A stretch of 64,000 bases of DNA from positions 6,636-70,635 of the forward strand of contig JAJDUP010000054.1 in the NCBI GenBank assembly GCA_022826565.1, in the 5' to 3' direction. The notes beneath the pieces are model-generated. The model did no database searches. It saw nothing but the letters and a program-made list of their open reading frames with translations, and had not been told where the DNA came from. The stretch is from Gemmatimonadota bacterium. GTDB taxonomy: Bacteria > Gemmatimonadota > Gemmatimonadetes > Longimicrobiales > Gaopeijiaceae. Shown here in pieces: positions 1 to 64,000 of the stretch (the first letter of the stretch is position 1; every line of letters starts with the position of its first letter). Made by a program: the position numbers and the translations under genes.

Positions 1-423
1 GGCGGAGAGGATCTCGATGCGCTTGCAGATACCAAAGGGTGCGAGCTTGCCAATGCCCTTCCGTCCCATCACCGAGCGCCGCTTCCGCCTGGACCGCTTG
101 CCTTGATCTGGGTCGGCCCTCCGATCCTTTCCGACCTTCAGAAAATGGCGGTTGGCCTCTCGCTCGGTGATACCGTGCCCGTCATCCGCGACCTCGATGG
201 TGTAGCCGTAGCCCTCCACCTCCCCCGTTTCCCGGTTCTTGCGCGCCAGAAGGGTCGCGAGCGGGACCCGAACCACGACGTTCTCCGCGTCCGCGTCGTA
301 CGCGTTGGCGACGAGCTCGGCGACAACCGCGCTCACCCGATCGTACAGGCGGACCCCCAGCTTATCCACCGTCATTCGGGAAATCCGCATGACGTAACGA
401 TCGGAGGTCGGGCTGTCAGTCAT
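1..423 (-). CDS. GHKL-superfamily ATPase (HATPase_c_3 / MORC-Hsp90-like), N-terminal 141 aa only; the rest lies beyond the left window edge
   Basis: Absent from the ORF track because it has no stop in the window. Reverse-strand ATG at 421-423 opens a frame that runs uninterrupted to nt 1: MTDSPTSDRYVMRISRMTVDKLGVRLYDRVSAVVAELVANAYDADAENVVVRV...IEVADDGHGIT...GRKGIGKLAPFG. This gives the N-box (ELVaNAyDA), G1 box (DDGhGI) and a GxxGxGK motif in canonical GHKL order. Confidence 0.7.
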   Translation of the reverse strand, partial: MTDSPTSDRYVMRISRMTVDKLGVRLYDRVSAVVAELVANAYDADAENVVVRVPLATLLARKNRETGEVEGYGYTIEVADDGHGITEREANRHFLKVGKDRRADPDQGKRSRRKRRSVMGRKGIGKLAPFGICKRIEILSA

Positions 424-561
424 TCGTGGATCCTGTCGGAGTGGGGCAAGCAACTGCGGCCCCCGTGAACCAAGGGCCGCCGAACGGGAATCTAGCGCAC
501 CCTGTTCCTCTGGACATCCAATCCGTCGCGGTTGGCGTTTCCTCCATGACCCGGAATGGCC

Positions 562-1743
562 TCATCTCTGGGCGCTCCCGCCTCGGGCCAAGTACTCGCT
601 CCACCTCTCCATCACCTCCCGGCGACTCTCCAGCAGGTCCGAACGCGCATAGGCAGCCTCGACCTTGTTCTTCACGACGTGGGCCAGAGCCGCCTCGGCG
701 ACCTCCCGCCGAACGCCCGTCTCCGAGCACCAATCCCGGAACGACGACCTCATTCCGTGGGGAACGCACTGGATGCCGAAGCGGCGCAGCAAGAGCGACA
801 TCGTCGATTCCCCAAGCGGCCGCAGCCGCCGACCGGGGAAGACCAAACCTTCACCGTCCCCGAGTGCCTTAGCTTGGTCTAACACCGTGAGGGCACCCGA
901 GGACAACGGCACCCGGTGCTCGCGCCCCGACTTGGTCCGGTCCTCCGGAATCGTCCAGATCGCTGCCTCCAGGTCGAACTCCGGCCACCTCGCCATACGC
1001 ACCTCGCCGCTCCGGCACGCCGTCAGGACCAGCATCTCCAACGCGAGCTTGGTGCTGGGGAGCGCGTCGGACGCGCGCACCCGTTCCAACGCCGCCGCCA
1101 CGTCGCCGTGTGGCAACGCCCGTTGGTGACGGACGCGGACGCCGTTCTTCGGCAACGCCGCGCTGATCGCGTCGCCGGCCGGGTTGTCCTCGCGGTATCC
1201 CTGCGCCACCGCCCACTTCATCACGGCCCCGATCCGTTGCCGCACAACCCGCGCCGTCACGCGCTTCCGGTTCCAGAAGTCGCTGGCGAGCAGCACGCCC
1301 ATCACGTCGGCGGTCGTGATCTCGTGGACCCGCTTGTGGCCGATCTGCGGCACAGCGTGGCGTTGCAGTGTTCCTCGCCACTGGGCTTCGTACTTGCCCC
1401 CCGACCGCCACGATGGCCGGTGAATCGCGATCACCGTCTCCACGGCCTCGGCGAATGTGGGGATGCCACCCGAGCGCGGATCGCGGCCCTGAGCGACCGT
1501 CCGCCGGTTCGTCAATGCCTTCTCCCGGGCCTCCGCCAGCGTCACAACCGGATAGGCACCGAGACCGACGTTGACGGGGTGCCCATGAATCCGCAGTCTT
1601 TGGCTCCACGTCTTGGATAGGCGTCCGGTCGTGGTCGGCTTCACGAGCAGGGACAGCCCGAAGCCGCCTCGACCGTCGCCGTAGCGACCGGGCCGTTTCA
1701 CGGTCTTCACGAAGGCGGCGCTGAGCTTCTTGGGACGCTTCAC
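562..1743 (-). CDS. int: tyrosine recombinase / phage-type integrase (P4-like, DUF4102-type arm-binding N-terminus)
   Basis: 393 aa, GTG start. N-terminus KLSAAFVKTVKRPGRYGDGRGGFGLSLLVKPTTTGRLSKTW. Catalytic signature in order: R (TACRSGEVRMARW), HxxR (HGMRSSFRDW), Y (VEAAYARSD). Confidence 0.9.
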   Translation of the reverse strand: MKRPKKLSAAFVKTVKRPGRYGDGRGGFGLSLLVKPTTTGRLSKTWSQRLRIHGHPVNVGLGAYPVVTLAEAREKALTNRRTVAQGRDPRSGGIPTFAEAVETVIAIHRPSWRSGGKYEAQWRGTLQRHAVPQIGHKRVHEITTADVMGVLLASDFWNRKRVTARVVRQRIGAVMKWAVAQGYREDNPAGDAISAALPKNGVRVRHQRALPHGDVAAALERVRASDALPSTKLALEMLVLTACRSGEVRMARWPEFDLEAAIWTIPEDRTKSGREHRVPLSSGALTVLDQAKALGDGEGLVFPGRRLRPLGESTMSLLLRRFGIQCVPHGMRSSFRDWCSETGVRREVAEAALAHVVKNKVEAAYARSDLLESRREVMERWSEYLARGGSAQR

Positions 1744-1945
1744 GAATTACCCTTCCAGTTATCACAAAATGACCGATACTAAACGATACAGCATGCAGCC
1801 TGCCGGGACAAGGGATCGGTGCGAGATGTCTTCACCGGAGTCCGCATTGATTCCGATAAGATACGCTATAACAATATTTTATCTACATCGCACCGGACCC
1901 CACTGGATCCCTTCGGACCTCGTGAGCTGAGCACGCCCGAATCCT

Positions 1946-2980
1946 ATGTACACCACATGCATGTTCTGCCGCAAGCCCCTGGGAGCCAACGCGGTCGTCG
2001 AGTCGTTCCCCATCGGGCGCCGACTTGCCTTCGACGCCGCCCGGGGGCGCCTGTGGGTGGTCTGCACGAAGTGCGAGCGATGGAACCTGACGCCGCTGGA
2101 GGAGCGCTGGGAGGCGGTTGAGGATTGCGAGCGCATCTTTCGCGGCACGCGGATTCGCGTTTCGACCGACAACATCGGCCTCGCGCGGCACCCCGAGGGG
2201 CTGACGCTGGTTCGGATCGGCGAGCCGATGCGCCCGGAGTTTGCCGCGTGGCGTTATGGGGACCAGTTCGGGCGGAGGAGGAAACGGCAGATCCTGTATG
2301 GCGCGGCCGGCGCGGTGGTGGTCGGTGGCGTGCTGATCGGGGGAATGGCTACGGGTGCCATCAGTGCGTTCATGGCGTCCCAAATCCCCAACTGGGTGAA
2401 CATATGGAGGAATGCTCGCACCCTGGTGAAACTGCATCCCGACGACGGCAAGGTGATCAAGCTGAAGCAGCCTGACTTGCAGGGAACCCGGTTGCGCTCC
2501 GCTGGCGACGAGCTCGGCTTCAGAATCCAGATCAGGAAGGGGAAGAAGACGACCTGGCATGAAGGCGAGGAAGCGAGGCGGTTCGCCAGCACGATCCTGC
2601 CCAGGATCAACGTTGCGGGCGGCAAGAAGGACACGGTGCAGCGCGCAGTCCAGAAGATCGAGCACGTGGGGCACCCCGACCGCTTCCTCATCGACGTCGC
2701 CGGGCGAAACGCCTACGAGGACAAGAAGGGCGTGCCCGGCTACATCGACAAGATGCCCAAGACCACCAGGCTCGCCCTGGAGATGGCGCTCCACGAGGAA
2801 CAGGAGCGGCGGGCGCTCGAGGGGGAGCTCTGGCTGCTGGAGCGCGCGTGGGTCGAAGCGGAGGAGATCGCCGAGATCTCGGACAGTCTCCTGTTGCCGG
2901 AGAACGCGGACGAGTTCCTTAGCCGACATCGGGGGGAGGAGCCCGCGCCGGTCAATCGCGGTTCGGGCTCCGCGCGCTGA
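1946..2980 (+). CDS. hypothetical zinc-ribbon membrane protein
   Basis: 344 aa, ATG start after a low-GC spacer. N-terminal CxxC...CxxC ribbon (CMFCRK...CTKCERW), one Gly-rich TM segment (ILYGAAGAVVVGGVLIGGMATGAISAF), acidic helical C-terminus. Function unknown. Confidence 0.55.
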   Translation: MYTTCMFCRKPLGANAVVESFPIGRRLAFDAARGRLWVVCTKCERWNLTPLEERWEAVEDCERIFRGTRIRVSTDNIGLARHPEGLTLVRIGEPMRPEFAAWRYGDQFGRRRKRQILYGAAGAVVVGGVLIGGMATGAISAFMASQIPNWVNIWRNARTLVKLHPDDGKVIKLKQPDLQGTRLRSAGDELGFRIQIRKGKKTTWHEGEEARRFASTILPRINVAGGKKDTVQRAVQKIEHVGHPDRFLIDVAGRNAYEDKKGVPGYIDKMPKTTRLALEMALHEEQERRALEGELWLLERAWVEAEEIAEISDSLLLPENADEFLSRHRGEEPAPVNRGSGSAR

Positions 2981-3081
2981 ACCCGCCGTCCAAGGCAACT
3001 CCTGGCTGGCGAGTCCAGTCGGGAGTCGACCCGCCTACCCCACCGGCTGCCCCCGCGATACCTGAGCGCGGAGTGTTTTCC

Positions 3082-5877
3082 CTACCAGCGATATCCCATC
3101 TTCACATAGTAGAACCCGCCGCTCGCTCCGAAGGGCGTCGCCGGGCTGTACAGGTTGCCCGCAACGGCAGCGGCGTTCGGGTTCTCCTCCGGGTACTGGT
3201 TCAGCGCGTTCTGCCCGCCGATCGTGAGCGTGGTCGACTCGTTCACCACGTACCTCGCCTCCAGGTCGACCAGGTACTCACCAGGGTAGTCGCGGTCGTC
3301 GCGGGAGTCGAACCACCCTGCGTAGTAGCTCAGCCGCGCCAGCGCCGAAACGCCGCCCCAGGCGCGTCGGCCCGATGCCGTCCAGCGCGTCCCGGGCAGA
3401 GCATCCTCGAGCTGGCGTATGCGGACCTCGCTGAGAACTTCGGGGTCGTGACGGGTCACCGCCGTGCTCGTGTGGTTGAAGGCCAGGCTGAACTCGGTGT
3501 CGGTCATCGCTTCGGGCGCGAACGACGCCACCACGTCGACGCCCTGGGTGCGCGTGTCGAAGTTGTTGGTAAAGAAGCGGAAGTTGGCCAGGTTCCTTGC
3601 GCTCGTGATCCCCTCCGAGATCAGCCGCTCGGCCTCCGCCGCGTCGAGCGCGAAGACCTTGCTTAGCGCCAGCCGGTCCGACAGCGCGATCCGGAAGTAG
3701 TCCGCCGAGGCCGTGAACACACCGGCGTCGACGACGAACCCCAGGCTGGTGTTCAGTGATTTCTCGGCGTCGAGAGGCTTGCCCCCCTTGATCTCGGCGA
3801 CCCTGGAGGTCGAGGGAATGGTCCCGTTGTTGACCAGCTCCCGCAGCGTGCGGTCGAACTGCGTGGAGACGTTGAAGGCGTTCTGCTGGCCGGGCGTCGG
3901 TGCGCGGAAGCCGGTGCTCGCGCTGCTGCGGACCGCGAAGGCGTCCGACAGGCCGTAGCGGGCGGCCACCTTCCAGTTCACCGTTGTGCCGAAGTCCTCG
4001 AAGCGCTCGCCGCGCAGCGCGGTACCGACCGTCCAGCGATCGTCACGGGCGCGGACCTCCAGGTCCCCATAGGCCGCGAAGTTGGTCCGGTGCCAGTCTC
4101 CCGCGGCGATGTCGCTGAAGCCCGGGAAGCCGTTCGAACCGGCGCTGAAGCCCTGCGCCGCAAAGGGACCGATTCGCCACGAGTCCGTCTCTCCGATCCC
4201 GATCTCGAAGTGCTCGTCGCGGAACTCGGCGCCGCCGGCGACGTTGACCATGTCGGTGACGGTGTAGTTGAGGTCGACGTTCAGGTTCACCTCGGATTGC
4301 TGGTAGATCCCCGGGTCGAAACGCGACGGCGACGCGGGTCCCAGGGACGCGTTGACCGTGTTCTCGATGAAGAAGTCGATCGCGTTGCGGCCGAAGCTGG
4401 CGCTGACGTCCCAGAGCAGACCGTCAGGGGTGTGGCCCCGGACGCCCGCCACGACGGACGCGTCCATCACATCCCCCCCAAATTGGGGGGTAAACCCCCC
4501 TGGGAAGGGCTCCTGGAAGGTGAAGCAGTTGGGGTCTGCCCGCACGCGGGCCAGCGCGTCCGGATCGGGCAGCCAGTTGGTGATCGTGACTACCGGGCAG
4601 CCGGCGGAGCCGTCCAGCACCCCGTCCTGGGCGTCGAGGACGTCTCCGACGAGCAGGGTCTTGCCGCCGTCGAGGCTGAACACGCCCGCGCGGGTGTTGG
4701 GGTTCCGGAAGAAAAACCCGCCCGTCACGGTCTCGCTCGCGTAGTTGGCGTGCCCGTAGAGCTGCAGGCCATCGCCCAGGAAGCGCCCGAAGTTGCCCCA
4801 CAGCTTGAGGTCATTGTCGATGGTGGGCGCGCCGTGGATCTGGGCGGGGTCCTTCACGTGCGTGTTTCCCGCGGCGATCAGCGCGGCCGCGTCGTCCCGC
4901 TGCACGCTGCGGCTGGTCGGATTCGAGGCCCCGAATTCGGCGCTCAGGTTGGCGAATCCACCCTCGCCGAGCGGCAGTCCGATGTTGCCGGCAACGCCGT
5001 ATGACTCGCCGTCACCCTCCCAGAAGGTCCCCGTGCGGACCTCCACGCTGCCGCCCGACGGTGCGTCCTTGAGCGTGAAGTTCATGACCCCGGCGATGGC
5101 GTCGGAGCCGTACTGCGCCGACGCGCCATCCCGAAGTACCTCGCCCTGGCGCACCGCGATCGCGGGAATCGAGGAAATGTCGGGGCCCTGGGCGCCGTCG
5201 GCGAAACCACCCCCGATCCAGGTGATCACCGCCGCGCGGTGGCGCCGCTTGCCGTTGACGAGCACGAGGGTGTGATCGGGGGCCAGTCCGCGCAGACTCG
5301 CGGGCCGTATGATCCGGGCCGCGTCTCCCGTGGCCTGGGGGTTGACGTTAAAGGACGGGATGACCGTGCGGAGCAGGTCGTTCAGGTCCGTGTCGCCCTG
5401 TTCGATGAAATCCTGAGAGGCGATCGCGTCGATCGGCACAGCCGATTGCGTGACCGTGCGCGGCCGGGCGCGGCTGCCGATGGCTACAAGGCCTTCGAGG
5501 GCGACGGCGGTCTCGTGCAGTTCCAGGTCGAGGTGGAGGGTCTGGCCAGCGGCCAGGGTGACTTCCCGCGCCTCCGCCGCGAAACCGATCAGCGTGATCT
5601 CGACGGCGTGGGTGCCGGGCGGAACGTCGCCGACTTCGTAGTGTCCGCCCGGATCAGTGATCCCGCCGAGGCCGAGCGCGGGCAGACTGACCTGAGCCCC
5701 CGCGAGCGGTTCGCCCGATGCTGCGTGGCGGATCGTGCCTTCGAGGGTTGCCTGTGCCGACGCCGGCCCCGGGTTCCACCAGAGGAACACGAGGGCTGCA
5801 AGAGTGTATTCGATACATCGGGCTCTCCGAACCCTGCCAGGTGTGTTCGGGCCCATTCCGTGCAATCGACCGGCCAT
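3082..5877 (-). CDS. TonB-dependent receptor with CarboxypepD_reg-like N-domain
   Basis: 931 aa. Signal peptide ending ASAQA; carboxypeptidase-regulatory-like domain (GTIRHAASGEPLAGAQVSLP...GTHAVEITLIGF); plug (VTQSAVPIDAIASQDF...RGLAPDHTLVLVNGKRR); long barrel ending in an aromatic residue (...FYYVKMGYRW). Confidence 0.9.
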   Translation of the reverse strand: MAGRLHGMGPNTPGRVRRARCIEYTLAALVFLWWNPGPASAQATLEGTIRHAASGEPLAGAQVSLPALGLGGITDPGGHYEVGDVPPGTHAVEITLIGFAAEAREVTLAAGQTLHLDLELHETAVALEGLVAIGSRARPRTVTQSAVPIDAIASQDFIEQGDTDLNDLLRTVIPSFNVNPQATGDAARIIRPASLRGLAPDHTLVLVNGKRRHRAAVITWIGGGFADGAQGPDISSIPAIAVRQGEVLRDGASAQYGSDAIAGVMNFTLKDAPSGGSVEVRTGTFWEGDGESYGVAGNIGLPLGEGGFANLSAEFGASNPTSRSVQRDDAAALIAAGNTHVKDPAQIHGAPTIDNDLKLWGNFGRFLGDGLQLYGHANYASETVTGGFFFRNPNTRAGVFSLDGGKTLLVGDVLDAQDGVLDGSAGCPVVTITNWLPDPDALARVRADPNCFTFQEPFPGGFTPQFGGDVMDASVVAGVRGHTPDGLLWDVSASFGRNAIDFFIENTVNASLGPASPSRFDPGIYQQSEVNLNVDLNYTVTDMVNVAGGAEFRDEHFEIGIGETDSWRIGPFAAQGFSAGSNGFPGFSDIAAGDWHRTNFAAYGDLEVRARDDRWTVGTALRGERFEDFGTTVNWKVAARYGLSDAFAVRSSASTGFRAPTPGQQNAFNVSTQFDRTLRELVNNGTIPSTSRVAEIKGGKPLDAEKSLNTSLGFVVDAGVFTASADYFRIALSDRLALSKVFALDAAEAERLISEGITSARNLANFRFFTNNFDTRTQGVDVVASFAPEAMTDTEFSLAFNHTSTAVTRHDPEVLSEVRIRQLEDALPGTRWTASGRRAWGGVSALARLSYYAGWFDSRDDRDYPGEYLVDLEARYVVNESTTLTIGGQNALNQYPEENPNAAAVAGNLYSPATPFGASGGFYYVKMGYRW

Positions 5878-5966
5878 TCAATGTCTCCGCGGTCATAGTC
5901 GGGTACTGCGCATATTCGGCGTATCATCACCGCAATCCGCTACCGTCGCAACAGCAGGGAAGAGAG

Positions 5967-7256
5967 ATGTCGCACCAGATGATCCGAGTCCCGTCCGGTT
6001 GCCGAGTGGCCCCGTGGTCCCGGTCTCCCCTCGTTCCAAAGGCCTGCCGGTCGGCCTCCTCTATACGGGGCCGGGCAGACATGGGAGTCTCCCTTGGGCT
6101 CCTCCTGGCGTCGCTGGCCGCTGGCGGCTGCCTGGGTGACCCGGGCTCGGACCCCTTCGGCAGCGAACCCTGGATCGTGACCGGCCCGGAGCCGAGGATC
6201 GGGTCGCTGGACGATCCCGAGTACATCTTCGGCCAGGTCGGTAATGTCTTGCCTGGTCCGGACGGCTTCATCTACTCCGTTCACCTTGGTGAGGGCGCTG
6301 TGCGCCGCTGGAGCGCCGACGGAACACCTGCGGGCTCGGTGGGCCGCCGGGGTGAGGGGCCGGGCGAATTCCTCCAGCCCGGACGGATCGGATTCTTCGG
6401 TGATTCCCTGTGGATCATGGATTCACGGAGCTATCGAGTCGGCTACTTCGATCCAAGTGGCACGTGGTTGGGAACGGCGTCGCCCAGGGTCGGCATCGAG
6501 GGTCCCGGCGGAGCTTCGCTTCGCCCGTCGGCTCCGCTGCGCGACGGGACCTTCACGGCCCAGGCAAGTACTCCCTTGCACCTGGTCGCCACCGGCCAGT
6601 TGACCGAGGGTCCATTCGTTCGAATCGACACGGCCGGCAACGTTCTGGCGTCCATCTGGAACCGGCGCCACGAACCACGCGACATACTGGCGCTCATGGG
6701 TAGCGACGGCTTCAGCGGCACGTTCTCGGGCCAGCCCTTCGTCGACAGTCCGTTGTCGATCACACGGGAACGTGGCGTTTTCGTGGTCGACCGCAGGGCC
6801 TGGACCGGTGCTGGCCAGGCCGCGGTGAAGGTCACCCTGATTGGATTCGAGGGAGACACCCTGTTCACCAGCGACATTCCCTATACGCCGTCGCCGCTGC
6901 CCTCGGACCGCGTGGATTCGGCCGTCCGGGCCATCGCCGAGCGTATGAGCCGCTTCTCCGAGGGCAGAATCCGCGAGGCCGTCTACCACCCTTCCCACGT
7001 ACCACCGATCGGCGGGGTTTCCGCAGGCAGCGACGGCACGATCTGGTTGCGACGCTTCGATCCCGTGGAAACCGAGACCGGAGACCGGATGGTCGAGTGG
7101 TGGATCCTCGATGCGGGCGGCGAACCGCTGGCGCGGGCGCTCACGCCGCTGAATCTTCGGGTGAGGGCCATTGACTCCGACGCCATGTGGGGCGTCGAGA
7201 GCGACGAATTGGGGGTGCAGTACATTGTCCGCTATCGGCTCGTGAAGGGCGGGTAG
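5967..7256 (+). CDS. beta-propeller (NHL / 6-bladed type) lipoprotein
   Basis: The track ORF starts at 5718 but its first codons overlap the divergent receptor gene. ATG 5967 is preceded by GGGAAGAGAG; ATG 6081 (MGVSLGLLLASLAAGGC lipobox) is an alternative start. RRGEGPGEFLQPGRIGFFGDSLWIMD-type blades are typical of 6-bladed beta-propeller lipoproteins. Confidence 0.6.
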   Translation: MSHQMIRVPSGCRVAPWSRSPLVPKACRSASSIRGRADMGVSLGLLLASLAAGGCLGDPGSDPFGSEPWIVTGPEPRIGSLDDPEYIFGQVGNVLPGPDGFIYSVHLGEGAVRRWSADGTPAGSVGRRGEGPGEFLQPGRIGFFGDSLWIMDSRSYRVGYFDPSGTWLGTASPRVGIEGPGGASLRPSAPLRDGTFTAQASTPLHLVATGQLTEGPFVRIDTAGNVLASIWNRRHEPRDILALMGSDGFSGTFSGQPFVDSPLSITRERGVFVVDRRAWTGAGQAAVKVTLIGFEGDTLFTSDIPYTPSPLPSDRVDSAVRAIAERMSRFSEGRIREAVYHPSHVPPIGGVSAGSDGTIWLRRFDPVETETGDRMVEWWILDAGGEPLARALTPLNLRVRAIDSDAMWGVESDELGVQYIVRYRLVKGG

Positions 7257-7370
7257 CCGTCGTCACAGCGGCCCGCTTGCAATAGCTGTTCCGCGTCGTC
7301 ATCCTGACTCGTCGAGTCTGGAGGCCCGCGCCGCCAGGCCAGCGAATCCTGTCGGAAAGGCTATAAAGCG

Positions 7371-8801
7371 ATGACACGGCGAACCTCCATCGGGCTGGCC
7401 GCTCTGGCCGCCCTTTCGACCACCCTGACTACCGCCTGCGTCCCGTCATCGGGCACGCTCGGCGGCCCCGCCAACCCCGAAGTCGACGCCATCTTCGCCG
7501 ACCTCGAGGGCGACCGCCCCGGCGCTGCCGTGGCCGTCACACTCGGCGGAGAGGTCGTCCACCGCGCCGGCTACGGCACCGCGCACCTCGACCACGGCAT
7601 CCCCATCACGCCGGAGACGGTCTTCGACATCGCGTCGATCTCCAAGCAGTTCGGCGCCATGGCCGCCCTCCTCCTCGAAGCCGAAGGCGGGCTCGACCTC
7701 GACGCGGACGTGCGCACCTTCGTGCCCGAGGCCCCCGATTTCGGCGAGGTCATCACCGCCCGCCACCTCATCCACCACACGAGCGGAATCCGCGACTGGC
7801 CGCACGCGATGATGCTGGCCGGCATCACCTACACCGACGTCATCTCCTTCGAGAAGATCCTGCGGATGCTCTACCGGCAGCAGGCGATCAACTTCACGCC
7901 CGGCTCGGAGTACGCGTACTCCAACACCGGCTACAACCTCCTGGCGCGCGTCGTCGAGGTGCAGTCCGGCATGAGCTTCCGCGAGTACACGGATTCGCGG
8001 ATCTTCGAGCCGCTGGGGATGACGCGGACGCATTTTTCGGATGACTACCTCGAGGTCGTCCCGGGCCGGGCCGAATCGTACAGTCCGATCGCCGACGGCG
8101 GCGGCTTCCAGCGCCAGCCCAATCAGCTCACCGCGCTGGCCTCCTCGTCGCTCCACACCAACATCGACGACTTCATCCGCTGGATGCGCAACTACGAGAC
8201 GGGCCAGGTCGGCGGCGACGCGATGCTCGCGACGATGGTCCAGCCCGGCGTCCTCAACGACGGCGAAGTCCTGGGCTACGCCCATGGGCTCAGCGTCGCG
8301 GACTACCGCGGCCTCCCGACCTTCGGACACGGCGGCTCGTGGGCCGGCTACCGCACCAACTTCGTGCGCTTCCCGGATCAGGATCTGTCGGTCGTCGTCT
8401 TCTGCAACGTGTCGGACTGCGACCCCGCGGGAAGGGCCCGCCAAGTGGCGGAGGTCTTCATCGGCGACCGGATGGCGGAGGCGCCCGAACCCCCGGCGCC
8501 TGAAGAAGAGCCCGAGCACCCGCCGCTCACGGAAGCGCAGGCGCGCCAGTACACCGGGTCCTACCGCAGCCCGGAGCTGGACTCCACCTACGACATCGTG
8601 ATCGATCACGAGGGGCGGCTGGTCGCCGAGCACTGGCGCAACGACCCGCAGATCCTCACTCCGACGGGCGATGACACCTTCGTCGGCAATCCGCGGATCT
8701 TCCCCGAGCTCCGCTTCGTGCGGGACGGGTCGGGAGGGATTACCGCTTTCACCGTCACCGGCGTGCGCGTGCGCGATCTGATCTTCGAGCGACAGGGTTG
8801 A
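7371..8801 (+). CDS. serine hydrolase, beta-lactamase/transpeptidase-like family, lipoprotein
   Basis: 476 aa. Lipoprotein signal (TTLTTAC), SxxK nucleophile motif SISKQF, YxN motif YSNTGY, third-box region HGGSWAGY. Confidence 0.85.
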   Translation: MTRRTSIGLAALAALSTTLTTACVPSSGTLGGPANPEVDAIFADLEGDRPGAAVAVTLGGEVVHRAGYGTAHLDHGIPITPETVFDIASISKQFGAMAALLLEAEGGLDLDADVRTFVPEAPDFGEVITARHLIHHTSGIRDWPHAMMLAGITYTDVISFEKILRMLYRQQAINFTPGSEYAYSNTGYNLLARVVEVQSGMSFREYTDSRIFEPLGMTRTHFSDDYLEVVPGRAESYSPIADGGGFQRQPNQLTALASSSLHTNIDDFIRWMRNYETGQVGGDAMLATMVQPGVLNDGEVLGYAHGLSVADYRGLPTFGHGGSWAGYRTNFVRFPDQDLSVVVFCNVSDCDPAGRARQVAEVFIGDRMAEAPEPPAPEEEPEHPPLTEAQARQYTGSYRSPELDSTYDIVIDHEGRLVAEHWRNDPQILTPTGDDTFVGNPRIFPELRFVRDGSGGITAFTVTGVRVRDLIFERQG

Positions 8802-8808
8802 CGCGCCC

Positions 8809-9822
8809 GTGATCTTCCGCCGTACGGAGGTGCTGGTCGTCGGACTTTTCTTCGTACTCCTGATCGTCGGCGGCACGGTCGGATACAGGGTAATCGAGGG
8901 CTGGACCTGGGACGACGCCCTGTACATGACGGTGATCACCATCACGGCGGTGGGCTTCCACGAGGTTCACGCCCTGAGCAACACCGGCCGCTGGTTCACG
9001 AGCTTCCTGCTGATCGGCGGCATCACCGGGCTCGGCATGTGGTTCGCCCTGGTGACCGCATCGATGGTGCGGATGGACCTCGGCAACAACTATGTGAGAC
9101 GCAAGACCATGAAGAGGCTGAAGAAGATCAGGGACCACATCATCGTGTGCGGTGGTGGGAGGATGGGACTCCAGGTCGTCCACGAACTCGAGCAGGCCGG
9201 GCAGGAGTTCGTCGTTGTCGAGCGCGATGAGGAGGCGAGGCAGGCGCTGCGACGGGTATCGCCGGAGGTGCTCATCGTCTCCGACGACGCGACCCGGGAC
9301 CGGGTGCTGCGGGAGGCCGGGGTAGAGCGGGCGAAGGGACTCGTCACCTGCCTTTCGGCGGACACCGACAACCTCTACGTATGCCTCTCGGCGCGGCACC
9401 TGAACCCCGATCTCGTCGTCGTGACCCGAGCCGAGGGCAAACCGGCGACCGCGAAGATGTACCGGGCCGGCGCCAGCCACGTGGTCAGCCCGAACGTGAC
9501 CGGTGCGGTGTGGGTGGCTTCGGTGCTGGTGCGGCCGTCCGTCGCGTCGATTCTCGACGTCACGGCGCCCGGCCGGCACCTGGCACGCCGCGTCGACTAT
9601 GCCACGATCGGCCCGGAATCGGCGCTCGTCGGCAAGACCCTCCGCGCGGCGGGGATTCAGGCCGAGACGGGCCTGCTCGTGATCGCGATCCGAAAGCAGG
9701 ACAGCACGCACGACGAAGTCCGCTTCAACCCCGACGCGAGCACCGAACTGGGGGCAGGGGACGAGGTCATCGTCCTCGGCGACGACGAACAGATCCGCCA
9801 GCTCCACGGCTATGTCACCTGA
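8809..9822 (+). CDS. two-TM potassium-channel-family protein with RCK/TrkA domains
   Basis: 337 aa, GTG start 8 nt after the upstream stop. TM1, pore helix plus filter (WDDALYMTVITITAVGFHE) and TM2, then a Rossmann RCK domain (IIVCGGGRMGLQVVHEL) and a TrkA-C-like C-terminus. Confidence 0.8.
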   Translation: MIFRRTEVLVVGLFFVLLIVGGTVGYRVIEGWTWDDALYMTVITITAVGFHEVHALSNTGRWFTSFLLIGGITGLGMWFALVTASMVRMDLGNNYVRRKTMKRLKKIRDHIIVCGGGRMGLQVVHELEQAGQEFVVVERDEEARQALRRVSPEVLIVSDDATRDRVLREAGVERAKGLVTCLSADTDNLYVCLSARHLNPDLVVVTRAEGKPATAKMYRAGASHVVSPNVTGAVWVASVLVRPSVASILDVTAPGRHLARRVDYATIGPESALVGKTLRAAGIQAETGLLVIAIRKQDSTHDEVRFNPDASTELGAGDEVIVLGDDEQIRQLHGYVT

Positions 9823-9832
9823 GACCGGAACC

Positions 9833-10696
9833 ATGATGCGACACACACTGCCCGCTTTCGCCGGCCTGACCATCGCCCTCGCCGCCCTCGCCCTCCTACC
9901 CGCACCCCTCCACGCACAGCGCGACGGCATGAAGGACATGGCGACCTTCCCCCGCCCGATCGAAGCCGTCGACAACGTGTGGATCGAGGAGCTCACGATG
10001 TTGGAGGTCCGCGACCTTCTCGCCGCCGGCACGAACACCGCCCTCATCCTGACGGGCGGGATCGAGGAGAACGGCCCCTACCTCACGACGGGCAAGCACA
10101 ACCACGTGCTGCGCGTCATGGGCGAATCGATCGCGCGGCGGCTCGGCGGCACGCTCGTCGCGCCCATTGTCACCATCGAGCCCGGCGACCCCGAGCGCGC
10201 CTCCACCCCGGGCGGTATCCGCCTCTCGCAAGAGACCTTCATGGCCGTGCTGCGCGACATGGCAACGAGCCTGAAGGCGCAGGGCTTCACCCGCATCTTC
10301 ATCATGGGTGACAGCGGCGGGAATCTGCGCGGCATGACGGCGGTCGCGGACGAGCTGTCGGGGGCCTGGGCGGGGGACGACGTCCTCATCGCGCATATCC
10401 CCGAGTACTACAACTACGGCGATGTGCTGACCTATCAGCGCGATGTGCTCGGCATCGACGAAGATCCCCGCTTCGAGGGGCTTCACGACGACTACTACAT
10501 CACCTCGATCATCATGCACGACGACCCCGAATACGTCCGGCTCCAGCAGCGGATCGATGCGGGGAAGGCGTCGATCAACGGGATCAGCATCCTGCCCGTG
10601 GAGCAGACGCTGGAGCACGGCCGCAGGCTGATCGAGTTCCGGACCGAGGCGACGTTGGCGGCGATTCAGGCGGTGCTGGCGGCCGCGGGGCGGTGA
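9833..10696 (+). CDS. secreted creatininase-fold (PF02633-like) amidohydrolase family protein, divergent
   Basis: The track ORF begins at ATG 9812, overlapping the channel gene. ATG 9833 gives a clean signal peptide, MMRHTLPAFAGLTIALAALALLPAPLHAQ. The family pattern ALILTGGIEENGPYLTTGKHN...APIVTIEPGD...FIMGDSGGN is colinear with creatininase/MftE-type GSxEQHGPHLP...NGHGGN. Confidence 0.55.
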   Translation: MMRHTLPAFAGLTIALAALALLPAPLHAQRDGMKDMATFPRPIEAVDNVWIEELTMLEVRDLLAAGTNTALILTGGIEENGPYLTTGKHNHVLRVMGESIARRLGGTLVAPIVTIEPGDPERASTPGGIRLSQETFMAVLRDMATSLKAQGFTRIFIMGDSGGNLRGMTAVADELSGAWAGDDVLIAHIPEYYNYGDVLTYQRDVLGIDEDPRFEGLHDDYYITSIIMHDDPEYVRLQQRIDAGKASINGISILPVEQTLEHGRRLIEFRTEATLAAIQAVLAAAGR

Positions 10697-10715
10697 GTCG
10701 CCTGCATCCGTCAGC

Positions 10716-12185
10716 CTAGTGGAAGTTGCCGAAATCCACCCGCGCCGTCGTGCCCTCGCTCCAGTCGATCTCGTGCGCCAGCGAATCCTCGATGCGCGCC
10801 ACGGCGACGATGTAGTCGTACATTTCGGAGACCCGCGCGAATGCGGTGGGGATGTTGCCGCACTGGTCGCGATTGACCAGGAAGCTGGCGATCCCGATCT
10901 CCATCCATGATTCCTCGTAGGGGACCAGCAGCGGACCCCCGCTGTCGCCGAAACAGAGGCCGCGCCCAAGGCGCTCTTCGCCGGCGCAAATGACCCGATC
11001 CGTTATGCCACCGGACAGGAAACCCGCCACCAGGCCGCACCGCTCGTTTGTGATGATGGGCAGGCTGGTACGTTGCAGGATATCGGTATCCATGCCGTCG
11101 GTGCCTTCGCCTATCTGCCCCCACCCGATCGCGGTAGACGTGTCGCCGGGCATCGAATACTCGGGCTGGTCCGGCTTCTGCAGGTAAACCCGCGGACGCA
11201 GATGCGATCCCTCCAGGCGCAAAAGGGCCAGGTCGTAGTCGATCGTCTGACCGTACTCGGGGTGGCGACGAATCGCCTGGACGTTCACCCGCTCGCCCCC
11301 TGAAGTCAGATCGGCGCTGCCGAGCAGAACTTCGATCTCGTTCGCTGTCCTACCCTCGTCCACGCAGTGCGCCGCAGTCAGCACGTAGCGGCTGCTGATC
11401 AGCGTGCCCCCGCAGAACTGGAACTGTGTATCGCTCGTGCGCAGGGCAACCTGGAAGGGAAAGTCCTCGATGTCCGCGTCCTCGCCGTTGACGATGGCGG
11501 CCACGTCCGGCGGCAGCCCACCCGCCGGCGGCGCCGCGGGTCCCGCAAAGGTGCTGCTCCAGCCGAAGTCGAGGATCTGGGAGACCGTGTAGCTGCGGTC
11601 GGCGTCGAGGCCCGCGAACTCGTACGTGCCGGCAGCCACGGTAAAGGTGAGGGGCTCGCCGTTGTCGTACGCGCCGTCAGCGTCGAGGTCGAGAAAGACC
11701 TTGAAGCCCTCCAGGGTACGCTCGTCCTCGTCGATAGCCTCGTCCATGTTGCGGTCGAACCACACGGTGCCCCGGATAACGTTCGGGCCGCTTCCGGCGG
11801 GGCTCGCCACAGTTACGTCGCCGGTCGCCGACGCCTCGCCGTCCCGGTCGTCCCTGACCGTCAACGCGACCTCGAACAACCCGGCGCCGTCATAGGTGTG
11901 CGTCACGCGCACGCCGGTGGCAGTTCCGCCATCGCCGAACTCCCAGCTGTAGGAGACGAGGCTGCCGTCCGGGTCGCTGGACGCGGCCGCGTCGAAGGTG
12001 ACGTCCAGCGGGGCCTGTCCGCGGTCCACGTCGATGGTGAAGCCGGCGGTCGGCGGTTGGTTGGGTTCCTGGGGAGGTGGTGGCGGCGGGGTCGGCGCGA
12101 CGGTTGACTCCTCATCGCCGCCGCAGGAGGCGAGTAGCAAACCGCTGAAGAGTAGCGGCCACATGGCGGGGACTGACCTTGACAT
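10716..12185 (-). CDS. secreted S1 (trypsin-like) serine protease lipoprotein with PKD and SdrD/Cna-B-like domains
   Basis: 489 aa. Lipobox LLLASC; PKD domain (APLDVTFDAAASSDPDGSLVSYSWEFGDGG); activation-site-like IVNGEDA; catalytic His (LTAAHC), Asp (DYDLALLRL), Ser (GDSGGPL). Confidence 0.85.
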   Translation of the reverse strand: MSRSVPAMWPLLFSGLLLASCGGDEESTVAPTPPPPPPQEPNQPPTAGFTIDVDRGQAPLDVTFDAAASSDPDGSLVSYSWEFGDGGTATGVRVTHTYDGAGLFEVALTVRDDRDGEASATGDVTVASPAGSGPNVIRGTVWFDRNMDEAIDEDERTLEGFKVFLDLDADGAYDNGEPLTFTVAAGTYEFAGLDADRSYTVSQILDFGWSSTFAGPAAPPAGGLPPDVAAIVNGEDADIEDFPFQVALRTSDTQFQFCGGTLISSRYVLTAAHCVDEGRTANEIEVLLGSADLTSGGERVNVQAIRRHPEYGQTIDYDLALLRLEGSHLRPRVYLQKPDQPEYSMPGDTSTAIGWGQIGEGTDGMDTDILQRTSLPIITNERCGLVAGFLSGGITDRVICAGEERLGRGLCFGDSGGPLLVPYEESWMEIGIASFLVNRDQCGNIPTAFARVSEMYDYIVAVARIEDSLAHEIDWSEGTTARVDFGNFH

Positions 12186-12267
12186 CGGAAGACACCTGCA
12201 GAAGTGGGAATACGACCCGGACAGTATATTCGGCCACTATTGTAGGCAGATGTCGATGGCCACGAAA

Positions 12268-12299
12268 GGCGCTGACGGATTCGAACCGCCAACCTCCTG
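12268..12299 (-). repeat. remnant of the 3' half of tRNA-Val (T-arm plus acceptor 3' strand); direct repeat of 13940..13971
   Basis: ggcgctgacggattcgaaccgccAacctcctg differs at one position from the intact tRNA-Val at 13940-13971. Similarity decays through the anticodon region, and no D-arm or 5' acceptor strand follows. Confidence 0.75.
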
Positions 12300-12390
12300 G
12301 CTGTGTGGCGATCCCGGATGAGGTGATTCAAGGCAACCAGGACTGCACAATGCCCGGCTGCGCCAGTTGGAAAACGACTACCGATAGTAC

Positions 12391-13857
12391 CTAGTGGAGG
12401 TTGCCGAAATCCACCCGCGCCGTCGTCCCCTCGCTCCAGTCGACTTCGTAGGCCAGCGAATCCTCGATTCGGGCCACCGCGACAATGTAGTCGTAGAGTT
12501 CCGAGACGCGCGCGTAGGCGGCAGGTATGTTCCCGCATTGGTCCCGGTTTACCGCAAAACTGGTGACCCCGATCTCCATCCATGATTCCTCGTAGGGGAC
12601 CATCAGAGGACCGCCGCTGTCACCGAAACAGGTTCCCCGCCCGAGGCGCTCTCCGCCCGCACAGATCACGCGCGTGGTGATGCTTGAAAAGAAGGCGCCG
12701 GCCACCTTGTCGCATTCGTCATTGGTGATGATGGGGACGGTTGTTCGTTGCAGGATGTCGGTATCCAATCCGTCGGTACCCTCCCCGATCTGACCCCATC
12801 CAATGGCCGTGGCGGTATCACCGGGGGTCGAAAAATCGGGTTGGTCAGGTCGTTGAAGGTAAACCCTGGGGCGGAGATGCGAGCCCTCCAGGCGCAGGAG
12901 TGCCACATCGTTGTCGAGGGTCTGGCCAAACCCGGGGTGGGAGCGAACCGCCTGCACTGTCACCCGTTCACCGCCGAAAGTGAGATCGGCGCTGCCAATG
13001 AAAACCTCGATCTGGTTTGCCGCAGCCCCGAACACGCAGTGCGCCGCCGTCAGCACGTAGCGGCTGTTGATCAGCGTGCCTCCGCAGAACTGGAACCGGG
13101 TTTCGCTGGTGCGCAACGCGACCTGAAAGGGAAAGTCCTCGATGTCCGCGTCCTCGCCGTTGACGATGGCGGCGACGTCCGGGGGCAGTGCACCCGCCCC
13201 GGGCGCCGCGGGCCCGGCAAAGGTGCTGCTCCAGCCGAACTCCAGGATCTGGGAGACCCGGTAGCTGCGGTCGGCGTCGAGGCCCGCGAACTCGTACGTG
13301 CCGTCGGCCGCGGTAAAGGTGAGCGGTTCGCCGTTGTCGTACGCGCCGTCGGCGTCGAGGTCGAGAAAGACCTGGAAGCCCTCCAGGGTACGCTCGTCCT
13401 CGTCGATGGCCTCGTCCATGTTGCGGTCGAACCACACGGTGCCCTGGATGACGTTCGGGCCGCTTCCGGCCGGGCTCGCCACAGTTACGTCGCCGGTCGC
13501 CGACGCCTCGCCGTCCCGGTCGTCCCTGACCGTCAACTCGACCTCGAACAGCCCGGCGCCGACATAGGTGTGCGTCACGCGCGCGCCGGTGGCAGTTCCG
13601 CCATCGCCGAACTCCCAGCTGTAGGCGACGAGGCTGCCGTCCGGGTCGCTGGACGGGGCCGCGTCGAAGGTGACATCCAGCGGGGCCTGTCCGCGGTCCA
13701 CGTCGATGGTGAAGCCGGCGGTCGGCAGCTGGTTGGGTTCCTGGGGAGGTGGTGGCGGCGGGGTCGGCGCGACGGTTGACTCCTCATCGCCGCCGCAGGA
13801 GGCGAGCAGAAGTCCGCTCAACAGCAAGAGCAAGCGGGCAGGGACAGAGGTTGACAT
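12391..13857 (-). CDS. secreted S1 (trypsin-like) serine protease lipoprotein, paralogue of 10716..12185
   Basis: 488 aa, colinear with and mostly identical to the neighbouring gene. Same lipobox, PKD domain, IVNGEDA, TAAHC, DNDVALLRL, GDSGGPL. Confidence 0.85.
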   Translation of the reverse strand: MSTSVPARLLLLLSGLLLASCGGDEESTVAPTPPPPPPQEPNQLPTAGFTIDVDRGQAPLDVTFDAAPSSDPDGSLVAYSWEFGDGGTATGARVTHTYVGAGLFEVELTVRDDRDGEASATGDVTVASPAGSGPNVIQGTVWFDRNMDEAIDEDERTLEGFQVFLDLDADGAYDNGEPLTFTAADGTYEFAGLDADRSYRVSQILEFGWSSTFAGPAAPGAGALPPDVAAIVNGEDADIEDFPFQVALRTSETRFQFCGGTLINSRYVLTAAHCVFGAAANQIEVFIGSADLTFGGERVTVQAVRSHPGFGQTLDNDVALLRLEGSHLRPRVYLQRPDQPDFSTPGDTATAIGWGQIGEGTDGLDTDILQRTTVPIITNDECDKVAGAFFSSITTRVICAGGERLGRGTCFGDSGGPLMVPYEESWMEIGVTSFAVNRDQCGNIPAAYARVSELYDYIVAVARIEDSLAYEVDWSEGTTARVDFGNLH

Positions 13858-13937
13858 CGGAAAGCACCTGCTAAAGTCGGAGCGCGATAGTTACAGATTA
13901 TGGAACCCGGACAAAGCCCGGCAAGTTCCGGTCAAAA

Positions 13938-14012
13938 TGGGCGCTGACGGATTCGAACCGCCGACCTCCTGCTTGTAAGGCAGGCGCTCTGAACCAACTG
14001 AGCTAAGCGCCC
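13938..14012 (-). tRNA. tRNA-Val (anticodon TAC)
   Basis: Reverse strand reads GGGCGCT TA GCTC AGTTGGTTCA GAGC G CCTGC CTTACAA GCAGG AGGTC GGCGG TTCGAAT CCGTC AGCGCCC A. It has a 7-bp acceptor, D-arm, anticodon loop with TAC, T-arm with TTCGAAT, and is 75 nt. CCA is not encoded. Confidence 0.93.
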
Positions 14013-14017
14013 CGAGG

Positions 14018-14392
14018 TCAGGTCAGTTGGCGACGCGTCCCGTACGGTCCGCCCAGCGGATCGGGTCCGTACTGGTTGTCGCCGACCGTTCCCCCGACCA
14101 CGAAGAGAACAATGGCCAGATAGATGTTGTACAGAGGGATCATGAAGAGCAACACGTGCCACCCCGGCCGATCGAGATCGTGAAGCCGCTTGACCGTGAT
14201 CGCCAGGGCCGCCCAGGCAGCCGCCAGCCCGACCCCGACGAGCGGGATGGTGACCAGCGAGGTGAACATGCCCATGAACACCGTCATGGCCGCCATGGTG
14301 GCGACTACCAGGTCGTCCAGTACCACATGCCAGAAGTAGCGGGCCCGGTTCGCCCGTCCGTCGAAGGAAAACAGCTCCAGAAACGCGTCCAT
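14018..14392 (-). CDS. DUF805-family inner-membrane protein
   Basis: 124 aa. FSFDGRANRARYFWHVVL...AITVKRLHDLDRPGWHVLLFMIPLYNIYLAIVLFVVGGTVGDNQYGPDP matches the DUF805 (YhaH/YhaI-like) pattern including RLHD. Confidence 0.85.
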   Translation of the reverse strand: MDAFLELFSFDGRANRARYFWHVVLDDLVVATMAAMTVFMGMFTSLVTIPLVGVGLAAAWAALAITVKRLHDLDRPGWHVLLFMIPLYNIYLAIVLFVVGGTVGDNQYGPDPLGGPYGTRRQLT

Positions 14393-14440
14393 TCTGATCC
14401 CTGTGTTGTTGAGGAGTGCGTGATCGGTGAACTTCCATCA

Positions 14441-15304
14441 ATGACCCGGCTCCGTGATCCCGTGCCACTAACGCGGCTCTACGCGTTGACGGACTCCCTC
14501 CTTCACGCCGCAGCGACGGGAGCCTTCGTGGAGCCGCCTTCGATCAGCGATGGGCTGACGCTGGACGAAGGCTACCACATCGGCGCGCTGATCGCTGAGC
14601 GTCGCATTCAGCGTGGTTGGCGCTGGAGGGGATGGAAGGTCGGGTTCACAAACCGGGAGATCTGGTCGGAATGGGGCCTGGACCAGCCTATCGTGGGGCC
14701 GGTCTACGCGGAAACCGTTTTCGGCGTGGGCGCCGGCGCCGGAAGAGTTCGTGACCGGAGACCGGTGCGCATCGCCGCCGGATGCCGCGCGGCGCTCATG
14801 ATCGAGGTCGAGATGGTATTCGGTTTCGACGGGTCCGCCGCGTCCGCAGGGCGGTACCCAAAGCCCCAATGGGCCGCGCTGGGCGCCGAGCTCGTGGACT
14901 GCCATTACGCGGGCTGGCGGTTGCACCCGGCCGATGCGGTCGCTGATTTCGGGCTGCACGCCGGCCTGGTGGTCGGTCCGCGCATCGGGCCCGTGCCCGC
15001 CGACTCGGTCGAGGGGTTGCGCGATCTCGGGGTCTCGCTGTCGGTGGGCGGTAAACGCCTGGCCACGGGCACGGGACAGGCGGTCCTCGACGGGCCGGCC
15101 AATGTGCTCGCGGAGTTGAACGGACCGCTTGCGCAGCGTACCGCCAGCTACGGCGTGACCGCGGGCGCGGAGCGTGGCGGCGAGGGTGGCTCGGGTTACC
15201 TTGTCTCGACCGGAACGCTCACCCCCCTGGTGGAGGCGACGATTGGAACCACGTACGACGTCGAAGCCGATCTGCTCCCGTCGTTTTCCTTCGCGCTGGT
15301 ATGA
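14441..15304 (+). CDS. 2-keto-4-pentenoate hydratase-like (FAH-fold) protein
   Basis: The track ORF from 14027 is antisense to DUF805, so the first ATG outside that gene (14441) is used. MTRLRDPVPL...LTLDEGYHIGALIAERRIQRGWRWRGWKVGFTNREIWSEWGLDQPIVGPVY resembles MhpD/HpcG-type hydratases. Confidence 0.6.
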   Translation: MTRLRDPVPLTRLYALTDSLLHAAATGAFVEPPSISDGLTLDEGYHIGALIAERRIQRGWRWRGWKVGFTNREIWSEWGLDQPIVGPVYAETVFGVGAGAGRVRDRRPVRIAAGCRAALMIEVEMVFGFDGSAASAGRYPKPQWAALGAELVDCHYAGWRLHPADAVADFGLHAGLVVGPRIGPVPADSVEGLRDLGVSLSVGGKRLATGTGQAVLDGPANVLAELNGPLAQRTASYGVTAGAERGGEGGSGYLVSTGTLTPLVEATIGTTYDVEADLLPSFSFALV

Positions 15305-15806
15305 ATCCGGCAGCCGTTCACGGGCCCTGATCGCTGCCGGAACCGTCGCGGCCGCCCTCTTCTCCTCCTCATGCCAGGCTGGATCCCCTGCCCCGGCATC
15401 TGCACCCGAGCCCGCCGCCGAGCCCGAGCTTTCTGCCGGATCCGGCGCGGCACCGCGGCCACGGACCAAGGCCGACGAGCCCAACACGACCGACGGGATC
15501 TACTCCGAAGCTCAGGCCATGCGTGGACGCCGGGTCTTCGAACAAATCTGCACCGAATGCCACGTGCCCGCCGACTGGACCGAGCCCGCGTTCCTGCAGC
15601 GATGGGAGGAAGCCTCGGTCTTCCGCCTCTGGTACTGGATCTACGAGCGGATGCCGCACGGGAACCCCGGCAGCCTGACCCGCGAGCAGGTGACCGACGC
15701 CCTGACCTATATCTTTCAGCTCAACGGCCTTCCGCCCGGGCCGAATGAGCTGGCCACCGACGACGACTCGATCGACGACTACTGGATCATCTGGACACCC
15801 TCCTGA
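15243..15806 (+). CDS. c-type cytochrome (single CxxCH) lipoprotein; start uncertain
   Basis: Heme motif ICTECH. Lipobox-like RALIAAGTVAAALFSSSC upstream of it. There is no in-frame ATG before the signal peptide; candidate starts are GTG 15174, GTG 15186, TTG 15201 and TTG 15243, and all overlap the hydratase gene. Confidence 0.6.
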   Translation: MEPRTTSKPICSRRFPSRWYESGSRSRALIAAGTVAAALFSSSCQAGSPAPASAPEPAAEPELSAGSGAAPRPRTKADEPNTTDGIYSEAQAMRGRRVFEQICTECHVPADWTEPAFLQRWEEASVFRLWYWIYERMPHGNPGSLTREQVTDALTYIFQLNGLPPGPNELATDDDSIDDYWIIWTPS

Positions 15807-15814
15807 GAGGAACG

Positions 15815-17656
15815 ATGCACCGACGCACCCCAAGAACTGTTGATGCCTGCCGCCGCGCCCATGTCGAGATCCGCGGGCGGGCCACGCCGCTGCCGGCCGA
15901 TGGGCCGTCCATGTGCCGCCTGGCCCTGGCCGGATTCGCAGCCGCGATCGTCGCGGGTTCGCCCGCCGCCGCCCAGTCCTCCAGCCTCGTCTCTCCCACC
16001 GGCGAGGTCGACTACAATCGCTTCTACACGGCTGCCGAGACCAACCAGATCCTGCGCGAGTTCCACACGCTCTACCCGGAGCTGACCGAACTGCACCAGG
16101 TCGGCGAGAGCTTTTACGGCCAGCCCCTCATGCTGATGACCATCACCAACGAGGCAACCGGCCCCGCCGCCGAGAAACCCGCGCTCTACGTCGACGGCGG
16201 CATCCACGCCGGCGAGCTGACCGCATCGGCCGTGGCCACGCACTTCATCGGCCACCTCCTCAACGGCTACGGCAACGACCCCCGCGTCACCGCGCTCCTC
16301 GACACCCGCGCCTTCTACGTGCGCCCCAAGTTCAACCCCGACGGCTCGGACCTGGCGCTCATCGACGACCAGTTCCTGCGCAGCACCCCCCACCCCTTCG
16401 ACGACGACGAGGACGGCGCCGCGGACGAAGACCCCCCCGAGGACCTCGACGGCGACGGCTGGATCACCCAGATGCGCATCCCCGACCCCGACGGCATCTG
16501 GGTGGCCGACCCGGACGACGACCGCATCATGGTGCGCGACCCGGAGATGCAGCGCGCCGGCCTGCGCTTCTCGACCATGCGCGAGGGCGTCGACAACGAC
16601 GGCGACGGCACGATCAACGAGGACGGGCTCGGCGGCCTCGACATGAACCGCAACTTCCCCCGCAACTGGGAGCGCGTGCACATGCAGCCGGGCGCCGGCG
16701 ACTACCCGCTCTCGGAGCCCGAGACGCGCGCCGCGGCGGAGTTCATCAACGCGCACCGCAACATCACCGGGATCTTTCACGGGCACACCTCCGGCGGCTT
16801 CGTCTACCGGCTCCCGTCGGCGTCCGCGCCGTCGCTCTTCCCGCCGATCGACCTGTCGCTGATCGTCCACCTCGGCGAGGAGTACACGCGTTCGACCGGC
16901 CGCCCGGTCGTCCCCAGCGCCACGCATCCCACCGAGCACCGCTACGGGACGCTGATCTCGTGGGGCTATTGGGACCACGGCATAGTCGGATGGGTCCCGG
17001 AGTTCTCGCCCGGCCCCGAGGCATGGGTGACCGACTACGACGGCGACGGCGAGGTCAGCGAGGCCGAGCAGCACCGCTTCAACGACGAGGAGCTGGGCGG
17101 CCGCTACTTCTCGGACTGGACGCCGTACGACCACCCGCAGCTGGGCGCCGTCGAGATCGGGGGCTGGCACTCGAAGTTCTGGGGACAGAACCCGCCGCCG
17201 GAGTTTCTGGAAGCGGAGACGGAGCAGCAGCTGCACTGGATCCTCTACCTGGCCGAGCAGGGCCCGCTGATCGAGGTGAGCGACCCGGCAGTGACGGCCC
17301 TCGGCGACGGGACCTTCCGGGTCGCGGCAACGGTGACCAACACAGGGTTCCTGCCGACGAGCCTCACCGACCGGGGCGCGGTGGGGCGTGAGCGCCCGGA
17401 CGGCAGCATCGACCGCCAGGTGGTGCGGGCGCCGTCCGTGACGCTGACGCATCCCGGGCTCCAGATCGTGGAGGGCCGCGGCCGCACGGTGATCCCGCAC
17501 CTCGCGGGGTCGAACCCGTTCCTGGAGGCCGCGACGGAGAGGTCGCACACGGTGACGTGGGTGGTGCGCTCCACCGGCGGCGAGCGCGCGGTGCGAGTCA
17601 CGGCGGAATCGGACAAGGGTGGCACCGTCCGTTCCGGCTGGGTGGCGGTACGATGA
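15815..17656 (+). CDS. secreted M14-family zinc carboxypeptidase
   Basis: 613 aa, GAGAGG 5 nt upstream of the ATG. Signal peptide; YNRFYTAAETNQILREFHTLYPELTELHQVGESFYGQPL; zinc motif GGIHAGE (HxxE); acidic Ca-binding-like repeats (DDDEDGAADEDPPEDLDGDG, DNDGDGTINEDG). Confidence 0.85.
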   Translation: MHRRTPRTVDACRRAHVEIRGRATPLPADGPSMCRLALAGFAAAIVAGSPAAAQSSSLVSPTGEVDYNRFYTAAETNQILREFHTLYPELTELHQVGESFYGQPLMLMTITNEATGPAAEKPALYVDGGIHAGELTASAVATHFIGHLLNGYGNDPRVTALLDTRAFYVRPKFNPDGSDLALIDDQFLRSTPHPFDDDEDGAADEDPPEDLDGDGWITQMRIPDPDGIWVADPDDDRIMVRDPEMQRAGLRFSTMREGVDNDGDGTINEDGLGGLDMNRNFPRNWERVHMQPGAGDYPLSEPETRAAAEFINAHRNITGIFHGHTSGGFVYRLPSASAPSLFPPIDLSLIVHLGEEYTRSTGRPVVPSATHPTEHRYGTLISWGYWDHGIVGWVPEFSPGPEAWVTDYDGDGEVSEAEQHRFNDEELGGRYFSDWTPYDHPQLGAVEIGGWHSKFWGQNPPPEFLEAETEQQLHWILYLAEQGPLIEVSDPAVTALGDGTFRVAATVTNTGFLPTSLTDRGAVGRERPDGSIDRQVVRAPSVTLTHPGLQIVEGRGRTVIPHLAGSNPFLEAATERSHTVTWVVRSTGGERAVRVTAESDKGGTVRSGWVAVR

Positions 17657-19038
17657 GGGGGGTGAGAGAGGGCGGCCGGAGCCGCGCCGGGCGGTCGTCG
17701 CACGGTGCGGCACGCCGTGGCCACGGCAGCGGAGGAAGGTTCGCGATTGCCATCGCGGCAGCCCTGGCCGCCGCGTGGCCCGCACCCCTCGACGGCCAGG
17801 AGGCCCGGCGGCGCTGGGAGCGCATGTGTCAGATCCGCGCCGAAAAGTTCGACCTCGTGCTGCCCGGCGCCATGCACGACAACGACCTCGACATGTGGAT
17901 CGTGGTCATGCGCGAAGGCCTCCTCGACCCCCTGTGGGACGCGCTCGGGCGCGGCTACGTCGGCGACTGGGCGTACTACGTCTTCACCGACCGGGGCGAG
18001 CGCACCGAGCGCGCCGCGCTGGGCGTGGGCGGCTACATGCTCGAACAGTGCGGCGTCTACGACCACTTCGGCAGCGCCGCCTCGCTGCGCGACTACGTGG
18101 CCGAACGCGACCCCGACCGCATCGGCGTCAACATGGCCGAATCCATCGGCGGCGCCGACGGCCTCTCGCACACCTCCTACCTGCACCTGCGCGAAGAACT
18201 CGGCGCCCCCTACGCCGACCGCCTCGTCTCGGCCGAGCGCTTCGTCTCGGACTTCCGCGCGACGCGCACCGCCATCGAAATCGCCGCATTCGCCGAAGCG
18301 GGCGAGATGAGCCGCGAGATCGCCGAGCGCGCCTTCTCCAACGAGGTCATCACCCCCGGAGTGACCGCCCTTGAAGACGTGGCCTGGTGGATGTGGGACC
18401 AGCTCCTCGCGCGCGGCCTCGACTCATCCTTCGACATGCCGTCGGTCTACATCACCGGCCCGACCGGCATCGAGGCCACGTCTTCCGACCGCATCATCCA
18501 GCGCGGCGACCTGCTCATGATCGACTGGGGCGTCGGCTTCCTCGACTTCTACACCGACATGAAGCGCGTGGCGTACGTGCTGCGCGAGGGCGAGACCGAG
18601 CCGCCGCCGGGCATTCGCCACGCCTTCGAGCGCGCCAAAGAGGTGCGCGACGTCATGAAGGCGTCGATCAAGCCCGCGCCCACCGCGCAGCAGGCCCTCG
18701 ACGCCACCTGGGCCGCGATCGAGGCCGCCGGCTTCAACCGCATCGAGTTCAACCAGCCCACCGACGACCCGGACGTCACCGACGTCGTCATCGGGCCCCA
18801 CTCGGTGGGCAACTGGGGGCACGGCATCGGCCCGTCGCTGGCGTTCTTCAACCCGACGCGCCAGACCTACGAGCTGCGCCCGGGCACCCTGATCGCGGTT
18901 GAACTCTTCGCCTACACCGCCAACCCCGAGTGGGGCGGCGCCAAGGTGCGAATCCCGCTGGAGGACGACGCGGTGGTCACCGAACGCGGCGTGGAGTGGC
19001 TGTACCCGGTGACGCAGAGGATCCTGGTGGTGAAGTAG
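17653..19038 (+). CDS. M24-family metallopeptidase (Xaa-Pro aminopeptidase/creatinase fold), secreted
   Basis: ATG 17653 overlaps the M14 stop (ATGA). Signal-like RFAIAIAAALAAAWPAPLDGQ. Pita-bread-fold ligand pattern: LLMIDWGVGFLDFYTDMKR, GPHSVGNWGHGIG, VELFAY, RIPLEDD. Confidence 0.8.
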   Translation: MRGVREGGRSRAGRSSHGAARRGHGSGGRFAIAIAAALAAAWPAPLDGQEARRRWERMCQIRAEKFDLVLPGAMHDNDLDMWIVVMREGLLDPLWDALGRGYVGDWAYYVFTDRGERTERAALGVGGYMLEQCGVYDHFGSAASLRDYVAERDPDRIGVNMAESIGGADGLSHTSYLHLREELGAPYADRLVSAERFVSDFRATRTAIEIAAFAEAGEMSREIAERAFSNEVITPGVTALEDVAWWMWDQLLARGLDSSFDMPSVYITGPTGIEATSSDRIIQRGDLLMIDWGVGFLDFYTDMKRVAYVLREGETEPPPGIRHAFERAKEVRDVMKASIKPAPTAQQALDATWAAIEAAGFNRIEFNQPTDDPDVTDVVIGPHSVGNWGHGIGPSLAFFNPTRQTYELRPGTLIAVELFAYTANPEWGGAKVRIPLEDDAVVTERGVEWLYPVTQRILVVK

Positions 19039-19045
19039 GGGCCGG

Positions 19046-21244
19046 TCACCGCCGCGGGTACACCGTCCTTACAATCCGCCCCTTCTGGTCGATGAAAGTG
19101 ATCGGATAGTCGGCAATATCGTTGCTCAGGTCGATCACCGACTCCGGATCCAGATCCGCACCCACGGCCGCGGCGGCCGACACCCGGTAGTTGTCCGCCA
19201 CGGTGGGATCCACGCTGAACCCCAGGTCGGCCATGGCCTCGATCGTGATCACGCTGAACGGCTCGATACCGGCCGACAGGAAGGGCGTCATCAACTCGTT
19301 CCCGAGGACGGACTCCCTCCAGTGCGAATCCGCCGAGCCCTGCTCGCCGCCGTTTTCAACGGGCACGATGGCACCGCCCCGGTAGTTGCGGCCCCCAGCC
19401 CGCTCGAACGCCCGTGTCGCCAGCGGGCCCGTGAAGTGGGTGTCGGCACTCGGGTTCCCCTGGGTCGAGGGATCCTGGAGCAGGTCGAACTGATCCCACA
19501 GGGTACCGAAGCCGAGGACATGCCCCATCTCGTGCAAAACCGTTGACACGAGAATTCCCTGGGCCGACAGACGGTTCAGATCGTCCTCGTCGAACTCCAT
19601 GGAACCGACGATCACGGAACGCGGGATGTCGGGATAGCCCTCAAACCTGGTGATGCGGCTGAAGCAGGGCCCCGCGCGGGCCAGGATCCGGCCCGGTCCG
19701 TCGATCGAATCGATGCGCACGAACATGCGCACGTCGTCGATCACATCGTTGGTCAGCGGCGAGTCTCTGCCACACCGGCCCGGCCCGATGGGATTGTTCG
19801 CCAGGTCGATGTCTGCAACGCCCTGGACGATCGCGGTTTCCCACCTCCTGGCAGCGTCCAGAATCACCTTGTCCTGCTCGGCCGACCCGTGCTCGATGAA
19901 CACCACGTCGATGTCGTAGCCCTCCACCTCGATCCCGCCCACGGTGACCTTCAGTTCCAGGTTGCTGAAGGCGCTGTACGCGTGTACGGCCACGTGGTAG
20001 CTGCCGGACCGCGCGGGAAGCAGCTGGCAGAGCTCGCGGTCTCCCGGCTGCGCTCCGCTCAGACAGCTGTACTTGTAGTGGTGATCGGGACGAAAACCGT
20101 AGTTCACGAAGAGGTCGGGGTCCTGGCCCGACGCTGCCCCGACCTCGACGTTGAGCGCCTCCTTTGATCCGTTCTCGATGTCGATGCGGAAGTGCAGGAC
20201 TTCGTCGAGGGTCGCTGAAATGCTGGAGGTGTGTCCGACGGAGATCACCTCCTGGCGCAGGATCGTCAGGTTCTCCGTCCAGGTGTTGTTCTCCTTGTCC
20301 CACTCGTCGATCCCGCCGTCGGGGTCCACCACCAGCGCGAGGCGGCGCGAGCCCGACTCCAGGGGGCCGGCGGTGAAGTTGAGCGCCGTGCTCCCCTCCG
20401 GGTCGAGGCGCGCGACGTCGACAGCTTCGAGCACCACGCCGTCCACCGTCAGCTGCACCTGGAAGGTGTCCGGACTCGCGGCGTCGCCCTTGTTGGTGAT
20501 GGTGGCGTGCACCTCGAAATCCTCCAGATCCGTCAAGTCGGTCCGCGAAAGCGTGAAGGTCTCGACGCTGAGGTCGGGGAGCGGCGTGTCCGAGGTGGCC
20601 CTCGCCCTCGCCCGGTTCTGGATGCCGCCCGGCACCGAGATCACCAGCTCCTGGGTGCCGAACTTGCTGCCCAGCGTCCACTCCGTGGATCCCTGGCCGG
20701 CATCATCGCTGGTCACCGACTCGACGCTGACCGATCCGCTCTGCGCCGTCGGCGCGAAGCCGATTTCGACCCCGGCCACCCCGTGTCCGCCCCGGTCCTC
20801 CAGCCGCACCACCACCGCCTCCGGCAACCTGGTGCCCCGGAGCGCCTCCTGGTTGTTCCCCTCCACCACCTTGATCGCCGCGGCGCGCTGCTGCACGCTG
20901 ATGTCCGCGGTCGCGGTCAATCCGCTCGCGGCCGCGGTGAGCGTGCCCGCCCCGTTCCCGGTCGAGGTCACCAGTCCGTTGCCGTCCACGGTGAACACGC
21001 CTTCGTCCGAGCTGGTCCAGGTGACCGACGTGGCCATCGCGGCCCCGTACTGGTCGCGCACGGTGGCGCTGAAGGCCGTCGACTGGCTGATGTAGGTGAG
21101 CGATGCCGAGGCCGGGTTGATCGTGATCGTCGCGGGGCGCGGCGGCTCGGAGGGCGTGGAAGGCCCGGCGTCTCCGCCGCCGCAGGCATTGACCAGGGCG
21201 AGCAACGGCAATGATGCGAGAAACGTGAGCCTGGATCTGGTCAT
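19046..21244 (-). CDS. secreted multidomain metalloprotease lipoprotein (Big_2 - CARDB - PPC-like - leishmanolysin/M8-like HExxH domain)
   Basis: 732 aa. Lipobox LVNAC; Big_2 (TWTSSDEGVFTVDGNGLVTSTGNGAGTLTAAASG); CARDB (ATITNKGDAASPDTFQVQLTVDG); PPC-like (GSYHVAVHAYSAFSN); zinc motif VLHEMGHVLGFGTLW. Confidence 0.75.
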   Translation of the reverse strand: MTRSRLTFLASLPLLALVNACGGGDAGPSTPSEPPRPATITINPASASLTYISQSTAFSATVRDQYGAAMATSVTWTSSDEGVFTVDGNGLVTSTGNGAGTLTAAASGLTATADISVQQRAAAIKVVEGNNQEALRGTRLPEAVVVRLEDRGGHGVAGVEIGFAPTAQSGSVSVESVTSDDAGQGSTEWTLGSKFGTQELVISVPGGIQNRARARATSDTPLPDLSVETFTLSRTDLTDLEDFEVHATITNKGDAASPDTFQVQLTVDGVVLEAVDVARLDPEGSTALNFTAGPLESGSRRLALVVDPDGGIDEWDKENNTWTENLTILRQEVISVGHTSSISATLDEVLHFRIDIENGSKEALNVEVGAASGQDPDLFVNYGFRPDHHYKYSCLSGAQPGDRELCQLLPARSGSYHVAVHAYSAFSNLELKVTVGGIEVEGYDIDVVFIEHGSAEQDKVILDAARRWETAIVQGVADIDLANNPIGPGRCGRDSPLTNDVIDDVRMFVRIDSIDGPGRILARAGPCFSRITRFEGYPDIPRSVIVGSMEFDEDDLNRLSAQGILVSTVLHEMGHVLGFGTLWDQFDLLQDPSTQGNPSADTHFTGPLATRAFERAGGRNYRGGAIVPVENGGEQGSADSHWRESVLGNELMTPFLSAGIEPFSVITIEAMADLGFSVDPTVADNYRVSAAAAVGADLDPESVIDLSNDIADYPITFIDQKGRIVRTVYPRR

Positions 21245-21392
21245 CTTGTGCGAATCCTTCTGCTGCGGTTGGCGGGATTCCAGAAGAATAGCCCCGGGAA
21301 CCGTCCAATCCTAGTGCCGTGTCCGGGAGAACTCTCGGCCACCCGCGAACCTCCGGGGCACGGCACCAGGCGCGCGCACCCGACCCCGGTGG

Positions 21393-22145
21393 CTAACCGC
21401 CTCGAAGCCCAGGCTGCTGGCCGGTTCCCAATGGCGCGCCCGTGCCCGCGCGGCCCCATCGCCGTTCCAGGTAGACCGGCAGGTAACACAGCGCAAAGAA
21501 CACGAGCGCGACGACTTCCAGCCACAGGACGTACCAGGGCCACTCGAAGAACAGGAACGGGGAGTCCGTGACCGGCGGTTCGCTCAGGTACATGTAGTTG
21601 GCTCCGGTCAGCAGGTTGAAGCCGGTCATCACGACCGCCAACGCATTCAGAACGATGAACGCCCTGAGAAGGGACCTGAACGTCGGCCGCATTCCGAGAC
21701 CCCAGGTCATCAGCACCGCCGTAACCACGATCCCGCCGTGGGAGATGTAGTACTGGATGAAGTGGAATTCGGGCCAGCCCGCGTCGAGCGCCGGGGTGAC
21801 GACCGCGTTGGTCGCTCCCGCCAGCCCCCAGAAGTACACCAGGTCGTAGGCGAGCCGGTTCCGGGTCAGCAGCACCACCACCGCAAGGATGGCCGACATC
21901 CCGCAGACGTGCAGCGGCAGGTGTTCCTGGATGAAGACCGCCCGCCCGTCGACCATGTACTTGTGGCACCAGTTCGCGATCTGGGTCGCCATGAGAATGA
22001 GGGCGACGCCGATGCACACCGTCCTCCTGGCGCGCTCCGAATCGAAACGGCGGACAACCCACACAATGCCGACGGCGACGGCCACATTGAGCACCATGAC
22101 CACGTTGTGCGCGGTGCCGAAGAGCTCGAAGGGAACGGGTTGCAT
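21393..22145 (-). CDS. polytopic integral membrane protein (TIGR02206/YwaF-like)
   Basis: The first 45 codons of the track ORF are Arg/Pro-rich and unlikely to be coding. ATG 22145 gives MQPVPFELFGTAHNVVMVLNVAVAVGIVWV... with about 7 hydrophobic helices. Family assignment is from memory of the N-terminal F..F(G/S)..H pattern only. Confidence 0.5.
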   Translation of the reverse strand: MQPVPFELFGTAHNVVMVLNVAVAVGIVWVVRRFDSERARRTVCIGVALILMATQIANWCHKYMVDGRAVFIQEHLPLHVCGMSAILAVVVLLTRNRLAYDLVYFWGLAGATNAVVTPALDAGWPEFHFIQYYISHGGIVVTAVLMTWGLGMRPTFRSLLRAFIVLNALAVVMTGFNLLTGANYMYLSEPPVTDSPFLFFEWPWYVLWLEVVALVFFALCYLPVYLERRWGRAGTGAPLGTGQQPGLRGG

Positions 22146-22317
22146 CGCCGGATTCGTCGGGGCTGGGGATCCGGTTTGGGCGCGGAGGATCCGTTGGCTA
22201 TGCGGGAAGGTACGCCTGCCTGAACCGGCGGGCGAGCCGGGGGTCCGCCGCAGCCGGCCATCCACGAGCTTGTCGGCCAAAACAGCCGCAACCTGGCGGA
22301 CAAAATCGATTGAAATG

Positions 22318-23463
22318 TCACATCGACATTACATTTTGTAATGTTTTCATTACATTGCGATCATATCTCGGTTCGCCACCCGGTGTCAGGGCCTCCGGAC
22401 CCAGGTGGGCCAGGGACAGCTCGGCGTTGGCGAGGCAGGCCCCGGCCGCGCCCCGTATCCCGTTGTGGACGACCACCGCCAGAGCCAGGTGGTGCGGAGG
22501 AGGAGCCGGGCGAATTCGACCGACGGTCACGGCCATGCCCGCCTCGGCGCCCGCGTCCGGGCGGGGCTGGGGGCGGTCGGGTTCGCCGCGCACGACGAGG
22601 GGCCGGGCCGGAAGGGACGGTAGCGCGCCCGCCTCCAACGGCGACCGAAAGCCGCGCAGCACCTCACCCGCTTCCACATGGGTGACCGGGTCGCGCAGCC
22701 TGCAGAAGACGTGGGCCGTGTGGCCGTCGAGGACCGGGACACGATTCACCGCTACGGCGATCTCGATGCCGGTCCCGAGGATCTTGTTGAGCTCGGGACC
22801 GATCTTTTCCTCTTCACCACGGATCGACGGGATGACGTTGCCGGCGACTTCGACCGCGCTGAGGCCGCTGAGCCCCGCCCCGGAAAGCGCCTGCAGCGTC
22901 ATCACCGTCGCGGACTCGATGCCGAATGCCCTCTCGATCGGGGCGAGTGCCATGGCCAGCCCCACCACGACGCAGTTGGGATTGGCGACGAGCGCCCCCC
23001 CGGAGGCCCACCACGACTGGGTTGCGATGCCGCCGATGGCCTCGGCATTGACCTCGGGGACGATGAGCGGCGTATCCGGGCGCATCCGATGGGCCGAAGC
23101 GTTCGTGCACACGACATGCCCGGCCCGCGCAAGGGCCGGTTCGGTCTCCGCCGCTACGCCGGACGGCAGGGCCGAGAGCACCAGCCGGCTCCGCAGCAAC
23201 TCGCCGGGAGCCATGAGTTTCAGTCCCGCTGCCGCGGCCGGGGGATCGCCGCCCAGAGCCCATGCGGTCGTCTCCGCATATAACCGGCCGGCACGCCGCC
23301 GGGAGCCGGTGACCTCCGCCAGACGGAAGAGGGGGTGTCCCTCGAGCATCCGCACCAGGCGCTGTCCCACGATCCCGGTGGCGCCGAGGACGGCTGCCGG
23401 TATCCTGTCGTGTCCCGAAGCGGGACCACCGGGCTGCGGGCCGGTCAGCGCGCCGTCTGCCAC
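22318..23463 (-). CDS. asd: aspartate-semialdehyde dehydrogenase
   Basis: 381 aa, GTG start overlapping ask by 19 nt. VLGATGIVGQRLVRML (NADP Rossmann), TNASAHRMRPDTPLIVPEVN, active-site ANPNC, LQALSGAG, IPSIRGEEEK, NRVPVLDGH. Confidence 0.9.
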   Translation of the reverse strand: MADGALTGPQPGGPASGHDRIPAAVLGATGIVGQRLVRMLEGHPLFRLAEVTGSRRRAGRLYAETTAWALGGDPPAAAAGLKLMAPGELLRSRLVLSALPSGVAAETEPALARAGHVVCTNASAHRMRPDTPLIVPEVNAEAIGGIATQSWWASGGALVANPNCVVVGLAMALAPIERAFGIESATVMTLQALSGAGLSGLSAVEVAGNVIPSIRGEEEKIGPELNKILGTGIEIAVAVNRVPVLDGHTAHVFCRLRDPVTHVEAGEVLRGFRSPLEAGALPSLPARPLVVRGEPDRPQPRPDAGAEAGMAVTVGRIRPAPPPHHLALAVVVHNGIRGAAGACLANAELSLAHLGPEALTPGGEPRYDRNVMKTLQNVMSM

Positions 23464-24308
23464 GGGCCTCGCTCCCCGACGTTCGTCCCCTTCCCCGTCA
23501 GCCCGGTAACGCGGAACGCGAGCCCCCGGCGCTCCGCGAAATCGATCGCCTTCGACTGCACCACCGCACCGCCAATCTCCTGCGCCTGCGACCAGGTCAG
23601 CGTGGAGTAGGGTTCCGGACCGGCCGTGGGACGCTCGTTGGCGCCCCCGCGGTGCAGCGAACCGGGTGTTCCCGGGCGGCGCGAAACCGCCCCCGCGAGA
23701 CGACGCGGGTCCGAGGGGAAGATGCCGTCCACATCCTTTACGAGACGGACTGCCTCGGCCCCCATTGCGTCAGCCAGAAAGAGTGCGGTGAGGTCCGAGC
23801 CGCCCCTCCCGAGGAGAGAAGGAACTCCCGTCACGTCCACTCCGATAAACCCGGGGAAGATGACCACGTCGTGACTGGCAAACATCGCGCGGATCTGTCC
23901 CGTGTCGACGGCGACGGGGTCGGCATCGCTCAGGGATCCCCGCGTCCGCACGGGAAGGCGCCATGCGTTCAACCCCGCCGCCGGGACTCCGTTCGCGGCG
24001 AGTGCCAGGGCGAGCAGCGCCACCGACGCCTCCTCGCCGGTCGCGAGCAGCGCGCCCATCAGCCGGTCGTGCGACGCCGGCGTCACCGAGCGGGCCGCCG
24101 CCACCAGGGAGTCGGTGGTGTCGCCCATGGCCGAGACGACGGCGACCACCTTGTGTCCGCGGGCGACCTCGCGGCCGATCACCCCGGCAACAACGGGATA
24201 GTCCTCCGGGCAGGCCAGGACGGAGGAGCCGAACTTGAGGACGTGGATATCGGCAGGCCGCGAGCATCGCGCCCGCCCTCGAGCCCGGAGCTTCAGGGCG
24301 GCTTCCAT
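23445..24308 (-). CDS. ask: aspartate kinase, catalytic (amino-acid kinase) domain only, no ACT domains
   Basis: The track ORF (to 25031) overlaps metB out of frame. ATG 24306-24308 overlaps the metB stop (TGATG). 287 aa: IHVLKFGSSVL, VVAVVSAMGDTTDSL, FPGFIG...LLGRGGSDLTALFLA, VKDVDGIFPSDPR. Confidence 0.8.
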   Translation of the reverse strand: MEAALKLRARGRARCSRPADIHVLKFGSSVLACPEDYPVVAGVIGREVARGHKVVAVVSAMGDTTDSLVAAARSVTPASHDRLMGALLATGEEASVALLALALAANGVPAAGLNAWRLPVRTRGSLSDADPVAVDTGQIRAMFASHDVVIFPGFIGVDVTGVPSLLGRGGSDLTALFLADAMGAEAVRLVKDVDGIFPSDPRRLAGAVSRRPGTPGSLHRGGANERPTAGPEPYSTLTWSQAQEIGGAVVQSKAIDFAERRGLAFRVTGLTGKGTNVGERGPWQTAR

Positions 24309-25522
24309 CACGCGAGTACCGTAGCCGCCGCTGCCGGCGTTGTGCTCACGGCTGCCGCCCGGCCCAGGGCCCGCTCCAGATCCGCCTCCAGGTCCTCGGC
24401 CGCCTCGATCCCCACCGACAGGCGCAGCAGTCCCTGGCCTATCCCGGCCGCGACCCGCGCGGGCTCGTCCATCGACGCGTGCGTCATCGTCCACGGGTGG
24501 GTGACCAGGCTTTCCACGCCCCCCAGCGATTCGGCCAGCGCAAAGTGCTCGATCCCGTCCACGAAGGCGTCCACCGCCGCCCGTCCCCCCCTCAGCTCGA
24601 AGGAAATGAGACTGCCCCATCCCGTCTGCTGCCGCGACGCAACGTCGTGCCCGGGATGATCGGGCAGGCTGGGGTGATTGACGCGCGCCACTGCATCGCT
24701 GCGGGCCAGCGCATCGACGATGCGGAGGGCGTTTTCCTCGTGTACACGGCTGCGCGCGTGCAGGGTCCGCATGCCGCGCAGCGTCAGGTACGAGTCGAAC
24801 GGAGCGCCCGACACGCCCATGGCGTTGGTCCACCAGGCGACTTCTTCCAGCAGGTCCTCGTTGGCCGCCACCACGGTGCCGCCCACCACGTCGCTGTGTC
24901 CGTTCAGGAACTTCGTCGTCGAGTGCACGACCAGATCGGCGCCGAACTCGAGCGGGCGCTGGTTTACCGGCGAGAGGAAGGTGTTGTCGGCGACGCAGAT
25001 CGCGTCGATCTCGCGCGCCAGGCGGGCCCACGCGGCAATGTCGGTGATGCGCAGGTGCGGGTTGCTGGGCGTCTCGATCCAGATCATGCGGGGCCGGACT
25101 TCACGGGCGAGCTGCAGCGATTCGGGGTCCCAGGGATCGACGAACTCGACGCGGTACGTGCCGCGGTTGGCCTCGGCCGAGAAGAGGCGGTAGCTGCCGC
25201 CGTAGCAGTCGCGGGGCGCGAGCAGGAGGTCGCCCGCCGAGAGGAGGCGCGTGGCCACGGCGATCGCCGACATCCCGGAAGAGGTCACGACCGCGCCGCA
25301 CCCGCCCTCCAGTTCAGCGATGGTCTCGGCGGAGAGGTCGCGGGTCGGGTTGGCCGTGCGGGTATAGTCGTACTTCCCGTACACGCCCGGCGCGTCGAAG
25401 AAGAAGTTGGTGGAGAGGTGGATCGGCGGCATGACCGCGCGGTGCGTGGTGTCGGCGCCGAGGCCGGCCCGGACGGTGCGGGTCACGGTGGACAGGGGAC
25501 GGGAACCGTTCAGCTTGCTCAT
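24308..25522 (-). CDS. metB: PLP-dependent cystathionine gamma-synthase / O-acylhomoserine thiol-lyase family enzyme
   Basis: 404 aa. YDYTRTANPTR, LEGGCGAVVTSSGMSAI, ETPSNPHLRITDI, DNTFLSPVNQRPLEFGADLVVHSTTKFLNGHSDVVGG (PLP Lys). ATGA overlap with metX. Confidence 0.85.
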   Translation of the reverse strand: MSKLNGSRPLSTVTRTVRAGLGADTTHRAVMPPIHLSTNFFFDAPGVYGKYDYTRTANPTRDLSAETIAELEGGCGAVVTSSGMSAIAVATRLLSAGDLLLAPRDCYGGSYRLFSAEANRGTYRVEFVDPWDPESLQLAREVRPRMIWIETPSNPHLRITDIAAWARLAREIDAICVADNTFLSPVNQRPLEFGADLVVHSTTKFLNGHSDVVGGTVVAANEDLLEEVAWWTNAMGVSGAPFDSYLTLRGMRTLHARSRVHEENALRIVDALARSDAVARVNHPSLPDHPGHDVASRQQTGWGSLISFELRGGRAAVDAFVDGIEHFALAESLGGVESLVTHPWTMTHASMDEPARVAAGIGQGLLRLSVGIEAAEDLEADLERALGRAAAVSTTPAAAATVLA

Positions 25523-26556
25523 CGGACCACCTCCGGGGTGCCTGTCTTGAGGAGCGTTGCCACCGCGCCGACTTCCTTGAGGAAGGCGTCGTGCCCGAAG
25601 AGGGACGGCACCGTGACGTGTTCGTGCGATCGTCCGCTGCGAGCGGCCAGCTCGTCAACGAGCCATGGCGGGACCAGGGAATCGGTGTCGAAGGACACCA
25701 GGAGGGCGTGCGGCAGCAGCGAGGCGGGGTCGGTGCGGTGCAGGTCGATCGATTCGGACAGCGCGAGGAAGCGCTCGGTGTCGAACCGCGTGATGAAGTC
25801 GGCGCCGCGCGCGTTGAGGTAGTCCTCGACGGGGAAGCGGGTGGGCGGCTCGCCGGGCTCGCCGACGCCGAGCGGGCCGGGGTCGAAGCGCTGCTCGAAC
25901 TCCTGGGTGCTGCGGTAGGTGGTCATGGCGAGGGCGCGGGCGAGCGCGAGGCCCCGGCCCGCCTGGCCAGTGTCGGCGCCGAGCTGCGCGGCCGACCGCT
26001 GAACGGACCGGATGGCGGTGGCCATGGGGTGCGTGCGGTGGGCCGCGCAGAGGATGACGAGCCGCGCGACGCGCGCCGGGAAGAGTTCGGCGAATGCCAG
26101 CGCCACCATCCCGCCGTATGAGGCGCCGGCGAAGGAGGCGGCGGCGATGCCGAGGTGGTCGAGCACGGCCGCGAGGGCGCGTGCCTGGTCGTGGGTCGTC
26201 ACCGGGCGGAGGAGGCCGTCCTCCGTGTCGCCGCCGAGGTAGTCGATGCCGATGAGCTGCTGGCGCGCGGGGTCGAGGGCGGCGCCGTCGCCCACCACCC
26301 CGGGCCACCATCCGGGCGAAGGGTCGGCGGCAGTGGGCGCCAGGTGACGTCCCGCCGAAATCCCCCCGAGGACGATGGTCGCCGGCGCGGCCGCCGATCC
26401 CTGGGCCTCGTACGCGATCTCCACGGAGCGCTCCCCGAGGTGATCGAAGGAAATGTCGGCGCGCACGACTCCCGATCGAACGGTCGTCGTCGGATCGGGC
26501 GCCGGGGGCGCGGGCGCAGCATGCGAGGCAACGCGAGCGGCAGAGCAGTTGGCCAT
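25519..26556 (-). CDS. metX: homoserine O-acetyltransferase
   Basis: 345 aa, alpha/beta hydrolase. IVLGGISAGRH, WWPGVVG, LIGIDYLGG, nucleophile elbow FAGASYGGMVA, C-terminal PSLFGHDAFL. Confidence 0.85.
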   Translation of the reverse strand: MANCSAARVASHAAPAPPAPDPTTTVRSGVVRADISFDHLGERSVEIAYEAQGSAAAPATIVLGGISAGRHLAPTAADPSPGWWPGVVGDGAALDPARQQLIGIDYLGGDTEDGLLRPVTTHDQARALAAVLDHLGIAAASFAGASYGGMVALAFAELFPARVARLVILCAAHRTHPMATAIRSVQRSAAQLGADTGQAGRGLALARALAMTTYRSTQEFEQRFDPGPLGVGEPGEPPTRFPVEDYLNARGADFITRFDTERFLALSESIDLHRTDPASLLPHALLVSFDTDSLVPPWLVDELAARSGRSHEHVTVPSLFGHDAFLKEVGAVATLLKTGTPEVVR

Positions 26557-26561
26557 GATGA

Positions 26562-26601
26562 CCTCTCCGAGTCTCGAGTTAGCCTCATCGGACTCCGGAG
26601 A
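26562..26601 (-). promoter_or_regulatory. Shine-Dalgarno-sequestering hairpin (expression platform of the SAM riboswitch)
   Basis: Reverse strand reads TCTCCGGAGTC-cgatgaggctaactcga-GACTCGGAGAGG, then tcatc, then ATG(metX). It forms a 10-bp stem with one bulged G. The 3' arm contains the GGAGAGG ribosome-binding site, 5 nt from the start codon. Confidence 0.45.
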
Positions 26602-26647
26602 TTTGACACCCTGTTACTTCCGGCTACCACCCCGCAGGATGGTGGGC

Positions 26648-26766
26648 GGTCATCTTTACGAAGGACTCAGGGTCCATCGCAGGAGTTGGCACCTTTGCGG
26701 GAATGCCACTTCCCGCAGGTTGCCCCGGCTTCAACGGGCCTGTCCCTCAGCCGGTCTCGATGAGTT
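26648..26766 (-). promoter_or_regulatory. SAM-I (S-box) riboswitch aptamer
   Basis: Reverse strand reads aaCTCATCGAGACCGGCTGAGGGACAGGCCCGTTGAAGCCGGGGCAACCTGCGGGAAGTGGCATTCCCGCAAAGGTGCCAACTCCTGCGATGG...CGTAAAGATGAcc. It matches the S-box consensus blocks (yTCATCnAGAG..GGCnGAGGGA..GGCCC..TGAAgCC..GCAACC...AAGGTGCCAAnTCC.GC....AGATGA) with P1 TCATC/GATGA. Confidence 0.88.
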
Positions 26767-26778
26767 TGTCGTGCATGC

Positions 26779-26807
26779 AGTGTACAGGGTTGACGAACGG
26801 ATGTCAA
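26779..26807 (-). promoter_or_regulatory. sigma70-type promoter of the met operon
   Basis: Reverse strand reads TTGACA - 17 nt - TACACT, about 15 nt upstream of riboswitch helix P1. Confidence 0.5.
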
Positions 26808-26993
26808 CAAGAAATACGCGAGGGCACTTCGTACTCTCCTCCCGTGGGCACGCCTACGGTCCCGCGGAAATGACCAGGGACATTCGCATGTCCGGATGGG
26901 ACAGGTGGGGCCGCACCCGAAATCAGTCCCATACAGCTATTGGAACGCCCGCCAATCGGGGCCACCCTTCACGCCCGACGCCAGGCACCCTCT

Positions 26994-28070
26994 ATGAATG
27001 CCCAGCGGGCCACCCGATCCCAGCCCCCGAGTTCGACCAGATTGGCCGCCAACCCTCCCCGCTCGAAGCACGATGAAGCGTACAAGCTGCTCTTTTCCAG
27101 CGCGGCCATGGCCGAGGACCTCGTGTCCTACATCCTGCCCGAGTTCGCGAAGCGGGTCGATTGGCCAACTCTTCGGATGCTGTCCCCCAGCTTCGTCAAA
27201 CGCGAGGGTCTCCGGCAGCGGCACGCCGACATGCTGTGGCGGGCCCGGCTGCGGGAGCATGGCCGCCACCCCGTGTACCTGGCGCTCGAGTTCCAGTCTA
27301 CGCCGGTGAGCAACATGGCCTTTCGGGTACAGGAGTACGTCGGCCTGATGCTTCGGGAAGCGGAACTTGCTGGCGATGTCGGCTCGGGGGGTGGCCCACC
27401 GATCGCTGTACCAATCGTCATCTACAACGGGACGGCACCCTGGAACGCCGCCACAGACCTCGCAGACTGGCTCTTGCCTGGCGCCGACGCGACCCTCGCA
27501 CAGGCACTTGGCTTCCAGCTTCGCCGCAAGTATATTCTCGTCGATCTGAAGACGGTTCCGCCTTTGGACCAGCGTCCCGACAGCTGGTTCTCGGTACTGG
27601 CCGAATGGGAAGCTGCCCGTTGGGCGAGGGACGCGGCTCGTCTTGCCGAGCTCTGGCGACTTGCGCGGGAGTCCGGTGACGAGGGCATGGTTCGTGGGTT
27701 TGGCGCGCTTAGACAGCAGATAGAACCATGGATGCGCATCCCGGAGGCTGAGACCCGGGAGCCCGAATCCAGGAAGAAGGGGAAGACGATGATCCGACAC
27801 GAAGAGACCTGGCTGGCCGAGAACCTCCGGAAGCGGGACGAGGAATTGCGTCAGGAAGGGCGTCAGGAAGGACGCCAGGAAGGACGTCAGGAAGGACGAG
27901 AGTCGCTGCTGCGCCAACTGGCGTTTCGGAAATTCGGTCCCGATGGGGTTGCGGTACTATCCCACGTGCTGGAGGCACCATCGGATCTGGACCGCACCGA
28001 GGTGCTCGCCGATGCGATCATCGAGTGCGAGACGGTCGCCGAGCTTATGGACCGGACCAGGGAGCTCTAG
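26994..28070 (+). CDS. Rpn-family recombination-promoting nuclease / YhgA-like putative transposase (PD-(D/E)xK) with DUF4351-like C-terminus
   Basis: HDEAYKLLFSSAAMAEDLVSYILPEF...RHADMLWRARL...PVYLALEFQSTPVSNMAFRVQEYVGLMLRE is the Rpn/YhgA core. It is followed by a (RQEG)4 linker and LLRQLAFRKFG...LADAIIECETVAELM (DUF4351-like). Alternative upstream ATG at 26940. Confidence 0.8.
   Translation: MNAQRATRSQPPSSTRLAANPPRSKHDEAYKLLFSSAAMAEDLVSYILPEFAKRVDWPTLRMLSPSFVKREGLRQRHADMLWRARLREHGRHPVYLALEFQSTPVSNMAFRVQEYVGLMLREAELAGDVGSGGGPPIAVPIVIYNGTAPWNAATDLADWLLPGADATLAQALGFQLRRKYILVDLKTVPPLDQRPDSWFSVLAEWEAARWARDAARLAELWRLARESGDEGMVRGFGALRQQIEPWMRIPEAETREPESRKKGKTMIRHEETWLAENLRKRDEELRQEGRQEGRQEGRQEGRESLLRQLAFRKFGPDGVAVLSHVLEAPSDLDRTEVLADAIIECETVAELMDRTREL
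27849..27896 (+). repeat. 4 x 12-bp in-frame tandem repeat (cgtcaggaaggN) encoding (RQEG)4
   Basis: cgtcaggaaggg cgtcaggaagga cgccaggaagga cgtcaggaagga, read directly from the sequence. Confidence 0.9.
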
Positions 28071-28161
28071 TGTCCTGTCCCGGAAATCTCTCGGCTATTC
28101 GAGCACCGATGCATCCGCGCTGGACCGCTACGCTCGCCGAGCCCGCGCCCGGGCACGTGTG

Positions 28162-31100
28162 CTACCGCACGGCCACCTCCCCCACGCTCACCCAGTAGCG
28201 CTCGCCGCCGGCCTGACCCTCCACAACCACCGCCAGGTACGGCCCGCGCCCCTCGGCGTGAGCCGCTGGCGCCACCCATCCGTTCGCCGTCGTGGTCCAT
28301 CGCGCGCCCGACGCCCGCTCCTGGGGCATGTCGATCGTGCCGACGGTGCCGTAGGCCCCATTGAACACGACATCGAGGTACTCGTACGAGGCTCCCCCGT
28401 CCGGCACGGCGGCCGCGTCCACCACCACTTTCCACGTCCCGGCGGCCGGATCGTGCACCACCAGCGACTCGTCGCCGACCGGATCGCCATCGGCCCGCGC
28501 GGCCGAGCAGGCGTCGCCCGTACAGTCGAAGATGTAGACGTCTAGGTCGCCCTCGCCGATCACCCGCGTGTTCACCATCAGCGCGGTTGAGCCCGGCAGC
28601 ACCTCCACCTCGAAGACCTGCTGCTCACGGGGCTGAATCGTCCGCCCCTCGCTCCGGGCGCTGCCCACCGGCGTGGTCACGGCGGCGCCCTCGAATGCCG
28701 CCATCCGGTTCGTCATCCACACCTGGTGGCTGGCGCCGTTGGCCGCACCGTTATCGGCTCCGTTCCCGTTGTCAGCGACGACCTGCGTTGTCACCCCTTC
28801 CACATCCACCGCCAGCGCCGAAACCGTCAGCGTCGCGGGCGTGGGCGGCACCGGCTCGTCCTTCTTGGCCTGCTGCCAGTCGAAGGTCCGGGTGTCCGCG
28901 ATGTCGGCCAGGCGCACCTCCCACGTCCCGGGAACCGGATCGGGAATCACCTGTGTGATCCCGGCCCCGCCGGTGCGCACGATCTCGCCCCGCTGGTAGC
29001 GGGTATCCGGGCGGGCAATCGCCAGCGCAACCTCACGCTCCTCCCAGCCGACCTCCACCTTGAGCGCCGTCACGCCTTCGGGCACGTCGAAGAAGTGGCT
29101 CTGCATGCCGGGGCGCGGGACCTTGACCTCTTTCGTCACCGTGTATTCGCCGGCGGCGTTGAGAGGCTCCGGAGCCACGATCGCCGCGAGCATGCGGTGG
29201 GCGTAGCCGGTGACGTCCGGGTGGTCGAGGGTGAGGTGCGCGGTGTGGACGCCGTGGTCGGACGGGGTCGCCGTGACCGGCAGCTCGACCGGGGTGCCGA
29301 GCGGGAGGGCAACCGTCAGCGGAGATGAAAACGTGCCGTGGTCGTTGCCCTCCCAGCTGACGTCGAAGGTCATCGGGGCCGAGGGGCCGGAGTTGCGCGT
29401 GAGCGTGACCGTGCGCTCGCGCCGCACCCCTTTCTTCCAGCCGCTGCGTTCGTAGAGACCGAAGCCCTCGTGGGGCGTCGGCAGCATGTGGCTGTACGGC
29501 GTGACGATCGACGAGCGGCTCTCGATGTCGACCGTCATGCCGCCCGCGTGCAGCTCCTGCAGGATAGCCCAGGCGCCGGCCACGCTGATCACGCCGTTGC
29601 CCTGCTTGTAGGCGGCGATGTTGGGCACGTACCGCGCCCCGCGCTGCACGGCGTACTTGATGATGTACGGTTCGACTTCCATGCCGGACTGCCGCGCCGC
29701 GCTGATCAGGAGTGCGACCGCGCCCGAGGCGGTCGGCGTGGCCGTCGAGGTGCCGCCCGCGATCGTGTAGCCCGGCGGCAGCTCGAAGAGGCCCGGAATC
29801 GCGCGCCCGTCCACGAATCCCTGCGATGTGCTCACATAGTTCGAGGGCGAGATGATGTCGGGCTTGAGCGTCCCGTCGCCCATCGGGCCGTAGCCGCCGG
29901 TGATCAGCAGCATGTCGTCGTGCTCGACGCGAACCCCGTGGTTCATGAAGAAGTTGTCCTTGCCCTCGTGGCCGCCCACGCCGATGACGCCCCGCCCCAT
30001 CACGATGTCGTCGATGGCGCCGAGGACGGGAAAGTTGTGGGTGGGCGAGAGGATCGACGAGCCGTAGCGCTCCACCAGGCGGTCCGCGATGACCGAGGGG
30101 ACCAGGCGGCCGTCCCGCAGCAGGTAGTTGTGCGTGATGTTGGAGCTCTGCTCGAAGTAGATGACGTCGACCGAGGGGTGGGCCGCGGCCACGATCGTCG
30201 CTTCGGTCTGGCCATAGGCCGAGCCGCCTTCGCCCACGGCGGCCAGCCTGGCGCCCGGCGCGACGCCGTCGAAGCGGCCGTTTTCGCCCCGGCTGCCGAC
30301 CGACGCGCCTACGACCAGCGTGCCGTGCCGCGCGATTCCGAGGTTGAGGGCGACGCGCTCCTTGTCGGCGTCGATCTGCACGCCGAATCCCACGGACTCG
30401 CGCACCGGGGTGTCGGGGTCGTCGGTGCCGAAGACGCCGAATTCGCCTCGCTCATCGTACTCCCCGAGCGTGGCCTCGTTGGTCAGGTCGCGATCCTGGT
30501 CGGTGTCTACCCACACGTCTCCGGTGGACTCGTCCCACAAGACAGCGAAGAAGTGACTGGATCCCTCTGGATTCCCGTCGCGGTTGACGTCGAGATCGAG
30601 CCCCTGGAAGCCGAAGACGCCCGCTGAATCGGCCCTGGACTCGTCGAACAGCGCGATCCGGAAGACGCCGTCGCGCGGGGCGGTGTAGGTCGAGTCGCGG
30701 TAAGTGAAGGTGCCGCCGGACGCCTCGACCATGTCGTCCATGTCGATCCAGCGACCGTCGTCCTCGATCTCGGGGTCGAGCACGTTGCGGTAGACCTCGA
30801 TCTTGGGCACGGGCTGACCGTCGAGGGTGTACGCGGTCTGTAGTTCCGGCAGCAGCATGTCCGGGAACATGTCGATCTGCGCGATCGTGACGCCACGGCC
30901 GTCGAAGGTGGGGTTCTCTTCGCGGAACTCGATGGCGCGCAAGTCGCCGATCGGGCTGTAGCGGTCGGCGAGAGGCCGGTCGCTGAGGACGGGCGGCCAG
31001 ACTGTGTCCGGCGTCTGGCTGTCTGGCGCGGACCCTGCGGACGCTCCCGGCAGAGGCGGCAGGTCGTCTTCCGGCGCCCCCCCGGCCAGCCCGAACGACC

Positions 31101-31449
31101 GCGACCGGTTCGTGATCGACACGTCGATGCTGTGGACGTCCGGATGGTCCGCGAGGTCCTCGGCGCCCTGCACCGGCACCCAGGCCCGCACGTATTCCAC
31201 CTGGTCGAAGCGGAAGCCGATGCGCCCGCCCATGGCCTCGATCGCGGCGGCCACGCGGGCATTTCGGCCCGGCATCGACGCGATCACCACGACGACCTCG
31301 GCGTCGCCGCGGACCCGGGCCTGGGCAAGTTCGCCGCGGGCGTCCTTGAAGAGGTAGGGACGTCGCTCGGGCTGGGCCTCGGCGACGGGGGCCAGCAGGC
31401 CCAGGAGGAGCAGGGTTTGGAGTGCGGTGAGGATCGACTTCTGGCGCAT
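28162..31449 (-). CDS. secreted S8-family (subtilisin-like) serine peptidase, large multidomain
   Basis: The track ORF extends to 31950, but the first ATG followed by a signal peptide is 31449 (MRQKSILTALQTLLLLGLLAPVAEAQ). Triad order is Asp (GVTIAQIDMFPD), His (ARHGTLVVGASVG), Ser (AGGTSTATPTASGAVALL). 1095 aa. Confidence 0.85.
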   Translation of the reverse strand: MRQKSILTALQTLLLLGLLAPVAEAQPERRPYLFKDARGELAQARVRGDAEVVVVIASMPGRNARVAAAIEAMGGRIGFRFDQVEYVRAWVPVQGAEDLADHPDVHSIDVSITNRSRSFGLAGGAPEDDLPPLPGASAGSAPDSQTPDTVWPPVLSDRPLADRYSPIGDLRAIEFREENPTFDGRGVTIAQIDMFPDMLLPELQTAYTLDGQPVPKIEVYRNVLDPEIEDDGRWIDMDDMVEASGGTFTYRDSTYTAPRDGVFRIALFDESRADSAGVFGFQGLDLDVNRDGNPEGSSHFFAVLWDESTGDVWVDTDQDRDLTNEATLGEYDERGEFGVFGTDDPDTPVRESVGFGVQIDADKERVALNLGIARHGTLVVGASVGSRGENGRFDGVAPGARLAAVGEGGSAYGQTEATIVAAAHPSVDVIYFEQSSNITHNYLLRDGRLVPSVIADRLVERYGSSILSPTHNFPVLGAIDDIVMGRGVIGVGGHEGKDNFFMNHGVRVEHDDMLLITGGYGPMGDGTLKPDIISPSNYVSTSQGFVDGRAIPGLFELPPGYTIAGGTSTATPTASGAVALLISAARQSGMEVEPYIIKYAVQRGARYVPNIAAYKQGNGVISVAGAWAILQELHAGGMTVDIESRSSIVTPYSHMLPTPHEGFGLYERSGWKKGVRRERTVTLTRNSGPSAPMTFDVSWEGNDHGTFSSPLTVALPLGTPVELPVTATPSDHGVHTAHLTLDHPDVTGYAHRMLAAIVAPEPLNAAGEYTVTKEVKVPRPGMQSHFFDVPEGVTALKVEVGWEEREVALAIARPDTRYQRGEIVRTGGAGITQVIPDPVPGTWEVRLADIADTRTFDWQQAKKDEPVPPTPATLTVSALAVDVEGVTTQVVADNGNGADNGAANGASHQVWMTNRMAAFEGAAVTTPVGSARSEGRTIQPREQQVFEVEVLPGSTALMVNTRVIGEGDLDVYIFDCTGDACSAARADGDPVGDESLVVHDPAAGTWKVVVDAAAVPDGGASYEYLDVVFNGAYGTVGTIDMPQERASGARWTTTANGWVAPAAHAEGRGPYLAVVVEGQAGGERYWVSVGEVAVR

Positions 31450-31674
31450 GATGGCTCTCCGGGTCCGGGGGCTCGCACAACGTGGACCGGTGGGCCGGCG
31501 ACATGGGCCGCGATGTCGGCCGAAACGGCCGTGGAGTCGGCTGCATGGGCCGGCGGACCGGCGCTGTATGCAGAATTGCTCCGTGGAGCCGGGTCCGCAA
31601 TCGGCGGGCTCGCCGCCGGGGCCTCCCGGGGCATAGGTTGCGGTTGAACACGTCCCCCGCCCTGGAGGTATCTC

Positions 31675-32453
31675 ATGAAGTCGCTGGTCCGTCCGGTTCT
31701 CTGCGCCGCCACCTTCGTTGCCGCCATGGCCACCGTCGCGCCCGGATCCCTCCACGCACAGGAGACCGCGCCCGGAATCGAGACCATCCGCCAGTCGGAC
31801 CTCAGCGCCGACCTGCATTTCCTGGCCGGTGACGAGCTGCGCGGACGCCTGGCCGGGTCGCCCGAGGGACGGGTGGCGAGCGCCTTCATCAAGTCGCGCT
31901 TCCGACGGCTGGGTCTGGTGCCGGTCGGCCCCGGGGGTACCTACTACCACTACTTCAACGTCGCGCAGACCGAGGTCGGCGAAGACAATCGCCTGCGGGT
32001 CGCGGACGGCAGCGTCACGTTGCCGTGCTGAACATGGACATGATCGGCCGCAACGAGGAGGTGGTGGTGGGCGGCGGGGGGCGGTTCCGCGGACTCGACG
32101 TCCAGAGTGCGGAGTCGAACGCGAACGCGATCAACATCCTGGGTACGCTGCGGAGCCCGGATCTGCGGGCTGAAGTCGAGCGCGCCAACGAGGCCACCGG
32201 TCTGGAGATGCGTTATCGCTACGACAATCATCCCCTGCAACTGCTGCGACGCAGCGATCACTGGCCGTTCATACAGGGAGGCGTGCCCGCGCTCTTCTAC
32301 CACACCGGGCTGCACCCCGACTATCACCGGCCGGACGACATCCCCGAGCGCATCAACTACGAGAAGCTCGAGAAGGTGGTGCGGCTGGTGTATCAGACGA
32401 GCTGGGGGCTGGCGCAGCGCCCGAGCATACCACCGCGAGTCAGTCTGCGGTAG
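31675..32453 (+). pseudogene. M28-family aminopeptidase remnant with internal deletion and frameshift
   Basis: ORF 31675-32031 (GGAGGT SD, signal peptide, SDLSADLHFLAGDELRGRLAGSPEGRVASAFIKSRF) is an M28 N-terminus. ORF 32025-32453 in another frame begins at the late motif LNMDMIGR and ends with HPDYHRPDD...INYEKL. The central catalytic core carrying most zinc ligands is missing. Confidence 0.7.
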
Positions 32454-32584
32454 GCGCCGAAACGGCGGCTGCCGGGGCGGCTGGAAGTTGCCCACCCGAT
32501 CCAACCGGTTAGGATTCCTGATGTTGGTGGTCAACCGCATTGGGCCACGTCGAATGACAGCGTGTGATTGAAGGAGCCGATCTG

Positions 32585-33844
32585 ATGAGCAAGCAAGTGA
32601 TGTCTGTTGGTGCGCCAGTTGTCGTCTTCCTGGCAACTTTGTCCTGCAACACCCTGACCGACACGCCGGGCTTCCAGCCGGGACCGCTCGGGGCGGTCAC
32701 CCTGGAGGCGGGCGATGCCGTCCGGATCCGCATGCTGGCCTCGGTCACGGTCGCGCCGACGCTGGGGGCCGTGTCGCGGCAAGGCGCCGAGTTCGCGATC
32801 GAGGACATGCGGAGCATTCGCGGACGCGAGGTCGAACTCGGTGACCCCGTCGACACGAGTTGTTCGCCGGCGGGCGGGCGCGCAGGTGCGAGCGGAATCG
32901 TCGCAGACCCGCAGGTGGCAGGGTTGATCGGAACCAACTGCTCGGCCGCCGCCGTCGCCGCGTCGCCCGTCGTCAGCGGCGCGGGCCTGGTCATGATCTC
33001 ACCGAGCAACACCTCGCCGAGGCTGACTTCCAACCTGGCCGGCAACCCGGACGCCGACTATCACCCCGGTTACTTTCGCATTGCGTCCAACGACCTCCAC
33101 CAGGCGCGCGCGCTCTCGGACTTCGTGTACAACGAGCTGGAGCTGAGGAGCGTCGGCACCCTTCACGACGGCGACCCGTACACAACCGCCCTGGTGGCGG
33201 CGTTTGCCGACGCGTTCGGGGCTCTCGGTGGAGATGTTCCGGTCCGGGCCGCGATCGGGAAGGGCGAGACCGACATGGCCAATGTCCTCGCCAAGTTCGC
33301 GGCCGCGGGACCGGACGCCATCTTCTTCCCGCTCTTCGTCAACGAAGGGTCGGCGTTCGCCGCGCAAGCGCGGAGCTTCGATGGACTTGAGGGAACGACA
33401 CTGATCTCGGCGGCTGCGCTGCTGGTCTCGTCCTTCCTCGAGACCCCGCAATCGGAGGGGATGTACTTCGCCGGGCCGGAATCGGACTACGGCTCGAACG
33501 TCAACGAGGTCACGGGACGGAGTGGCGAGCAGGTGCTGTCCGCATTCGAGGCAACACATGGCGGCTTCCCGCAGTCGCCGTACTGGGCGCACGCATACGA
33601 CGCGACAACCATGCTGCTCTCGGCCATCGAGTCCGTTGCGGTGGACGAGGGTGACAGGCTGTTCATCGACCGCGCGATGCTGCGCGACGCGGTGGGAGCA
33701 ACCGCCATGAGCGGCCTGGTCGGGACGGTAACCTGCGACCGCTATGGCGACTGCGGCACGGGACGGATGAACATCTACCACCACACGGACACGGCCATCA
33801 CCGACGTCGCCCGGCTGCCGGTCGTGTACGTGTATAGTCCCTGA
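32585..33844 (+). CDS. ABC-transporter substrate-binding protein, branched-chain amino acid (LivJ/K, Peripla_BP_6) type lipoprotein
   Basis: GAAGGAG 8 nt upstream of ATG 32585. Lipobox FLATLSC. IGTNCSAAAVAASPVVSGAGLVMISPSNTSPRLT and ...DAIFFPLFVNEGSAFAAQAR are typical of the family. Confidence 0.85.
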   Translation: MSKQVMSVGAPVVVFLATLSCNTLTDTPGFQPGPLGAVTLEAGDAVRIRMLASVTVAPTLGAVSRQGAEFAIEDMRSIRGREVELGDPVDTSCSPAGGRAGASGIVADPQVAGLIGTNCSAAAVAASPVVSGAGLVMISPSNTSPRLTSNLAGNPDADYHPGYFRIASNDLHQARALSDFVYNELELRSVGTLHDGDPYTTALVAAFADAFGALGGDVPVRAAIGKGETDMANVLAKFAAAGPDAIFFPLFVNEGSAFAAQARSFDGLEGTTLISAAALLVSSFLETPQSEGMYFAGPESDYGSNVNEVTGRSGEQVLSAFEATHGGFPQSPYWAHAYDATTMLLSAIESVAVDEGDRLFIDRAMLRDAVGATAMSGLVGTVTCDRYGDCGTGRMNIYHHTDTAITDVARLPVVYVYSP

Positions 33845-33941
33845 GCGCGACGGGGCCCACATGCGCCCGATGTAACTGGCGAAATCCCGGGGGCGGAACG
33901 AGATTTACAGGTCTATCCCGCACCCCACATCAGGCCGCTTC

Positions 33942-36227
33942 ATGAGATCTTCCCCAGCGATCATTGCCGCTGCGACAGTGCTCGTATTCGCCGATCCCGT
34001 CCTATCACAGAACTCCGAAGCCGGATCCGCGGGCGGGGGTTCGGACGGCGCCATGCCGACGACCGCCACGGCCGTGGAGGTGACCGAGGCCCCCATCATC
34101 GACGGCCGTCCCGACGAGGCGGTTTGGCGGCAGGCTGGCGTGATGACCGGATTCACCCAGCGCGTGCCCTTCGACGGACAGCCCGCCAGCGAGCGCACCG
34201 AGGTCCGGGTGATCTTCGACGACGAGGCGCTCTACGTCGGCGTCTGGGCCTTCGACAGCCAGGCCGACGCCATCACCTACGGCGAGCGGATCCGCGACTA
34301 CGAGGTGAACCAGAGCGACGCGATCGTCTTCGTGCTCGACACCTACAACGACGATCAGAACGGCTTCGTCTTCGGGACCACGCCCACGGGCATCGAGTAC
34401 GACGGACAGGTCGCGAACGAGGGGCGCGGCGGCGGCCGCTTCCAGGGGGGCGGCTTCAACTCGCGGCAGCGCTTCCAGTCGGGATCGGGCGGCGGCTTCA
34501 ACAAGAACTGGGACGGCAGCTGGACGGTGGCGACGACCACCGACGGCGAGGGCTGGTACGCCGAGTTCCGCATCCCCTTCAACACCCTGCGCTACGGGGC
34601 AAACAGCGAGACCTGGGGATTCAACGTCATCCGCCGTATCCGGCGCCTGAACGAGGAGTCGTTCTGGACCCCGGTGCCGCGCGAGTTCAATCTCTACCGG
34701 CTCAACTATGCGGGCGATCTGGAGGGGCTGCAGCCGCCCTTCCGGCGCCTGGCCACGGTCACGCCGTACGTGCTGGGGTCGACCGGGCGCGATTACACCG
34801 CCGCCACCGGCTTCTCTCAGGACGGCAATCTCGGCGGCGAGGTCAAGCTGCAGGTCACGCAGGGCCTCACGCTCGATGTCACCTACAACACCGACTTCGC
34901 CCAGGTCGAGGTGGACGACCAGCAGCTGAATCTGACGCGCTTTTCGCTCAACTTTCCCGAGAAGCGGCCGTTCTTCCTCGAGAATGCGGGGTTCTTCAGC
35001 GTGGGCGGCGGGGGTGCCGATCTCTTCTTCAGCCGCAGGATCGGGATCGCGAGCGGCCAGCCGGTGCCGATCACCGGTGGGGCGCGGCTGTCCGGCCGCG
35101 CCGCTGGGCTGAACTTGGGACTGCTGCATATTCAGACCGGCGGGGAGACGGGGCTGCAGGACGCGCACGGCTACTCGGTTGCCCGTCTGGCGAAGGAGTT
35201 GCCGAACCGCTCGCGGGTCGGGGGCCTGTTCGTCAACAAGAGCGGCCCGGACGGCGACTTCAACCGCACCTACGCGGCGGACGTCGCCATCGGAGTCGGA
35301 GAGGCATTCACTCTCAGCAGCTTCGTCTCCGCCACCGACGACCCGGAGGATCCGGGCGATGGCTACGCGTGGGACCTGTCCGGCAACTGGAGCAGCCGGA
35401 CCTGGACGTTCACGGGAACGGCCCGCGAGATCGGCCAGGGCTTCAACCCCGAAGTCGGGTTCCTGCCGCGGCGGGGCTACCGGTACTACCAGTACTACGT
35501 CATGCACAGAGTCCACCCGTCGTGGCTGCGCGAGATTCGTCCGCACGTTTCGTTCTTTACCTATCGCAGCCGCAAGACCGGCATCGAGCAGGGCTTCGTC
35601 GAGTCCTCCCGCCTGCACATCGACTCACACTGGGAGTGGCCGTCGGGCGCTCAGATCCACACCGGCGCCAACTTCAACGTCGAGGGCATCTACGAGCCCT
35701 TCCGGATCCTCGGCACGGACGTGGTAGTCCCCGAGGGGACGCATCAGGGGTGGGAGTCCCAGCTCGTCTTCAACAGCAACGCCGCCGCCAGGCTGTCGGC
35801 CACTTCCAGGATCAACTTCGGCAGCTTCCTCACCGGCACGCGCTGGGGCGGCAACGGCTCGCTCACCTTCCGTCCGAATGCCTCGTTCAGCACATCGGCG
35901 CGCATCAACTACTTCAACGTCGATCTGCCGCAGGGGCAGTTCCAGACCGCCCTCCTGGGCATGAACTTCGGATACTTCTTCACGCCGCGGATCTACCTGC
36001 AGTCGCTGGTCCAGTACAGCAACCAGGTCGACAGCTGGTCGGCGAATCTCCGCTTCGGCTGGCTCAACACCGCCGGAACCGGGCTCTTCATCGTGTACAA
36101 CGACGTGCAGGGGTTCGACTTCCCCATCGGGCTGAACCCGGACGGCGGGCGGTTCGTCGAGAGCGGGACGCTCGCGCGGTCGTTCATCGTGAAATTCACC
36201 AGGCAGTTCAACGTGCTTGGAGGGTAG
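33942..36227 (+). CDS. DUF5916 / carbohydrate-binding family 9-like domain protein (probable outer-membrane beta-barrel)
   Basis: 761 aa. Signal peptide; APIIDGRPDEAVWRQAGVMTGFTQRVPFDGQPASERTEVRVIFDDEALYVGVWAFDS...DAIVFVLDTYNDDQNGFVFGTTPTGIEYD (CBM9-like); long beta-rich C-terminal part. Paralogue at 61136..63499. Confidence 0.75.
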   Translation: MRSSPAIIAAATVLVFADPVLSQNSEAGSAGGGSDGAMPTTATAVEVTEAPIIDGRPDEAVWRQAGVMTGFTQRVPFDGQPASERTEVRVIFDDEALYVGVWAFDSQADAITYGERIRDYEVNQSDAIVFVLDTYNDDQNGFVFGTTPTGIEYDGQVANEGRGGGRFQGGGFNSRQRFQSGSGGGFNKNWDGSWTVATTTDGEGWYAEFRIPFNTLRYGANSETWGFNVIRRIRRLNEESFWTPVPREFNLYRLNYAGDLEGLQPPFRRLATVTPYVLGSTGRDYTAATGFSQDGNLGGEVKLQVTQGLTLDVTYNTDFAQVEVDDQQLNLTRFSLNFPEKRPFFLENAGFFSVGGGGADLFFSRRIGIASGQPVPITGGARLSGRAAGLNLGLLHIQTGGETGLQDAHGYSVARLAKELPNRSRVGGLFVNKSGPDGDFNRTYAADVAIGVGEAFTLSSFVSATDDPEDPGDGYAWDLSGNWSSRTWTFTGTAREIGQGFNPEVGFLPRRGYRYYQYYVMHRVHPSWLREIRPHVSFFTYRSRKTGIEQGFVESSRLHIDSHWEWPSGAQIHTGANFNVEGIYEPFRILGTDVVVPEGTHQGWESQLVFNSNAAARLSATSRINFGSFLTGTRWGGNGSLTFRPNASFSTSARINYFNVDLPQGQFQTALLGMNFGYFFTPRIYLQSLVQYSNQVDSWSANLRFGWLNTAGTGLFIVYNDVQGFDFPIGLNPDGGRFVESGTLARSFIVKFTRQFNVLGG

Positions 36228-36247
36228 GGGCGGAGGGCGGCGCGGGG

Positions 36248-36272
36248 CCGCGCAACGTTTTTTGTTGCGCGG
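36248..36272. terminator. hairpin between convergent genes (possible bidirectional terminator)
   Basis: CCGCGCAAC gtttttt GTTGCGCGG: perfect 9-bp stem, T-rich 7-nt loop, no clear U-tail. Confidence 0.35.
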
Positions 36273-36323
36273 AAGCGGCGCAAGAGTGAGGCGGGACGCG
36301 GGATTTCGCTGACTGGTGTTGCG

Positions 36324-37277
36324 TCAGGCGGTTGGGGGGCCGCAGAGGGGGAGATCGTCGTCGGCCTCCGGGTCGGTCTCGCGTGACTCGATCCCCACCT
36401 TCCAGCCCAACGCCGTCCCGAACCAGCCTGTCCCGTCCCCGAACACGGAGGGAACGTGGACTTCACCCTCAAGACCACGTCTGAGGCGGATCCAGTTCGC
36501 CCAGTTCCGGTCCACTGCTCCGATCATGACATCGGCAGCGGCGCCTGCCGGGAGCCCCTTATGCAACACGCGATGCAATTCCCACTCTTCACGCTCAACC
36601 AGCTCATAGAGGAAATCCCTTGGAAACACCATGGTCGTGTGGTCTCGACCACGGAGAGCCACCGGAAGGTACAGGGGGTCGTCGCGAGACCAGTGTTCTC
36701 CGAGGCCGACCAGTTGGGCCTCGGCGACAAAGGCACTGGCTCCGGGAACGGGCGACCAGGAAAACCGATACCCGGTGTCAGGCTCCAGGCGGCAGCGACC
36801 ATTCGTCAGGGACAGCCCCGTGGGAGAGAGGAACCCGGGCAGTCGGCTTGCACCCGTCAGCAGGCGACCGTCCGGCAGGGCAACTTCCAGCGAGAGCTGC
36901 TCTCCAGGTGTGATGGGACTTGGCCATACCCGGCCGATGTAGCAGGAACCCCCTGACGGGTGACGGGCCCCATCTGTCCGATGGGCCAGACAGGTGGCCA
37001 CCGGGTCGGGCACTTCCTGGAGCAGCATCGACTGGCCGTGCTCCCCGATAATCCGCACCACTGCACCAGGAATCTCGTACGATTGCGAACGCTCACTGCG
37101 TGTGATCAGGGCCACGACGCTCAACTCCGCCTGCGCGGGTTGGAGAGGGTCGTCGACCGTCAGCACCGCTGTGACCGCCGCCACCACCAATTCCGGCGAA
37201 GGGACGATCTCGACATCGGTGAGTTTGCAACCTCCGAAAACGAAGAGGGCCGGAATCACAAACACCTGGGATCGCAT
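36324..37277 (-). CDS. lipoprotein of unknown function (DUF4249-like), partner of the upstream TonB-dependent transducer
   Basis: ATG 37275-37277 overlaps the receptor stop (TGATG). MRSQVFVIPALFVFGGC lipobox. C-terminal AVDRNWANWIR...PSVFGDGTGWFGTA is reminiscent of DUF4249 lipoproteins encoded next to TonB receptors. 317 aa. Confidence 0.65.
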   Translation of the reverse strand: MRSQVFVIPALFVFGGCKLTDVEIVPSPELVVAAVTAVLTVDDPLQPAQAELSVVALITRSERSQSYEIPGAVVRIIGEHGQSMLLQEVPDPVATCLAHRTDGARHPSGGSCYIGRVWPSPITPGEQLSLEVALPDGRLLTGASRLPGFLSPTGLSLTNGRCRLEPDTGYRFSWSPVPGASAFVAEAQLVGLGEHWSRDDPLYLPVALRGRDHTTMVFPRDFLYELVEREEWELHRVLHKGLPAGAAADVMIGAVDRNWANWIRLRRGLEGEVHVPSVFGDGTGWFGTALGWKVGIESRETDPEADDDLPLCGPPTA

Positions 37278-39994
37278 CAGAACGACACCTCCACACCGAC
37301 CGTCGGCAGAATGGGAAGCATTGAGAATCCGGTGCGGGTCGGCGGGATGCCCATGTAGTTGTACTGGTAGTAGTGGACGTTCTTGCGATTGTAGACGTTG
37401 ATCACACTGAGATACGGGGTCACGGTTCCCCACCTCCTTTGCCAGGTCTTGCGGAGGATGATGTCCAACCGGTGGTAGGCCGGATAGCGCGCGGCGTTCT
37501 TCTGGCCGAAGAAGACGCCCTGCGCATAGGTCGGATCGAAGCGCCGGTCGCCTATTTGATGGTCGTAGATGTAGTACAGCGCGACAGCAGAGGTATATGG
37601 CCGCCCGGTGGCGAAGTTCCAGCGGAGCCCCGCCTCGAGGTTACCGGGCAGTGCGCGGCGCAGCACCAGGTCCAATTCCAGGCGGCGGTCGAAAACCGGT
37701 GGGTACTCGATGAGGGGAGCGGGATCGAGGCCGGAGTCGGTATCGGGAAAGGTGCGGGTGGCCTTGAGCAGCGACGCTGAAATCCAGCCGGTGGTCTTCC
37801 CGCGGCTCCTTCGAATCAGGAAGTCCGCGCCATAGGCCTTTCCTTGGCCGGACAGTAGATCGTCTGCGGGATCGCCTGGATCGTCCGCCCAGTTCCGGGC
37901 CACAACGCCATCGTAGGTCCGGTAGTATCCTTCCGCGGAAACGAACCACGCATCGCTCCCGAGAAGGGTCTCGATCCCGCCCTGAATCTGATCCGACACC
38001 AGCACCGGAGCTCTGTTCCCGGCGAGCATCCACCAATCAATGTCGATCGGCACCTCCTCGTCTCGCAGGGAATGGACAAACTGCGTGTAGCGACCGGCCG
38101 CCGCTTTGAGTGCGTAGGTACCCTCGCGAAGAAAGCGCTTCACCGCGATCCGTGGCGAAAGAGTTACGGCCGCCGGGTGGTCACCGGGACTCCAGTGGTC
38201 GAGTCGCAGGCCACCCTCCACCAGCCAACGGGCAGGGCGCCAGTGAATCTGTGTGTAGGCCGCCGATCCCCAGCCATCCCCGACGCCGATCGGAAATGCG
38301 TAGTCCGGGGCCCCACCATGGATGTCGTGGTCGTAGTCCATGCGGTAGGCGGCGAGTCCGGATGTCCAGCGCGTGTCGGCCGTGGGACGTTGTTCCAGGT
38401 CGGTGCCGAGCAGCCATTGGCCAATCCCGGTGCCCACGCCCACGTCCCCATGGGGCGAGAGCTCGAGGTCTGCCCTGAAGCGTGACACGCTGCCGTACAC
38501 ATCCCAGGCCCCGCCGTCGCCGCGCGGGCGGGTCCAGGAAGAGCCGACCGCATCGCTGCCCCAGCGCCAACGCCGGTCGGGGATCGCTTCCCAGTCCTCG
38601 GGATCGCCGTTGCCGGCAAGAACCTCGGCGTCCCGGAGACTCACGATGTCCCGTGCGGAATAGGCGGTGATGCGCACCCGGTCGCCGTCCCGCGTCCAGC
38701 CTTCGAACGCTGTTTGGGCACTCTGGAGACGGTAGGGTATGGGTGCGGCGAGGAAGGGTCTGGTCAACAGGTCCAGGTAGCTTCGACGGGCGGCGAACTG
38801 CCAGCGCGCGCTCACGAGCCCGAGACGGTTCGAGATGCGCCCCGGCAGGCTGCCCTTTACCGTCGCCCGGCTCGAGATCAGGCTGACGGCGGCGTCAACG
38901 TCCAACTCGGCGTCACCCATGTCGGATTCGATGTGCAGAACCGACGAAACACGTCCGCCATACCGCGCGGGGAATCCTCCCGACTTGAGTTCGGCCCACT
39001 TTATCGCATCGGGATTGAAGACGGAAAAGAGGCCGAAAGCGTGAAAGGGGTGGAAGATGGGCACGCCGTCCAGGAGAATGAGGTTCTGGTCCGCGGATCC
39101 GCCCCGGACGTTGAAGGCAGCGGTGAAGTCGGACGCCCGCGTCACACCGGGCAGCACCTCTACGCTCTTGAGAGGATCGGCTTCCGCGACAGCCGGAATC
39201 AACTTGAGTTCCGCACGGTTCAGTTCCTGTACCGTCAGGCCGGCGGAGTGCTCGAATCGCGCGCGCCGTCGGCTCCGTGCCCCCTCCACAACCACGCCTT
39301 CCACTGCGACCGGCTGTGCGTTCAGGGTGATCTCCACGCCGAAGTCGGCGTCGGGCGCCAGCGCGACTTCCGACTCGTGCCCGCCATATCCAATCCGGGC
39401 GACCTTCAGGATGTAGTCGCCTCCGGCCAAGCCATCGAAGATGAAAAAGCCCAGCCGGTCGGTTCCGGTGATGAGTTGGCGCGCCGTGTCGGCCGCGAGC
39501 AGCAGTCGCACCGTAGCGTCCTCGATCGGCACCGCGACTTCGGACCTGACCCGGCCGCGCAGGACCGCGTCCGGATCGGGGACACCGTAACCGGCGCTCG
39601 GTACCACGACGACCTGCGACCCCAGTTCGACGTATCCCAGATCCGTGCTGGCGAGGAGGTGGTCCAACGCCCCGGCCAGGTGAAGCGTCGCGCAGTCGCA
39701 ATCCACGCGCAGTCCACTCGGCAACAGGCTGGGGCTGAAGGCGATCTGCACCCGCGAGCGCTCGGCGAGCTCGGATAGAGCCCTTGCAAGCGGAGCCCGC
39801 TCGATGGAGAGGCGTGAGACTGTCGCCAGCAGACTGCCGGGGCCGGGGGTGATTCCGAGTTCGCCCCTCAGAGCCACCAGCACCTCGTCGTCCTGGGCAG
39901 CAAGCGTCAATGGCAGGGGTACCGGCGAGAGAACCGGGACCAACAACCTCGCGCAAACAACGACGGCTGAAGAGACGTTCTTCACCTTGCCCAT
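37277..39994 (-). CDS. TonB-dependent transducer (STN signalling domain - CarboxypepD_reg - plug - barrel), copy 1
   Basis: ATG 39992-39994 overlaps the upstream stop (TGATG). STN-like LARALSELAERSRVQIAFSPSLLPSGLRV...LGYVELGSQVVVVP; GRVRSEVAVPIEDATVRLL...GDYILKVARIGY; plug LPGVTRASDFTAAFNVRGGSADQNLILLDGVPIF; terminal ...PTVGVEVSF. Confidence 0.85.
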   Translation of the reverse strand: MGKVKNVSSAVVVCARLLVPVLSPVPLPLTLAAQDDEVLVALRGELGITPGPGSLLATVSRLSIERAPLARALSELAERSRVQIAFSPSLLPSGLRVDCDCATLHLAGALDHLLASTDLGYVELGSQVVVVPSAGYGVPDPDAVLRGRVRSEVAVPIEDATVRLLLAADTARQLITGTDRLGFFIFDGLAGGDYILKVARIGYGGHESEVALAPDADFGVEITLNAQPVAVEGVVVEGARSRRRARFEHSAGLTVQELNRAELKLIPAVAEADPLKSVEVLPGVTRASDFTAAFNVRGGSADQNLILLDGVPIFHPFHAFGLFSVFNPDAIKWAELKSGGFPARYGGRVSSVLHIESDMGDAELDVDAAVSLISSRATVKGSLPGRISNRLGLVSARWQFAARRSYLDLLTRPFLAAPIPYRLQSAQTAFEGWTRDGDRVRITAYSARDIVSLRDAEVLAGNGDPEDWEAIPDRRWRWGSDAVGSSWTRPRGDGGAWDVYGSVSRFRADLELSPHGDVGVGTGIGQWLLGTDLEQRPTADTRWTSGLAAYRMDYDHDIHGGAPDYAFPIGVGDGWGSAAYTQIHWRPARWLVEGGLRLDHWSPGDHPAAVTLSPRIAVKRFLREGTYALKAAAGRYTQFVHSLRDEEVPIDIDWWMLAGNRAPVLVSDQIQGGIETLLGSDAWFVSAEGYYRTYDGVVARNWADDPGDPADDLLSGQGKAYGADFLIRRSRGKTTGWISASLLKATRTFPDTDSGLDPAPLIEYPPVFDRRLELDLVLRRALPGNLEAGLRWNFATGRPYTSAVALYYIYDHQIGDRRFDPTYAQGVFFGQKNAARYPAYHRLDIILRKTWQRRWGTVTPYLSVINVYNRKNVHYYQYNYMGIPPTRTGFSMLPILPTVGVEVSF

Positions 39995-40954
39995 CAGTCG
40001 ATTCCCCCGCCACACAGCGGGAACTCTTCCTTACTGTCCTCCCTGCCAGCCTCGCGCGATTCCACACCGATCTTCCAGCGCACCGCGGTTCCGAACATCC
40101 CCGTGCCGTCGCCGAAGACGGAAGGAGTCCGAACCTCGCCGTTGACATGGATCCTTCCCTCGCGGATCCAGTTGGTCCAGTTGCGATCGACCGCGCCCAG
40201 GGCGATGTCCGCGGTGGCTCCTGCCGGAAGGCCCGCGTGAAGCACGCGGGCAAGCGCAGCGTCGTTTTGCCCCTGGTTGAGTTCGTAAAGGAAGCCACGC
40301 GGCACGGAAATCCCGGTCAAATCACCGCCGATCATCGCTACCGTCAGGTACAACGGGTCATCGTCGGTGCTCAGTTCACCGAGGCCGTCGATCACCGCCT
40401 CCGCGACGAACGCCACGGCGCCTTCCACCCGTGGCCAGGTGATGCGTTGATTGGTGTTCGGGGTCAAGCGACACCGGCCACCTTCGAGCGACAGGCCGGT
40501 GGGCGAGAACATGCCCGGCATGTGGCTGACCCCACTCATCGTGCCGCCGTCCGGCAGCTTGACCTCGAGATGCAGTTCTTCACCCGGGGTAAAGGTCCCC
40601 GATGGGGCAAGCGGCCTGGTAACAGGATCCGAAGAAGTCCCGGTTCACGCAGTCCTCTGCCGGATCCGGTTCCTCCCGCAACTGCATGGATTGCTCCGAC
40701 TCGCCGGTCACCCGAACCGTAGCCCCGTGGAGTGGCCGGGGATGTTCGCCCTCGGGGTAGTCGGTCAGGATGGCGACGATGTGAGTGCTGCTCTGCGAGG
40801 GGTTGGCCGGGTCGACCGTCACAACCGCTGTGGCTTCCGCCACCGCCAGTGCCGGGGGCGGGGCAATGATCTCGACCTCGGCTAGGTCACAACCCGGCGC
40901 GAGGAGCAATGCGGCGAGGCCCATACGGTCTTGTCGCGAGATGATTGAACGCAT
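39994..40954 (-). pseudogene. frameshifted paralogue of the 36324..37277 lipoprotein
   Basis: ORFs 40580-40954 (lipobox LLLAPGC) and 39994-40539 are colinear with the N- and C-halves of the intact paralogue. The frames join at a run of four C (+ strand 40597-40600). The span is 961 nt, so removing one base gives 320 codons. Confidence 0.7.
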
Positions 40955-43641
40955 CAGAACGAAACCTCCACTCCGATTGTGGGCAGAATGGGCATCAGGA
41001 ACCCTTCGGTGCGACGGGTTCCCTCGAAGCTGTGGGTGAAGGAGTAGTATTGGATGTTCCTGCGGTTGTAGATGTTCATCACATTGAGGTAGGGCGTAAC
41101 CCGGCCCCAGCTCTTCTCCCAGGTCCTGCGGAAGCTCAGGTCCAGGCGGTGCGAGAGGGGATAGCGCTCGCCGTTTCTCGGACCGAGGTGCAGCGTTGAG
41201 CCGGCAAAGGGCTCAACCTTCAGGTCGATCAGTTGCCGTCGGTTGATCCAGTAGTCCGCCAGGGGCAGCGTGTACGGCAGTCCCGAGCCCAGGTTCCAGC
41301 GCAGTCCGCCCGTCACTCCGCCTGGCAGTTCGTGACGGACGACCAGGTCGACATCGAGCCGGCGATCAAAGGGGGCCGGATGCTCCTTCATGAGAGGCGG
41401 AACGACTCCCGCGTCTGTATCGGGGAGCCTCCGGACTGCCTTGAGCAGCGAGACCGAGACCCAGCCCGTCGTGACACCCCTGTCCTTCCGCACCAGAACG
41501 TCGGCTCCGTAGGACCATCCGTCGCCCGCCACAAGATCGTCCTTCGGGTTGGCCGGGTCCTCCGCCCAGTTCCGGGCGACCAAACCATCGAAGCTGCGAC
41601 GATACACTTCGGTTGAGGCGTACCAGGTGTCGCCATCACCGAGCCATCCCTCCACGCCCAGCTGCAATTGGTCCGATACCAGGGGCGGCGCCTTGCTGCC
41701 CGTGAGTATCCAGGCATCCAGGCCGAGTGGGATCTGCTCGTCCCGTACGGAATGGAGGAACTGCGTATAGCGCCCGGCTGCGCCGCGCACGGCCCACCGC
41801 CCACCGCCAAGGAAACGCTTCACGGCGATGCGCGGCGAAGCGGCGGTCGAACCGGCCGCGTCCGATGGCCACCACTGATCCAGGCGCATGCCGCCCTCTA
41901 CCAGCCAACGGGGGTTGGGCTTCCAGTGGAGCTGGCTGTACGCGGCGATCCCCTTTCCATCTCCCCGGCCAGGGGGAAAGGCCTGGGGTACCCCGCCCTC
42001 TCCCAAGCTTTCGTATTCCATCCGGTTGACAAGCAAGCCTGACTTCCAGCTCGTGCGCGGGCCGGGCCGTCGCTCCAGATCCGCGGCCATGGACAACTGG
42101 CTCACCCGGGTTGCAAACCGCACGTCGCCGAATTCCGCAAACTCGAAGTTGCCGTGGGATCGAGAAGCCGAGCCGCGCACCTCCAGCACCTGACCGTCGG
42201 GCATCGGGCGAGTCCAGGAAGCGCCAACCGCCTCGTTGCCCCAAAGCCACAGCGCATCCGCTTCAGGGGTCGGATCAGATTCCTGATCCCCAAACAGCGC
42301 CGCTTCAGACGCATTCAGGATATCCCGGCCCACATAGGAGGTGATGTGCACCCGGTCACCGCCATCGGTCCAGCCCTCGAATGCGGCCTGTAGATCCCTC
42401 AACTGATACGGGAAGGCGATCCGCAGGAAGGGGTCAGTCAGCACATCCAGGTAGCTGCGGCGGCCCGAGACTTTCCAACGTGCATTGGCCAGCCCGAGGC
42501 GCTCCCTGGCGACATCGGACAATCCGCCTTTCACCGCTGCCCGCGAGGCCAGGAGGCTTACCGCACCGTCGAACCCCCATTCTCCGTCGCCGAGATCGGA
42601 TTCGATGCGCAGCAGCGACGACACCCGGCCACCGTACTCGGCCGCAAAACCGCCGGACTGCAACTCCGTCCGCCCCACCATGTCCGCGTTGAACACCGAG
42701 AACAGACCCATGGTGTGAAACGGGTTGAACAGCTCGACGCCGTCGAGCAGGATGAGGTTCTGGTCCGCCGACCCGCCGCGGACGTTGAAGGCCGCCGCGA
42801 TGTCGGAGACACGGGTGACTCCGGGGAGCACCTCGACTGTGCGCAGCGGATCCGCTTCAGCAACTCCCGGGATCGTCTTGAGTGCGGTTCGGCCAATCTC
42901 CTGAATTGTGGCCCCGGCGAGATCCTCGAAGCGGGCCCTTTGGCGGCTGCGTTCCCCTTCGACCTGCACACCCTCAAGTGCGATAGCTTGCTCCGCGAGT
43001 GTAACTGCCATGTGCAAGTCGTCGCCCGCGGCCACAGTGACCTGGGCCTCGTGGGGCGCGTATCCGATCCGTTCGACGGTCAGGAAATAGTCGCCGGGGG
43101 CAAGGTCATGGAAGGCGAAATAGCCGAGCCGATCGGTTCCGGTTGTCAGCTCCTCCGCTATGTGGTCAGGGGCCCGCAGGCGAGCGGTCGCATCCTCGAG
43201 GGGTATGGCTACCTCGGATCGCACCCGGCCGCGCAACACGCCGTCGGGATCGAGAATCCGGTAACCCGCCTTTGGTACGACGACGACCTGGGATCCCAAC
43301 TCCACGTAGCCCAGGTGGGTGTCGGCAAGTATGCGGTCCAGCGCGCCGGCCAGATTCAGCGCCGCACAGTCGCAGTCGACCCGGAGTCCGCTCGGCAGAA
43401 GACTGGGGCTGAAGGCGATCTGCACCTGTGAGCGCTCCGCGAGCTGGACGAGGGCGTCTGGGAGGAGCGCCTGGTCGGCGGAGAAGTTGGACCGGGTCGC
43501 CAGGAGGGTTCCCGGGGCGGGATCGACGCCGGTCTCACCTCGCAGTGAGGCCAGTACCTGGGTGTCCTGCGCCGCGAGCACCGCCGGAAAGACCGTGGGG
43601 AGCAGGAGGGCGAGCGCGGCCCGTGACATGCGCCGAACCAT
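40954..43641 (-). CDS. TonB-dependent transducer (STN - CarboxypepD_reg - plug - barrel), copy 2
   Basis: Starts at ATG 43641 (MVRRMSRAALALLLPTVFPAVLAAQ), 11 nt after the FecR stop. Colinear with and highly similar to copy 1 (QLAERSQVQIAFSPSLLPSGLRVDCDCA..., LPGVTRVSDIAAAFNVRGGSADQNLILLDGVELF, ...PTIGVEVSF). Confidence 0.85.
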   Translation of the reverse strand: MVRRMSRAALALLLPTVFPAVLAAQDTQVLASLRGETGVDPAPGTLLATRSNFSADQALLPDALVQLAERSQVQIAFSPSLLPSGLRVDCDCAALNLAGALDRILADTHLGYVELGSQVVVVPKAGYRILDPDGVLRGRVRSEVAIPLEDATARLRAPDHIAEELTTGTDRLGYFAFHDLAPGDYFLTVERIGYAPHEAQVTVAAGDDLHMAVTLAEQAIALEGVQVEGERSRQRARFEDLAGATIQEIGRTALKTIPGVAEADPLRTVEVLPGVTRVSDIAAAFNVRGGSADQNLILLDGVELFNPFHTMGLFSVFNADMVGRTELQSGGFAAEYGGRVSSLLRIESDLGDGEWGFDGAVSLLASRAAVKGGLSDVARERLGLANARWKVSGRRSYLDVLTDPFLRIAFPYQLRDLQAAFEGWTDGGDRVHITSYVGRDILNASEAALFGDQESDPTPEADALWLWGNEAVGASWTRPMPDGQVLEVRGSASRSHGNFEFAEFGDVRFATRVSQLSMAADLERRPGPRTSWKSGLLVNRMEYESLGEGGVPQAFPPGRGDGKGIAAYSQLHWKPNPRWLVEGGMRLDQWWPSDAAGSTAASPRIAVKRFLGGGRWAVRGAAGRYTQFLHSVRDEQIPLGLDAWILTGSKAPPLVSDQLQLGVEGWLGDGDTWYASTEVYRRSFDGLVARNWAEDPANPKDDLVAGDGWSYGADVLVRKDRGVTTGWVSVSLLKAVRRLPDTDAGVVPPLMKEHPAPFDRRLDVDLVVRHELPGGVTGGLRWNLGSGLPYTLPLADYWINRRQLIDLKVEPFAGSTLHLGPRNGERYPLSHRLDLSFRRTWEKSWGRVTPYLNVMNIYNRRNIQYYSFTHSFEGTRRTEGFLMPILPTIGVEVSF

Positions 43642-43652
43642 CGCCCCGGCGC

Positions 43653-44690
43653 TCACGAGCCGTCTCCCGAATCGGGGCTCTCCACCCTCACAACCCCTCC
43701 GCCGACACTGCACCGGGCGCCGACAACGCCGCACACCACCGTCATCACCTCCTCGAGCGACTTCGATTCGAACCACATGGTCAGGGTACGGTCGAGGAGC
43801 GCCGGGTCGTCCACCACCACATCGGCGCCGTAGCGCGCTTCGACCTCTTGCATCGCGACACTCAGGGGTGTGTCGTGAAAGATCAGGAAGTCGTCCAGCC
43901 AGACGGCGACGGTCTCGATCGGAGGCGCGGCCACGACATCCTGCGGCTGGCCCCGCAGCAGCCTCGTCGCCTGCCCCGCCCCAACGTGCACCTCATGATC
44001 CGGCCCGGCGAGTGCGACGCGTCCCTCCACGACCGCGACGGAGAGATCTTCCTCGCCGGCGGCCAGGTGGAAGCGCGTCCCGAGCACCTCGGCCGTCCCG
44101 GCGTCGGTCGTGATGCGGAACGGCCGGGCCGGGTCGCCTGCAACGGCGAAGAAGGCTTCGCCGCGGAAGGTCACCTCGCGCGCCGCTCCCTCCGGGATTT
44201 CCGTACGCCAGGAGGCAGTGAACCAGCTGTCGGGCCCGAGGCGGATCACGCTTCCGTCGGCCAGGCGCACGATCTCGGTCTCGTCGGAATCGGTCGAGGC
44301 GAACTGCTGGATCGAGGGGGCGGCACTGTTGCCTCTCAGCTGAACGACCACCTGCCACACTCCCAGGAACACCACCACCACCGCCGCAGCCGCCAGGGTG
44401 TCGCTCCAGCGAACCCGCCGGCGCCTGGGCCGCAATCTCCATCCGAGACGCGCAACGCGGCGCTGCCCCGACCGCGCTGCCCGGGCCTCCGCGCGCCAGA
44501 TTACGTCTTCCGCGCTCGGCGCCTCACCGGGGTCCACCCGGCGATCCGCCACATGCCCCACTTCGACCAGGCGCCGCAGCTCGGACAGCTGGCGCTCGCG
44601 CTCCGGTGAGTCCTCCAGCCAGGCGGTTACCACCGCGTCCTCTTCCCTGCTCGTCTGCCTGCGCAGATGCCGCAACAGCAATTCGTCCAT
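43653..44690 (-). CDS. FecR-family anti-sigma factor / transmembrane sensor
   Basis: 345 aa. N-terminal anti-sigma helix region, one TM (TLAAAAVVVVFLGVWQVVV), FecR domain (GSVIRLGPDSWF...FRGEAFFAVA...PFRITTDAGTAEVLGTRFHL). Confidence 0.85.
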   Translation of the reverse strand: MDELLLRHLRRQTSREEDAVVTAWLEDSPERERQLSELRRLVEVGHVADRRVDPGEAPSAEDVIWRAEARAARSGQRRVARLGWRLRPRRRRVRWSDTLAAAAVVVVFLGVWQVVVQLRGNSAAPSIQQFASTDSDETEIVRLADGSVIRLGPDSWFTASWRTEIPEGAAREVTFRGEAFFAVAGDPARPFRITTDAGTAEVLGTRFHLAAGEEDLSVAVVEGRVALAGPDHEVHVGAGQATRLLRGQPQDVVAAPPIETVAVWLDDFLIFHDTPLSVAMQEVEARYGADVVVDDPALLDRTLTMWFESKSLEEVMTVVCGVVGARCSVGGGVVRVESPDSGDGS

Positions 44691-45347
44691 CTAGTCCTCC
44701 TTCACTGCCTGCCGCACGGCTCGCAGCGCGGCGCTCATCTGGTTTGCGACGGTGGGCACCGAGATTCCCATCACAGCGGCCGCTTCGGCGTGCGTGAGAC
44801 CCCGCTGGAAGACCAGCTCGAAGACCTCGCGGCGCCGCTCGGGGAGCGAGGCCACGGCGGCTTCGAAGGCGTCGGCCAGGATCCTTGCGTCCAGCACTTC
44901 GGCGGGGGTCGCGGGATGCGGCACGTCCGCGGTCTCCTGCCGCTCCATCCACCGCCGCCTCACCCCCGACCGCCGCTTCTCGTCGATCACGAGGTGCCTG
45001 ACGATCCGGTACAGGTAGGCGCGGGCCGACCCGCGCGGGCGCCATGAACGCCGGCGCTCCCATACCTGGATGAACGCCTCCTGCACGACATCGCGGGCGA
45101 TCTCCACGTCCTGCAGTTGCCGCGCGGCGTAGCGCACGAGTTCGGGCCAGCACAGGTCCATCAGTTGGCCGAGCGCCGTCGACGATCCGCCCTTGATCGA
45201 GAGCATCAGGGGCTCGACCTGGTGGGCCAGGTCCGTCCCCGGATTGTCGTCGGCGTCGCGCATGAGGTGGAGGCTTCGCATTCGCCCGGTCTGTGCGTTC
45301 AGGGTTGGATCGGAGTCCCGCGACCGATCGTCTCGGTGCTTCTGCAT
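44691..45347 (-). CDS. ECF (group IV) RNA polymerase sigma factor
   Basis: 218 aa. Region 2 (LVRYAARQLQDVEIARDVVQEAFIQVWERR, ARAYLYRIVRHLVIDEKRR) and region 4 HTH (LPERRREVFELVFQRGLTHAEAAAVMGISVPTVANQM). Its stop abuts the FecR start. Confidence 0.9.
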   Translation of the reverse strand: MQKHRDDRSRDSDPTLNAQTGRMRSLHLMRDADDNPGTDLAHQVEPLMLSIKGGSSTALGQLMDLCWPELVRYAARQLQDVEIARDVVQEAFIQVWERRRSWRPRGSARAYLYRIVRHLVIDEKRRSGVRRRWMERQETADVPHPATPAEVLDARILADAFEAAVASLPERRREVFELVFQRGLTHAEAAAVMGISVPTVANQMSAALRAVRQAVKED

Positions 45348-45459
45348 GACAAGCGCGCGAGCTGCCTGTTTCTACTATGGCCCCCCCGGCGCGGGTCCGA
45401 TACGATGTCTGCAAACCGCCACCGAGCTGGAGGTCACTCCCGGACCCGGAGATCACCGC

Positions 45460-47142
45460 ATGACCGCCGACTGCCGCACCACGACGACCGCCGCCCTGAT
45501 CGCCGCCGCGCTCCTCGCCGCCTGCACCGACGCCCCTCCCCCACCGGACCCCACCCCCTTCGACGTCCTCATCACCGACGCCCGCGTGGTCGACGGCACC
45601 GGCGCCCCATCCACCGGCGCCGACATCGGCCTCCGCGGCGACCGCATCGCCGCCGTCGGCGACCTCTCCGGCCGCCCGGCCACGCGCACCATCGACGCCG
45701 CCGGCCGCGTCGTGGCCCCCGGGTTCGTCGACATGATGGGCCAGGCCAGCCTCGTCCTCATCACCGACCCCCCGAGCGCCGAGAGCAAGCTGCGCCAGGG
45801 CATCACCACCTACCTCTCCGGCGAGGGCGGCTCGGCCGCGCCCCAGAGCGAGGCCACGCTCGCCAATCCGCCCGTGATCGACGGCGACACCCTGCGCTGG
45901 CGCCGCTACTCCGAGTACTTCGCGATCATGGAGCGCTACGGCATCCCCATCAACGTGGTCCACGACGTCGGCCTGACCCAGGTGCGGCGCGTGGTTCTCG
46001 GCAACGAGGACGTCGCCCCCACGCCCGAGCAACTCGAAGAAATGAAGGCACTTGTCAGGGAAGGGATGGAGGACGGCGCGGTCGGCGTGTCCACCTCCCT
46101 GATCTATCCGCCCGCGATCTACGCATCCACGGACGAGCTGGTCGCACTCAGCGCGGTGGCCGGCGAGTACGGCGGCATCTACTTCACGCACATGAGGAAC
46201 GAGAGCTACGCGGTCCTCGAAGCCATCCGCGAGGCCCTCACCATCGGCGAAGGGGCTGGCGTCCCCGTCCACATCTACCACCTGAAAGCGGCCGGCCAGC
46301 GCAACTGGCCCCTCATGGACGAGGCCCTCGCGCTCATCGACTCCGCCCGCACCGCCGGCATGGACGTCACGGCCGATATCTACCCCTACATCCGCAACGG
46401 CATCGGTCTGGGCTCGTTCCTGCACCCGCGCCACTACGCGCGCGGCACCGGCGCCTTCCTCGCCACCCTCGGCGACCCCGATCTGCGGGCCCGGCTGCGC
46501 GAAGAGGTCGAGACCGACTCCGAGTGGGAGAACTGGTACCAGCACGTGGGCATGGACTGGAACAACGTGCTGATCGTCTCGGCGCCGGGCACCGTCGACC
46601 CCGGGGTCGTGAACCGCTCCGTCGCCGAAGCGGCGGAGGTACTCGGGACCGACCCCTGGAACGCCTTCTTCGACCTCGTGCAGGCGGGCGGCGTCAGCGT
46701 CAACCCGCTCAGCATGAACGAGGAGCAGAAGTGGGCCGCCCTGCGCGCGCCGTACGTCATGATCGACACCGACGCCTCCCCCGTGAACCCGGCCTCCGTG
46801 TCGAGCACCCATCCCCGCGCCTTCGGTGCCTTCCCGCGCGTGATCGCCAAGTACGTGCGGGAGGACGGTGTGATCTCGCTGGAAGAGGCCGTGCGCCGGA
46901 TGACATCGCTCGCCGCAGAGCGTTTGGGGATGGAGGACCGCGGGGTCGTCGCGGCGGGGATGGCGGCTGATCTGGTGGTATTCGACCCGGCGCGCCTGCG
47001 GGATCGCGCCGACTTCGGCGCGGACGCGACCCTGCAATCGGAAGGCGTGGATTATCTCTTCGTCAACGGCACGCTCGTCATCGACGACGGGGAACTGACC
47101 AACGCCAGGCCGGGGAGGCTGCTGCGGCGCAGCCGGAACTGA
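45460..47142 (+). CDS. N-acyl-D-amino-acid deacylase (D-aminoacylase) family amidohydrolase, lipoprotein
   Basis: The start is taken at ATG 45460 (MTADCRTTTTAALIAAALLAAC lipobox); upstream track codons are antisense to the sigma gene. FDVLITDARVVDGTGAPSTGADIGLRGDRIAAVGDL...IDAAGRVVAPGFVDMMGQ is typical of the family. Confidence 0.8.
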   Translation: MTADCRTTTTAALIAAALLAACTDAPPPPDPTPFDVLITDARVVDGTGAPSTGADIGLRGDRIAAVGDLSGRPATRTIDAAGRVVAPGFVDMMGQASLVLITDPPSAESKLRQGITTYLSGEGGSAAPQSEATLANPPVIDGDTLRWRRYSEYFAIMERYGIPINVVHDVGLTQVRRVVLGNEDVAPTPEQLEEMKALVREGMEDGAVGVSTSLIYPPAIYASTDELVALSAVAGEYGGIYFTHMRNESYAVLEAIREALTIGEGAGVPVHIYHLKAAGQRNWPLMDEALALIDSARTAGMDVTADIYPYIRNGIGLGSFLHPRHYARGTGAFLATLGDPDLRARLREEVETDSEWENWYQHVGMDWNNVLIVSAPGTVDPGVVNRSVAEAAEVLGTDPWNAFFDLVQAGGVSVNPLSMNEEQKWAALRAPYVMIDTDASPVNPASVSSTHPRAFGAFPRVIAKYVREDGVISLEEAVRRMTSLAAERLGMEDRGVVAAGMAADLVVFDPARLRDRADFGADATLQSEGVDYLFVNGTLVIDDGELTNARPGRLLRRSRN

Positions 47143-47166
47143 TGCTTGGCTCGCCGGTGAGTGCTC

Positions 47167-47191
47167 GACGTTTCAGCTGAAACGTCTTTTT
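47167..47191 (+). terminator. intrinsic terminator downstream of the D-aminoacylase gene
   Basis: GACGTTTC agct GAAACGTC followed by TTTTT: perfect 8-bp stem, 4-nt loop, T5 tail, 25 nt after the stop codon. Confidence 0.75.
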
Positions 47192-47204
47192 GCCGGGAAG
47201 GCGC

Positions 47205-48950
47205 TTACGACGCCCCCACCGGATCCACCCGCACCGTCACGATATCCGTATCGTGGTACTTCTGGTGCCGCACCGACGTCGCGATGTGGCGCAGCAGGCG
47301 CAGCGAGAAGTCATGCTCCACGGGCACCTCCGTCACGCTGCCCCCGACGAAGGCCATGCGGTCTTCGATGTTGCCCTCACCCGCGGCGGCGAGGAATTCG
47401 AGCTCGGCCCCGCCCCCTTCGGCCCGGGCCGTCACCCGCAGGCGGCGCGTGCCCAGGGCATCGTCCTCCGCAATCTCGTCGAGGAGGACCAGCAGCGTCT
47501 CCTCGGCGGCGAGGCTCATGCGGTGGACCAGGTCGTCACCCAGACCCGAGCGCGCGCCGAACTCCTCCAGGAATGTCTGGATCTTCGGTTGCGCCCCGAC
47601 GTTCAGCTTGGTCTCCATGCGGCGGCGCCTGGGCCCGGTCAGCTCCATGAACGCCGACAGCAGGATCGCGATAAGCCCGCCCGAAGTCATTCCGTTCTCC
47701 AGCAGCTGCCCGGCCCAGCCGAAGTACTCCGACGGGATCTGGCCGCTCTGAAACCCCGCTCCGATCCAGAACGAGACGCCGATGATCGTGGCCTTGCGGT
47801 AGTCGATGCCGTCCTGGGTAACCATCTCCAGCCCCAGCACGAACAGTATCGCGATCAGCACGATGATGTAGGCGCCGACCACCGGATTGGGTATGGCGAG
47901 CAGCACCGCCGTCGCCTTGGGGAAGAAGGCGAGCGCGATGAAGGTCAGCCCGATGCAGACGCCCACCCGCCGGGCGGCGATCCCGGTGATCTCGACGATC
48001 GAGACGCTGTTCGAGTAGGTCGTGTTCGGGACGGTGGCGAGGAGGCCGGAGAGGAGGTTGCCCACCCCGTCGGCCGCCACCGCGCCCTGGACAGCACGGA
48101 AGTCGGTGGCCCGCCGCTTGCGCCATGACACCCGCTGGATCGCCATCCCGTCGCCGATCGTCTCGATGGCGCCGACGAGCGTGACGAAGATGAACGCGGG
48201 CAGCATCGCCCAGAACGCGGGACTCAGGCTCAGATCGAAGCCCGGCCAGCCGCCCGCCGGGACGCCGAACCACTGTGCGTCGCCCACGATGCCCATGTCG
48301 TAGATGCCGTACGCGGCCGCCACCAGACAGCCCCCGACGGCTCCGATGACCGACCCCCACAGCCGCAGGGCGCCCCTCGCCCGCAGCACGATCACGATGG
48401 TGATCACGATGGTCGCCAGGGCCGTGAGCGGAGCTGCCGCGGGGGCCGCACCCTCCGGCGCCTGGAAGAGGAGGTCGAAGCCGATGGGCATGACCGTGAC
48501 CGCGATCAGCATGATCACGGTGCCGGCCACCGTCGGCGTGATGATGCGCCTCAGCAGCGACAGGTGCGACGAGATCAGGAACTGGCAGAGCGACGAGGCC
48601 ACGATAAGGGTGGCCAGCAGCGCCGGGCCGCCCCGTTCGAGCGCCGCCACCGACACCGCGATGAAGACCCCCGACGTGCCCATGAGCAGGATGTACCCGG
48701 CCCCGATCCTGCCCGCGATCGGCCGCGCCTGGATCAGGGTCGAGATCCCGCAGACGATCAGGACGGCGAAGGCCGCCCATGTGAGGTAGCTCTCGCTGCC
48801 GCCGCCCGCGCGCACCACGATCGCCACCGTGATGACGATGCCCGCGATGTTCAGCAGTACGTACTGGAATGCGAGCCCGAACGATACGGGGTAGCTGGGC
48901 GACTCGTCGGCCTGGAAGCGGAGGCCCAGGCGCGTGTCGGGAGGGGTCAT
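47205..48950 (-). CDS. NCS2 (xanthine/uracil/vitamin C, SLC23-type) family permease with extra ~140-aa C-terminal cytoplasmic domain
   Basis: 581 aa. Multiple TM helices; family motifs AADGVGNLLSGLLATVPNTTYSNSVSIVEITGIAARR and AIPNPVVGAYIIVLIAILFVLG. Its ATG overlaps the aminotransferase stop (ATGA). Confidence 0.8.
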   Translation of the reverse strand: MTPPDTRLGLRFQADESPSYPVSFGLAFQYVLLNIAGIVITVAIVVRAGGGSESYLTWAAFAVLIVCGISTLIQARPIAGRIGAGYILLMGTSGVFIAVSVAALERGGPALLATLIVASSLCQFLISSHLSLLRRIITPTVAGTVIMLIAVTVMPIGFDLLFQAPEGAAPAAAPLTALATIVITIVIVLRARGALRLWGSVIGAVGGCLVAAAYGIYDMGIVGDAQWFGVPAGGWPGFDLSLSPAFWAMLPAFIFVTLVGAIETIGDGMAIQRVSWRKRRATDFRAVQGAVAADGVGNLLSGLLATVPNTTYSNSVSIVEITGIAARRVGVCIGLTFIALAFFPKATAVLLAIPNPVVGAYIIVLIAILFVLGLEMVTQDGIDYRKATIIGVSFWIGAGFQSGQIPSEYFGWAGQLLENGMTSGGLIAILLSAFMELTGPRRRRMETKLNVGAQPKIQTFLEEFGARSGLGDDLVHRMSLAAEETLLVLLDEIAEDDALGTRRLRVTARAEGGGAELEFLAAAGEGNIEDRMAFVGGSVTEVPVEHDFSLRLLRHIATSVRHQKYHDTDIVTVRVDPVGAS

Positions 48951-50317
48951 GGGTGGCGTCCGTACGGGGATCGGGATGGGCCGGCTGTGCTGCGGGCTCG
49001 CGGCGACGCGCTCTCGATGGCGGTCCCGTACCGCTCGAGGAACACCTCGAAAGCGGCGACCAGCCTGTCGCAGTCCTGGTCGTCGTGGGCAAGTGAGACC
49101 GACATGAAGCCGCGGCGCGCGATCCAGAACCCCGCGAGCAGCATCTCGAGGTGGAACAGATCGCGGGCGGCCTGCGGGGTCGCGGCGGTGTCGCCGTGGC
49201 AGCGCACGGGCGCCCGCTGAAAGTGCACCGTCATGATCGAACCGCGGCCCGTCACCAGGGCGGGCACATGCAGCCGCGCGGCGACGCCGTTCAGTGCATC
49301 GCGCAGGGCATCACCGCGGTCGTTCAACCGGCGGACGGTGGCGGGTGTCAGCACGTCTCGCAGTCCCGCGAGGCCAGCGGCCATCGTGAGCGCGTTGTTG
49401 TTGTGCGTGCCGGCATGGCTGAAATGATCCGGACGGCGCGGATCGAACCGGTCCATCAGCTCCGCGCGGCCGCCGAACGCGCCGAACGAGGCGCCGCCGC
49501 CGAGGTACTTGCCGAAGGTGGTCAGATCCGCATGGATGCCCAGCACTTCCTGGAGGCCGCCCGGCGCGAGGCGCGAGGTCTGCACTTCGTCGAAGATCAA
49601 CAGCGCGCCGCTGCGCTGCGTCGCGTCCCTGAGCGCGCCGAGGAACGCCCGCGTCCCGGGGATGCAACCGCCGCCCCCGAGCATGGGCTCGACCAGCACG
49701 CACGCGAGTCGGTCCGGCTGTTCCTCGATCATCGAGCGCGCCGCCTCCGCATCGTTGTATTGCCCGACGACCCACGGGAACGGAACATTGAGACGCCGAT
49801 CCGGCCCCGTGAATGTCAGTGGACCGCCATGGTACCCGCCGTCGAACACAAGCACCCCGCCGCGCCCGGTGACAGCGCGTGCGAGGCTGACCGCCATGAG
49901 GTTGGCCTCCGTCCCGGAGTTCGTGAACCGGACACGCTCGACGGAGGGAAAGCGCCCGCAGATCAGCTCCGCGAACCGCTGCTGGTTCGGCGTGGGCCCG
50001 CCGAGCGTGAGCCCGTCCTTCGCCGCCCCGGCGATCGCCGCCTGGATGGTCGGGTTGGAGTGCCCGTACAGGCCCGCCGTATGGTCATTCAGGAAATCGA
50101 CGTACTCGTGCCCGTCGAGATCGTACAGCCGGGCGCCCACGCCCCGGACGATCGTCACCGGGAAGGGCGCGTAATGGTTGACCGTGCGGGTGTCCGCGCC
50201 GGGAAGGAATCTCGTGGAACGCTCGAAGCTCGCTTCGCTCGCCGGATTGGCCGCCGCGTACCGGGTGGCCGCATCGGTGGCGAGCTCCTGCAGCGTTCGC
50301 GTCTGGACCGTTGTCAT
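48947..50317 (-). CDS. class-III (glutamate-1-semialdehyde aminomutase-like) PLP aminotransferase
   Basis: 456 aa. YDLDGHEYVDFLNDHTAGLYGHSNP, FTNSGTEANLMAV, LIFDEVQTSRLAPGG, PLP-lysine motif DLTTFGKYLGGG. Confidence 0.85.
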   Translation of the reverse strand: MTTVQTRTLQELATDAATRYAAANPASEASFERSTRFLPGADTRTVNHYAPFPVTIVRGVGARLYDLDGHEYVDFLNDHTAGLYGHSNPTIQAAIAGAAKDGLTLGGPTPNQQRFAELICGRFPSVERVRFTNSGTEANLMAVSLARAVTGRGGVLVFDGGYHGGPLTFTGPDRRLNVPFPWVVGQYNDAEAARSMIEEQPDRLACVLVEPMLGGGGCIPGTRAFLGALRDATQRSGALLIFDEVQTSRLAPGGLQEVLGIHADLTTFGKYLGGGASFGAFGGRAELMDRFDPRRPDHFSHAGTHNNNALTMAAGLAGLRDVLTPATVRRLNDRGDALRDALNGVAARLHVPALVTGRGSIMTVHFQRAPVRCHGDTAATPQAARDLFHLEMLLAGFWIARRGFMSVSLAHDDQDCDRLVAAFEVFLERYGTAIESASPRARSTAGPSRSPYGRHP

Positions 50318-50459
50318 GGGCGCACATCAATGAACGAGGGCGTGACGGGCGGCTTTGGGGAGACGGGGGATTATCGGTCCCATGCGGCGAGGATCGCAAG
50401 CCGGGAGCAGTTCCCGGGCCCCGGCATTCCTGCGACAGGTGCAATTGTGAAATATCTGC

Positions 50460-50488
50460 TTGACTTCGGTGAGGGGACCGCCTACCAT
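50460..50488 (+). promoter_or_regulatory. candidate sigma70-type promoter for the ACP gene
   Basis: TTGACT - 17 nt - TACCAT in the lower-GC divergent intergenic region, 60 nt upstream of ATG 50548. Confidence 0.3.
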
Positions 50489-50547
50489 TTGTGTCGTTGA
50501 CAAACAAGCGAGTTTTCCCGCACAACCAAAGACTGGAACCACAACCG

Positions 50548-50778
50548 ATGCATGGAACCGAGAGTCGTCTGAGAGCACTGATCGATGAACACCTGGCGCT
50601 CGATCATGAGCCGAGTCTGTCCGGAGGCTTCTCCGATTCGGGTATTTCCTCGATGGATGCAGTCGCATTCATGAGGATTGTGGAACGCGAGTTCAACGTG
50701 TCGATTCCGCCGGAGGACTGCGGGAAGATCGGGACATTTGGTGAGCTCGTCTCGCACCTCGACTCTCTGGCGGGCTGA
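50548..50778 (+). CDS. discrete acyl carrier protein
   Basis: 76 aa from ATG 50548 (the track ORF uses GTG 50491). FSDSGISSMDAVAFMRIVEREFNVSIPPEDCGKIGTFGELVSHL is colinear with ACP [32 protein letters not shown]; phosphopantetheine Ser lies in ISSMD. Confidence 0.75.
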   Translation: MHGTESRLRALIDEHLALDHEPSLSGGFSDSGISSMDAVAFMRIVEREFNVSIPPEDCGKIGTFGELVSHLDSLAG

Positions 50779-50824
50779 CGGCGCCAGTCTTTGACTCGTC
50801 CGGGCCGGGCGGCAGGTGTCCGGC

Positions 50825-53800
50825 TCACCGTAGTGGTTCGAACCAGTAGCGTTTGCGCTGGAACGGATAGCCGGGCACAGAGATCCGGCGTCGCGCTTCT
50901 CCCGCGAAAAGCCCGGCGAAGGAAACCGGGAGGCCTTCGGTGTACGCCTCCGCCACCCACTCTTCGAATGTGTCGGCTGCATGCTCCGTGCCGTTCGGCC
51001 AATCGTTGAGAGGTATGGGGCCTGACCCCGATCCGGGACTGATCTCGAGAACCAGATCGACATCGAGCGCCGCAAGCGCCTGGGCGGTGGGTCGGCGTGG
51101 GGCCTCCAACGGACGCAACTGCCCTTGCCAGTAGGCTGCATCGAGAATCTCCGTCGGGCTGCGCACTCGTCCAGTCCCCGGATTCACGATGGACAGCGAG
51201 GGTAACGAAAACTCGATCTCGGGGAACGGGGCTTCCACGCTATCCACACTTCGTGCGGCGGCCAGGCGAAGTCCGTCTTCCAGGCCAAACACCCCTGCGC
51301 TCCACGCCGCCGACAACGCGCTGATCCCGCGTCCCGACACCACCTGGGGCCGGATACCGACACTCGCCCAGAGCGCGGTAAGGGCGCACTCCAGCGCGAA
51401 GGCTGCCGGTTCCCGCCAGGCCGGATCGTCTTCGTCCGCGCTCGCACCGCTCTGGTCGAGCGTCACATCCAGCAGGGGAACGCCGCCAAGTTCGTCGCGC
51501 AGAACGCGGTCGCAGCGGTCAAGAACGGCCCGTACCACGGGCTCGGTCCGGTACAGATGCTTCGCCGTCTTCGCACGCGCGTTTCCTTCGCCCGCGTAGG
51601 AGAAGGCCACCTTCGGCGTCGCAGCGACCGCCCGTGCCGTCGCTGACGTGGCCGCCCTGTCCCCCGTTGAGATTGCATGCAACTGCTCGCGCAGCGAGTC
51701 GGCGTCACGAAATGCGAGAGCCGCCCGGTGCGTGAAGTGGTCGCGTCCTACGCTCGCCGTCCACGCCATGTCCGACAACAGGGAGTCCACAGAATCTCGC
51801 TCGGCCTGGAGATCGTGGCCGTGGGTGTCGAGCCAGGCGAGATACCGTCCCGCCAACTCGCGCAGCGCCTGGTCCGACTTGCCTGAAATCGGCAGGACGC
51901 GCGCGGTGCGTGGGTCGAAGGGGCCTGATGGAGGGGACAGTTTCGTCAGCGGCCCCGGCATTGCAATGTCGATGGTTCGTGGGGACCCGGCGGGTTGGCC
52001 CGAGTTGCCACTCGTTTGGGAGGGGTCATGGATCGGTCCGTAGCCCTCCACGACGACATGCGCGTTCGTGCCTGATATCCCGAATGCGCTCACGCCGGCA
52101 AGTGGCGTCCGATCCGCATGCCCTGGCCAGCGCGTTGCCTCCGACGTCACCTGCACCGGGAGCGCGTTCCAATCCACATGCTCGTTCGGGTTCCTGAAAT
52201 GGAGGTGCTTCGGGATCACGCCATGCTTCATTGACAGCATGATCTTGATCAGCCCCGCGATCCCCGCAGCCGACTCGAGGTGGCCGATGTTGGTCTTTAC
52301 GGAGCCGATCAGGAGTGGACGGTCCGCCTCGCGTCCCTCGCCGTAGACGGCGGCGGCCGCCTGCACCTCGATTGGATCCCCCAACGTGGATCCCCCTCCA
52401 TGGGCTTCCAGATAATCCACCTCTCCAGGCGCGACGCCCGCTCGATCGAGCGCGTCCCTGATCACGCGCTGCTGCGCTCGCCCGTTGGGGACCGTCGGTC
52501 CGGCGGTCGCCCCGTTCTGGTTCACCGCCGTGCCGCGAACCACTCCCCAGATCCGGTCACCGTCGGCCTCCGCTTCATGAAGCCGCTTGAGGACGATCAT
52601 CCCGCAACCCTCGCTCCGCACGGCCCCATCCGCCGAGGTGTCGAAGGTCTTGCACCGGCCCTCCGACGACAGCATCCCCAACTCGACCATTTCCCTGGTC
52701 AACCCGAGCGAAAAGACGGCATTCACGCCTCCGACCAGCGCCAGGTCCACTTCACCCTGGCGCAGGGCCGCTACGGCGTGGTGCACCGCGACCAGCGACG
52801 CCGCACAGTTGAGGACCACCGGCATCGTGGGCCCCATGATCCCCAGCTTGAAGGCGACCCCGCCGAGCGCCATGGAACTCGCGGTGCCGAGATAGTTGAG
52901 GTCCTGGCCGCCGGCCAGCATCATGAGGTCGCGGTACTCGCTGGTCGCGACGCCCGCGTAGACGCCCGTGCTGCTGCCCCTCAGCCTCTCCGGATCGATT
53001 CCCGCGTCCTCCAGCGCCCGCCAACTCGTTTCCAGGAGAAGCCGTTGCTGCGGATCCATCAGGCGCGTGCCGATCGGCGTCATGCCGAAGAAACGCGCGT
53101 CGAAACGGTCGATCCCTTCAACGAACCCACCCTGGCCCCAGGCGTTGGCCCCGGTCTCGGGGTCGCCCGCGATCCCGGCCCAGGCACCGCCATCCTGCCG
53201 CCCGTGCGTCACGGCATCGCGGCCGGCTTCGAGTTGTCTCCAGAACGTCTGCAGGTCCGGGGCGCCGGGGAATCGACAGGCCATGCCGACGATTGCGATC
53301 CCATCGTCCTTCCGAGTCAGCGCCGCTGGCGCGGTCGGCTCGGCCGTTGGCTCGGGGGCGGGCGTCGGCTCGGGGATGGGTGCCGAATCAGCGACGGATT
53401 CCGCGTCGCCGAGCGCGTCCACCAGATGACCGGCGAGATCGGTGATGGTCGGGTAGTCGAATACCAGCGTATTCGGCGCCGCGTACGTTTCGGAGAAAGC
53501 CCGGTTGAGACGGTTTCGCAGTTCGACCGCCATCAGGGAGTCCATCCCCAGGTCGAAGAATCCAACCGCGGGCGCCGGCGCCGAGGGTAGTCTCAGGACC
53601 GCCTGGACCTCTCCTTGCAAGAAGGACACAAGCCGACTCTCGCGCTCTGCCGGCAGTGTCGCAGCGAGCAATGCAAGCAGGTCGTCCGACGAGGACGCGC
53701 CGTCGTCATCCGCATCTACGATGAGCAGCTCCTCCAGCAGGGGTGGACGGTCTTCGAGGGACTCACCGAGAACCGGCCAGTCCACCGCCGCCACCACGGC

Positions 53801-56800
53801 GCCGGTCGCGTCCTCCCGCAACAGGCGCTCGAATGCCAGGAAACCCTGTTCCGGCGTGAACCAGCCGGTACCGGACGCCTCGCGCCGCCCGGCGATACGT
53901 TCACGCTGCTCTTCCGCCTCGCCCAGTCCCGACCAGGCGCCCCAGGCGATGGCTTGCGCGGGGAGCCCCAGCGCACGTCGGTGCGCGGCGAGCTGATCGA
54001 GGAAGGCGTTGGCCGCCGCATGGTTTGCCTGGCCCGGATTGCCAAGGACACCGGCTACGCTGGAGAACAGGCAGAAGATGTCCAGATCGCGTTCCAGCGT
54101 CGCCCTGTGAAGGTGCCAGGCGCCCAGCATCTTCGGCCACAGAACGGTCTCGAAGCTCTGCCAGCTCTGGTTGCCGAGGGCGGCGTCCGATAGCACGCCG
54201 ACACTGTGGATCACGCCGGCGAGCGGGGGCAGCGCCGCGTCGATCCGTTCCAGCATGGAATCGACAGCGCCCGTGTCCGTCACGTCCGCGATCGCGACTT
54301 CGATCCGGAAGCCACCGGCGCGCAGCGCCTCGATCGCTTCTTCCGCCGCCGCATCCGGAGCCCTGCGACCGTTCAGCACCACCGTCCCCGCGCCGCGCTC
54401 CGCCAGCCATTCGGCGAGGGCCAGACCAATGCCGCCCAGCCCGCCGGTCACGAGGTAGGTGCCATCCCGCCGCAGCCGCCCTCCCGCGATCGGAGGCGTG
54501 GTCAACACGATCTTGCCGATATGCCGCGCCGCGCGCATGTAGCCCATCGCAGCGCTCGTTTCGGCCATGGGCCAGATGGTGTGCCTGAGCGGCGAAAGCT
54601 CCCCCGCCTCGACGCGCGCCAGCACGTCCGTCAGGGCCGCGCCCGGCCCCGCCGGATCCTGCTCCTTCAGGGTGTAGAGATCGAGGATCGAATAGGCGAC
54701 ATCGGGCCGCAGCGCGGCCATCTCGTCCTCTGTCAGGATGTCCCGCCGGGCGAGCTCCACGAAGCGGCCGCCGCCTGCGAGGCAGGCGAGGCTGGCCTCG
54801 ATGAACCCCTCGCCAGTCAGGCTGTTCAGCACGACGTCGACCCCGGCGCCCTCCGTCGCGTCCAGAATGTCCTGGCCGAAAGCCGTCGAGCGGCTGTCGA
54901 GCACGTGCTCGACGCCGATCGAGCGGAGATAGTCTCGCTTGCCCGCACTCGCCGTGGCGAACACCTCCGCGCCCGCGGCCTGGGCCAACTGGATAGCCGA
55001 GAGCCCGACTCCGCCCGCCCCTGCGTGAATCAGCACCCGGTCCCCGACCTTGAGCCCCGCAAGCTCGTAGGACAGCACGCACGTTACGAAAACCGACGGG
55101 ATCGTGGCGAGCGCCGTCGCCGACGCGTTCGGCGGCGCCAGCGCCACCAATTCATGGCGCGTGACCACCTCCGGTCCGAAGGTGCCGAACGCGAATCCGG
55201 CCACGCGGTCGCCCACCGCCACTGTGGTTACATCCGAACCGACCTCGACGATGCGGCCGCAGAATTCCTCGCCGAGCATCCCCTCGTCCTCGACCAGGCC
55301 CATGGCCCGGAACACGTCCAGGAAATTGAGCCCGCAGGCGTCGACCGCGGCGCGCACCTCTTTCGGTTCCAGAGCACGCGGCGCCAGCGGTTGCACCCGC
55401 AGTGCCTCGATCGCCCCGCCCTCGCCGGGCGCCAGCACCCAATCCGCACCCTCCGGCAGAGCAAGGCGCTCCACACCGGCGCCCGAACGAACGAGCCGGG
55501 CCGCCTGCCGGCGCCCCCGGCGATGCGCGATGTGGTTCTCCGAATCGGGAAACAGCAAATCGTGCGCGAGGACTGCATGTGGTTCCACCGCTTCGGGATC
55601 GAGATCGAGCATCCGCGGCTGCAGCTGGGGTGCTTCACGCGCCACCACCTTGCCGAAGCCCCAAAGCGGCGCGCCGGCCAGTTGCCCGGTGCGTTCCCGT
55701 TCGAAGACCTGCGCGCCCCGGGTTACGAACCACAGGCCCTTCTCGGGTACGGCATCCGCGTCGGCGATGCCCTGCACCAGCGCCAAGGCGCTGGCCGTGG
55801 CCCGTTTTGCGTCCGCCGCGATGTCCTCGGTCGTCGCCTCCGCTCCGTGACCGTCCTGCGCGACGAGATGCACCGCGCCGGCGAAGGGCACGTCGGAAGG
55901 CAGGCCTTCGATAAGTGATCGCCACGACTCGCGCCGTTCCATTTCGATCGATGCCACGACGACCCCGGCCTCACTCTCGGCCACCGCCGCCGCGACCTCA
56001 GGATCGTCGCCCGCCAGGACCACCCGCTGGTTCTGCGCGGCCAGTTCTGCCGCCAGGCCCGCCGCGATGCCGCCCCGGTCGGCCGCCACGACCCAAACGC
56101 CCTCGGGCAAGGCGATCTCCGCCGGACCCTGCGCCACGATTACCCCCCGATCCGGCAGACCGGCCACTTCCTGCAGGTCCAGGCCGAGCACATCCGATTC
56201 GGCAAACCCTGTATCCGCGAGCGCCCGACGCCACACATCGGGCCCTGCGAGGGCGTGGTTCGAGCGGTAGCGGTCGGCAAAGCGCCACCATCCGTCCAAC
56301 TGTCCGAAGATCAGATCCATCCAGCCCCTGCCGCGCTGGTTTTCAAGCGCCACCAGCAGCCCCGACGGCGCGAGGAGCGCGCGGCAGTGGGCGAGCGTCT
56401 CGTCCAGATGGCGCGTGGCGTGCAGGACGTTGGCCGCGACCACCAGGTCGTAACCGTGGGCCTCGAACCCCTGCTCGATCGGATCCTTTTCGATGTCCAG
56501 CACCCGGTAGTCGATGGAGGCATCCCCGGTGCTGAAGCGCGCTTCCGCCTCGGCGAAAAAGCCCGCGGAGATGTCGGTGTACATGTAGTCGAACCGGCCT
56601 GCAGGAAGCTCGGGCAGGATGTATTCGGTCGCCGAGCCGATCCCCGCGCCCACCTCCAGCACGCGGATCCGCCGGCTCTCCGGCAACTCGTCAACGAGCG
56701 TCCGGAACACCTCTCCCAGCATCCGGTTCGCCGCCCTCCAGACCGCCGCCCGGCGGTAGAGATCGGCAGCCGTCGGCTCCGCATCGCCGAACAGCAGCGA

Positions 56801-59800
56801 CAGCGGATCCGCATCGCCACGAAGCACCTCGGGCAGTGCGCCGGCACAGCGCCGAAACAGCCCGATCTCGTTCGTCGCGTGCGGCAGGCGCGCCGCCACG
56901 TCGGTCAGAAACACTTCGGAATCGCTCGGCATTTGATCGGGCAAGGGCTCGTCGGCTCCGATCGTTACGATGAAACCCTCGTCCTGCGCCTTCAGCACGC
57001 CCGAACGGGCCAGTACCTCGAGCACGCGACGCAGCAGGTGCCCATGCTCGGGTAGAATCTCCAGGCGCTCGCGCAACTCTTCCGGATCGACCGTGGCTCC
57101 TGCCTTGCGTTCCCACCCCAGTGTTTCCAGAGCCGACAGCGCGTAGCACCACGACACCCGCTCCATCTCCTCCTGCAGGGTGGTCTCGTCTTCGACCCGC
57201 ACCCCCTCGGCGGCCAGATACCGCGAGAATGGCAGCGAGCGAGCCGCTGCGGCCGACGGACTCGGCAGGAAATCCGCCGCCGGCATGCCCGGGGGCAGGG
57301 CGCGGTCGCGCCACACCACCTCGTAGAGCAGTTCCTCCACCCCCTCCACCGCGGGGAGCAGCGCACTCCGTGTCGCCCGCTTCACCGTGTACCCATCGAG
57401 CGTGCCGATCGGGGATCCGCCCATGTCGCAGAGGGTGATGTCCGCGCTCAGCACCTCCGGCAGCTCGGCGCTCGCACGTTCCGGCGTCTCCCGCAGGCGG
57501 ACATGGCAGAGCAGCCGGTCCGGCAGCTGTTGCGGCACCGACAGCCGCTCCCACCCGAAGGGCAGATAGGTGACGTCCTCGTCGGATCCGAACGCCTCCC
57601 GGGCCGCACCCATCACCTGAAAGCAACCGTCCAGCAGGAGTGGATGAAACGCCAACCCGCCGCCGTCGGTGGATGCCGGCAGGGAAACCTCGCCCAGTGC
57701 TTCGCCCGGCGCGGCCCAAAGCGCCGCCAATGTGCGGAATGAGGGGCCGAGATCGATCCCGACGTCAGCCTTGGCACGGTAATAGGCCGCGAGATCCACC
57801 GGCGCCAGATCGGCCCTGAGCTGTGCCAGGTCCAGCGGCGCGGCGACTTCCGACAGATCCGCACCGACCCCTGTCGGGACTCGGCCTTCCGCGTGCAGCG
57901 TCCATTCTTCGTCGCGGGCATCCCTGCTCAGTATCCGGACTCGGCGTGACCCGTCCTCTTCGGCGCGGTTCAGCAGCAGCTGAAGCCGACGACCTTCTTC
58001 CTCGCCCGGGTCCGCTTCGTCCCTCTCCGCGAAGACAAGGGCGCTCTGCATCTGGAAGTCCTCGACGACGGCCGGGCCGGGGTTCTCGGCGGTACCGGCC
58101 GATGCCGCCATGGCGCCATAGAGCGCCCCGGGCACAACCACGCGATCGAACACGCGGTGGTCGTCGAGCCATGCAGGGTCGGAGGGGAACAGCTCGGTGT
58201 CGAAGCTGATCTCGCCGCTGGCGGACTCGTGCCGGCTGCCGAGGAGCGGGTGATCGGCACTCGAGCGCCTCCGCCGGGGTGCGTCGATCCAGTGGCGGTC
58301 GCGGCGGAAGGGATAGCCCGGCACCGAGATCCTGCGCCGTGACTCGCCGGCAAAGAGCCCGTCGAACCGTACCGGCAGCCCCGCCTCGTACGCTCCAGCG
58401 ACCGCCGCGAAGAAGGCGTCTTCCGCCTCCGTCGCCGAGACATTGCGTCCGGGCCGTTTGAGGCTCGACAGCGTGACGGGCGGCGCGGGACTCCCGGGCG
58501 AATCCGGCCAGGCGAGCGTGGTCATGGGCCCGAGCACCGAGTGCGGACCGATCTCCACGACCGCGCCCACCCCCAGTTCCGCCAAGGTCCCGACGCAGGC
58601 GCGGAACGCCACCGGCGCGCGCATCTGCCGCCGCCAGTATGCCGCATCCAGCGCCTCGTCCGGACCGACCAGCCGCCCGCTGAGATTGCTGACGAATGGA
58701 AGCGACGGTTTCGCGAAGGCCAGCCGCGAAAGGGCTTCTTCCAGATCGTCCAGCGCCGGCTCGATCATGGCGCTGTGGTAGGCGGGACTCTTCCGCAGCC
58801 GCGCTACCCGAGTCCCGGCCGCCTCCAGGCGCTCGAGGATCGAGCCGACCTCGGCCGCCGGACCGCTGATGACCTGGTGCGCGCCATTGTCGGCGGCGAT
58901 ACAGAGGCCGATGCCGCGTGAGGCCGCATTGTGCTCGTCCAGCGCCTCCGCGACGAGGGCGGCCGGCGCGAACACCGCCGCCATCGCGCCTTCGCCGGGC
59001 AGGGCGCCGACCAGCTCGCCTCGCACCGCGGCCAGGCGCAAGCCGTCCTCCAGGCCGAACACGCCCGCGGTGTGCGCCGCCGCGATCTCGCCCAGGCTGT
59101 GACCCAGCACCACCTGCGGCCGGATGCCGACGCTCGACCAGAGCGCCGCAAGTGCGCATTCGAGCGCGTAGATCGCCGGCTGCTTCCACCGCGGATCGTC
59201 CAGGTCGCCCGCGGCAGCGGAACGGCCGAACATCACGTCGAGCAGCGAAGCATCACGTTCTTCCCTGAGCACTTCGTCGCACCGGTCGAGGACCGCCCGC
59301 ACCACCGCCTCACTTGCGTAGAGGCCCGCGCCCATGCCGGGCCACTGGCTGGCCTGCCCCCCGTAGGCGAACGCCACGGTCGCTGCCTTGCGAGATTCCG
59401 GCGTCTCATCCCCATCGGCGATCTTTCGCAAAGCTTCGCACAACGACTCGGCGTCGCGGAACACCACGCCGGTCCGGTGGTCGAAGTGGGTCCGTCCCAC
59501 ACTTGCCGTCCACGCCATGTCGGCGAGAGGTGGGTCACCGGCACCGTTGTCGGCAGAAGCCTTCCCGGCCCCCTCCCCGACCCAATCGAGATACCGCCGC
59601 GCCGACTCGCGCAGCGCTTCTTCGGACCTGCCGGAAAGGGGCAGGATGCGTGTCACACGGGCGGAGAGGTCTGCCGACCGCGGTGCGGTCAGTGGCCCGC
59701 CATCCGCGCTCTTCTCCGACGGCGAAACGGCGACCGGCAACGCCGGGCCGACGGGCCAACGGCGGCCGGCCGTGTGCCCATCCCCGAGAGTGCCACCGGC

Positions 59801-61111
59801 CGCCTCGTGGCCTTCCAGCAACACGTGAGCATTCGTCCCCGACCACCCGAACCCACTCACCCCCGCCCGCGGTGGTCGGCCGGCACGGAGCGGCCACTTC
59901 ATCCGGTCATCCGTCACCCGCAGGGGAATCCGATCCCAGTCTATCTGCGGGCTCGGGTTGTGGAAGTGCAGGTGCTTCGGGATCGTCCCCCGCCCGATCG
60001 AAAGGACGGCCTTGATCACGCCTGCCGCGCCCGCCGCGGCCTCCAGGTGGCCGATGTTCGTTTTCACCGACCCGATCAGGACGGGGTGGTCCGGGTCGCG
60101 ACCCCTGCCGTACGCCGCCGCCGTGGCGCGCGCCTCGATGGGGTCCCCGACTTCCGTTCCCGTCCCGTGCGCCTCCACGTAGTCCACATCGGAGGGCCGG
60201 AGCCCGGCCCGCAGAAGCGCGTCCTCGATGCACCGTTCCTGCGCCTCCTGGCTCGGCACCGTCAGGCCCGGGGTCGCGCCGTCCTGGTTCACAGCGGTGC
60301 TGCGGATCACGGCCCAGATACGGTCGCCGTCCGCCTCGGCCTCGCTCAGCCGCTTCAGGACCAGGATGCCGCACCCCTCCCCTCGCACGTAGCCGTTCGC
60401 ACCTGCGTCGAAGGTGGCGCACCGTCCATCCGGCGACAGCATCCCGGCGTTCGCGCGCATCTCGAAGAGTTGGGCCGACAGGATCACATGAACGCCTCCC
60501 GCCAGCGCCATGTCCGCCTCTCGCCGCTGCAGCCCGGACACCGCCTGGTGGATCGCCACCAGCGATGAGGAGCATGCGGTGTCGAGGGCCATCGCCGGCC
60601 CGTTCAGCCCCAGGGCGAAGGCAACCCGTCCGATGGCGGTGTTGAAGGACGTGCCCGTTACCGAGTAGAGGCTTGCGGCCGGCTCCGTCGGCCGTCCCGC
60701 GTCGAGGACCAGCGCCCGGTAGTCGTAGTTGCTGATGCCCGCGTACACACCCGTGCGGCTGCCCTTCAGCCGATCGGGATCGATCCCGGCATCCTCGAGC
60801 GCCTGCCAGCTCGTCTCGAGCATCATGCGCTGCTGTGGATCCAGCCGCTGGGCCTCGACCGGGGAGATGCGGAAAAACGAGGCGTCGAATTCGTCAAGCC
60901 GGTCGAGGAAGCCGGCGTACCGGCAGCCCCTGGCGACCTTCTCGTCGGAAAAGAGCTGTCCCGCGCGCCCGACTCCGGATCCCGGAACCCCCTCGGTGAC
61001 GGCGTTTACGCCGGCTTCGAGCAGATCCCAGAACTCGGGGACACCGGGTGCCCCGGGGAAACGGCAGGCCATGCCGACAATCGCGATGGGCTCCGCGTCA
61101 TGGCGGGACAT
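50825..61111 (-). CDS. type I polyketide synthase, two modules: KS-AT-DH-cMT-ER-KR-ACP-KS-AT(degraded)
   Basis: AAGGAGGTGA 5 nt before ATG 61111 (the track uses GTG 61129). Approximate domain spans on the + strand follow. KS1 59810-61093 (DTACSSS, EAHGTGT, NIGHLE). AT1 58415-59377 (GHSLGE). DH 57380-58258 (HRVFDRVVVP, LPFGW, LDGCFQ). cMT 56210-56812 (VLEVGAGIGS). ER 54500-55462 (LIHAGAGGVG). KR 53900-54460 (YLVTGGLGGIG). ACP 53420-53647 (FFDLGMDSL). KS2 52040-53305 (NCAASLVA, EAHGGGS, NIGHLE). AT remnant 50828-51610. Confidence 0.95.
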   Translation of the reverse strand: MSRHDAEPIAIVGMACRFPGAPGVPEFWDLLEAGVNAVTEGVPGSGVGRAGQLFSDEKVARGCRYAGFLDRLDEFDASFFRISPVEAQRLDPQQRMMLETSWQALEDAGIDPDRLKGSRTGVYAGISNYDYRALVLDAGRPTEPAASLYSVTGTSFNTAIGRVAFALGLNGPAMALDTACSSSLVAIHQAVSGLQRREADMALAGGVHVILSAQLFEMRANAGMLSPDGRCATFDAGANGYVRGEGCGILVLKRLSEAEADGDRIWAVIRSTAVNQDGATPGLTVPSQEAQERCIEDALLRAGLRPSDVDYVEAHGTGTEVGDPIEARATAAAYGRGRDPDHPVLIGSVKTNIGHLEAAAGAAGVIKAVLSIGRGTIPKHLHFHNPSPQIDWDRIPLRVTDDRMKWPLRAGRPPRAGVSGFGWSGTNAHVLLEGHEAAGGTLGDGHTAGRRWPVGPALPVAVSPSEKSADGGPLTAPRSADLSARVTRILPLSGRSEEALRESARRYLDWVGEGAGKASADNGAGDPPLADMAWTASVGRTHFDHRTGVVFRDAESLCEALRKIADGDETPESRKAATVAFAYGGQASQWPGMGAGLYASEAVVRAVLDRCDEVLREERDASLLDVMFGRSAAAGDLDDPRWKQPAIYALECALAALWSSVGIRPQVVLGHSLGEIAAAHTAGVFGLEDGLRLAAVRGELVGALPGEGAMAAVFAPAALVAEALDEHNAASRGIGLCIAADNGAHQVISGPAAEVGSILERLEAAGTRVARLRKSPAYHSAMIEPALDDLEEALSRLAFAKPSLPFVSNLSGRLVGPDEALDAAYWRRQMRAPVAFRACVGTLAELGVGAVVEIGPHSVLGPMTTLAWPDSPGSPAPPVTLSSLKRPGRNVSATEAEDAFFAAVAGAYEAGLPVRFDGLFAGESRRRISVPGYPFRRDRHWIDAPRRRRSSADHPLLGSRHESASGEISFDTELFPSDPAWLDDHRVFDRVVVPGALYGAMAASAGTAENPGPAVVEDFQMQSALVFAERDEADPGEEEGRRLQLLLNRAEEDGSRRVRILSRDARDEEWTLHAEGRVPTGVGADLSEVAAPLDLAQLRADLAPVDLAAYYRAKADVGIDLGPSFRTLAALWAAPGEALGEVSLPASTDGGGLAFHPLLLDGCFQVMGAAREAFGSDEDVTYLPFGWERLSVPQQLPDRLLCHVRLRETPERASAELPEVLSADITLCDMGGSPIGTLDGYTVKRATRSALLPAVEGVEELLYEVVWRDRALPPGMPAADFLPSPSAAAARSLPFSRYLAAEGVRVEDETTLQEEMERVSWCYALSALETLGWERKAGATVDPEELRERLEILPEHGHLLRRVLEVLARSGVLKAQDEGFIVTIGADEPLPDQMPSDSEVFLTDVAARLPHATNEIGLFRRCAGALPEVLRGDADPLSLLFGDAEPTAADLYRRAAVWRAANRMLGEVFRTLVDELPESRRIRVLEVGAGIGSATEYILPELPAGRFDYMYTDISAGFFAEAEARFSTGDASIDYRVLDIEKDPIEQGFEAHGYDLVVAANVLHATRHLDETLAHCRALLAPSGLLVALENQRGRGWMDLIFGQLDGWWRFADRYRSNHALAGPDVWRRALADTGFAESDVLGLDLQEVAGLPDRGVIVAQGPAEIALPEGVWVVAADRGGIAAGLAAELAAQNQRVVLAGDDPEVAAAVAESEAGVVVASIEMERRESWRSLIEGLPSDVPFAGAVHLVAQDGHGAEATTEDIAADAKRATASALALVQGIADADAVPEKGLWFVTRGAQVFERERTGQLAGAPLWGFGKVVAREAPQLQPRMLDLDPEAVEPHAVLAHDLLFPDSENHIAHRRGRRQAARLVRSGAGVERLALPEGADWVLAPGEGGAIEALRVQPLAPRALEPKEVRAAVDACGLNFLDVFRAMGLVEDEGMLGEEFCGRIVEVGSDVTTVAVGDRVAGFAFGTFGPEVVTRHELVALAPPNASATALATIPSVFVTCVLSYELAGLKVGDRVLIHAGAGGVGLSAIQLAQAAGAEVFATASAGKRDYLRSIGVEHVLDSRSTAFGQDILDATEGAGVDVVLNSLTGEGFIEASLACLAGGGRFVELARRDILTEDEMAALRPDVAYSILDLYTLKEQDPAGPGAALTDVLARVEAGELSPLRHTIWPMAETSAAMGYMRAARHIGKIVLTTPPIAGGRLRRDGTYLVTGGLGGIGLALAEWLAERGAGTVVLNGRRAPDAAAEEAIEALRAGGFRIEVAIADVTDTGAVDSMLERIDAALPPLAGVIHSVGVLSDAALGNQSWQSFETVLWPKMLGAWHLHRATLERDLDIFCLFSSVAGVLGNPGQANHAAANAFLDQLAAHRRALGLPAQAIAWGAWSGLGEAEEQRERIAGRREASGTGWFTPEQGFLAFERLLREDATGAVVAAVDWPVLGESLEDRPPLLEELLIVDADDDGASSSDDLLALLAATLPAERESRLVSFLQGEVQAVLRLPSAPAPAVGFFDLGMDSLMAVELRNRLNRAFSETYAAPNTLVFDYPTITDLAGHLVDALGDAESVADSAPIPEPTPAPEPTAEPTAPAALTRKDDGIAIVGMACRFPGAPDLQTFWRQLEAGRDAVTHGRQDGGAWAGIAGDPETGANAWGQGGFVEGIDRFDARFFGMTPIGTRLMDPQQRLLLETSWRALEDAGIDPERLRGSSTGVYAGVATSEYRDLMMLAGGQDLNYLGTASSMALGGVAFKLGIMGPTMPVVLNCAASLVAVHHAVAALRQGEVDLALVGGVNAVFSLGLTREMVELGMLSSEGRCKTFDTSADGAVRSEGCGMIVLKRLHEAEADGDRIWGVVRGTAVNQNGATAGPTVPNGRAQQRVIRDALDRAGVAPGEVDYLEAHGGGSTLGDPIEVQAAAAVYGEGREADRPLLIGSVKTNIGHLESAAGIAGLIKIMLSMKHGVIPKHLHFRNPNEHVDWNALPVQVTSEATRWPGHADRTPLAGVSAFGISGTNAHVVVEGYGPIHDPSQTSGNSGQPAGSPRTIDIAMPGPLTKLSPPSGPFDPRTARVLPISGKSDQALRELAGRYLAWLDTHGHDLQAERDSVDSLLSDMAWTASVGRDHFTHRAALAFRDADSLREQLHAISTGDRAATSATARAVAATPKVAFSYAGEGNARAKTAKHLYRTEPVVRAVLDRCDRVLRDELGGVPLLDVTLDQSGASADEDDPAWREPAAFALECALTALWASVGIRPQVVSGRGISALSAAWSAGVFGLEDGLRLAAARSVDSVEAPFPEIEFSLPSLSIVNPGTGRVRSPTEILDAAYWQGQLRPLEAPRRPTAQALAALDVDLVLEISPGSGSGPIPLNDWPNGTEHAADTFEEWVAEAYTEGLPVSFAGLFAGEARRRISVPGYPFQRKRYWFEPLR

Positions 61112-61135
61112 TGTCACCTCCTTCGCCACAGGCCG

Positions 61136-63499
61136 TCACCACGAAAGCGCCTTCGAGAATTTCACCGAGAATGCCCGCCCCGAGGACAACGGCGTACGTG
61201 GAATCATGTTCTGGTCCCGCTCCGTGTGAAGGCCCTCGTTGTATACAAGCCAGAGATCTGTGCCTTCGCTGAAGTGATAACGCATGCGTGTGTTGATGCT
61301 GGTGAGGTCGTCCACGCCGTTGTACTGGGTGTAAGTGCTCAGAGAAAGATGGGTGTCCAGCGCCAACTCCACCTTCAGTTGCGCCAAATGCGTCGTGGTT
61401 GCCAGGCCGCGCTCGGGGAATTCGATCCGGTTGATGGAGTATGCCATCCCGAGCTCCAGATGCCGAGAGACATTCCACACGGGACCGGCCGATGCACCGA
61501 TCCGGCTTCCGTCGTAGAAGGTGCCGGCTGAAGTCGTGAACCTGCCGCGCAAATCATCGCTGCGGGACAGCGTGAAATTGGCCGCAACCTCGTGGAACCA
61601 GTATTCACCCGCCGCGACTTGCACATCGGCAATGGGGAACGGGTCGCGCACGCTCTCGAACTGCGACCTGACACCCACATCGAGCCTGGCTCCGCCCTTG
61701 AACTGGACCTCTGCTTTGGGATAGATCTCCCTCGATTCCGGCGTCCCGTCCGAATTGCGGGTGAACTGCCTGGCGGTCAGCCGCACGCCCTGCCTGCGAA
61801 ACATCGCGCTGGCGTCCATATACTCGCCGTAAGCGAATTCCAGGCCGCCAAGGGTGAAGCCCGTGCGCCGCTGGAATCCGAGGCCGGGCCTGTAGTCGGA
61901 TCCCACCCGGACGGCATCGGCAGAGTAGGTGAATCCCTCATCGCGCCGCCGCTCCCAGCGGGCCCGCATCAGTCCGGTCTCGAAGCCGGTGGCGTCCGTC
62001 GTCGCCTCGTCGAAACTCTGCGCCCATTGCAGCAGGGCATACTCGTCGCCGACCACCCGCACCGATGCGTCCAGTCCATACGCGACGTTGTCCCGGCCGT
62101 GCGAACCCAATCGGCTGGTAACCATCGCGCCGACGGTGGAGTAAGGGTTCAGCACCTGCTGGCGCAGCCGCAGCACGCCCATGTTCTCGGAAGAGAGGCT
62201 GCCATGCGCCCCGGTCTGCATGTTCAGGAGTCCGTAGTCGGTGCCCCCGATCCGTCCGACCGCGCGCACGCCGCCGTAGATCTTCACGATCTCGCCCTCG
62301 TGAAGCCCGATCTGCCGGCTGTGGAATAGCCGGTTGAAGGGCCCGCCGGTGTTGAAGTCGAAGGTAGCCGAGCGCTCCTGGAAGAACTGGCGCTTCTCTG
62401 GAGTGAACAGCGGAAAGCGCTCGATGTTGATCTGGGCGCTGTCAGCCTCCACCTGTGCGAAATCGGTGTTGGCGGTGAGGTTCAGCGCCAGGCGGGAGGT
62501 GGGAGAATACTTGATGTCGAGTCCCACTTCACGGGTGGCGTCCTGCTCGGCATCCCACACCGAATGCGGGCCTCGGTGGCCATCCGCGAGTTTCGGGGTC
62601 CGGCGCACGCCTGCCAGCACGTAGGGCATCGTGTAGACGGGGGTCTGCTGTCGGACGTTCCGGAGGACGATGCGCTGAGCCTGAGAGGGCTTCACGAACG
62701 CCACCCCTCCCCAACCTGGATCAATGTCCGGAAAGAGGTGCCGCTCGTCCTTGCGCGCGATCATCCGGTAGATGATCAGGCCCATCGTCACTTCTTCGTC
62801 CAGCACCTGGAATCCCAGTGTGGAGAAGGGAATCCGAAACTCGGCGAACCAGCCTTCGTCGGTACGGCTGGTTGCCACATCCCAATACGAGTTCCAGTCG
62901 GAATTCATGGGCAGTCCGCCGCCGACGGTAATCTGGGCATCGTTGTAGACCGTGCGATCCACGCGCGTCCCTGCCGGATTCGTCAGGAACATGACTGCAG
63001 TTTCATAGTCGTTGTAGCTGTCGACGATGACAGCAAGGGCATCGTCGCCGCTGTACCGATCACGGTAGAGAGTGTTGGCGCGGATCCCCTCCGGATCGGA
63101 ATCGAACAAGCGGCCAGACACGTAGAGGAAGCGGTCATCGTGGACGATACGAACTTCGCTGGGCTCCGTGAAGGGGCCATGGTACGTGGGGGCGAACACT
63201 ATCATCGGGACGGGCTCCACGGCCTCCCATGCCGCCTCGTCCACGATCCCGTCCAACCTGATGGGCCCCGAGATTCGAGGAATCGTCATGGGGATGGTCC
63301 GGGAGTCACCCGCCGGCCGGTCGGTTTCGGCCTGCGGAACGTGCCCCCACAGGGGTGACGGCAAGAGGAAAGCCGTCTTGAGGGCGCATGACACGAGAAT
63401 TGGGAGAAAAACCAGGCGGGGCCCTCTCGCACGGGAGGTCGTGGAGGTGGAGCTGGCGTCGCCCGTGCCCGTCCTGGTACAAGAACTCATGGCAAACAT
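61136..63499 (-). CDS. DUF5916 / CBM9-like domain protein, paralogue of 33942..36227
   Basis: 787 aa. ISGPIRLDGIVDEAAWEAVEPVPMIVFAPTYHGPFTEPSEVRIVHDDRFLYVSGRLFDS...DALAVIVDSYNDYETAVMFLTNPAGTRVD. The stop is 24 nt upstream of the PKS start on the same strand. Confidence 0.75.
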   Translation of the reverse strand: MFAMSSCTRTGTGDASSTSTTSRARGPRLVFLPILVSCALKTAFLLPSPLWGHVPQAETDRPAGDSRTIPMTIPRISGPIRLDGIVDEAAWEAVEPVPMIVFAPTYHGPFTEPSEVRIVHDDRFLYVSGRLFDSDPEGIRANTLYRDRYSGDDALAVIVDSYNDYETAVMFLTNPAGTRVDRTVYNDAQITVGGGLPMNSDWNSYWDVATSRTDEGWFAEFRIPFSTLGFQVLDEEVTMGLIIYRMIARKDERHLFPDIDPGWGGVAFVKPSQAQRIVLRNVRQQTPVYTMPYVLAGVRRTPKLADGHRGPHSVWDAEQDATREVGLDIKYSPTSRLALNLTANTDFAQVEADSAQINIERFPLFTPEKRQFFQERSATFDFNTGGPFNRLFHSRQIGLHEGEIVKIYGGVRAVGRIGGTDYGLLNMQTGAHGSLSSENMGVLRLRQQVLNPYSTVGAMVTSRLGSHGRDNVAYGLDASVRVVGDEYALLQWAQSFDEATTDATGFETGLMRARWERRRDEGFTYSADAVRVGSDYRPGLGFQRRTGFTLGGLEFAYGEYMDASAMFRRQGVRLTARQFTRNSDGTPESREIYPKAEVQFKGGARLDVGVRSQFESVRDPFPIADVQVAAGEYWFHEVAANFTLSRSDDLRGRFTTSAGTFYDGSRIGASAGPVWNVSRHLELGMAYSINRIEFPERGLATTTHLAQLKVELALDTHLSLSTYTQYNGVDDLTSINTRMRYHFSEGTDLWLVYNEGLHTERDQNMIPRTPLSSGRAFSVKFSKALSW

Positions 63500-63595
63500 C
63501 TCTCGTCCCCGTTCACCGTCGGCCGCTGCCGTACCGGGTCAACTACCCGACCGACCGGAAGGGGCTGATACCCAGGGTAGTTTAGCTTCTGGCCG

Positions 63596-64000
63596 CTATC
63601 CCACCGGGTCAACCCGCACGGTCACCACGTCGATGTCCTCGTACTTGTGGTGTTGCACCGAGGTCGCCAGGTGCCGCAGGAGCCGCAGCGAGAATTCGTG
63701 CTCCTCCGTGGCGTCGACCGCGTGCGTGCCGATCACTGCCAGGTGATCCTCGATGTTGCCCTCGCTGCCCGCGGCCAGGAACTCCAGCTCCGCGCCTCCC
63801 GATTCGGTTCGCGCAGTCAGCCGCAATCGGCGCTTGCCGGTCGCTTCGGCACCCTCGCCCTCCTGCGCTCCCTCCCCGATCAGGAGCAGGAGCGTCTCTT
63901 CGGCGGCGTGCGCCAACCGGCCCGCCGTCGCGCCCCCCAACTCCCGCCGGCCCGCAAAACCCTCCAGGAACCGCTGGATCTCCGGCAGCGACTCCACCCG
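63596..64000 (-). CDS. C-terminal end of a second permease-type protein sharing the 47205..47627 C-terminal domain; the 5' part lies beyond the right window edge
   Basis: The frame is open to the window edge. ...IQRFLEGFAGRRELGG...AAEETLLLLIGE...RRLRLTARTESGGAELEFLAAGSEGNIED...EHEFSLRLLRHLATSVQHHKYEDIDVVTVRVDPVG is colinear with the tail of the NCS2 permease at 47205..48950. The transporter part itself is not visible. Confidence 0.6.
   Translation of the reverse strand, partial: RVESLPEIQRFLEGFAGRRELGGATAGRLAHAAEETLLLLIGEGAQEGEGAEATGKRRLRLTARTESGGAELEFLAAGSEGNIEDHLAVIGTHAVDATEEHEFSLRLLRHLATSVQHHKYEDIDVVTVRVDPVG

Follow-up and report, generated by a model that had tools for sequence, protein, structure and literature searches.

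The 64-kb window that we analysed (the whole stretch of DNA under study) contains a gene for a type I polyketide synthase (PKS) that carries one complete, reducing and C-methylating module and then ends in a second KS-AT pair. A first-pass annotation had taken this ending for a "lone KS-AT remnant". The question raised by the locus is what kind of system such a gene belongs to, and whether its last domains have a function. Our answer, to which we give a probability of roughly 70%, is that the locus encodes a Sup-type (SupA-like), FAS-like PKS in which the terminal ketosynthase (KS2), a defective acyltransferase (AT0) and a discrete acyl carrier protein (ACP2) form a split second module, and whose product is likely a methyl-branched lipid. 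Sup, the sponge symbiont ubiquitous PKS, is a small FAS-like type I enzyme that is dominant in sponge microbiomes, occurs in many phyla and has been proposed to make methyl-branched fatty acids (PMC4245539, PMC9426513).

According to the ORF list and its translation, the PKS gene has a GTG start and encodes 3434 amino acids (aa). An alternative ATG start at 61111 gives 3428 aa and was the one picked by the gene caller on an identical contig. As shown in Table 1, Pfam and motif reading gave the order KS1-AT1-DH-cMT-ER-KR-ACP1-KS2-AT0 on one polypeptide. All domains were recovered by Pfam far over the curated cut-offs, KS and Acyl_transf_1 were each called a second time, and the motifs quoted in the first-pass annotation are present, which bears out the domain order claimed there. 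Its statements that the ORF has no fused release domain (Pfam found no TE, R or C domain in it) and that module 1 resembles MAS and HR-PKS enzymes also stand, the best solved-structure match being mycocerosic acid synthase (MAS; 9d2y, E 4e-263).

Table 1. Positions in the window of the PKS gene, its domains and the adjacent genes.
Feature	Coordinates	Strand	Residues (aa)	Pfam span (aa)	Basis
NCS2-type permease with C-terminal extension, SupE-like, copy 2	47205..48950	-			Pfam Xan_ur_permease; NCBIfam ncs2/pbuX below cut-off
HemL-like class III aminotransferase	48947..50317	-			Pfam; NCBIfam, under HemL cut-offs
ACP2, motif DSGISSMD	50548..50778	+	76 in total		Family HMM E 1.1e-29; Pfam PP-binding 37.7 bits (cut-off 20.8)
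SupA-type type I PKS ORF	50825..61129	-			Shares 47-79% identity with 54 homologues of full length (about 3425 aa)
KS1, Cys-His-His intact	59810..61093	-	13-440	13-390	Pfam; Cys, His and His invariant in 55/55
AT1, GHSLGE and PAYH, malonyl-like	58532..59371	-	587-866	587-866	Pfam; Ser in 55/55
DH, HxxxDxxxxP and DGCFQ	57359..58252	-	960-1257	960-1257	Pfam PKS_DH_N, PS-DH; His and Asp in 55/55
C-methyltransferase (cMT) core, LEVGAGIGS	56333..56704	-	1476-1599	1491-1592	Pfam Methyltransf_12/25/11/23
ER, HAGAGGVG	54503..55366	-	1922-2209	1922-2209	Pfam ADH_N, ADH_zinc_N, ADH_zinc_N_2
KR, His at the catalytic Tyr position (GQANHAAAN)	53930..54463	-	2223-2400	2223-2400	Pfam KR; alignment to MAS
ACP1, LGMDSLM	53423..53620	-	2504-2569	2504-2569	Pfam PP-binding; Ser in 55/55
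KS2, LNCAAS, EAHGGGS, NIGHLE	52022..53314	-	about 2606-3036		52% identity to KS1-AT1
KS-AT linker, AT0 (GRGIS, small subdomain deleted) and post-AT linker, to the end of the protein	50828..51907	-			Sequence comparison
DUF5916/CBM9-like protein	61136..63499	-			Pfam; same strand as the PKS, 6-24 nt ahead of its start
Permease copy 1, 3' part only, at the window edge	63596..64000	-			Permease HMM E 4.5e-45

Homologues were searched with the C-terminal 835 aa of the PKS. The scan of species-representative genomes returned more than 559 relatives, nearly all in sponge MAGs, and the layout can no longer be called "uncommon", as it had been at first; the best 80 of these relatives come almost all from sponge MAGs of more than 10 phyla. 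The protein database gave only fragments of at most 1461 aa, and the full-length comparison used ORFs extracted from the genome loci. The layout of about 3425 aa is identical in 54 loci, almost all of them in sponge-microbiome MAGs from more than 10 phyla, and the PKS is called as two genes in two loci (L001 and L002). An ENA contig labelled KELL22 matches the window at 100% identity over 10.5 kb; the label, to judge from its wording, most likely stands for the Kelly et al. 2022 metagenomes of Ircinia. MAG names of the type jk18x/p16x denote Caribbean Ircinia symbionts (PMC9531527). The closest relatives of the permease are in Gemmatimonadota sponge MAGs and Ca. Palauibacter, with at least 120 Gemmatimonadota homologues among the matches listed. 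The host is a sponge-symbiont Gemmatimonadota bacterium and belongs to a poorly studied lineage, as the first-pass annotation had supposed.

Within module 1, all catalytic residues are conserved in the family alignment except the Tyr of the KR. The AT1 motif reads GHS[LVI]GE with xAFH or PAYH across the family. AT specificity can be read from the HAFH/YASH motif, an established rule by which AT1 is predicted to be malonyl-specific. The DH motif HxxxGxxxxP has a D variant in 8 of the 55 members, and the mean pairwise identity of the cMT region is 0.718.

In the full-length alignment, all 55 proteins have the KS2 Cys (Cys2775 here), and the two His residues are kept in 51/55 and 54/55 proteins; over more than 10 phyla, 62 columns of KS2 stay invariant, and its mean pairwise identity is 0.656 versus 0.691 for KS1. 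These values show that the Cys-His-His triad of KS2 is held by purifying selection. By a nearest-neighbour test, KS2 sequences form an orthologous group separate from KS1; this test was used instead of an NJ tree, which gave no clean split owing to a misaligned outlier (L080). The KS1/KS2 duplication is older than the radiation of the family. AT0 has GRGIS in place of GHSLG, and its Ser position is taken by Gly (40 proteins), Asp (8), Ser (2), Glu (1) or a gap (4). It also lacks about 88 residues equivalent to aa 704-791 of AT1, and the loss of Ser and the deletion are alike in AT0 of 118 of 120 homologues. With zero invariant columns and an identity of 0.48-0.58, the AT0 region is relaxed compared with KS2, and AT0, having lost its Ser and small subdomain, is no more than a scaffold. 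An AlphaFold model of KS2-AT0 was mediocre (pLDDT 68, pTM 0.59), and Foldseek with this low-confidence model returned KS-AT didomains at low TM-score. The alignments point to KS2-AT0 as a conserved functional part of the family and not a leftover, so that the term "remnant" has to be given up.

Four partners recur near the PKS in the 80 loci: a discrete ACP (59 loci), an alpha/beta hydrolase with a conserved Ser/Asp/His-like pattern (56), a permease (33) and a PPTase (29). The recurrent order is PKS-ACP-PPTase-hydrolase-permease. The release chemistry had been said not to be inferable from known cluster types, but this usual set fits published sup. A characterised MIBiG cluster with the same gene order, which by the first-pass annotation would have refuted its reading, did not turn up, and no biochemical characterisation of Sup appears in the accessible literature. 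Of the recurrent partners, the window has the ACP and two copies of the permease only. The HMMs of the family hydrolase and PPTase had no match anywhere in the 64 kb; release and ACP activation would therefore depend on genes elsewhere in the genome. A further candidate for release, the alpha/beta hydrolase encoded at 25519-26556, was discarded since it is not matched by the HMM of the family hydrolase; it is MetX-like, since it lies behind a SAM riboswitch and beside a Cys/Met PLP enzyme. Rfam returned zero RNA elements in the PKS locus.

ACP2 is convergent with the PKS, and 46 nt separate the two stop codons. A promoter-like site lies ahead of it at 50460-50488, its GC3 (0.66) is below that of its neighbours, and its homologues, which adjoin the PKS, keep the motif GvSS.D.VAF, with a conserved Ser in GISS. 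The gene had been overlooked in the first-pass annotation. From its adjacency only, we infer that ACP2 is the partner of KS2; its convergent orientation, its lower GC3 and its lack of similarity to ACP1 weigh against the split-module reading, as does the lack of hydrolase and PPTase in the window.

These features would fit the following mechanism. Module 1 would take malonyl units, add a methyl branch from SAM and fully reduce the chain, working like MAS or animal FAS for one or several rounds, and the methyl-branched acyl chain would then pass to KS2, which would condense it with malonyl on the discrete ACP2. As AT0 is dead, ACP2 would have to receive its malonyl unit in trans, from AT1 or from the FabD of the cell, and KS2-AT0 and ACP2 would therefore make up a split, non-reducing second module. 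This module would deliver a beta-keto, methyl-branched acyl-ACP to downstream enzymes, which may be the discrete alpha/beta hydrolase of the relatives or, for further elongation, the housekeeping type II fatty-acid machinery. By analogy with what has long been proposed for Sup, the product is likely a methyl-branched (mid-chain-branched) lipid.

It is unlikely that the order of events is reversed, with ACP2 and KS2 as a priming unit in which KS2 condenses a starter, from primary metabolism or made on ACP2, and passes it to module 1. Such priming would suit the lack of a loading module ahead of KS1, the intact catalytic residues of KS2, and the nature of ACP2, which shows no similarity to ACP1 and is a separate ACP type. 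However, KS2 lies right after ACP1, which is by co-linearity the usual place of a chain-receiving KS, and the 80 loci share no conserved starter-activating enzyme such as a FAAL or CoA ligase. MAS-like enzymes, moreover, prime themselves, from acyl-CoA directly on the KS and with no helper.

We also consider it unlikely that KS2 catalyses release or terminal chemistry on a polyketide secondary metabolite and not on a fatty acid of membrane-lipid type, for example by a final Claisen reaction to a beta-keto acid or methyl ketone or, together with the hydrolase, by a pyrone-type cyclisation. A beta-keto group would indeed be left by a second module that has no reducing domains, the discrete hydrolase is conserved, and antiSMASH-type surveys list sponge Palauibacterales T1PKS clusters as unknown (PMC10469786). 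Against this reading, no tailoring enzyme recurs around the PKS in the 80 loci, where only the four partners do so, the closest structural relative (MAS) is a lipid synthase, and the published Sup hypothesis is one of branched fatty acids.

Very improbable is a decaying, non-functional C-terminal KS-AT behind what is effectively a single iterative HR-PKS/MAS-like module with release from ACP1. AT0 has lost its active-site Ser, some 88 residues and all invariant columns, and no fused ACP follows it, but the conservation of KS2 given above speaks against decay, as do the AT lesion, which is fixed family-wide and not variable among members, and the discrete ACP that co-occurs in most of the loci.

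Homologues of permease copy 2 (42-52% identical) account for the 33 loci with a permease. Permease copy 1, which has 585 aa in full on an identical contig (L081), heads the gene string permease1-DUF5916-PKS. The DUF5916 gene sits within a 13.3-kb variable segment, marked by a synteny break, and is not conserved in the family, with one weak match in the other loci apart from the identical contigs L081 and L082. The least probable reading of all, of very slight chance, is that the aminotransferase, which is of glutamate-1-semialdehyde type, scores under the HemL cut-offs and is divergent from ACP2 over 230 nt in which both strands carry promoter-like sites, turns the beta-ketoacyl-ACP2 into a beta-amino acyl chain, as in the iturin/mycosubtilin synthetases, to give an amino-lipid. 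None of the other PKS loci has the gene, the aminotransferase-permease2-amidohydrolase block occurs without PKS or ACP in a close relative whose flanks are 84% identical in nucleotides, and a 4-nt overlap with the permease start puts the aminotransferase in the operon of the permease. It was rejected as a PKS tailoring enzyme on this synteny and is probably a context gene outside the PKS system.

Like KS2-AT0, the KR has a family-wide peculiarity. His (His2370 here) stands in for its catalytic Tyr in 54 of the 55 full-length proteins and in all 53 fragments, the alignment showing GQANHAAAN here versus GQGAYAAAN in MAS, and the KR is the most conserved domain of the PKS (identity 0.753). To our knowledge, the catalytic Tyr is otherwise universal in SDR enzymes. 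The replacement could mean unusual or absent ketoreduction and would then alter the product. We put forward, as a tentative and rather doubtful extension of the split-module reading, that KS2-AT0 and ACP2 are a dedicated device by which the type I module hands its methyl-branched chain over to type II fatty-acid enzymes, which are free-standing, and that the KR uses a catalytic His in place of Tyr. An analogy for the hand-off is mtFabH, which links FAS-I to FAS-II in mycobacteria. Neither the hand-off nor a His-based KR has been described for Sup in the accessible literature, and both, if true, would add new enzymology to a family whose PKSs rank with the most abundant ones of sponge microbiomes.

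Several known systems share part of this organisation. A canonical bimodular cis-AT assembly line differs, as the second AT here lacks Ser and the small subdomain and ACP2 is discrete and not fused. Like fungal HR-PKSs (LovB/LovF, Fum1), the PKS has the order KS-AT-DH-cMT-ER-KR-ACP and a putative SAM-derived methyl branch. The fungal enzymes, however, are eukaryotic, work iteratively with a programmed use of their domains, and have no terminal KS-AT0 or discrete ACP, whereas the gene here is bacterial, in a Gemmatimonadota context, and has the extra KS-AT0; the match to LovB (7cpx, E 4e-180) is weaker and falls for the most part within the KS, with aa 8-441 as its best stretch. LovB is off-loaded by the discrete alpha/beta hydrolase LovG, a parallel to the conserved hydrolase of the family.

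Like MAS, which is off-loaded by the acyltransferase PapA5, the PKS has a fully reducing KS-AT-DH-ER-KR-ACP module without fused thioesterase, and methyl-branched lipids are the expected product; the best stretch of the 9d2y match is ER-KR-ACP, with E 1e-45 for the KR region. MAS differs in taking its branches from methylmalonyl-CoA, in having no cMT and no second KS-AT, and in its normal KR Tyr. AT1 has GHSLGE with PAYH/xAFH and not the GHSQG with YASH of a MAS-like methylmalonyl AT, and a cMT is present. Swf (SwfA-C) is a second sponge-specific family of FAS-like PKSs, mono-modular with KS-AT-DH-ER-KR-ACP, but it has no methyltransferase domain or second KS-AT, and its partners are SwfB, a reductase/sulfotransferase, and SwfC, a radical SAM protein. 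A SupE-like permease lies beside swfA on a Plakortis fosmid (PMC3908369).

The closest system is Sup. Like Sup, the locus has one small type I PKS gene that is FAS-like and includes a C-methyltransferase domain, and the family is widespread across bacterial phyla in sponge symbionts. Sup (supA-E) clusters were reportedly obtained from sponge metagenomes by Fieseler et al. 2007 (AEM 73:2144) and Hochmuth et al. 2010. SupA sequences in GenBank belong to the fosmids pAPKS18, where SupE (ABE03914) is the neighbour, pSW1H8 and pAE27P20, and we take it that SupA likewise ends in KS-AT. Published accounts describe Sup as "monomodular"; SUP clusters in sponge MAGs are independent of bacterial taxonomy and found in several phyla (PMC9426513), and SupE of the published sup cluster is a permease (PMC3908369). 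The five-gene set PKS, ACP, PPTase, hydrolase and permease of the family fits supA-E, with the identities of SupB-D inferred and SupE compared by annotation only. The locus in the window departs from this set in lacking the hydrolase and PPTase, in its two permease copies, in its additional DUF5916 gene and unrelated aminotransferase, in its convergent ACP and in its Gemmatimonadota host. Because published SupA sequences were not compared directly, membership in Sup rests on distribution, architecture and the permease. No product or mechanism of Sup has been shown in the accessible literature, although Sup-type PKSs are the PKS genes most often amplified in high-microbial-abundance sponges and the proposal that they make the mid-chain-branched fatty acids of sponges dates back to 2007. 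The comparison gives a sharper, testable picture of the family, with a catalytic KS2 that sits on the scaffold of a dead AT, usually an adjacent discrete ACP and hydrolase and often a PPTase, a linked NCS2-type permease, and a KR with His for Tyr. In genome mining, PKSs of such architecture are best dereplicated as Sup instead of being counted as novel orphan assembly lines: the locus is one more member of the long-known Sup PKS family and no new kind of system.

The minus-strand PKS ORF opens with GTG, and its ATG at 61111 gives a protein of 3428 aa, the length stated in the first-pass annotation; a public contig of identical sequence was given the same start by its gene caller. As the first-pass annotation had stated, this ORF is real, and the motifs quoted for it were all found in the translation. 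Its domains were likewise recovered by Pfam, far over the curated cut-offs for every call, in the order KS, AT, DH (PKS_DH_N and PS-DH), methyltransferase, ER (ADH_N and ADH_zinc_N), KR, PP-binding, KS and a partial Acyl_transf_1. The protein ends immediately past the post-AT linker (PGYPFQRKRYW).

Genes of the PKS locus and its flanks
Feature	Position	Strand	Remarks
Permease copy 1	63596 onward (to 64000, runs off the window)	-	Co-oriented with the DUF5916 gene and the PKS
DUF5916/CBM9-like protein	61136-63499	-	Between permease copy 1 and the PKS
PKS ORF	50825-61129	-	GTG start, 3434 aa
ACP2, discrete ACP	50548..50778	+	76 aa; small-ACP HMM E 1.1e-29; Pfam PP-binding 37.7 bits (cut-off 20.8)
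HemL-like class III aminotransferase	48947-50317	-	Beyond ACP2, on the PKS strand
Permease copy 2, NCS2-type	47205-48950	-	4-nt overlap with the aminotransferase

The gene is intact and probably functional. We took 54 full-length homologues from genome loci (median length 3425 aa; identity to the window PKS 47-79%), which made 55 sequences with the window protein. The Cys/His/His of the first KS (KS1), the Ser of the first AT (AT1), the His and Asp of DH and the Ser of the internal ACP (ACP1) were each present in 55/55. Mean pairwise identity in this alignment was 0.724 for AT1 (28 invariant columns) and 0.691 for KS1 (68 invariant columns). Protein collection hits (P0001-P0120) contained PKS homologues solely as fragments of at most 1461 aa, and in two contigs (L001, 2380-12577; L002, 3754-13927) gene calling split it into a pair of adjacent or overlapping genes. 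Most genome loci hold a single ORF of ~3425 aa, and the fragmentary or split calls are likely due to assembly frameshifts or a database length limit.

The C-terminal KS-AT didomain (KS2-AT0) shares 52% identity with KS1-AT1 across 710 residues and therefore originated by internal duplication. In the window PKS, KS2 retains its Cys-His-His triad (LNCAAS, EAHGGGS, NIGHLE). AT0 has GRGIS at the GHSLG position and is without ~88 residues corresponding to AT1 aa 704-791, the small subdomain bearing the specificity motif. The didomain had been read as a remnant. That reading did not survive comparison with the 120 closest database matches to the last 835 residues of the PKS: 118 share the lesion (GxGxGE for GHSxGE, and the same deletion), and all of these keep the KS2 triad. 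Among the 55 full-length proteins the KS2 Cys is found in 55 and the two His in 51 and 54, while AT0 carries Gly at the 'Ser' position in 40, Asp in 8 and Ser in 2. For KS2 the mean pairwise identity was 0.656 with 62 invariant columns; for the N-terminal half of AT0 it was 0.578 with zero invariant columns. In a joint alignment, 106/108 KS domains were closest to a domain of their own type (KS1 or KS2), so the KS duplication is older than the spread of the family. Judged by these residue patterns, KS2 is catalytically intact and under purifying selection, and AT0 is kept as a scaffold only. The terminal KS-AT is a conserved, working component whose carrier protein is encoded next to the PKS; it is no decaying leftover peculiar to this protein.

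That carrier protein, ACP2, was overlooked in the first-pass annotation and was found with the small-ACP HMM of the family. It contains GvSS.D.VAF, which is conserved in the ACP family. ACP2 and the PKS are convergent, with stop codons 46 nt apart, and a promoter-like site lies 5' of ACP2. BLASTP found no similarity between ACP2 and ACP1, and the ACP2-family HMM did not match ACP1; ACP2 differs from ACP1 in kind. Its GC content (57%) and GC3 (0.66) are both well under those of the surrounding genes (GC3 about 0.82-0.93).

The KR (53930-54463, -) has His at aa 2370 (..PGQANHAAAN..) in place of the catalytic Tyr of the SDR YxxxN motif, whereas the KR of mycocerosic acid synthase (MAS) has Tyr at the aligned position (..PGQGAYAAAN..). 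The His was found in 54/55 full-length proteins (the window and 53/54 relatives) and in 53/53 KR-bearing database fragments; the Ser and Lys positions are retained. KR is the most conserved domain of the PKS, with a mean identity of 0.753 and 68/218 columns invariant. Either the His serves as proton donor in place of Tyr, or the activity of the domain departs from standard ketoreduction. The conserved catalytic residues of DH and ER argue for the His as a putative proton donor.

Partner genes were defined by clustering the ORFs flanking the PKS across 80 related loci, many of which are cut short, so that the counts are lower bounds. A small ACP was beside the PKS in at least 59/80 loci, an alpha/beta hydrolase (Abhydrolase_6, about 300 aa) in at least 56/80, an NCS2-type permease (about 577 aa) in at least 33/80 and an Sfp-type PPTase in at least 29/80. 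The most frequent order is PKS, ACP, PPTase and hydrolase, with the permease last and on the other strand. The family hydrolase and PPTase HMMs had zero matches across the 64-kb window. The earlier remark that no release enzyme lies close by is thus correct for this locus, though not for the family. The hydrolase consensus retains FHSxS, LFDPP and THFLQLE, plausibly a Ser/Asp/His triad.

In a close relative (contigs L083/L084) whose flanks have 84-87% DNA identity to the window, the order is permease 1, then 0.86 kb that include a Steroid_dh/DUF1295 gene, then aminotransferase, permease 2 and amidohydrolase; the PKS and ACP are absent from this locus. Window 50319-63591 (13.3 kb: DUF5916, PKS, ACP2), which corresponds to L083 5169-6030 (0.86 kb), is therefore a variable segment, and the PKS lies in a variable or mobile region. 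The aminotransferase was rejected as a tailoring enzyme because it belongs to the permease backbone, present there without the PKS, and is absent from other PKS loci. In the window, too, an amidohydrolase lies past permease copy 2, on the strand opposite to the PKS.

Two integrase genes are near the variable segment in the relative. The permease copies flanking the window PKS are paralogous; the C-terminal ~180 aa of copy 2 (47205-47750, -) form an extension that faintly matches HATPase_c_2 (anti-sigma-factor kinase-like; E 0.13). PF13581 is in the precomputed annotation of several permease homologues, and the SupE-like permease in the published swf fosmid has anti-anti-sigma factor genes on its flanks. 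The DUF5916/CBM9-like gene, apparently co-transcribed with the PKS, has a paralogue at 33942-36227 (+). A SAM riboswitch (26647-26766, -; Rfam RF00162, 72.9 bits) lies 5' of a MetX-like Abhydrolase_1 gene (25519-26556) and a Cys/Met PLP enzyme gene (24308-25522), an arrangement that resembles an operon for methionine biosynthesis, with no relation to the PKS. Two TonB-dependent receptors with CarboxypepD_reg domains (40954-43776, 37277-40015) come after a FecR-type anti-sigma factor gene (43653-44690; whole span 37277-44690, -); this uptake system is characteristic of FCB-group bacteria. A tRNA gene is at 13938-14012 (-; Rfam RF00005, 75.4 bits).

By an established rule, AT motifs indicate substrate. 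Those of AT1 across the family (GHS[LVI]GE with xAFH or PAYH) are of the malonyl type, and the methyl branch should therefore be supplied by SAM via the cMT. Module 1 is MAS-like by its best PDB match (9d2y, MAS; E 4e-263) and would yield an acyl-ACP1 that is fully reduced and alpha-methylated, after one round or several. KS2 occupies the position of a next module's KS; most likely it would accept the chain from ACP1 and condense it with malonyl-ACP2, which would be loaded in trans via AT1 or FabD since AT0 is unable to load it. The second module has no reducing domains for the beta-ketoacyl-ACP2. This intermediate could be released through the family's conserved alpha/beta hydrolase, or type II fatty-acid enzymes could take it up and elongate it further, which would place the methyl group mid-chain, as the hypothesis for the sponge symbiont ubiquitous PKS (Sup) family requires. 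Hydrolase and PPTase for the window PKS would have to come from elsewhere in the genome. We put forward this split-module mechanism tentatively, at slightly less than even odds.

An AT0-region profile scan of one genome per species gave at least 600 stretches matching the pattern, with 559 confirmed relatives. Nearly all of the best 80 of at least 559 relatives are marine-sponge MAGs, including SB06xx, RHO, COS and APA bins, Ca. Palauibacter irciniicola, and jk18x and p16x bins. By lineage they belong to Gemmatimonadota, Chloroflexota, Latescibacterota, Alpha- and Gammaproteobacteria, Acidobacteriota, Nitrospirales, Dadabacteria, Binatia, Acidimicrobiia and others. Over 10,487 bases the window matches an ENA contig labelled KELL22-1_SAMN22237336 at 100% identity; from its label, we take this contig to be part of the work by Kelly et al. 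2022 on Ircinia. The jk18x and p16x bins are Caribbean Ircinia MAGs (PMC9531527). The window permease shares 88-94% identity with proteins from Gemmatimonadota MAGs of sponges and about 65% with that of Ca. Palauibacter.

The value of the locus is at the family level, in the KS2-AT0/ACP2 split module, the KR His and the linked permease, all directly testable. The Sup family has been known since 2007, and SupA presumably also ends in KS-AT, which serves as a lead only. Sup is described in the literature as a small FAS-like PKS that is present throughout sponge symbionts, whatever their phylum, and the same is true of the relatives of the window PKS. SUP clusters in sponge MAGs are 'independent of bacterial taxonomy' (PMC9426513), and SupE is a permease (PMC3908369). 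The five-gene set of the relatives (PKS, ACP, PPTase, hydrolase, permease) fits supA-E, the comparison with Sup being by published description. We assign the PKS to the Sup family with a probability of roughly 85%: it is a further member of that family, carried by a sponge symbiont of the Gemmatimonadota in a context that is reduced and rearranged, and not a new kind of system.

Follow-up and report, generated by a model that had tools for sequence, protein, structure and literature searches.

A second ketosynthase and a gutted acyltransferase form the conserved C-terminal end of a widespread, apparently Sup-type, single-module polyketide synthase family

Ketosynthase (KS) surveys of sponge microbiomes are dominated by the Sup ('sponge symbiont ubiquitous') polyketide synthases (PKSs), for which we know of no proven product after almost twenty years. 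The SupA protein is said to be drawn with a second KS followed by an acyltransferase (AT)-like region. By the second-hand accounts of PMC3908369, PMC4245539 and PMC9864124, Sup and SupA (Fieseler et al. 2007; Hochmuth et al. 2010) denote small, single-module, FAS-like PKSs with a C-methyltransferase and no thioesterase, which occur in many bacterial phyla of sponges together with a permease (SupE, 557 aa; PMC3908369), and their product is only proposed, as (mid-chain) methyl-branched fatty acids (PMC4245539, PMC3908369). One study assigned more than 99% of its KS amplicons to supA (PMC4245539), and a sponge-specific KS clade, 24.7% of it Gemmatimonadetes, has no member in MIBiG (PMC10308959).

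In trans-AT PKSs a KS stands without a working cis AT, so that the extender needs an AT in trans, and the KS-to-AT linker domain and post-AT linker are kept as structure. Animal FAS and mycocerosic acid synthase (MAS)-type enzymes have the order KS-AT-DH-(MT)-ER-KR-ACP and end in a thioesterase (TE) or depend on a partner acyltransferase for release; we know of none that carries a second KS and a gutted AT. For enacyloxin, Masschelein et al. 2019 are said to have described a C-terminal KS0 domain of Bamb_5919 that passes the chain to the stand-alone carrier Bamb_5917, from which the C-domain condensation enzyme Bamb_5915 reportedly releases it; this KS0 is said to lack the catalytic His and to be non-elongating. 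KS0 domains typically lose the His of the HGTGT motif.

The stretch of DNA analyzed here in full, a window of 64 kb, contains a PKS gene whose reading frame is unbroken across 10.3 kb and whose TGA stop (50825-50827) falls 6 aa past ...YPFQRKRYW (Table 1). Pfam found two KS domains, one full and one partial AT match, DH, cMT, ER, KR and one PP-binding domain, two stretches each of KAsynt_C_assoc, CurL-like_PKS_C and RhiE-like_linker, and, over the whole protein, no thioesterase or other release domain. The second KS (KS2) and the AT remnant (AT°) are followed by no cis ACP and the ORF ends right past the post-AT linker, as the initial annotation had described. Module 1 is fully reducing, contains a C-methyltransferase, lacks a TE, and has the same order (KS-AT-DH-MT-ER-KR-ACP) in 66 relatives aligned end to end. 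This is also the order of animal FAS and MAS, and the MAS and Pks13 models scored strongly on the PKS, yet below their cut-offs.

Table 1. Positions of the PKS, its domains and the neighboring genes in the window
Feature	Position	Strand	Evidence and remarks
supA-like PKS gene, 3434 aa, KS1-AT1-DH-cMT-ER-KR-ACP-KS2-AT°	50825..61129	(-)	translation and Pfam
KS1, residues 13-440	59810..61093	(-)	DTACSSS / EAHGTGT / NIGHLE
AT1, residues 585-945, intact	58295..59377	(-)	GHSLG 676-680, PAYHS 782-786, post-AT linker RRRISVPGYPF
cis ACP of module 1	53405..53632	(-)	LGMDS, Ser2531
KS2, residues 2607-3035	52025..53311	(-)	Pfam and motifs: NCAASLVA 2774-2781 (52787-52810), Cys2775 (52805-52807); EAHGGGS 2908-2914 (52388-52408), His2910 (52400-52402); NIGHLE 2947-2952 (52274-52291), His2950 (52280-52282)
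KS-to-AT linker domain of second KS, residues 3036-3173	51611..52024	(-)	Pfam KAsynt_C_assoc, CurL-like_PKS_C, RhiE-like_linker
AT° remnant, residues 3174-3385, large-subdomain core only	50975..51610	(-)	alignment to AT1, family comparison, AF2 model; VAFSYAGEG 51584-51610; GRGIS 3266-3270 (51320-51334)
post-AT linker and C-terminus (…FAGLFAGEARRRISVPGYPFQRKRYWFEPLR, then stop)	50828..50974	(-)	translation; motifs; RRRISVPGYPF 50861-50893
discrete ACP, 76 aa	50548..50778	(+)	PP-binding E = 5e-9; convergent with the PKS, 46 bp from its stop; attachment Ser in DSGISSMD
class-III aminotransferase, beta-transaminase type	48947..50317	(-)	stop overlaps permease start (ATGA)
NCS2/xanthine-uracil-type permease, SupE-like, 581 aa	47205..48950	(-)	conserved family companion, two genes from the PKS

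The same protein (3300-3575 aa, with the same end point) was found in 66 other genomes of more than 10 phyla, complete chromosomes among them. The resulting family set of 67 full-length proteins covers Gemmatimonadota, Nitrospirota, Latescibacterota, Acidobacteriota, Chloroflexota, Proteobacteria and others. Altogether, 80 related loci came from MAGs of more than 10 phyla, Candidatus Palauibacter included, whose record titles do not contain the word 'sponge'. The SB066x_bin, APA_bin, RHO_bin and COS_bin series among them are, we presume, sponge microbiome bins. For the Palauibacterales, 21 of 52 MAGs are sponge-derived (PMC10469786). The relatives (MAGs of Palauibacter/Gemmatimonadota, Nitrospirales, Latescibacterota, Chloroflexota, Porisulfidus and others) may correspond to the Sup hosts as described, and the permease of the window, at 581 aa, may be a counterpart of the 557-aa SupE; permease homologues, 44-58% identical, adjoin the PKS in about 52/83 loci. 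On architecture, hosts and permease, with SupA compared by its description, the PKS therefore apparently belongs to the Sup family. On this reading it is an ordinary, regular member of a known and widespread family, which the initial annotation had overlooked, and this lowers the surprise that its C-terminal end might cause.

The two KS-AT regions, KS1-AT1 and KS2-remnant, are colinear in a global alignment, and the RRRISVPGYPF of AT° is identical to the AT1 copy (58307-58339). The alignment contains one gap of 88 aa, corresponding to AT1 residues 704-791 and with its junction at 51250/51251, which takes out the small subdomain together with the PAYHS motif and its catalytic His; a second gap, of 21 aa, lies ahead of the post-AT linker. 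At the nucleophile elbow the GHSLG of AT1 has become GRGIS, while GQASQ is replaced by GEGNA and EIGPHS by EISPGS. These results bear out the first description of the remnant, which had reported colinearity with AT1 and an identical post-AT linker, the elbow substitution at exactly the recomputed coordinates, the loss of the GQxSQ loop, and a deletion of about 90 aa, small subdomain and PAYHS included, near 51212-51250. That description would have had to be abandoned if proper alignment had revealed an intact Ser-His dyad; the dyad is absent from AT°. Neither the GHSxG Ser, nor the xAxHS His, nor the ferredoxin-like small subdomain of a functional AT is present, and AT°, left with neither nucleophile Ser nor catalytic His, cannot work as an acyltransferase.

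Taken on its own, the window offers an ordinary finding. Because it is found again in 66 other genomes, the pattern goes far beyond chance: the small-subdomain deletion is present in 67/67 family members, the nucleophile Ser is retained in only 7/67, and the distance from the elbow to PGYPF is 154-200 aa in AT° compared with 262-277 aa in AT1 in all 67 proteins, every one of which stops 3-20 aa past the post-AT motif PGYPFQRRRHW. AT° and AT1 form separate orthologous groups, and since each copy always has its own orthologue from another genome as nearest neighbor, the state of the tail is old and stable. The dN/dS values (0.17-0.41 for AT°, 0.13-0.34 for AT1) indicate that AT° is under purifying selection. 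As judged from these comparisons, the deletion event predates the family and its outcome is maintained by selection, and the second KS with its gutted AT is the conserved C-terminal end of a widespread single-module PKS family rather than a private decay.

The opposite reading, that the tail decayed recently and privately, is being pseudogenized, or was truncated by an assembly that hides an ACP or TE, with KS2 a functionless relic, can point to the lost dyad of AT° and to the AT° of the window, which is reduced further and evolves faster than any other version (its dN to the nearest relatives is 0.26, whereas the KS domains have 0.02-0.07). Frameshifted supA copies are likewise present in some assemblies, and 15.4% of supA amplicons were frameshifted in one survey (PMC4245539). 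However, it has to contend with the identical end point in 66 independent genomes, the universal deletion, dN/dS values that lie below 1 in AT° and far below it in KS2, and the unbroken ORF; in addition, Logan contig L083, an independent assembly, contains the same PKS end-ACP-aminotransferase junction. This junction is also present in SRR16351679. We therefore regard assembly truncation or private decay as effectively refuted. Some short first matches resembled stand-alone AT° proteins, and these turned out to be fragments of supA genes that frameshifts had split in long-read assemblies.

A duplication of the KS-AT pair or of a whole module is a plausible origin of the tail, given identities of 55-58% between KS1 and KS2 and 51-57% between AT1 and AT°. 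In the bimodular relative P0270 the second AT is intact and DH-cMT comes after it; a complete second module, of the elongating kind, there occupies the position of the tail. The internal KS-AT duplication initially proposed is thus plausible but unproven, since non-family KS and AT domains, some of these 'outgroups' being family fragments, come almost as close to KS2 and AT° as do KS1 and AT1 (48-58% identity to either copy, compared with about 57% between copies). Concerted evolution or recent gene conversion between AT1 and AT° was also considered and was rejected, the excess identity of a protein's own copies being only +1.7% for AT and +0.4% for KS and the nearest neighbors always being orthologues.

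An AF2 model of the linker domain plus AT° was predicted with confidence (pLDDT 87, pTM 0.89), the KS-to-AT linker domain being well folded in it, and its best Foldseek matches were the LD+AT part of KS-AT didomains (TMq 0.61-0.68). Together with the dN/dS of AT°, this predicted fold is best read as that of a retained structural domain that behaves as a scaffold. Of the earlier proposal that the AT had decayed into a scaffold, the scaffold is consistent with selection and the model, whereas a recent, private decay is not. The retention of an AT large subdomain of about 210 aa, 51-57% identical to AT1, also distinguishes the tail from trans-AT PKSs. KS2 resembles these in standing without a working cis AT, and its best PDB sequence match is the trans-AT bimodule 7zma; however, AT1 is intact in cis, and the conserved neighborhood contains no free-standing AT gene, so that the locus has neither hallmark of a trans-AT PKS.

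KS2 itself retains Cys-His-His, each residue being located at the motif initially assigned to it, and the Lys of SVKTNIGH, which by motif inspection completes the set for decarboxylative condensation; on sequence, KS2 thus has the hallmark of a condensing ketosynthase (Cys-His-His plus the Lys of xVKxNIGH). Throughout the family the Cys and second His (67/67 members each) and the Lys are invariant, 63/67 members have the first His, and the dN/dS of KS2 (0.06-0.21) is near that of KS1 (0.02-0.13). HGTGT is systematically changed to HG(A/G)GS, both Thr being replaced (by Gly and Ser in the window, mostly by Ala and Ser in relatives), and Asn takes the place of the first His in 4/67 members, which still keep the whole architecture.

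These features bear on whether KS2 condenses at all. It might instead be a non-elongating transacylase, which would transfer the finished chain between the two carriers, from the cis to the discrete ACP, without condensation, like the enacyloxin KS0. Such a role would fit the lack of a working AT, reductive domains or cis ACP after KS2, the family-wide degeneration of HGTGT (HGAGS/HGGGS) with Asn in 4/67 members of intact architecture, and the conservation of a discrete carrier protein next to the PKS gene. The likeness extends to a KS that forms the C-terminal end of the final PKS protein, no ACP following it, and to a nearby-encoded carrier that takes the chain off. On the other hand, known KS0 domains typically lack the first His, which KS2 has in the window and in 63/67 relatives; the second His and Lys are invariant, KS2 is as constrained as KS1, and a mere transferase has no obvious need of a retained AT-shaped docking frame. 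The enacyloxin KS0 is not known to have an AT remnant after it, and release there is reportedly by a C-domain enzyme compared with an alpha/beta hydrolase in the relatives of this family. Pure transacylation is therefore possible but rather unlikely, and true elongation by KS2 with a trans ACP is favored, with a slightly better than even chance. Two observations count against elongation, namely the altered HGTGT with its occasional Asn, a signature of non-elongating KSs, and the lack of a reductive domain set or AT dedicated to the second module.

The discrete ACP, named at the outset as the candidate trans ACP, qualifies by its PP-binding match and by its conservation: about 74/82 loci have a homologue close to the end of the PKS, these homologues being 76 aa long (from the ATG at 50548 in the window) with an invariant Ser in DSGxSSxD. 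The ACP forms an operon with a following alpha/beta hydrolase in 59 loci (59/83 relatives), and a PPTase adjoins it in about 20. In the 64-kb window neither this hydrolase nor a PPTase was found, and no discrete AT was found among the recurrent neighbors of the family loci. Between the convergent PKS and ACP genes there was no significant intrinsic-terminator hairpin (z = 0.29).

The region is thus probably the normal, selected C-terminal tail of a SupA-type PKS, in which AT° is a non-catalytic scaffold and which has the discrete ACP as its partner. The acyl chain made by module 1 would be fully reduced and C-methylated and would sit on the cis ACP; Cys2775 of KS2 would take over this chain and condense it with a malonyl unit on the discrete ACP. 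For the trans loading of that ACP, AT1, which alone among the ATs of the locus is functional, or cellular FabD would be responsible. AT°, the linker domain and the post-AT linker would serve as the architectural frame and ACP-docking cleft, as in a usual KS-AT didomain. The chain would then depart on the free ACP, to be released by the alpha/beta hydrolase in most genomes or taken over by lipid metabolism. Loading of the discrete ACP by AT1 and the direction of the chain between this ACP and KS2 are assumed parts of the model.

If the direction were reversed, the discrete ACP would bring a starter acyl group, for example from fatty-acid synthesis, to KS2; KS2 would condense it with the malonyl of the cis ACP to prime the synthase, and KS1 would then iterate. 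The single AT and single cis ACP could be shared by two KSs; the mid-chain methyl branches proposed for the Sup product (PMC4245539) need a pre-made acyl starter; and the discrete ACP does score on acyl-carrier-protein models of housekeeping fatty-acid synthesis, weakly and well below the cut-offs. However, an operon with an alpha/beta hydrolase suits release better than priming, a KS downstream of the cis ACP is in the canonical order for accepting from it, and the conserved gene set contains no acyl-ACP ligase or loading enzyme, which makes this direction of flow very unlikely. Forward hand-over to the discrete ACP, by comparison, is concrete and testable, as the AT-shaped scaffold is always kept, the KS2 set is constrained and the ACP-hydrolase operon is nearly always adjacent. 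For heterologous expression it means that the small ACP must be co-expressed, plus the hydrolase and PPTase where present.

The aminotransferase is a local peculiarity. Beside the PKS in the other 82 loci it had no comparable match, only two distant ones (25-26% identity) several kb off, and it was rejected as a conserved cluster member; it is lineage-specific, and its membership in the PKS system is uncertain. The window carries this gene and lacks the alpha/beta hydrolase of its relatives. In this Gemmatimonadota lineage the release hydrolase may conceivably have been replaced by a beta-transaminase whose gene is translationally coupled to that of the permease, and a beta-keto product, provided that KS2 elongates onto the discrete ACP, would be converted to an exported beta-amino, methyl-branched fatty acid, which we consider distinctly unlikely. 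If true, this would define a new Sup subtype and give indirect evidence for KS2 as a true condensing enzyme with an unreduced beta-keto end. At this locus only, the arrangement resembles MycA of mycosubtilin/iturin, since a KS with a would-be beta-keto thioester product adjoins a class-III aminotransferase. Unlike that of MycA, the aminotransferase of the window is stand-alone, is not conserved in the family, and is far closer to free-acid beta-transaminases (PDB matches at E 1e-127 to 1e-129) than to the MycA aminotransferase domain (6kfm, E = 9e-38).

The PKS of the window is encoded by a single ORF in which Pfam searches recovered, in order, KS, AT, DH, C-methyltransferase, ER, KR and ACP domains and then a second KS (KS2), which is followed by a repeat of the KS-AT linker hits and by a partial match to AT (AT°). 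In a global alignment the first KS-AT unit was colinear with the C-terminal 814 aa of the protein, and the AT-like region after KS2 was 51% identical to the intact first AT (AT1). This alignment bore out the description in the initial annotation: the nucleophile elbow, GHSLG in AT1, is GRGIS in AT° (51320-51334), the GQxSQ loop is gone, and the deletion that had been put at about 90 aa removes 88 aa (AT1 residues 704-791; junction 51250/51251), which correspond to the small subdomain and its catalytic His (in AT1, PAYHS). Both copies have exactly the same post-AT linker, RRRISVPGYPF, and the ORF does end directly after it, at a TGA 6 aa beyond ...YPFQRKRYW; every coordinate and motif of that annotation was correct. 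The AT1 specificity motif (58772-58786) is PAYHS in the window and in about 23/67 relatives, the others having KAFHS or HAFHS-like sequences.

PKS gene and adjoining features in the window
Feature	Position	Strand	Description
PKS ORF	50825-61129	(-)	single ORF, 10.3 kb, 3434 aa
Discrete ACP	50548-50778	(+)	phosphopantetheine-binding protein (Pfam)
Class-III aminotransferase	48947-50317	(-)	between ACP and permease
NCS2 permease	47205-48950	(-)	family companion
Amidohydro_3 (amidohydrolase)	45193-47142	(+)	adjacent to permease

The earlier emphasis on decay and on a terminal oddity was misplaced, because the gutted AT is a family-wide trait and no local decay. When the remnant by itself served as query, the search gave more than 180 proteins with the same internal deletion, all ending after PGYPFQRRRHW and mostly with GxGxG at the nucleophile elbow. 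The first protein search had given only short 'AT' proteins because supA genes are split by frameshifts: on the contigs examined, each such match was the last piece of a split KS-AT-DH-cMT-ER-KR-ACP-KS-AT° gene with a small ACP gene nearby, and the short lengths were therefore rejected as an artefact. In two long-read metagenome assemblies (L001:1157-11365 and L002:1099-11461) supA lies in three ORFs, which could reflect sequencing error or real pseudogenes; 15.4% of supA amplicons are frameshifted (PMC4245539). Scanning a single genome for each species yielded 80 loci, 66 of which, complete chromosomes among them, carry one intact ORF of 3300-3575 aa with its stop 3-20 aa past the same motif. 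Throughout the 67 full-length proteins aligned (the window and 66 others), the AT elbow and PGYPF are 154-200 aa apart in AT° versus 262-277 aa in AT1, and the elbow Ser is lost in 60 of the 67; members from Nitrospirales and Porisulfidus still have it, though not the His region. Since ORF end and deletion are shared across this family, assembly truncation of the PKS 3′ end is excluded, and an independent Logan contig carries an end junction identical to that of the window.

Nei-Gojobori dN/dS, calculated domain by domain for ten gene pairs, was 0.02-0.13 for KS1, 0.06-0.21 for KS2, 0.13-0.34 for AT1 and 0.17-0.41 for AT°, with one low-count AT° pair at 0.73. Constraint on AT° is thus relaxed yet clearly present; the shortest and fastest-evolving AT° is that of the window's lineage. 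Modelled with AlphaFold2 from 118 sequences, the stretch from the linker domain through AT° to the post-AT linker reached a pLDDT of 87 and a pTM of 0.89, and the structures it matched best were isolated PKS ATs and, in KS-AT didomains, the linker-plus-AT portion (TMq 0.61-0.68). As modelled, AT° is a folded shell of the AT large subdomain that lacks the catalytic centre, and the earlier proposal of a scaffold is upheld. The idea that KS2-AT° is a functionless relic is effectively ruled out.

KS1/KS2 and AT1/AT° form separate orthologous sets, the nearest relative being the same copy in another genome in 67/67 cases, and the two copies within a protein exceed copies from different genomes in similarity by only 1.7% (AT) and 0.4% (KS), which rules out gene conversion between them. 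By this sequence comparison, the AT° deletion predates the family radiation. The internal KS-AT duplication proposed initially is plausible, but it is not proven, since the two copies are 55-58% identical and non-family KS and AT domains reach 48-58%. P0270, a related bimodular protein of 4424 aa, has a first module as in SupA and then a KS (CSSSL, HGTGT), an intact AT (GHSVG, GFHS), DH, cMT and more; this second AT bears the family's characteristic peptides, and the protein looks like an untruncated two-module ancestor from which KS2-AT° could derive. AT remnants in other multimodular PKSs (P0324 residues 196-445, P0332 725-1009 and P0295 1407-1672) match the window's AT° contiguously over the deletion junction, one of them preceding DH-cMT-KR-ACP, so the gutted AT is not confined to the SupA tail.

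Architecture and context, rather than a KS-clade test, point to membership of the Sup ('sponge symbiont ubiquitous') family. Like Sup, the window PKS is small, single-module, fully reducing and methylating, and its relatives occur in many phyla, Palauibacter included; some MAG series among them are presumably sponge microbiome bins. SupA as published reportedly also has a second KS, together with an AT-like region. An NCS2-type permease lies near the window PKS, and PMC3908369 gives SupE as a permease of 557 aa. The Sup family dominates sponge KS amplicon libraries, and mid-chain methyl-branched fatty acids have been proposed as its products, with no biochemical proof (PMC4245539, PMC3908369, PMC9864124); a 2023 survey described a sponge-specific KS clade without any MIBiG member, 24.7% of it Gemmatimonadetes (PMC10308959). 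The locus is probably a new example of this known, uncharacterised PKS family.

KS2 of the window retains Cys2775 (NCAAS), His2910 (EAHGGGS), His2950 (NIGHLE) and the Lys of SVKTNIGH, in agreement with the Cys-His-His triad annotated at the outset. In the alignment the Cys and the second His are present in 67/67 proteins and the first His in 63/67, with Asn in four, and HGTGT is systematically replaced by HG(A/G)GS. We lean slightly towards true condensation by KS2, given a full set of condensing residues under KS1-like constraint and an elongating module at the same place in P0270. Pure transacylation, in which KS2 would off-load the chain, is less likely on the same evidence, but the degenerate HGxGS motif and the four members with Asn for His keep it in play. 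Those four (L018, L026, L043 and L046; EANGVGS and similar) retain the full architecture, and their KS2 may serve chain transfer only.

The small ACP gene beside the PKS end probably encodes the trans ACP envisaged earlier: in about 74/82 loci a homologue is found no more than a few kb from where the PKS gene ends. Homologues are 76 aa long, counted from the equivalent of ATG 50548, and have an invariant attachment Ser. In the mechanism favoured here, module 1 would build a reduced, methyl-branched chain on the cis ACP, and KS2 would take it over and work with the discrete ACP, loaded by AT1 or FabD; the didomain frame and a docking cleft would come from AT° along with the linker domain and post-AT linker. 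A reverse, priming role of the discrete ACP is a minor alternative. Release would fall to a hydrolase where that gene exists: 59 loci have a 305-aa alpha/beta hydrolase (Abhydrolase_6; for example L032:10967-11884 (-)) downstream of the ACP gene in the same direction. It carries an HG oxyanion motif, an elbow reading FHSLS and a conserved Asp and His, and is the likely release enzyme. In about 20 loci, mainly from Latescibacterota, Acidobacteriota and Chloroflexota, an Sfp-type PPTase lies directly beside the discrete ACP (for example L039:11307-11894 (+) and L002:1-589 (-)), and an NCS2-type permease adjoins the PKS in about 52. The window contains the discrete ACP and the permease; neither an alpha/beta hydrolase nor a PPTase was found anywhere in its 64 kb.

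The site of the relatives' hydrolase is occupied in the window by the aminotransferase, whose stop overlaps the permease start (ATGA) and which has no counterpart beside the PKS in the other 82 loci. Over its full length the enzyme matches solved beta-transaminases (PDB 6iz9, 2yku, 4ao9) at E values of 1e-127 to 1e-129, with about half of the residues identical as read by eye from the residue-level alignment. This swap of the hydrolase for a permease-coupled beta-transaminase is the sole locus-specific novelty. The enzyme could tailor a beta-keto end to a beta-amino product, but its position may just as well be coincidental, the enzyme belonging with the permease and amidohydrolase in nucleobase or beta-amino-acid catabolism. 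The wider surroundings are devoted to nutrient scavenging and have no relation to the PKS, with DUF5916/CBM9 paralogues immediately upstream of it (61136-63499 (-)) and at 33876-36227 (+), three genes for CarboxypepD_reg-type TonB-dependent receptors (3082-5877, 37277-40015, 40954-43776 (-)), an ECF sigma/FecR pair (43653-45347 (-)) and several secreted peptidases (S8, M8, M14).
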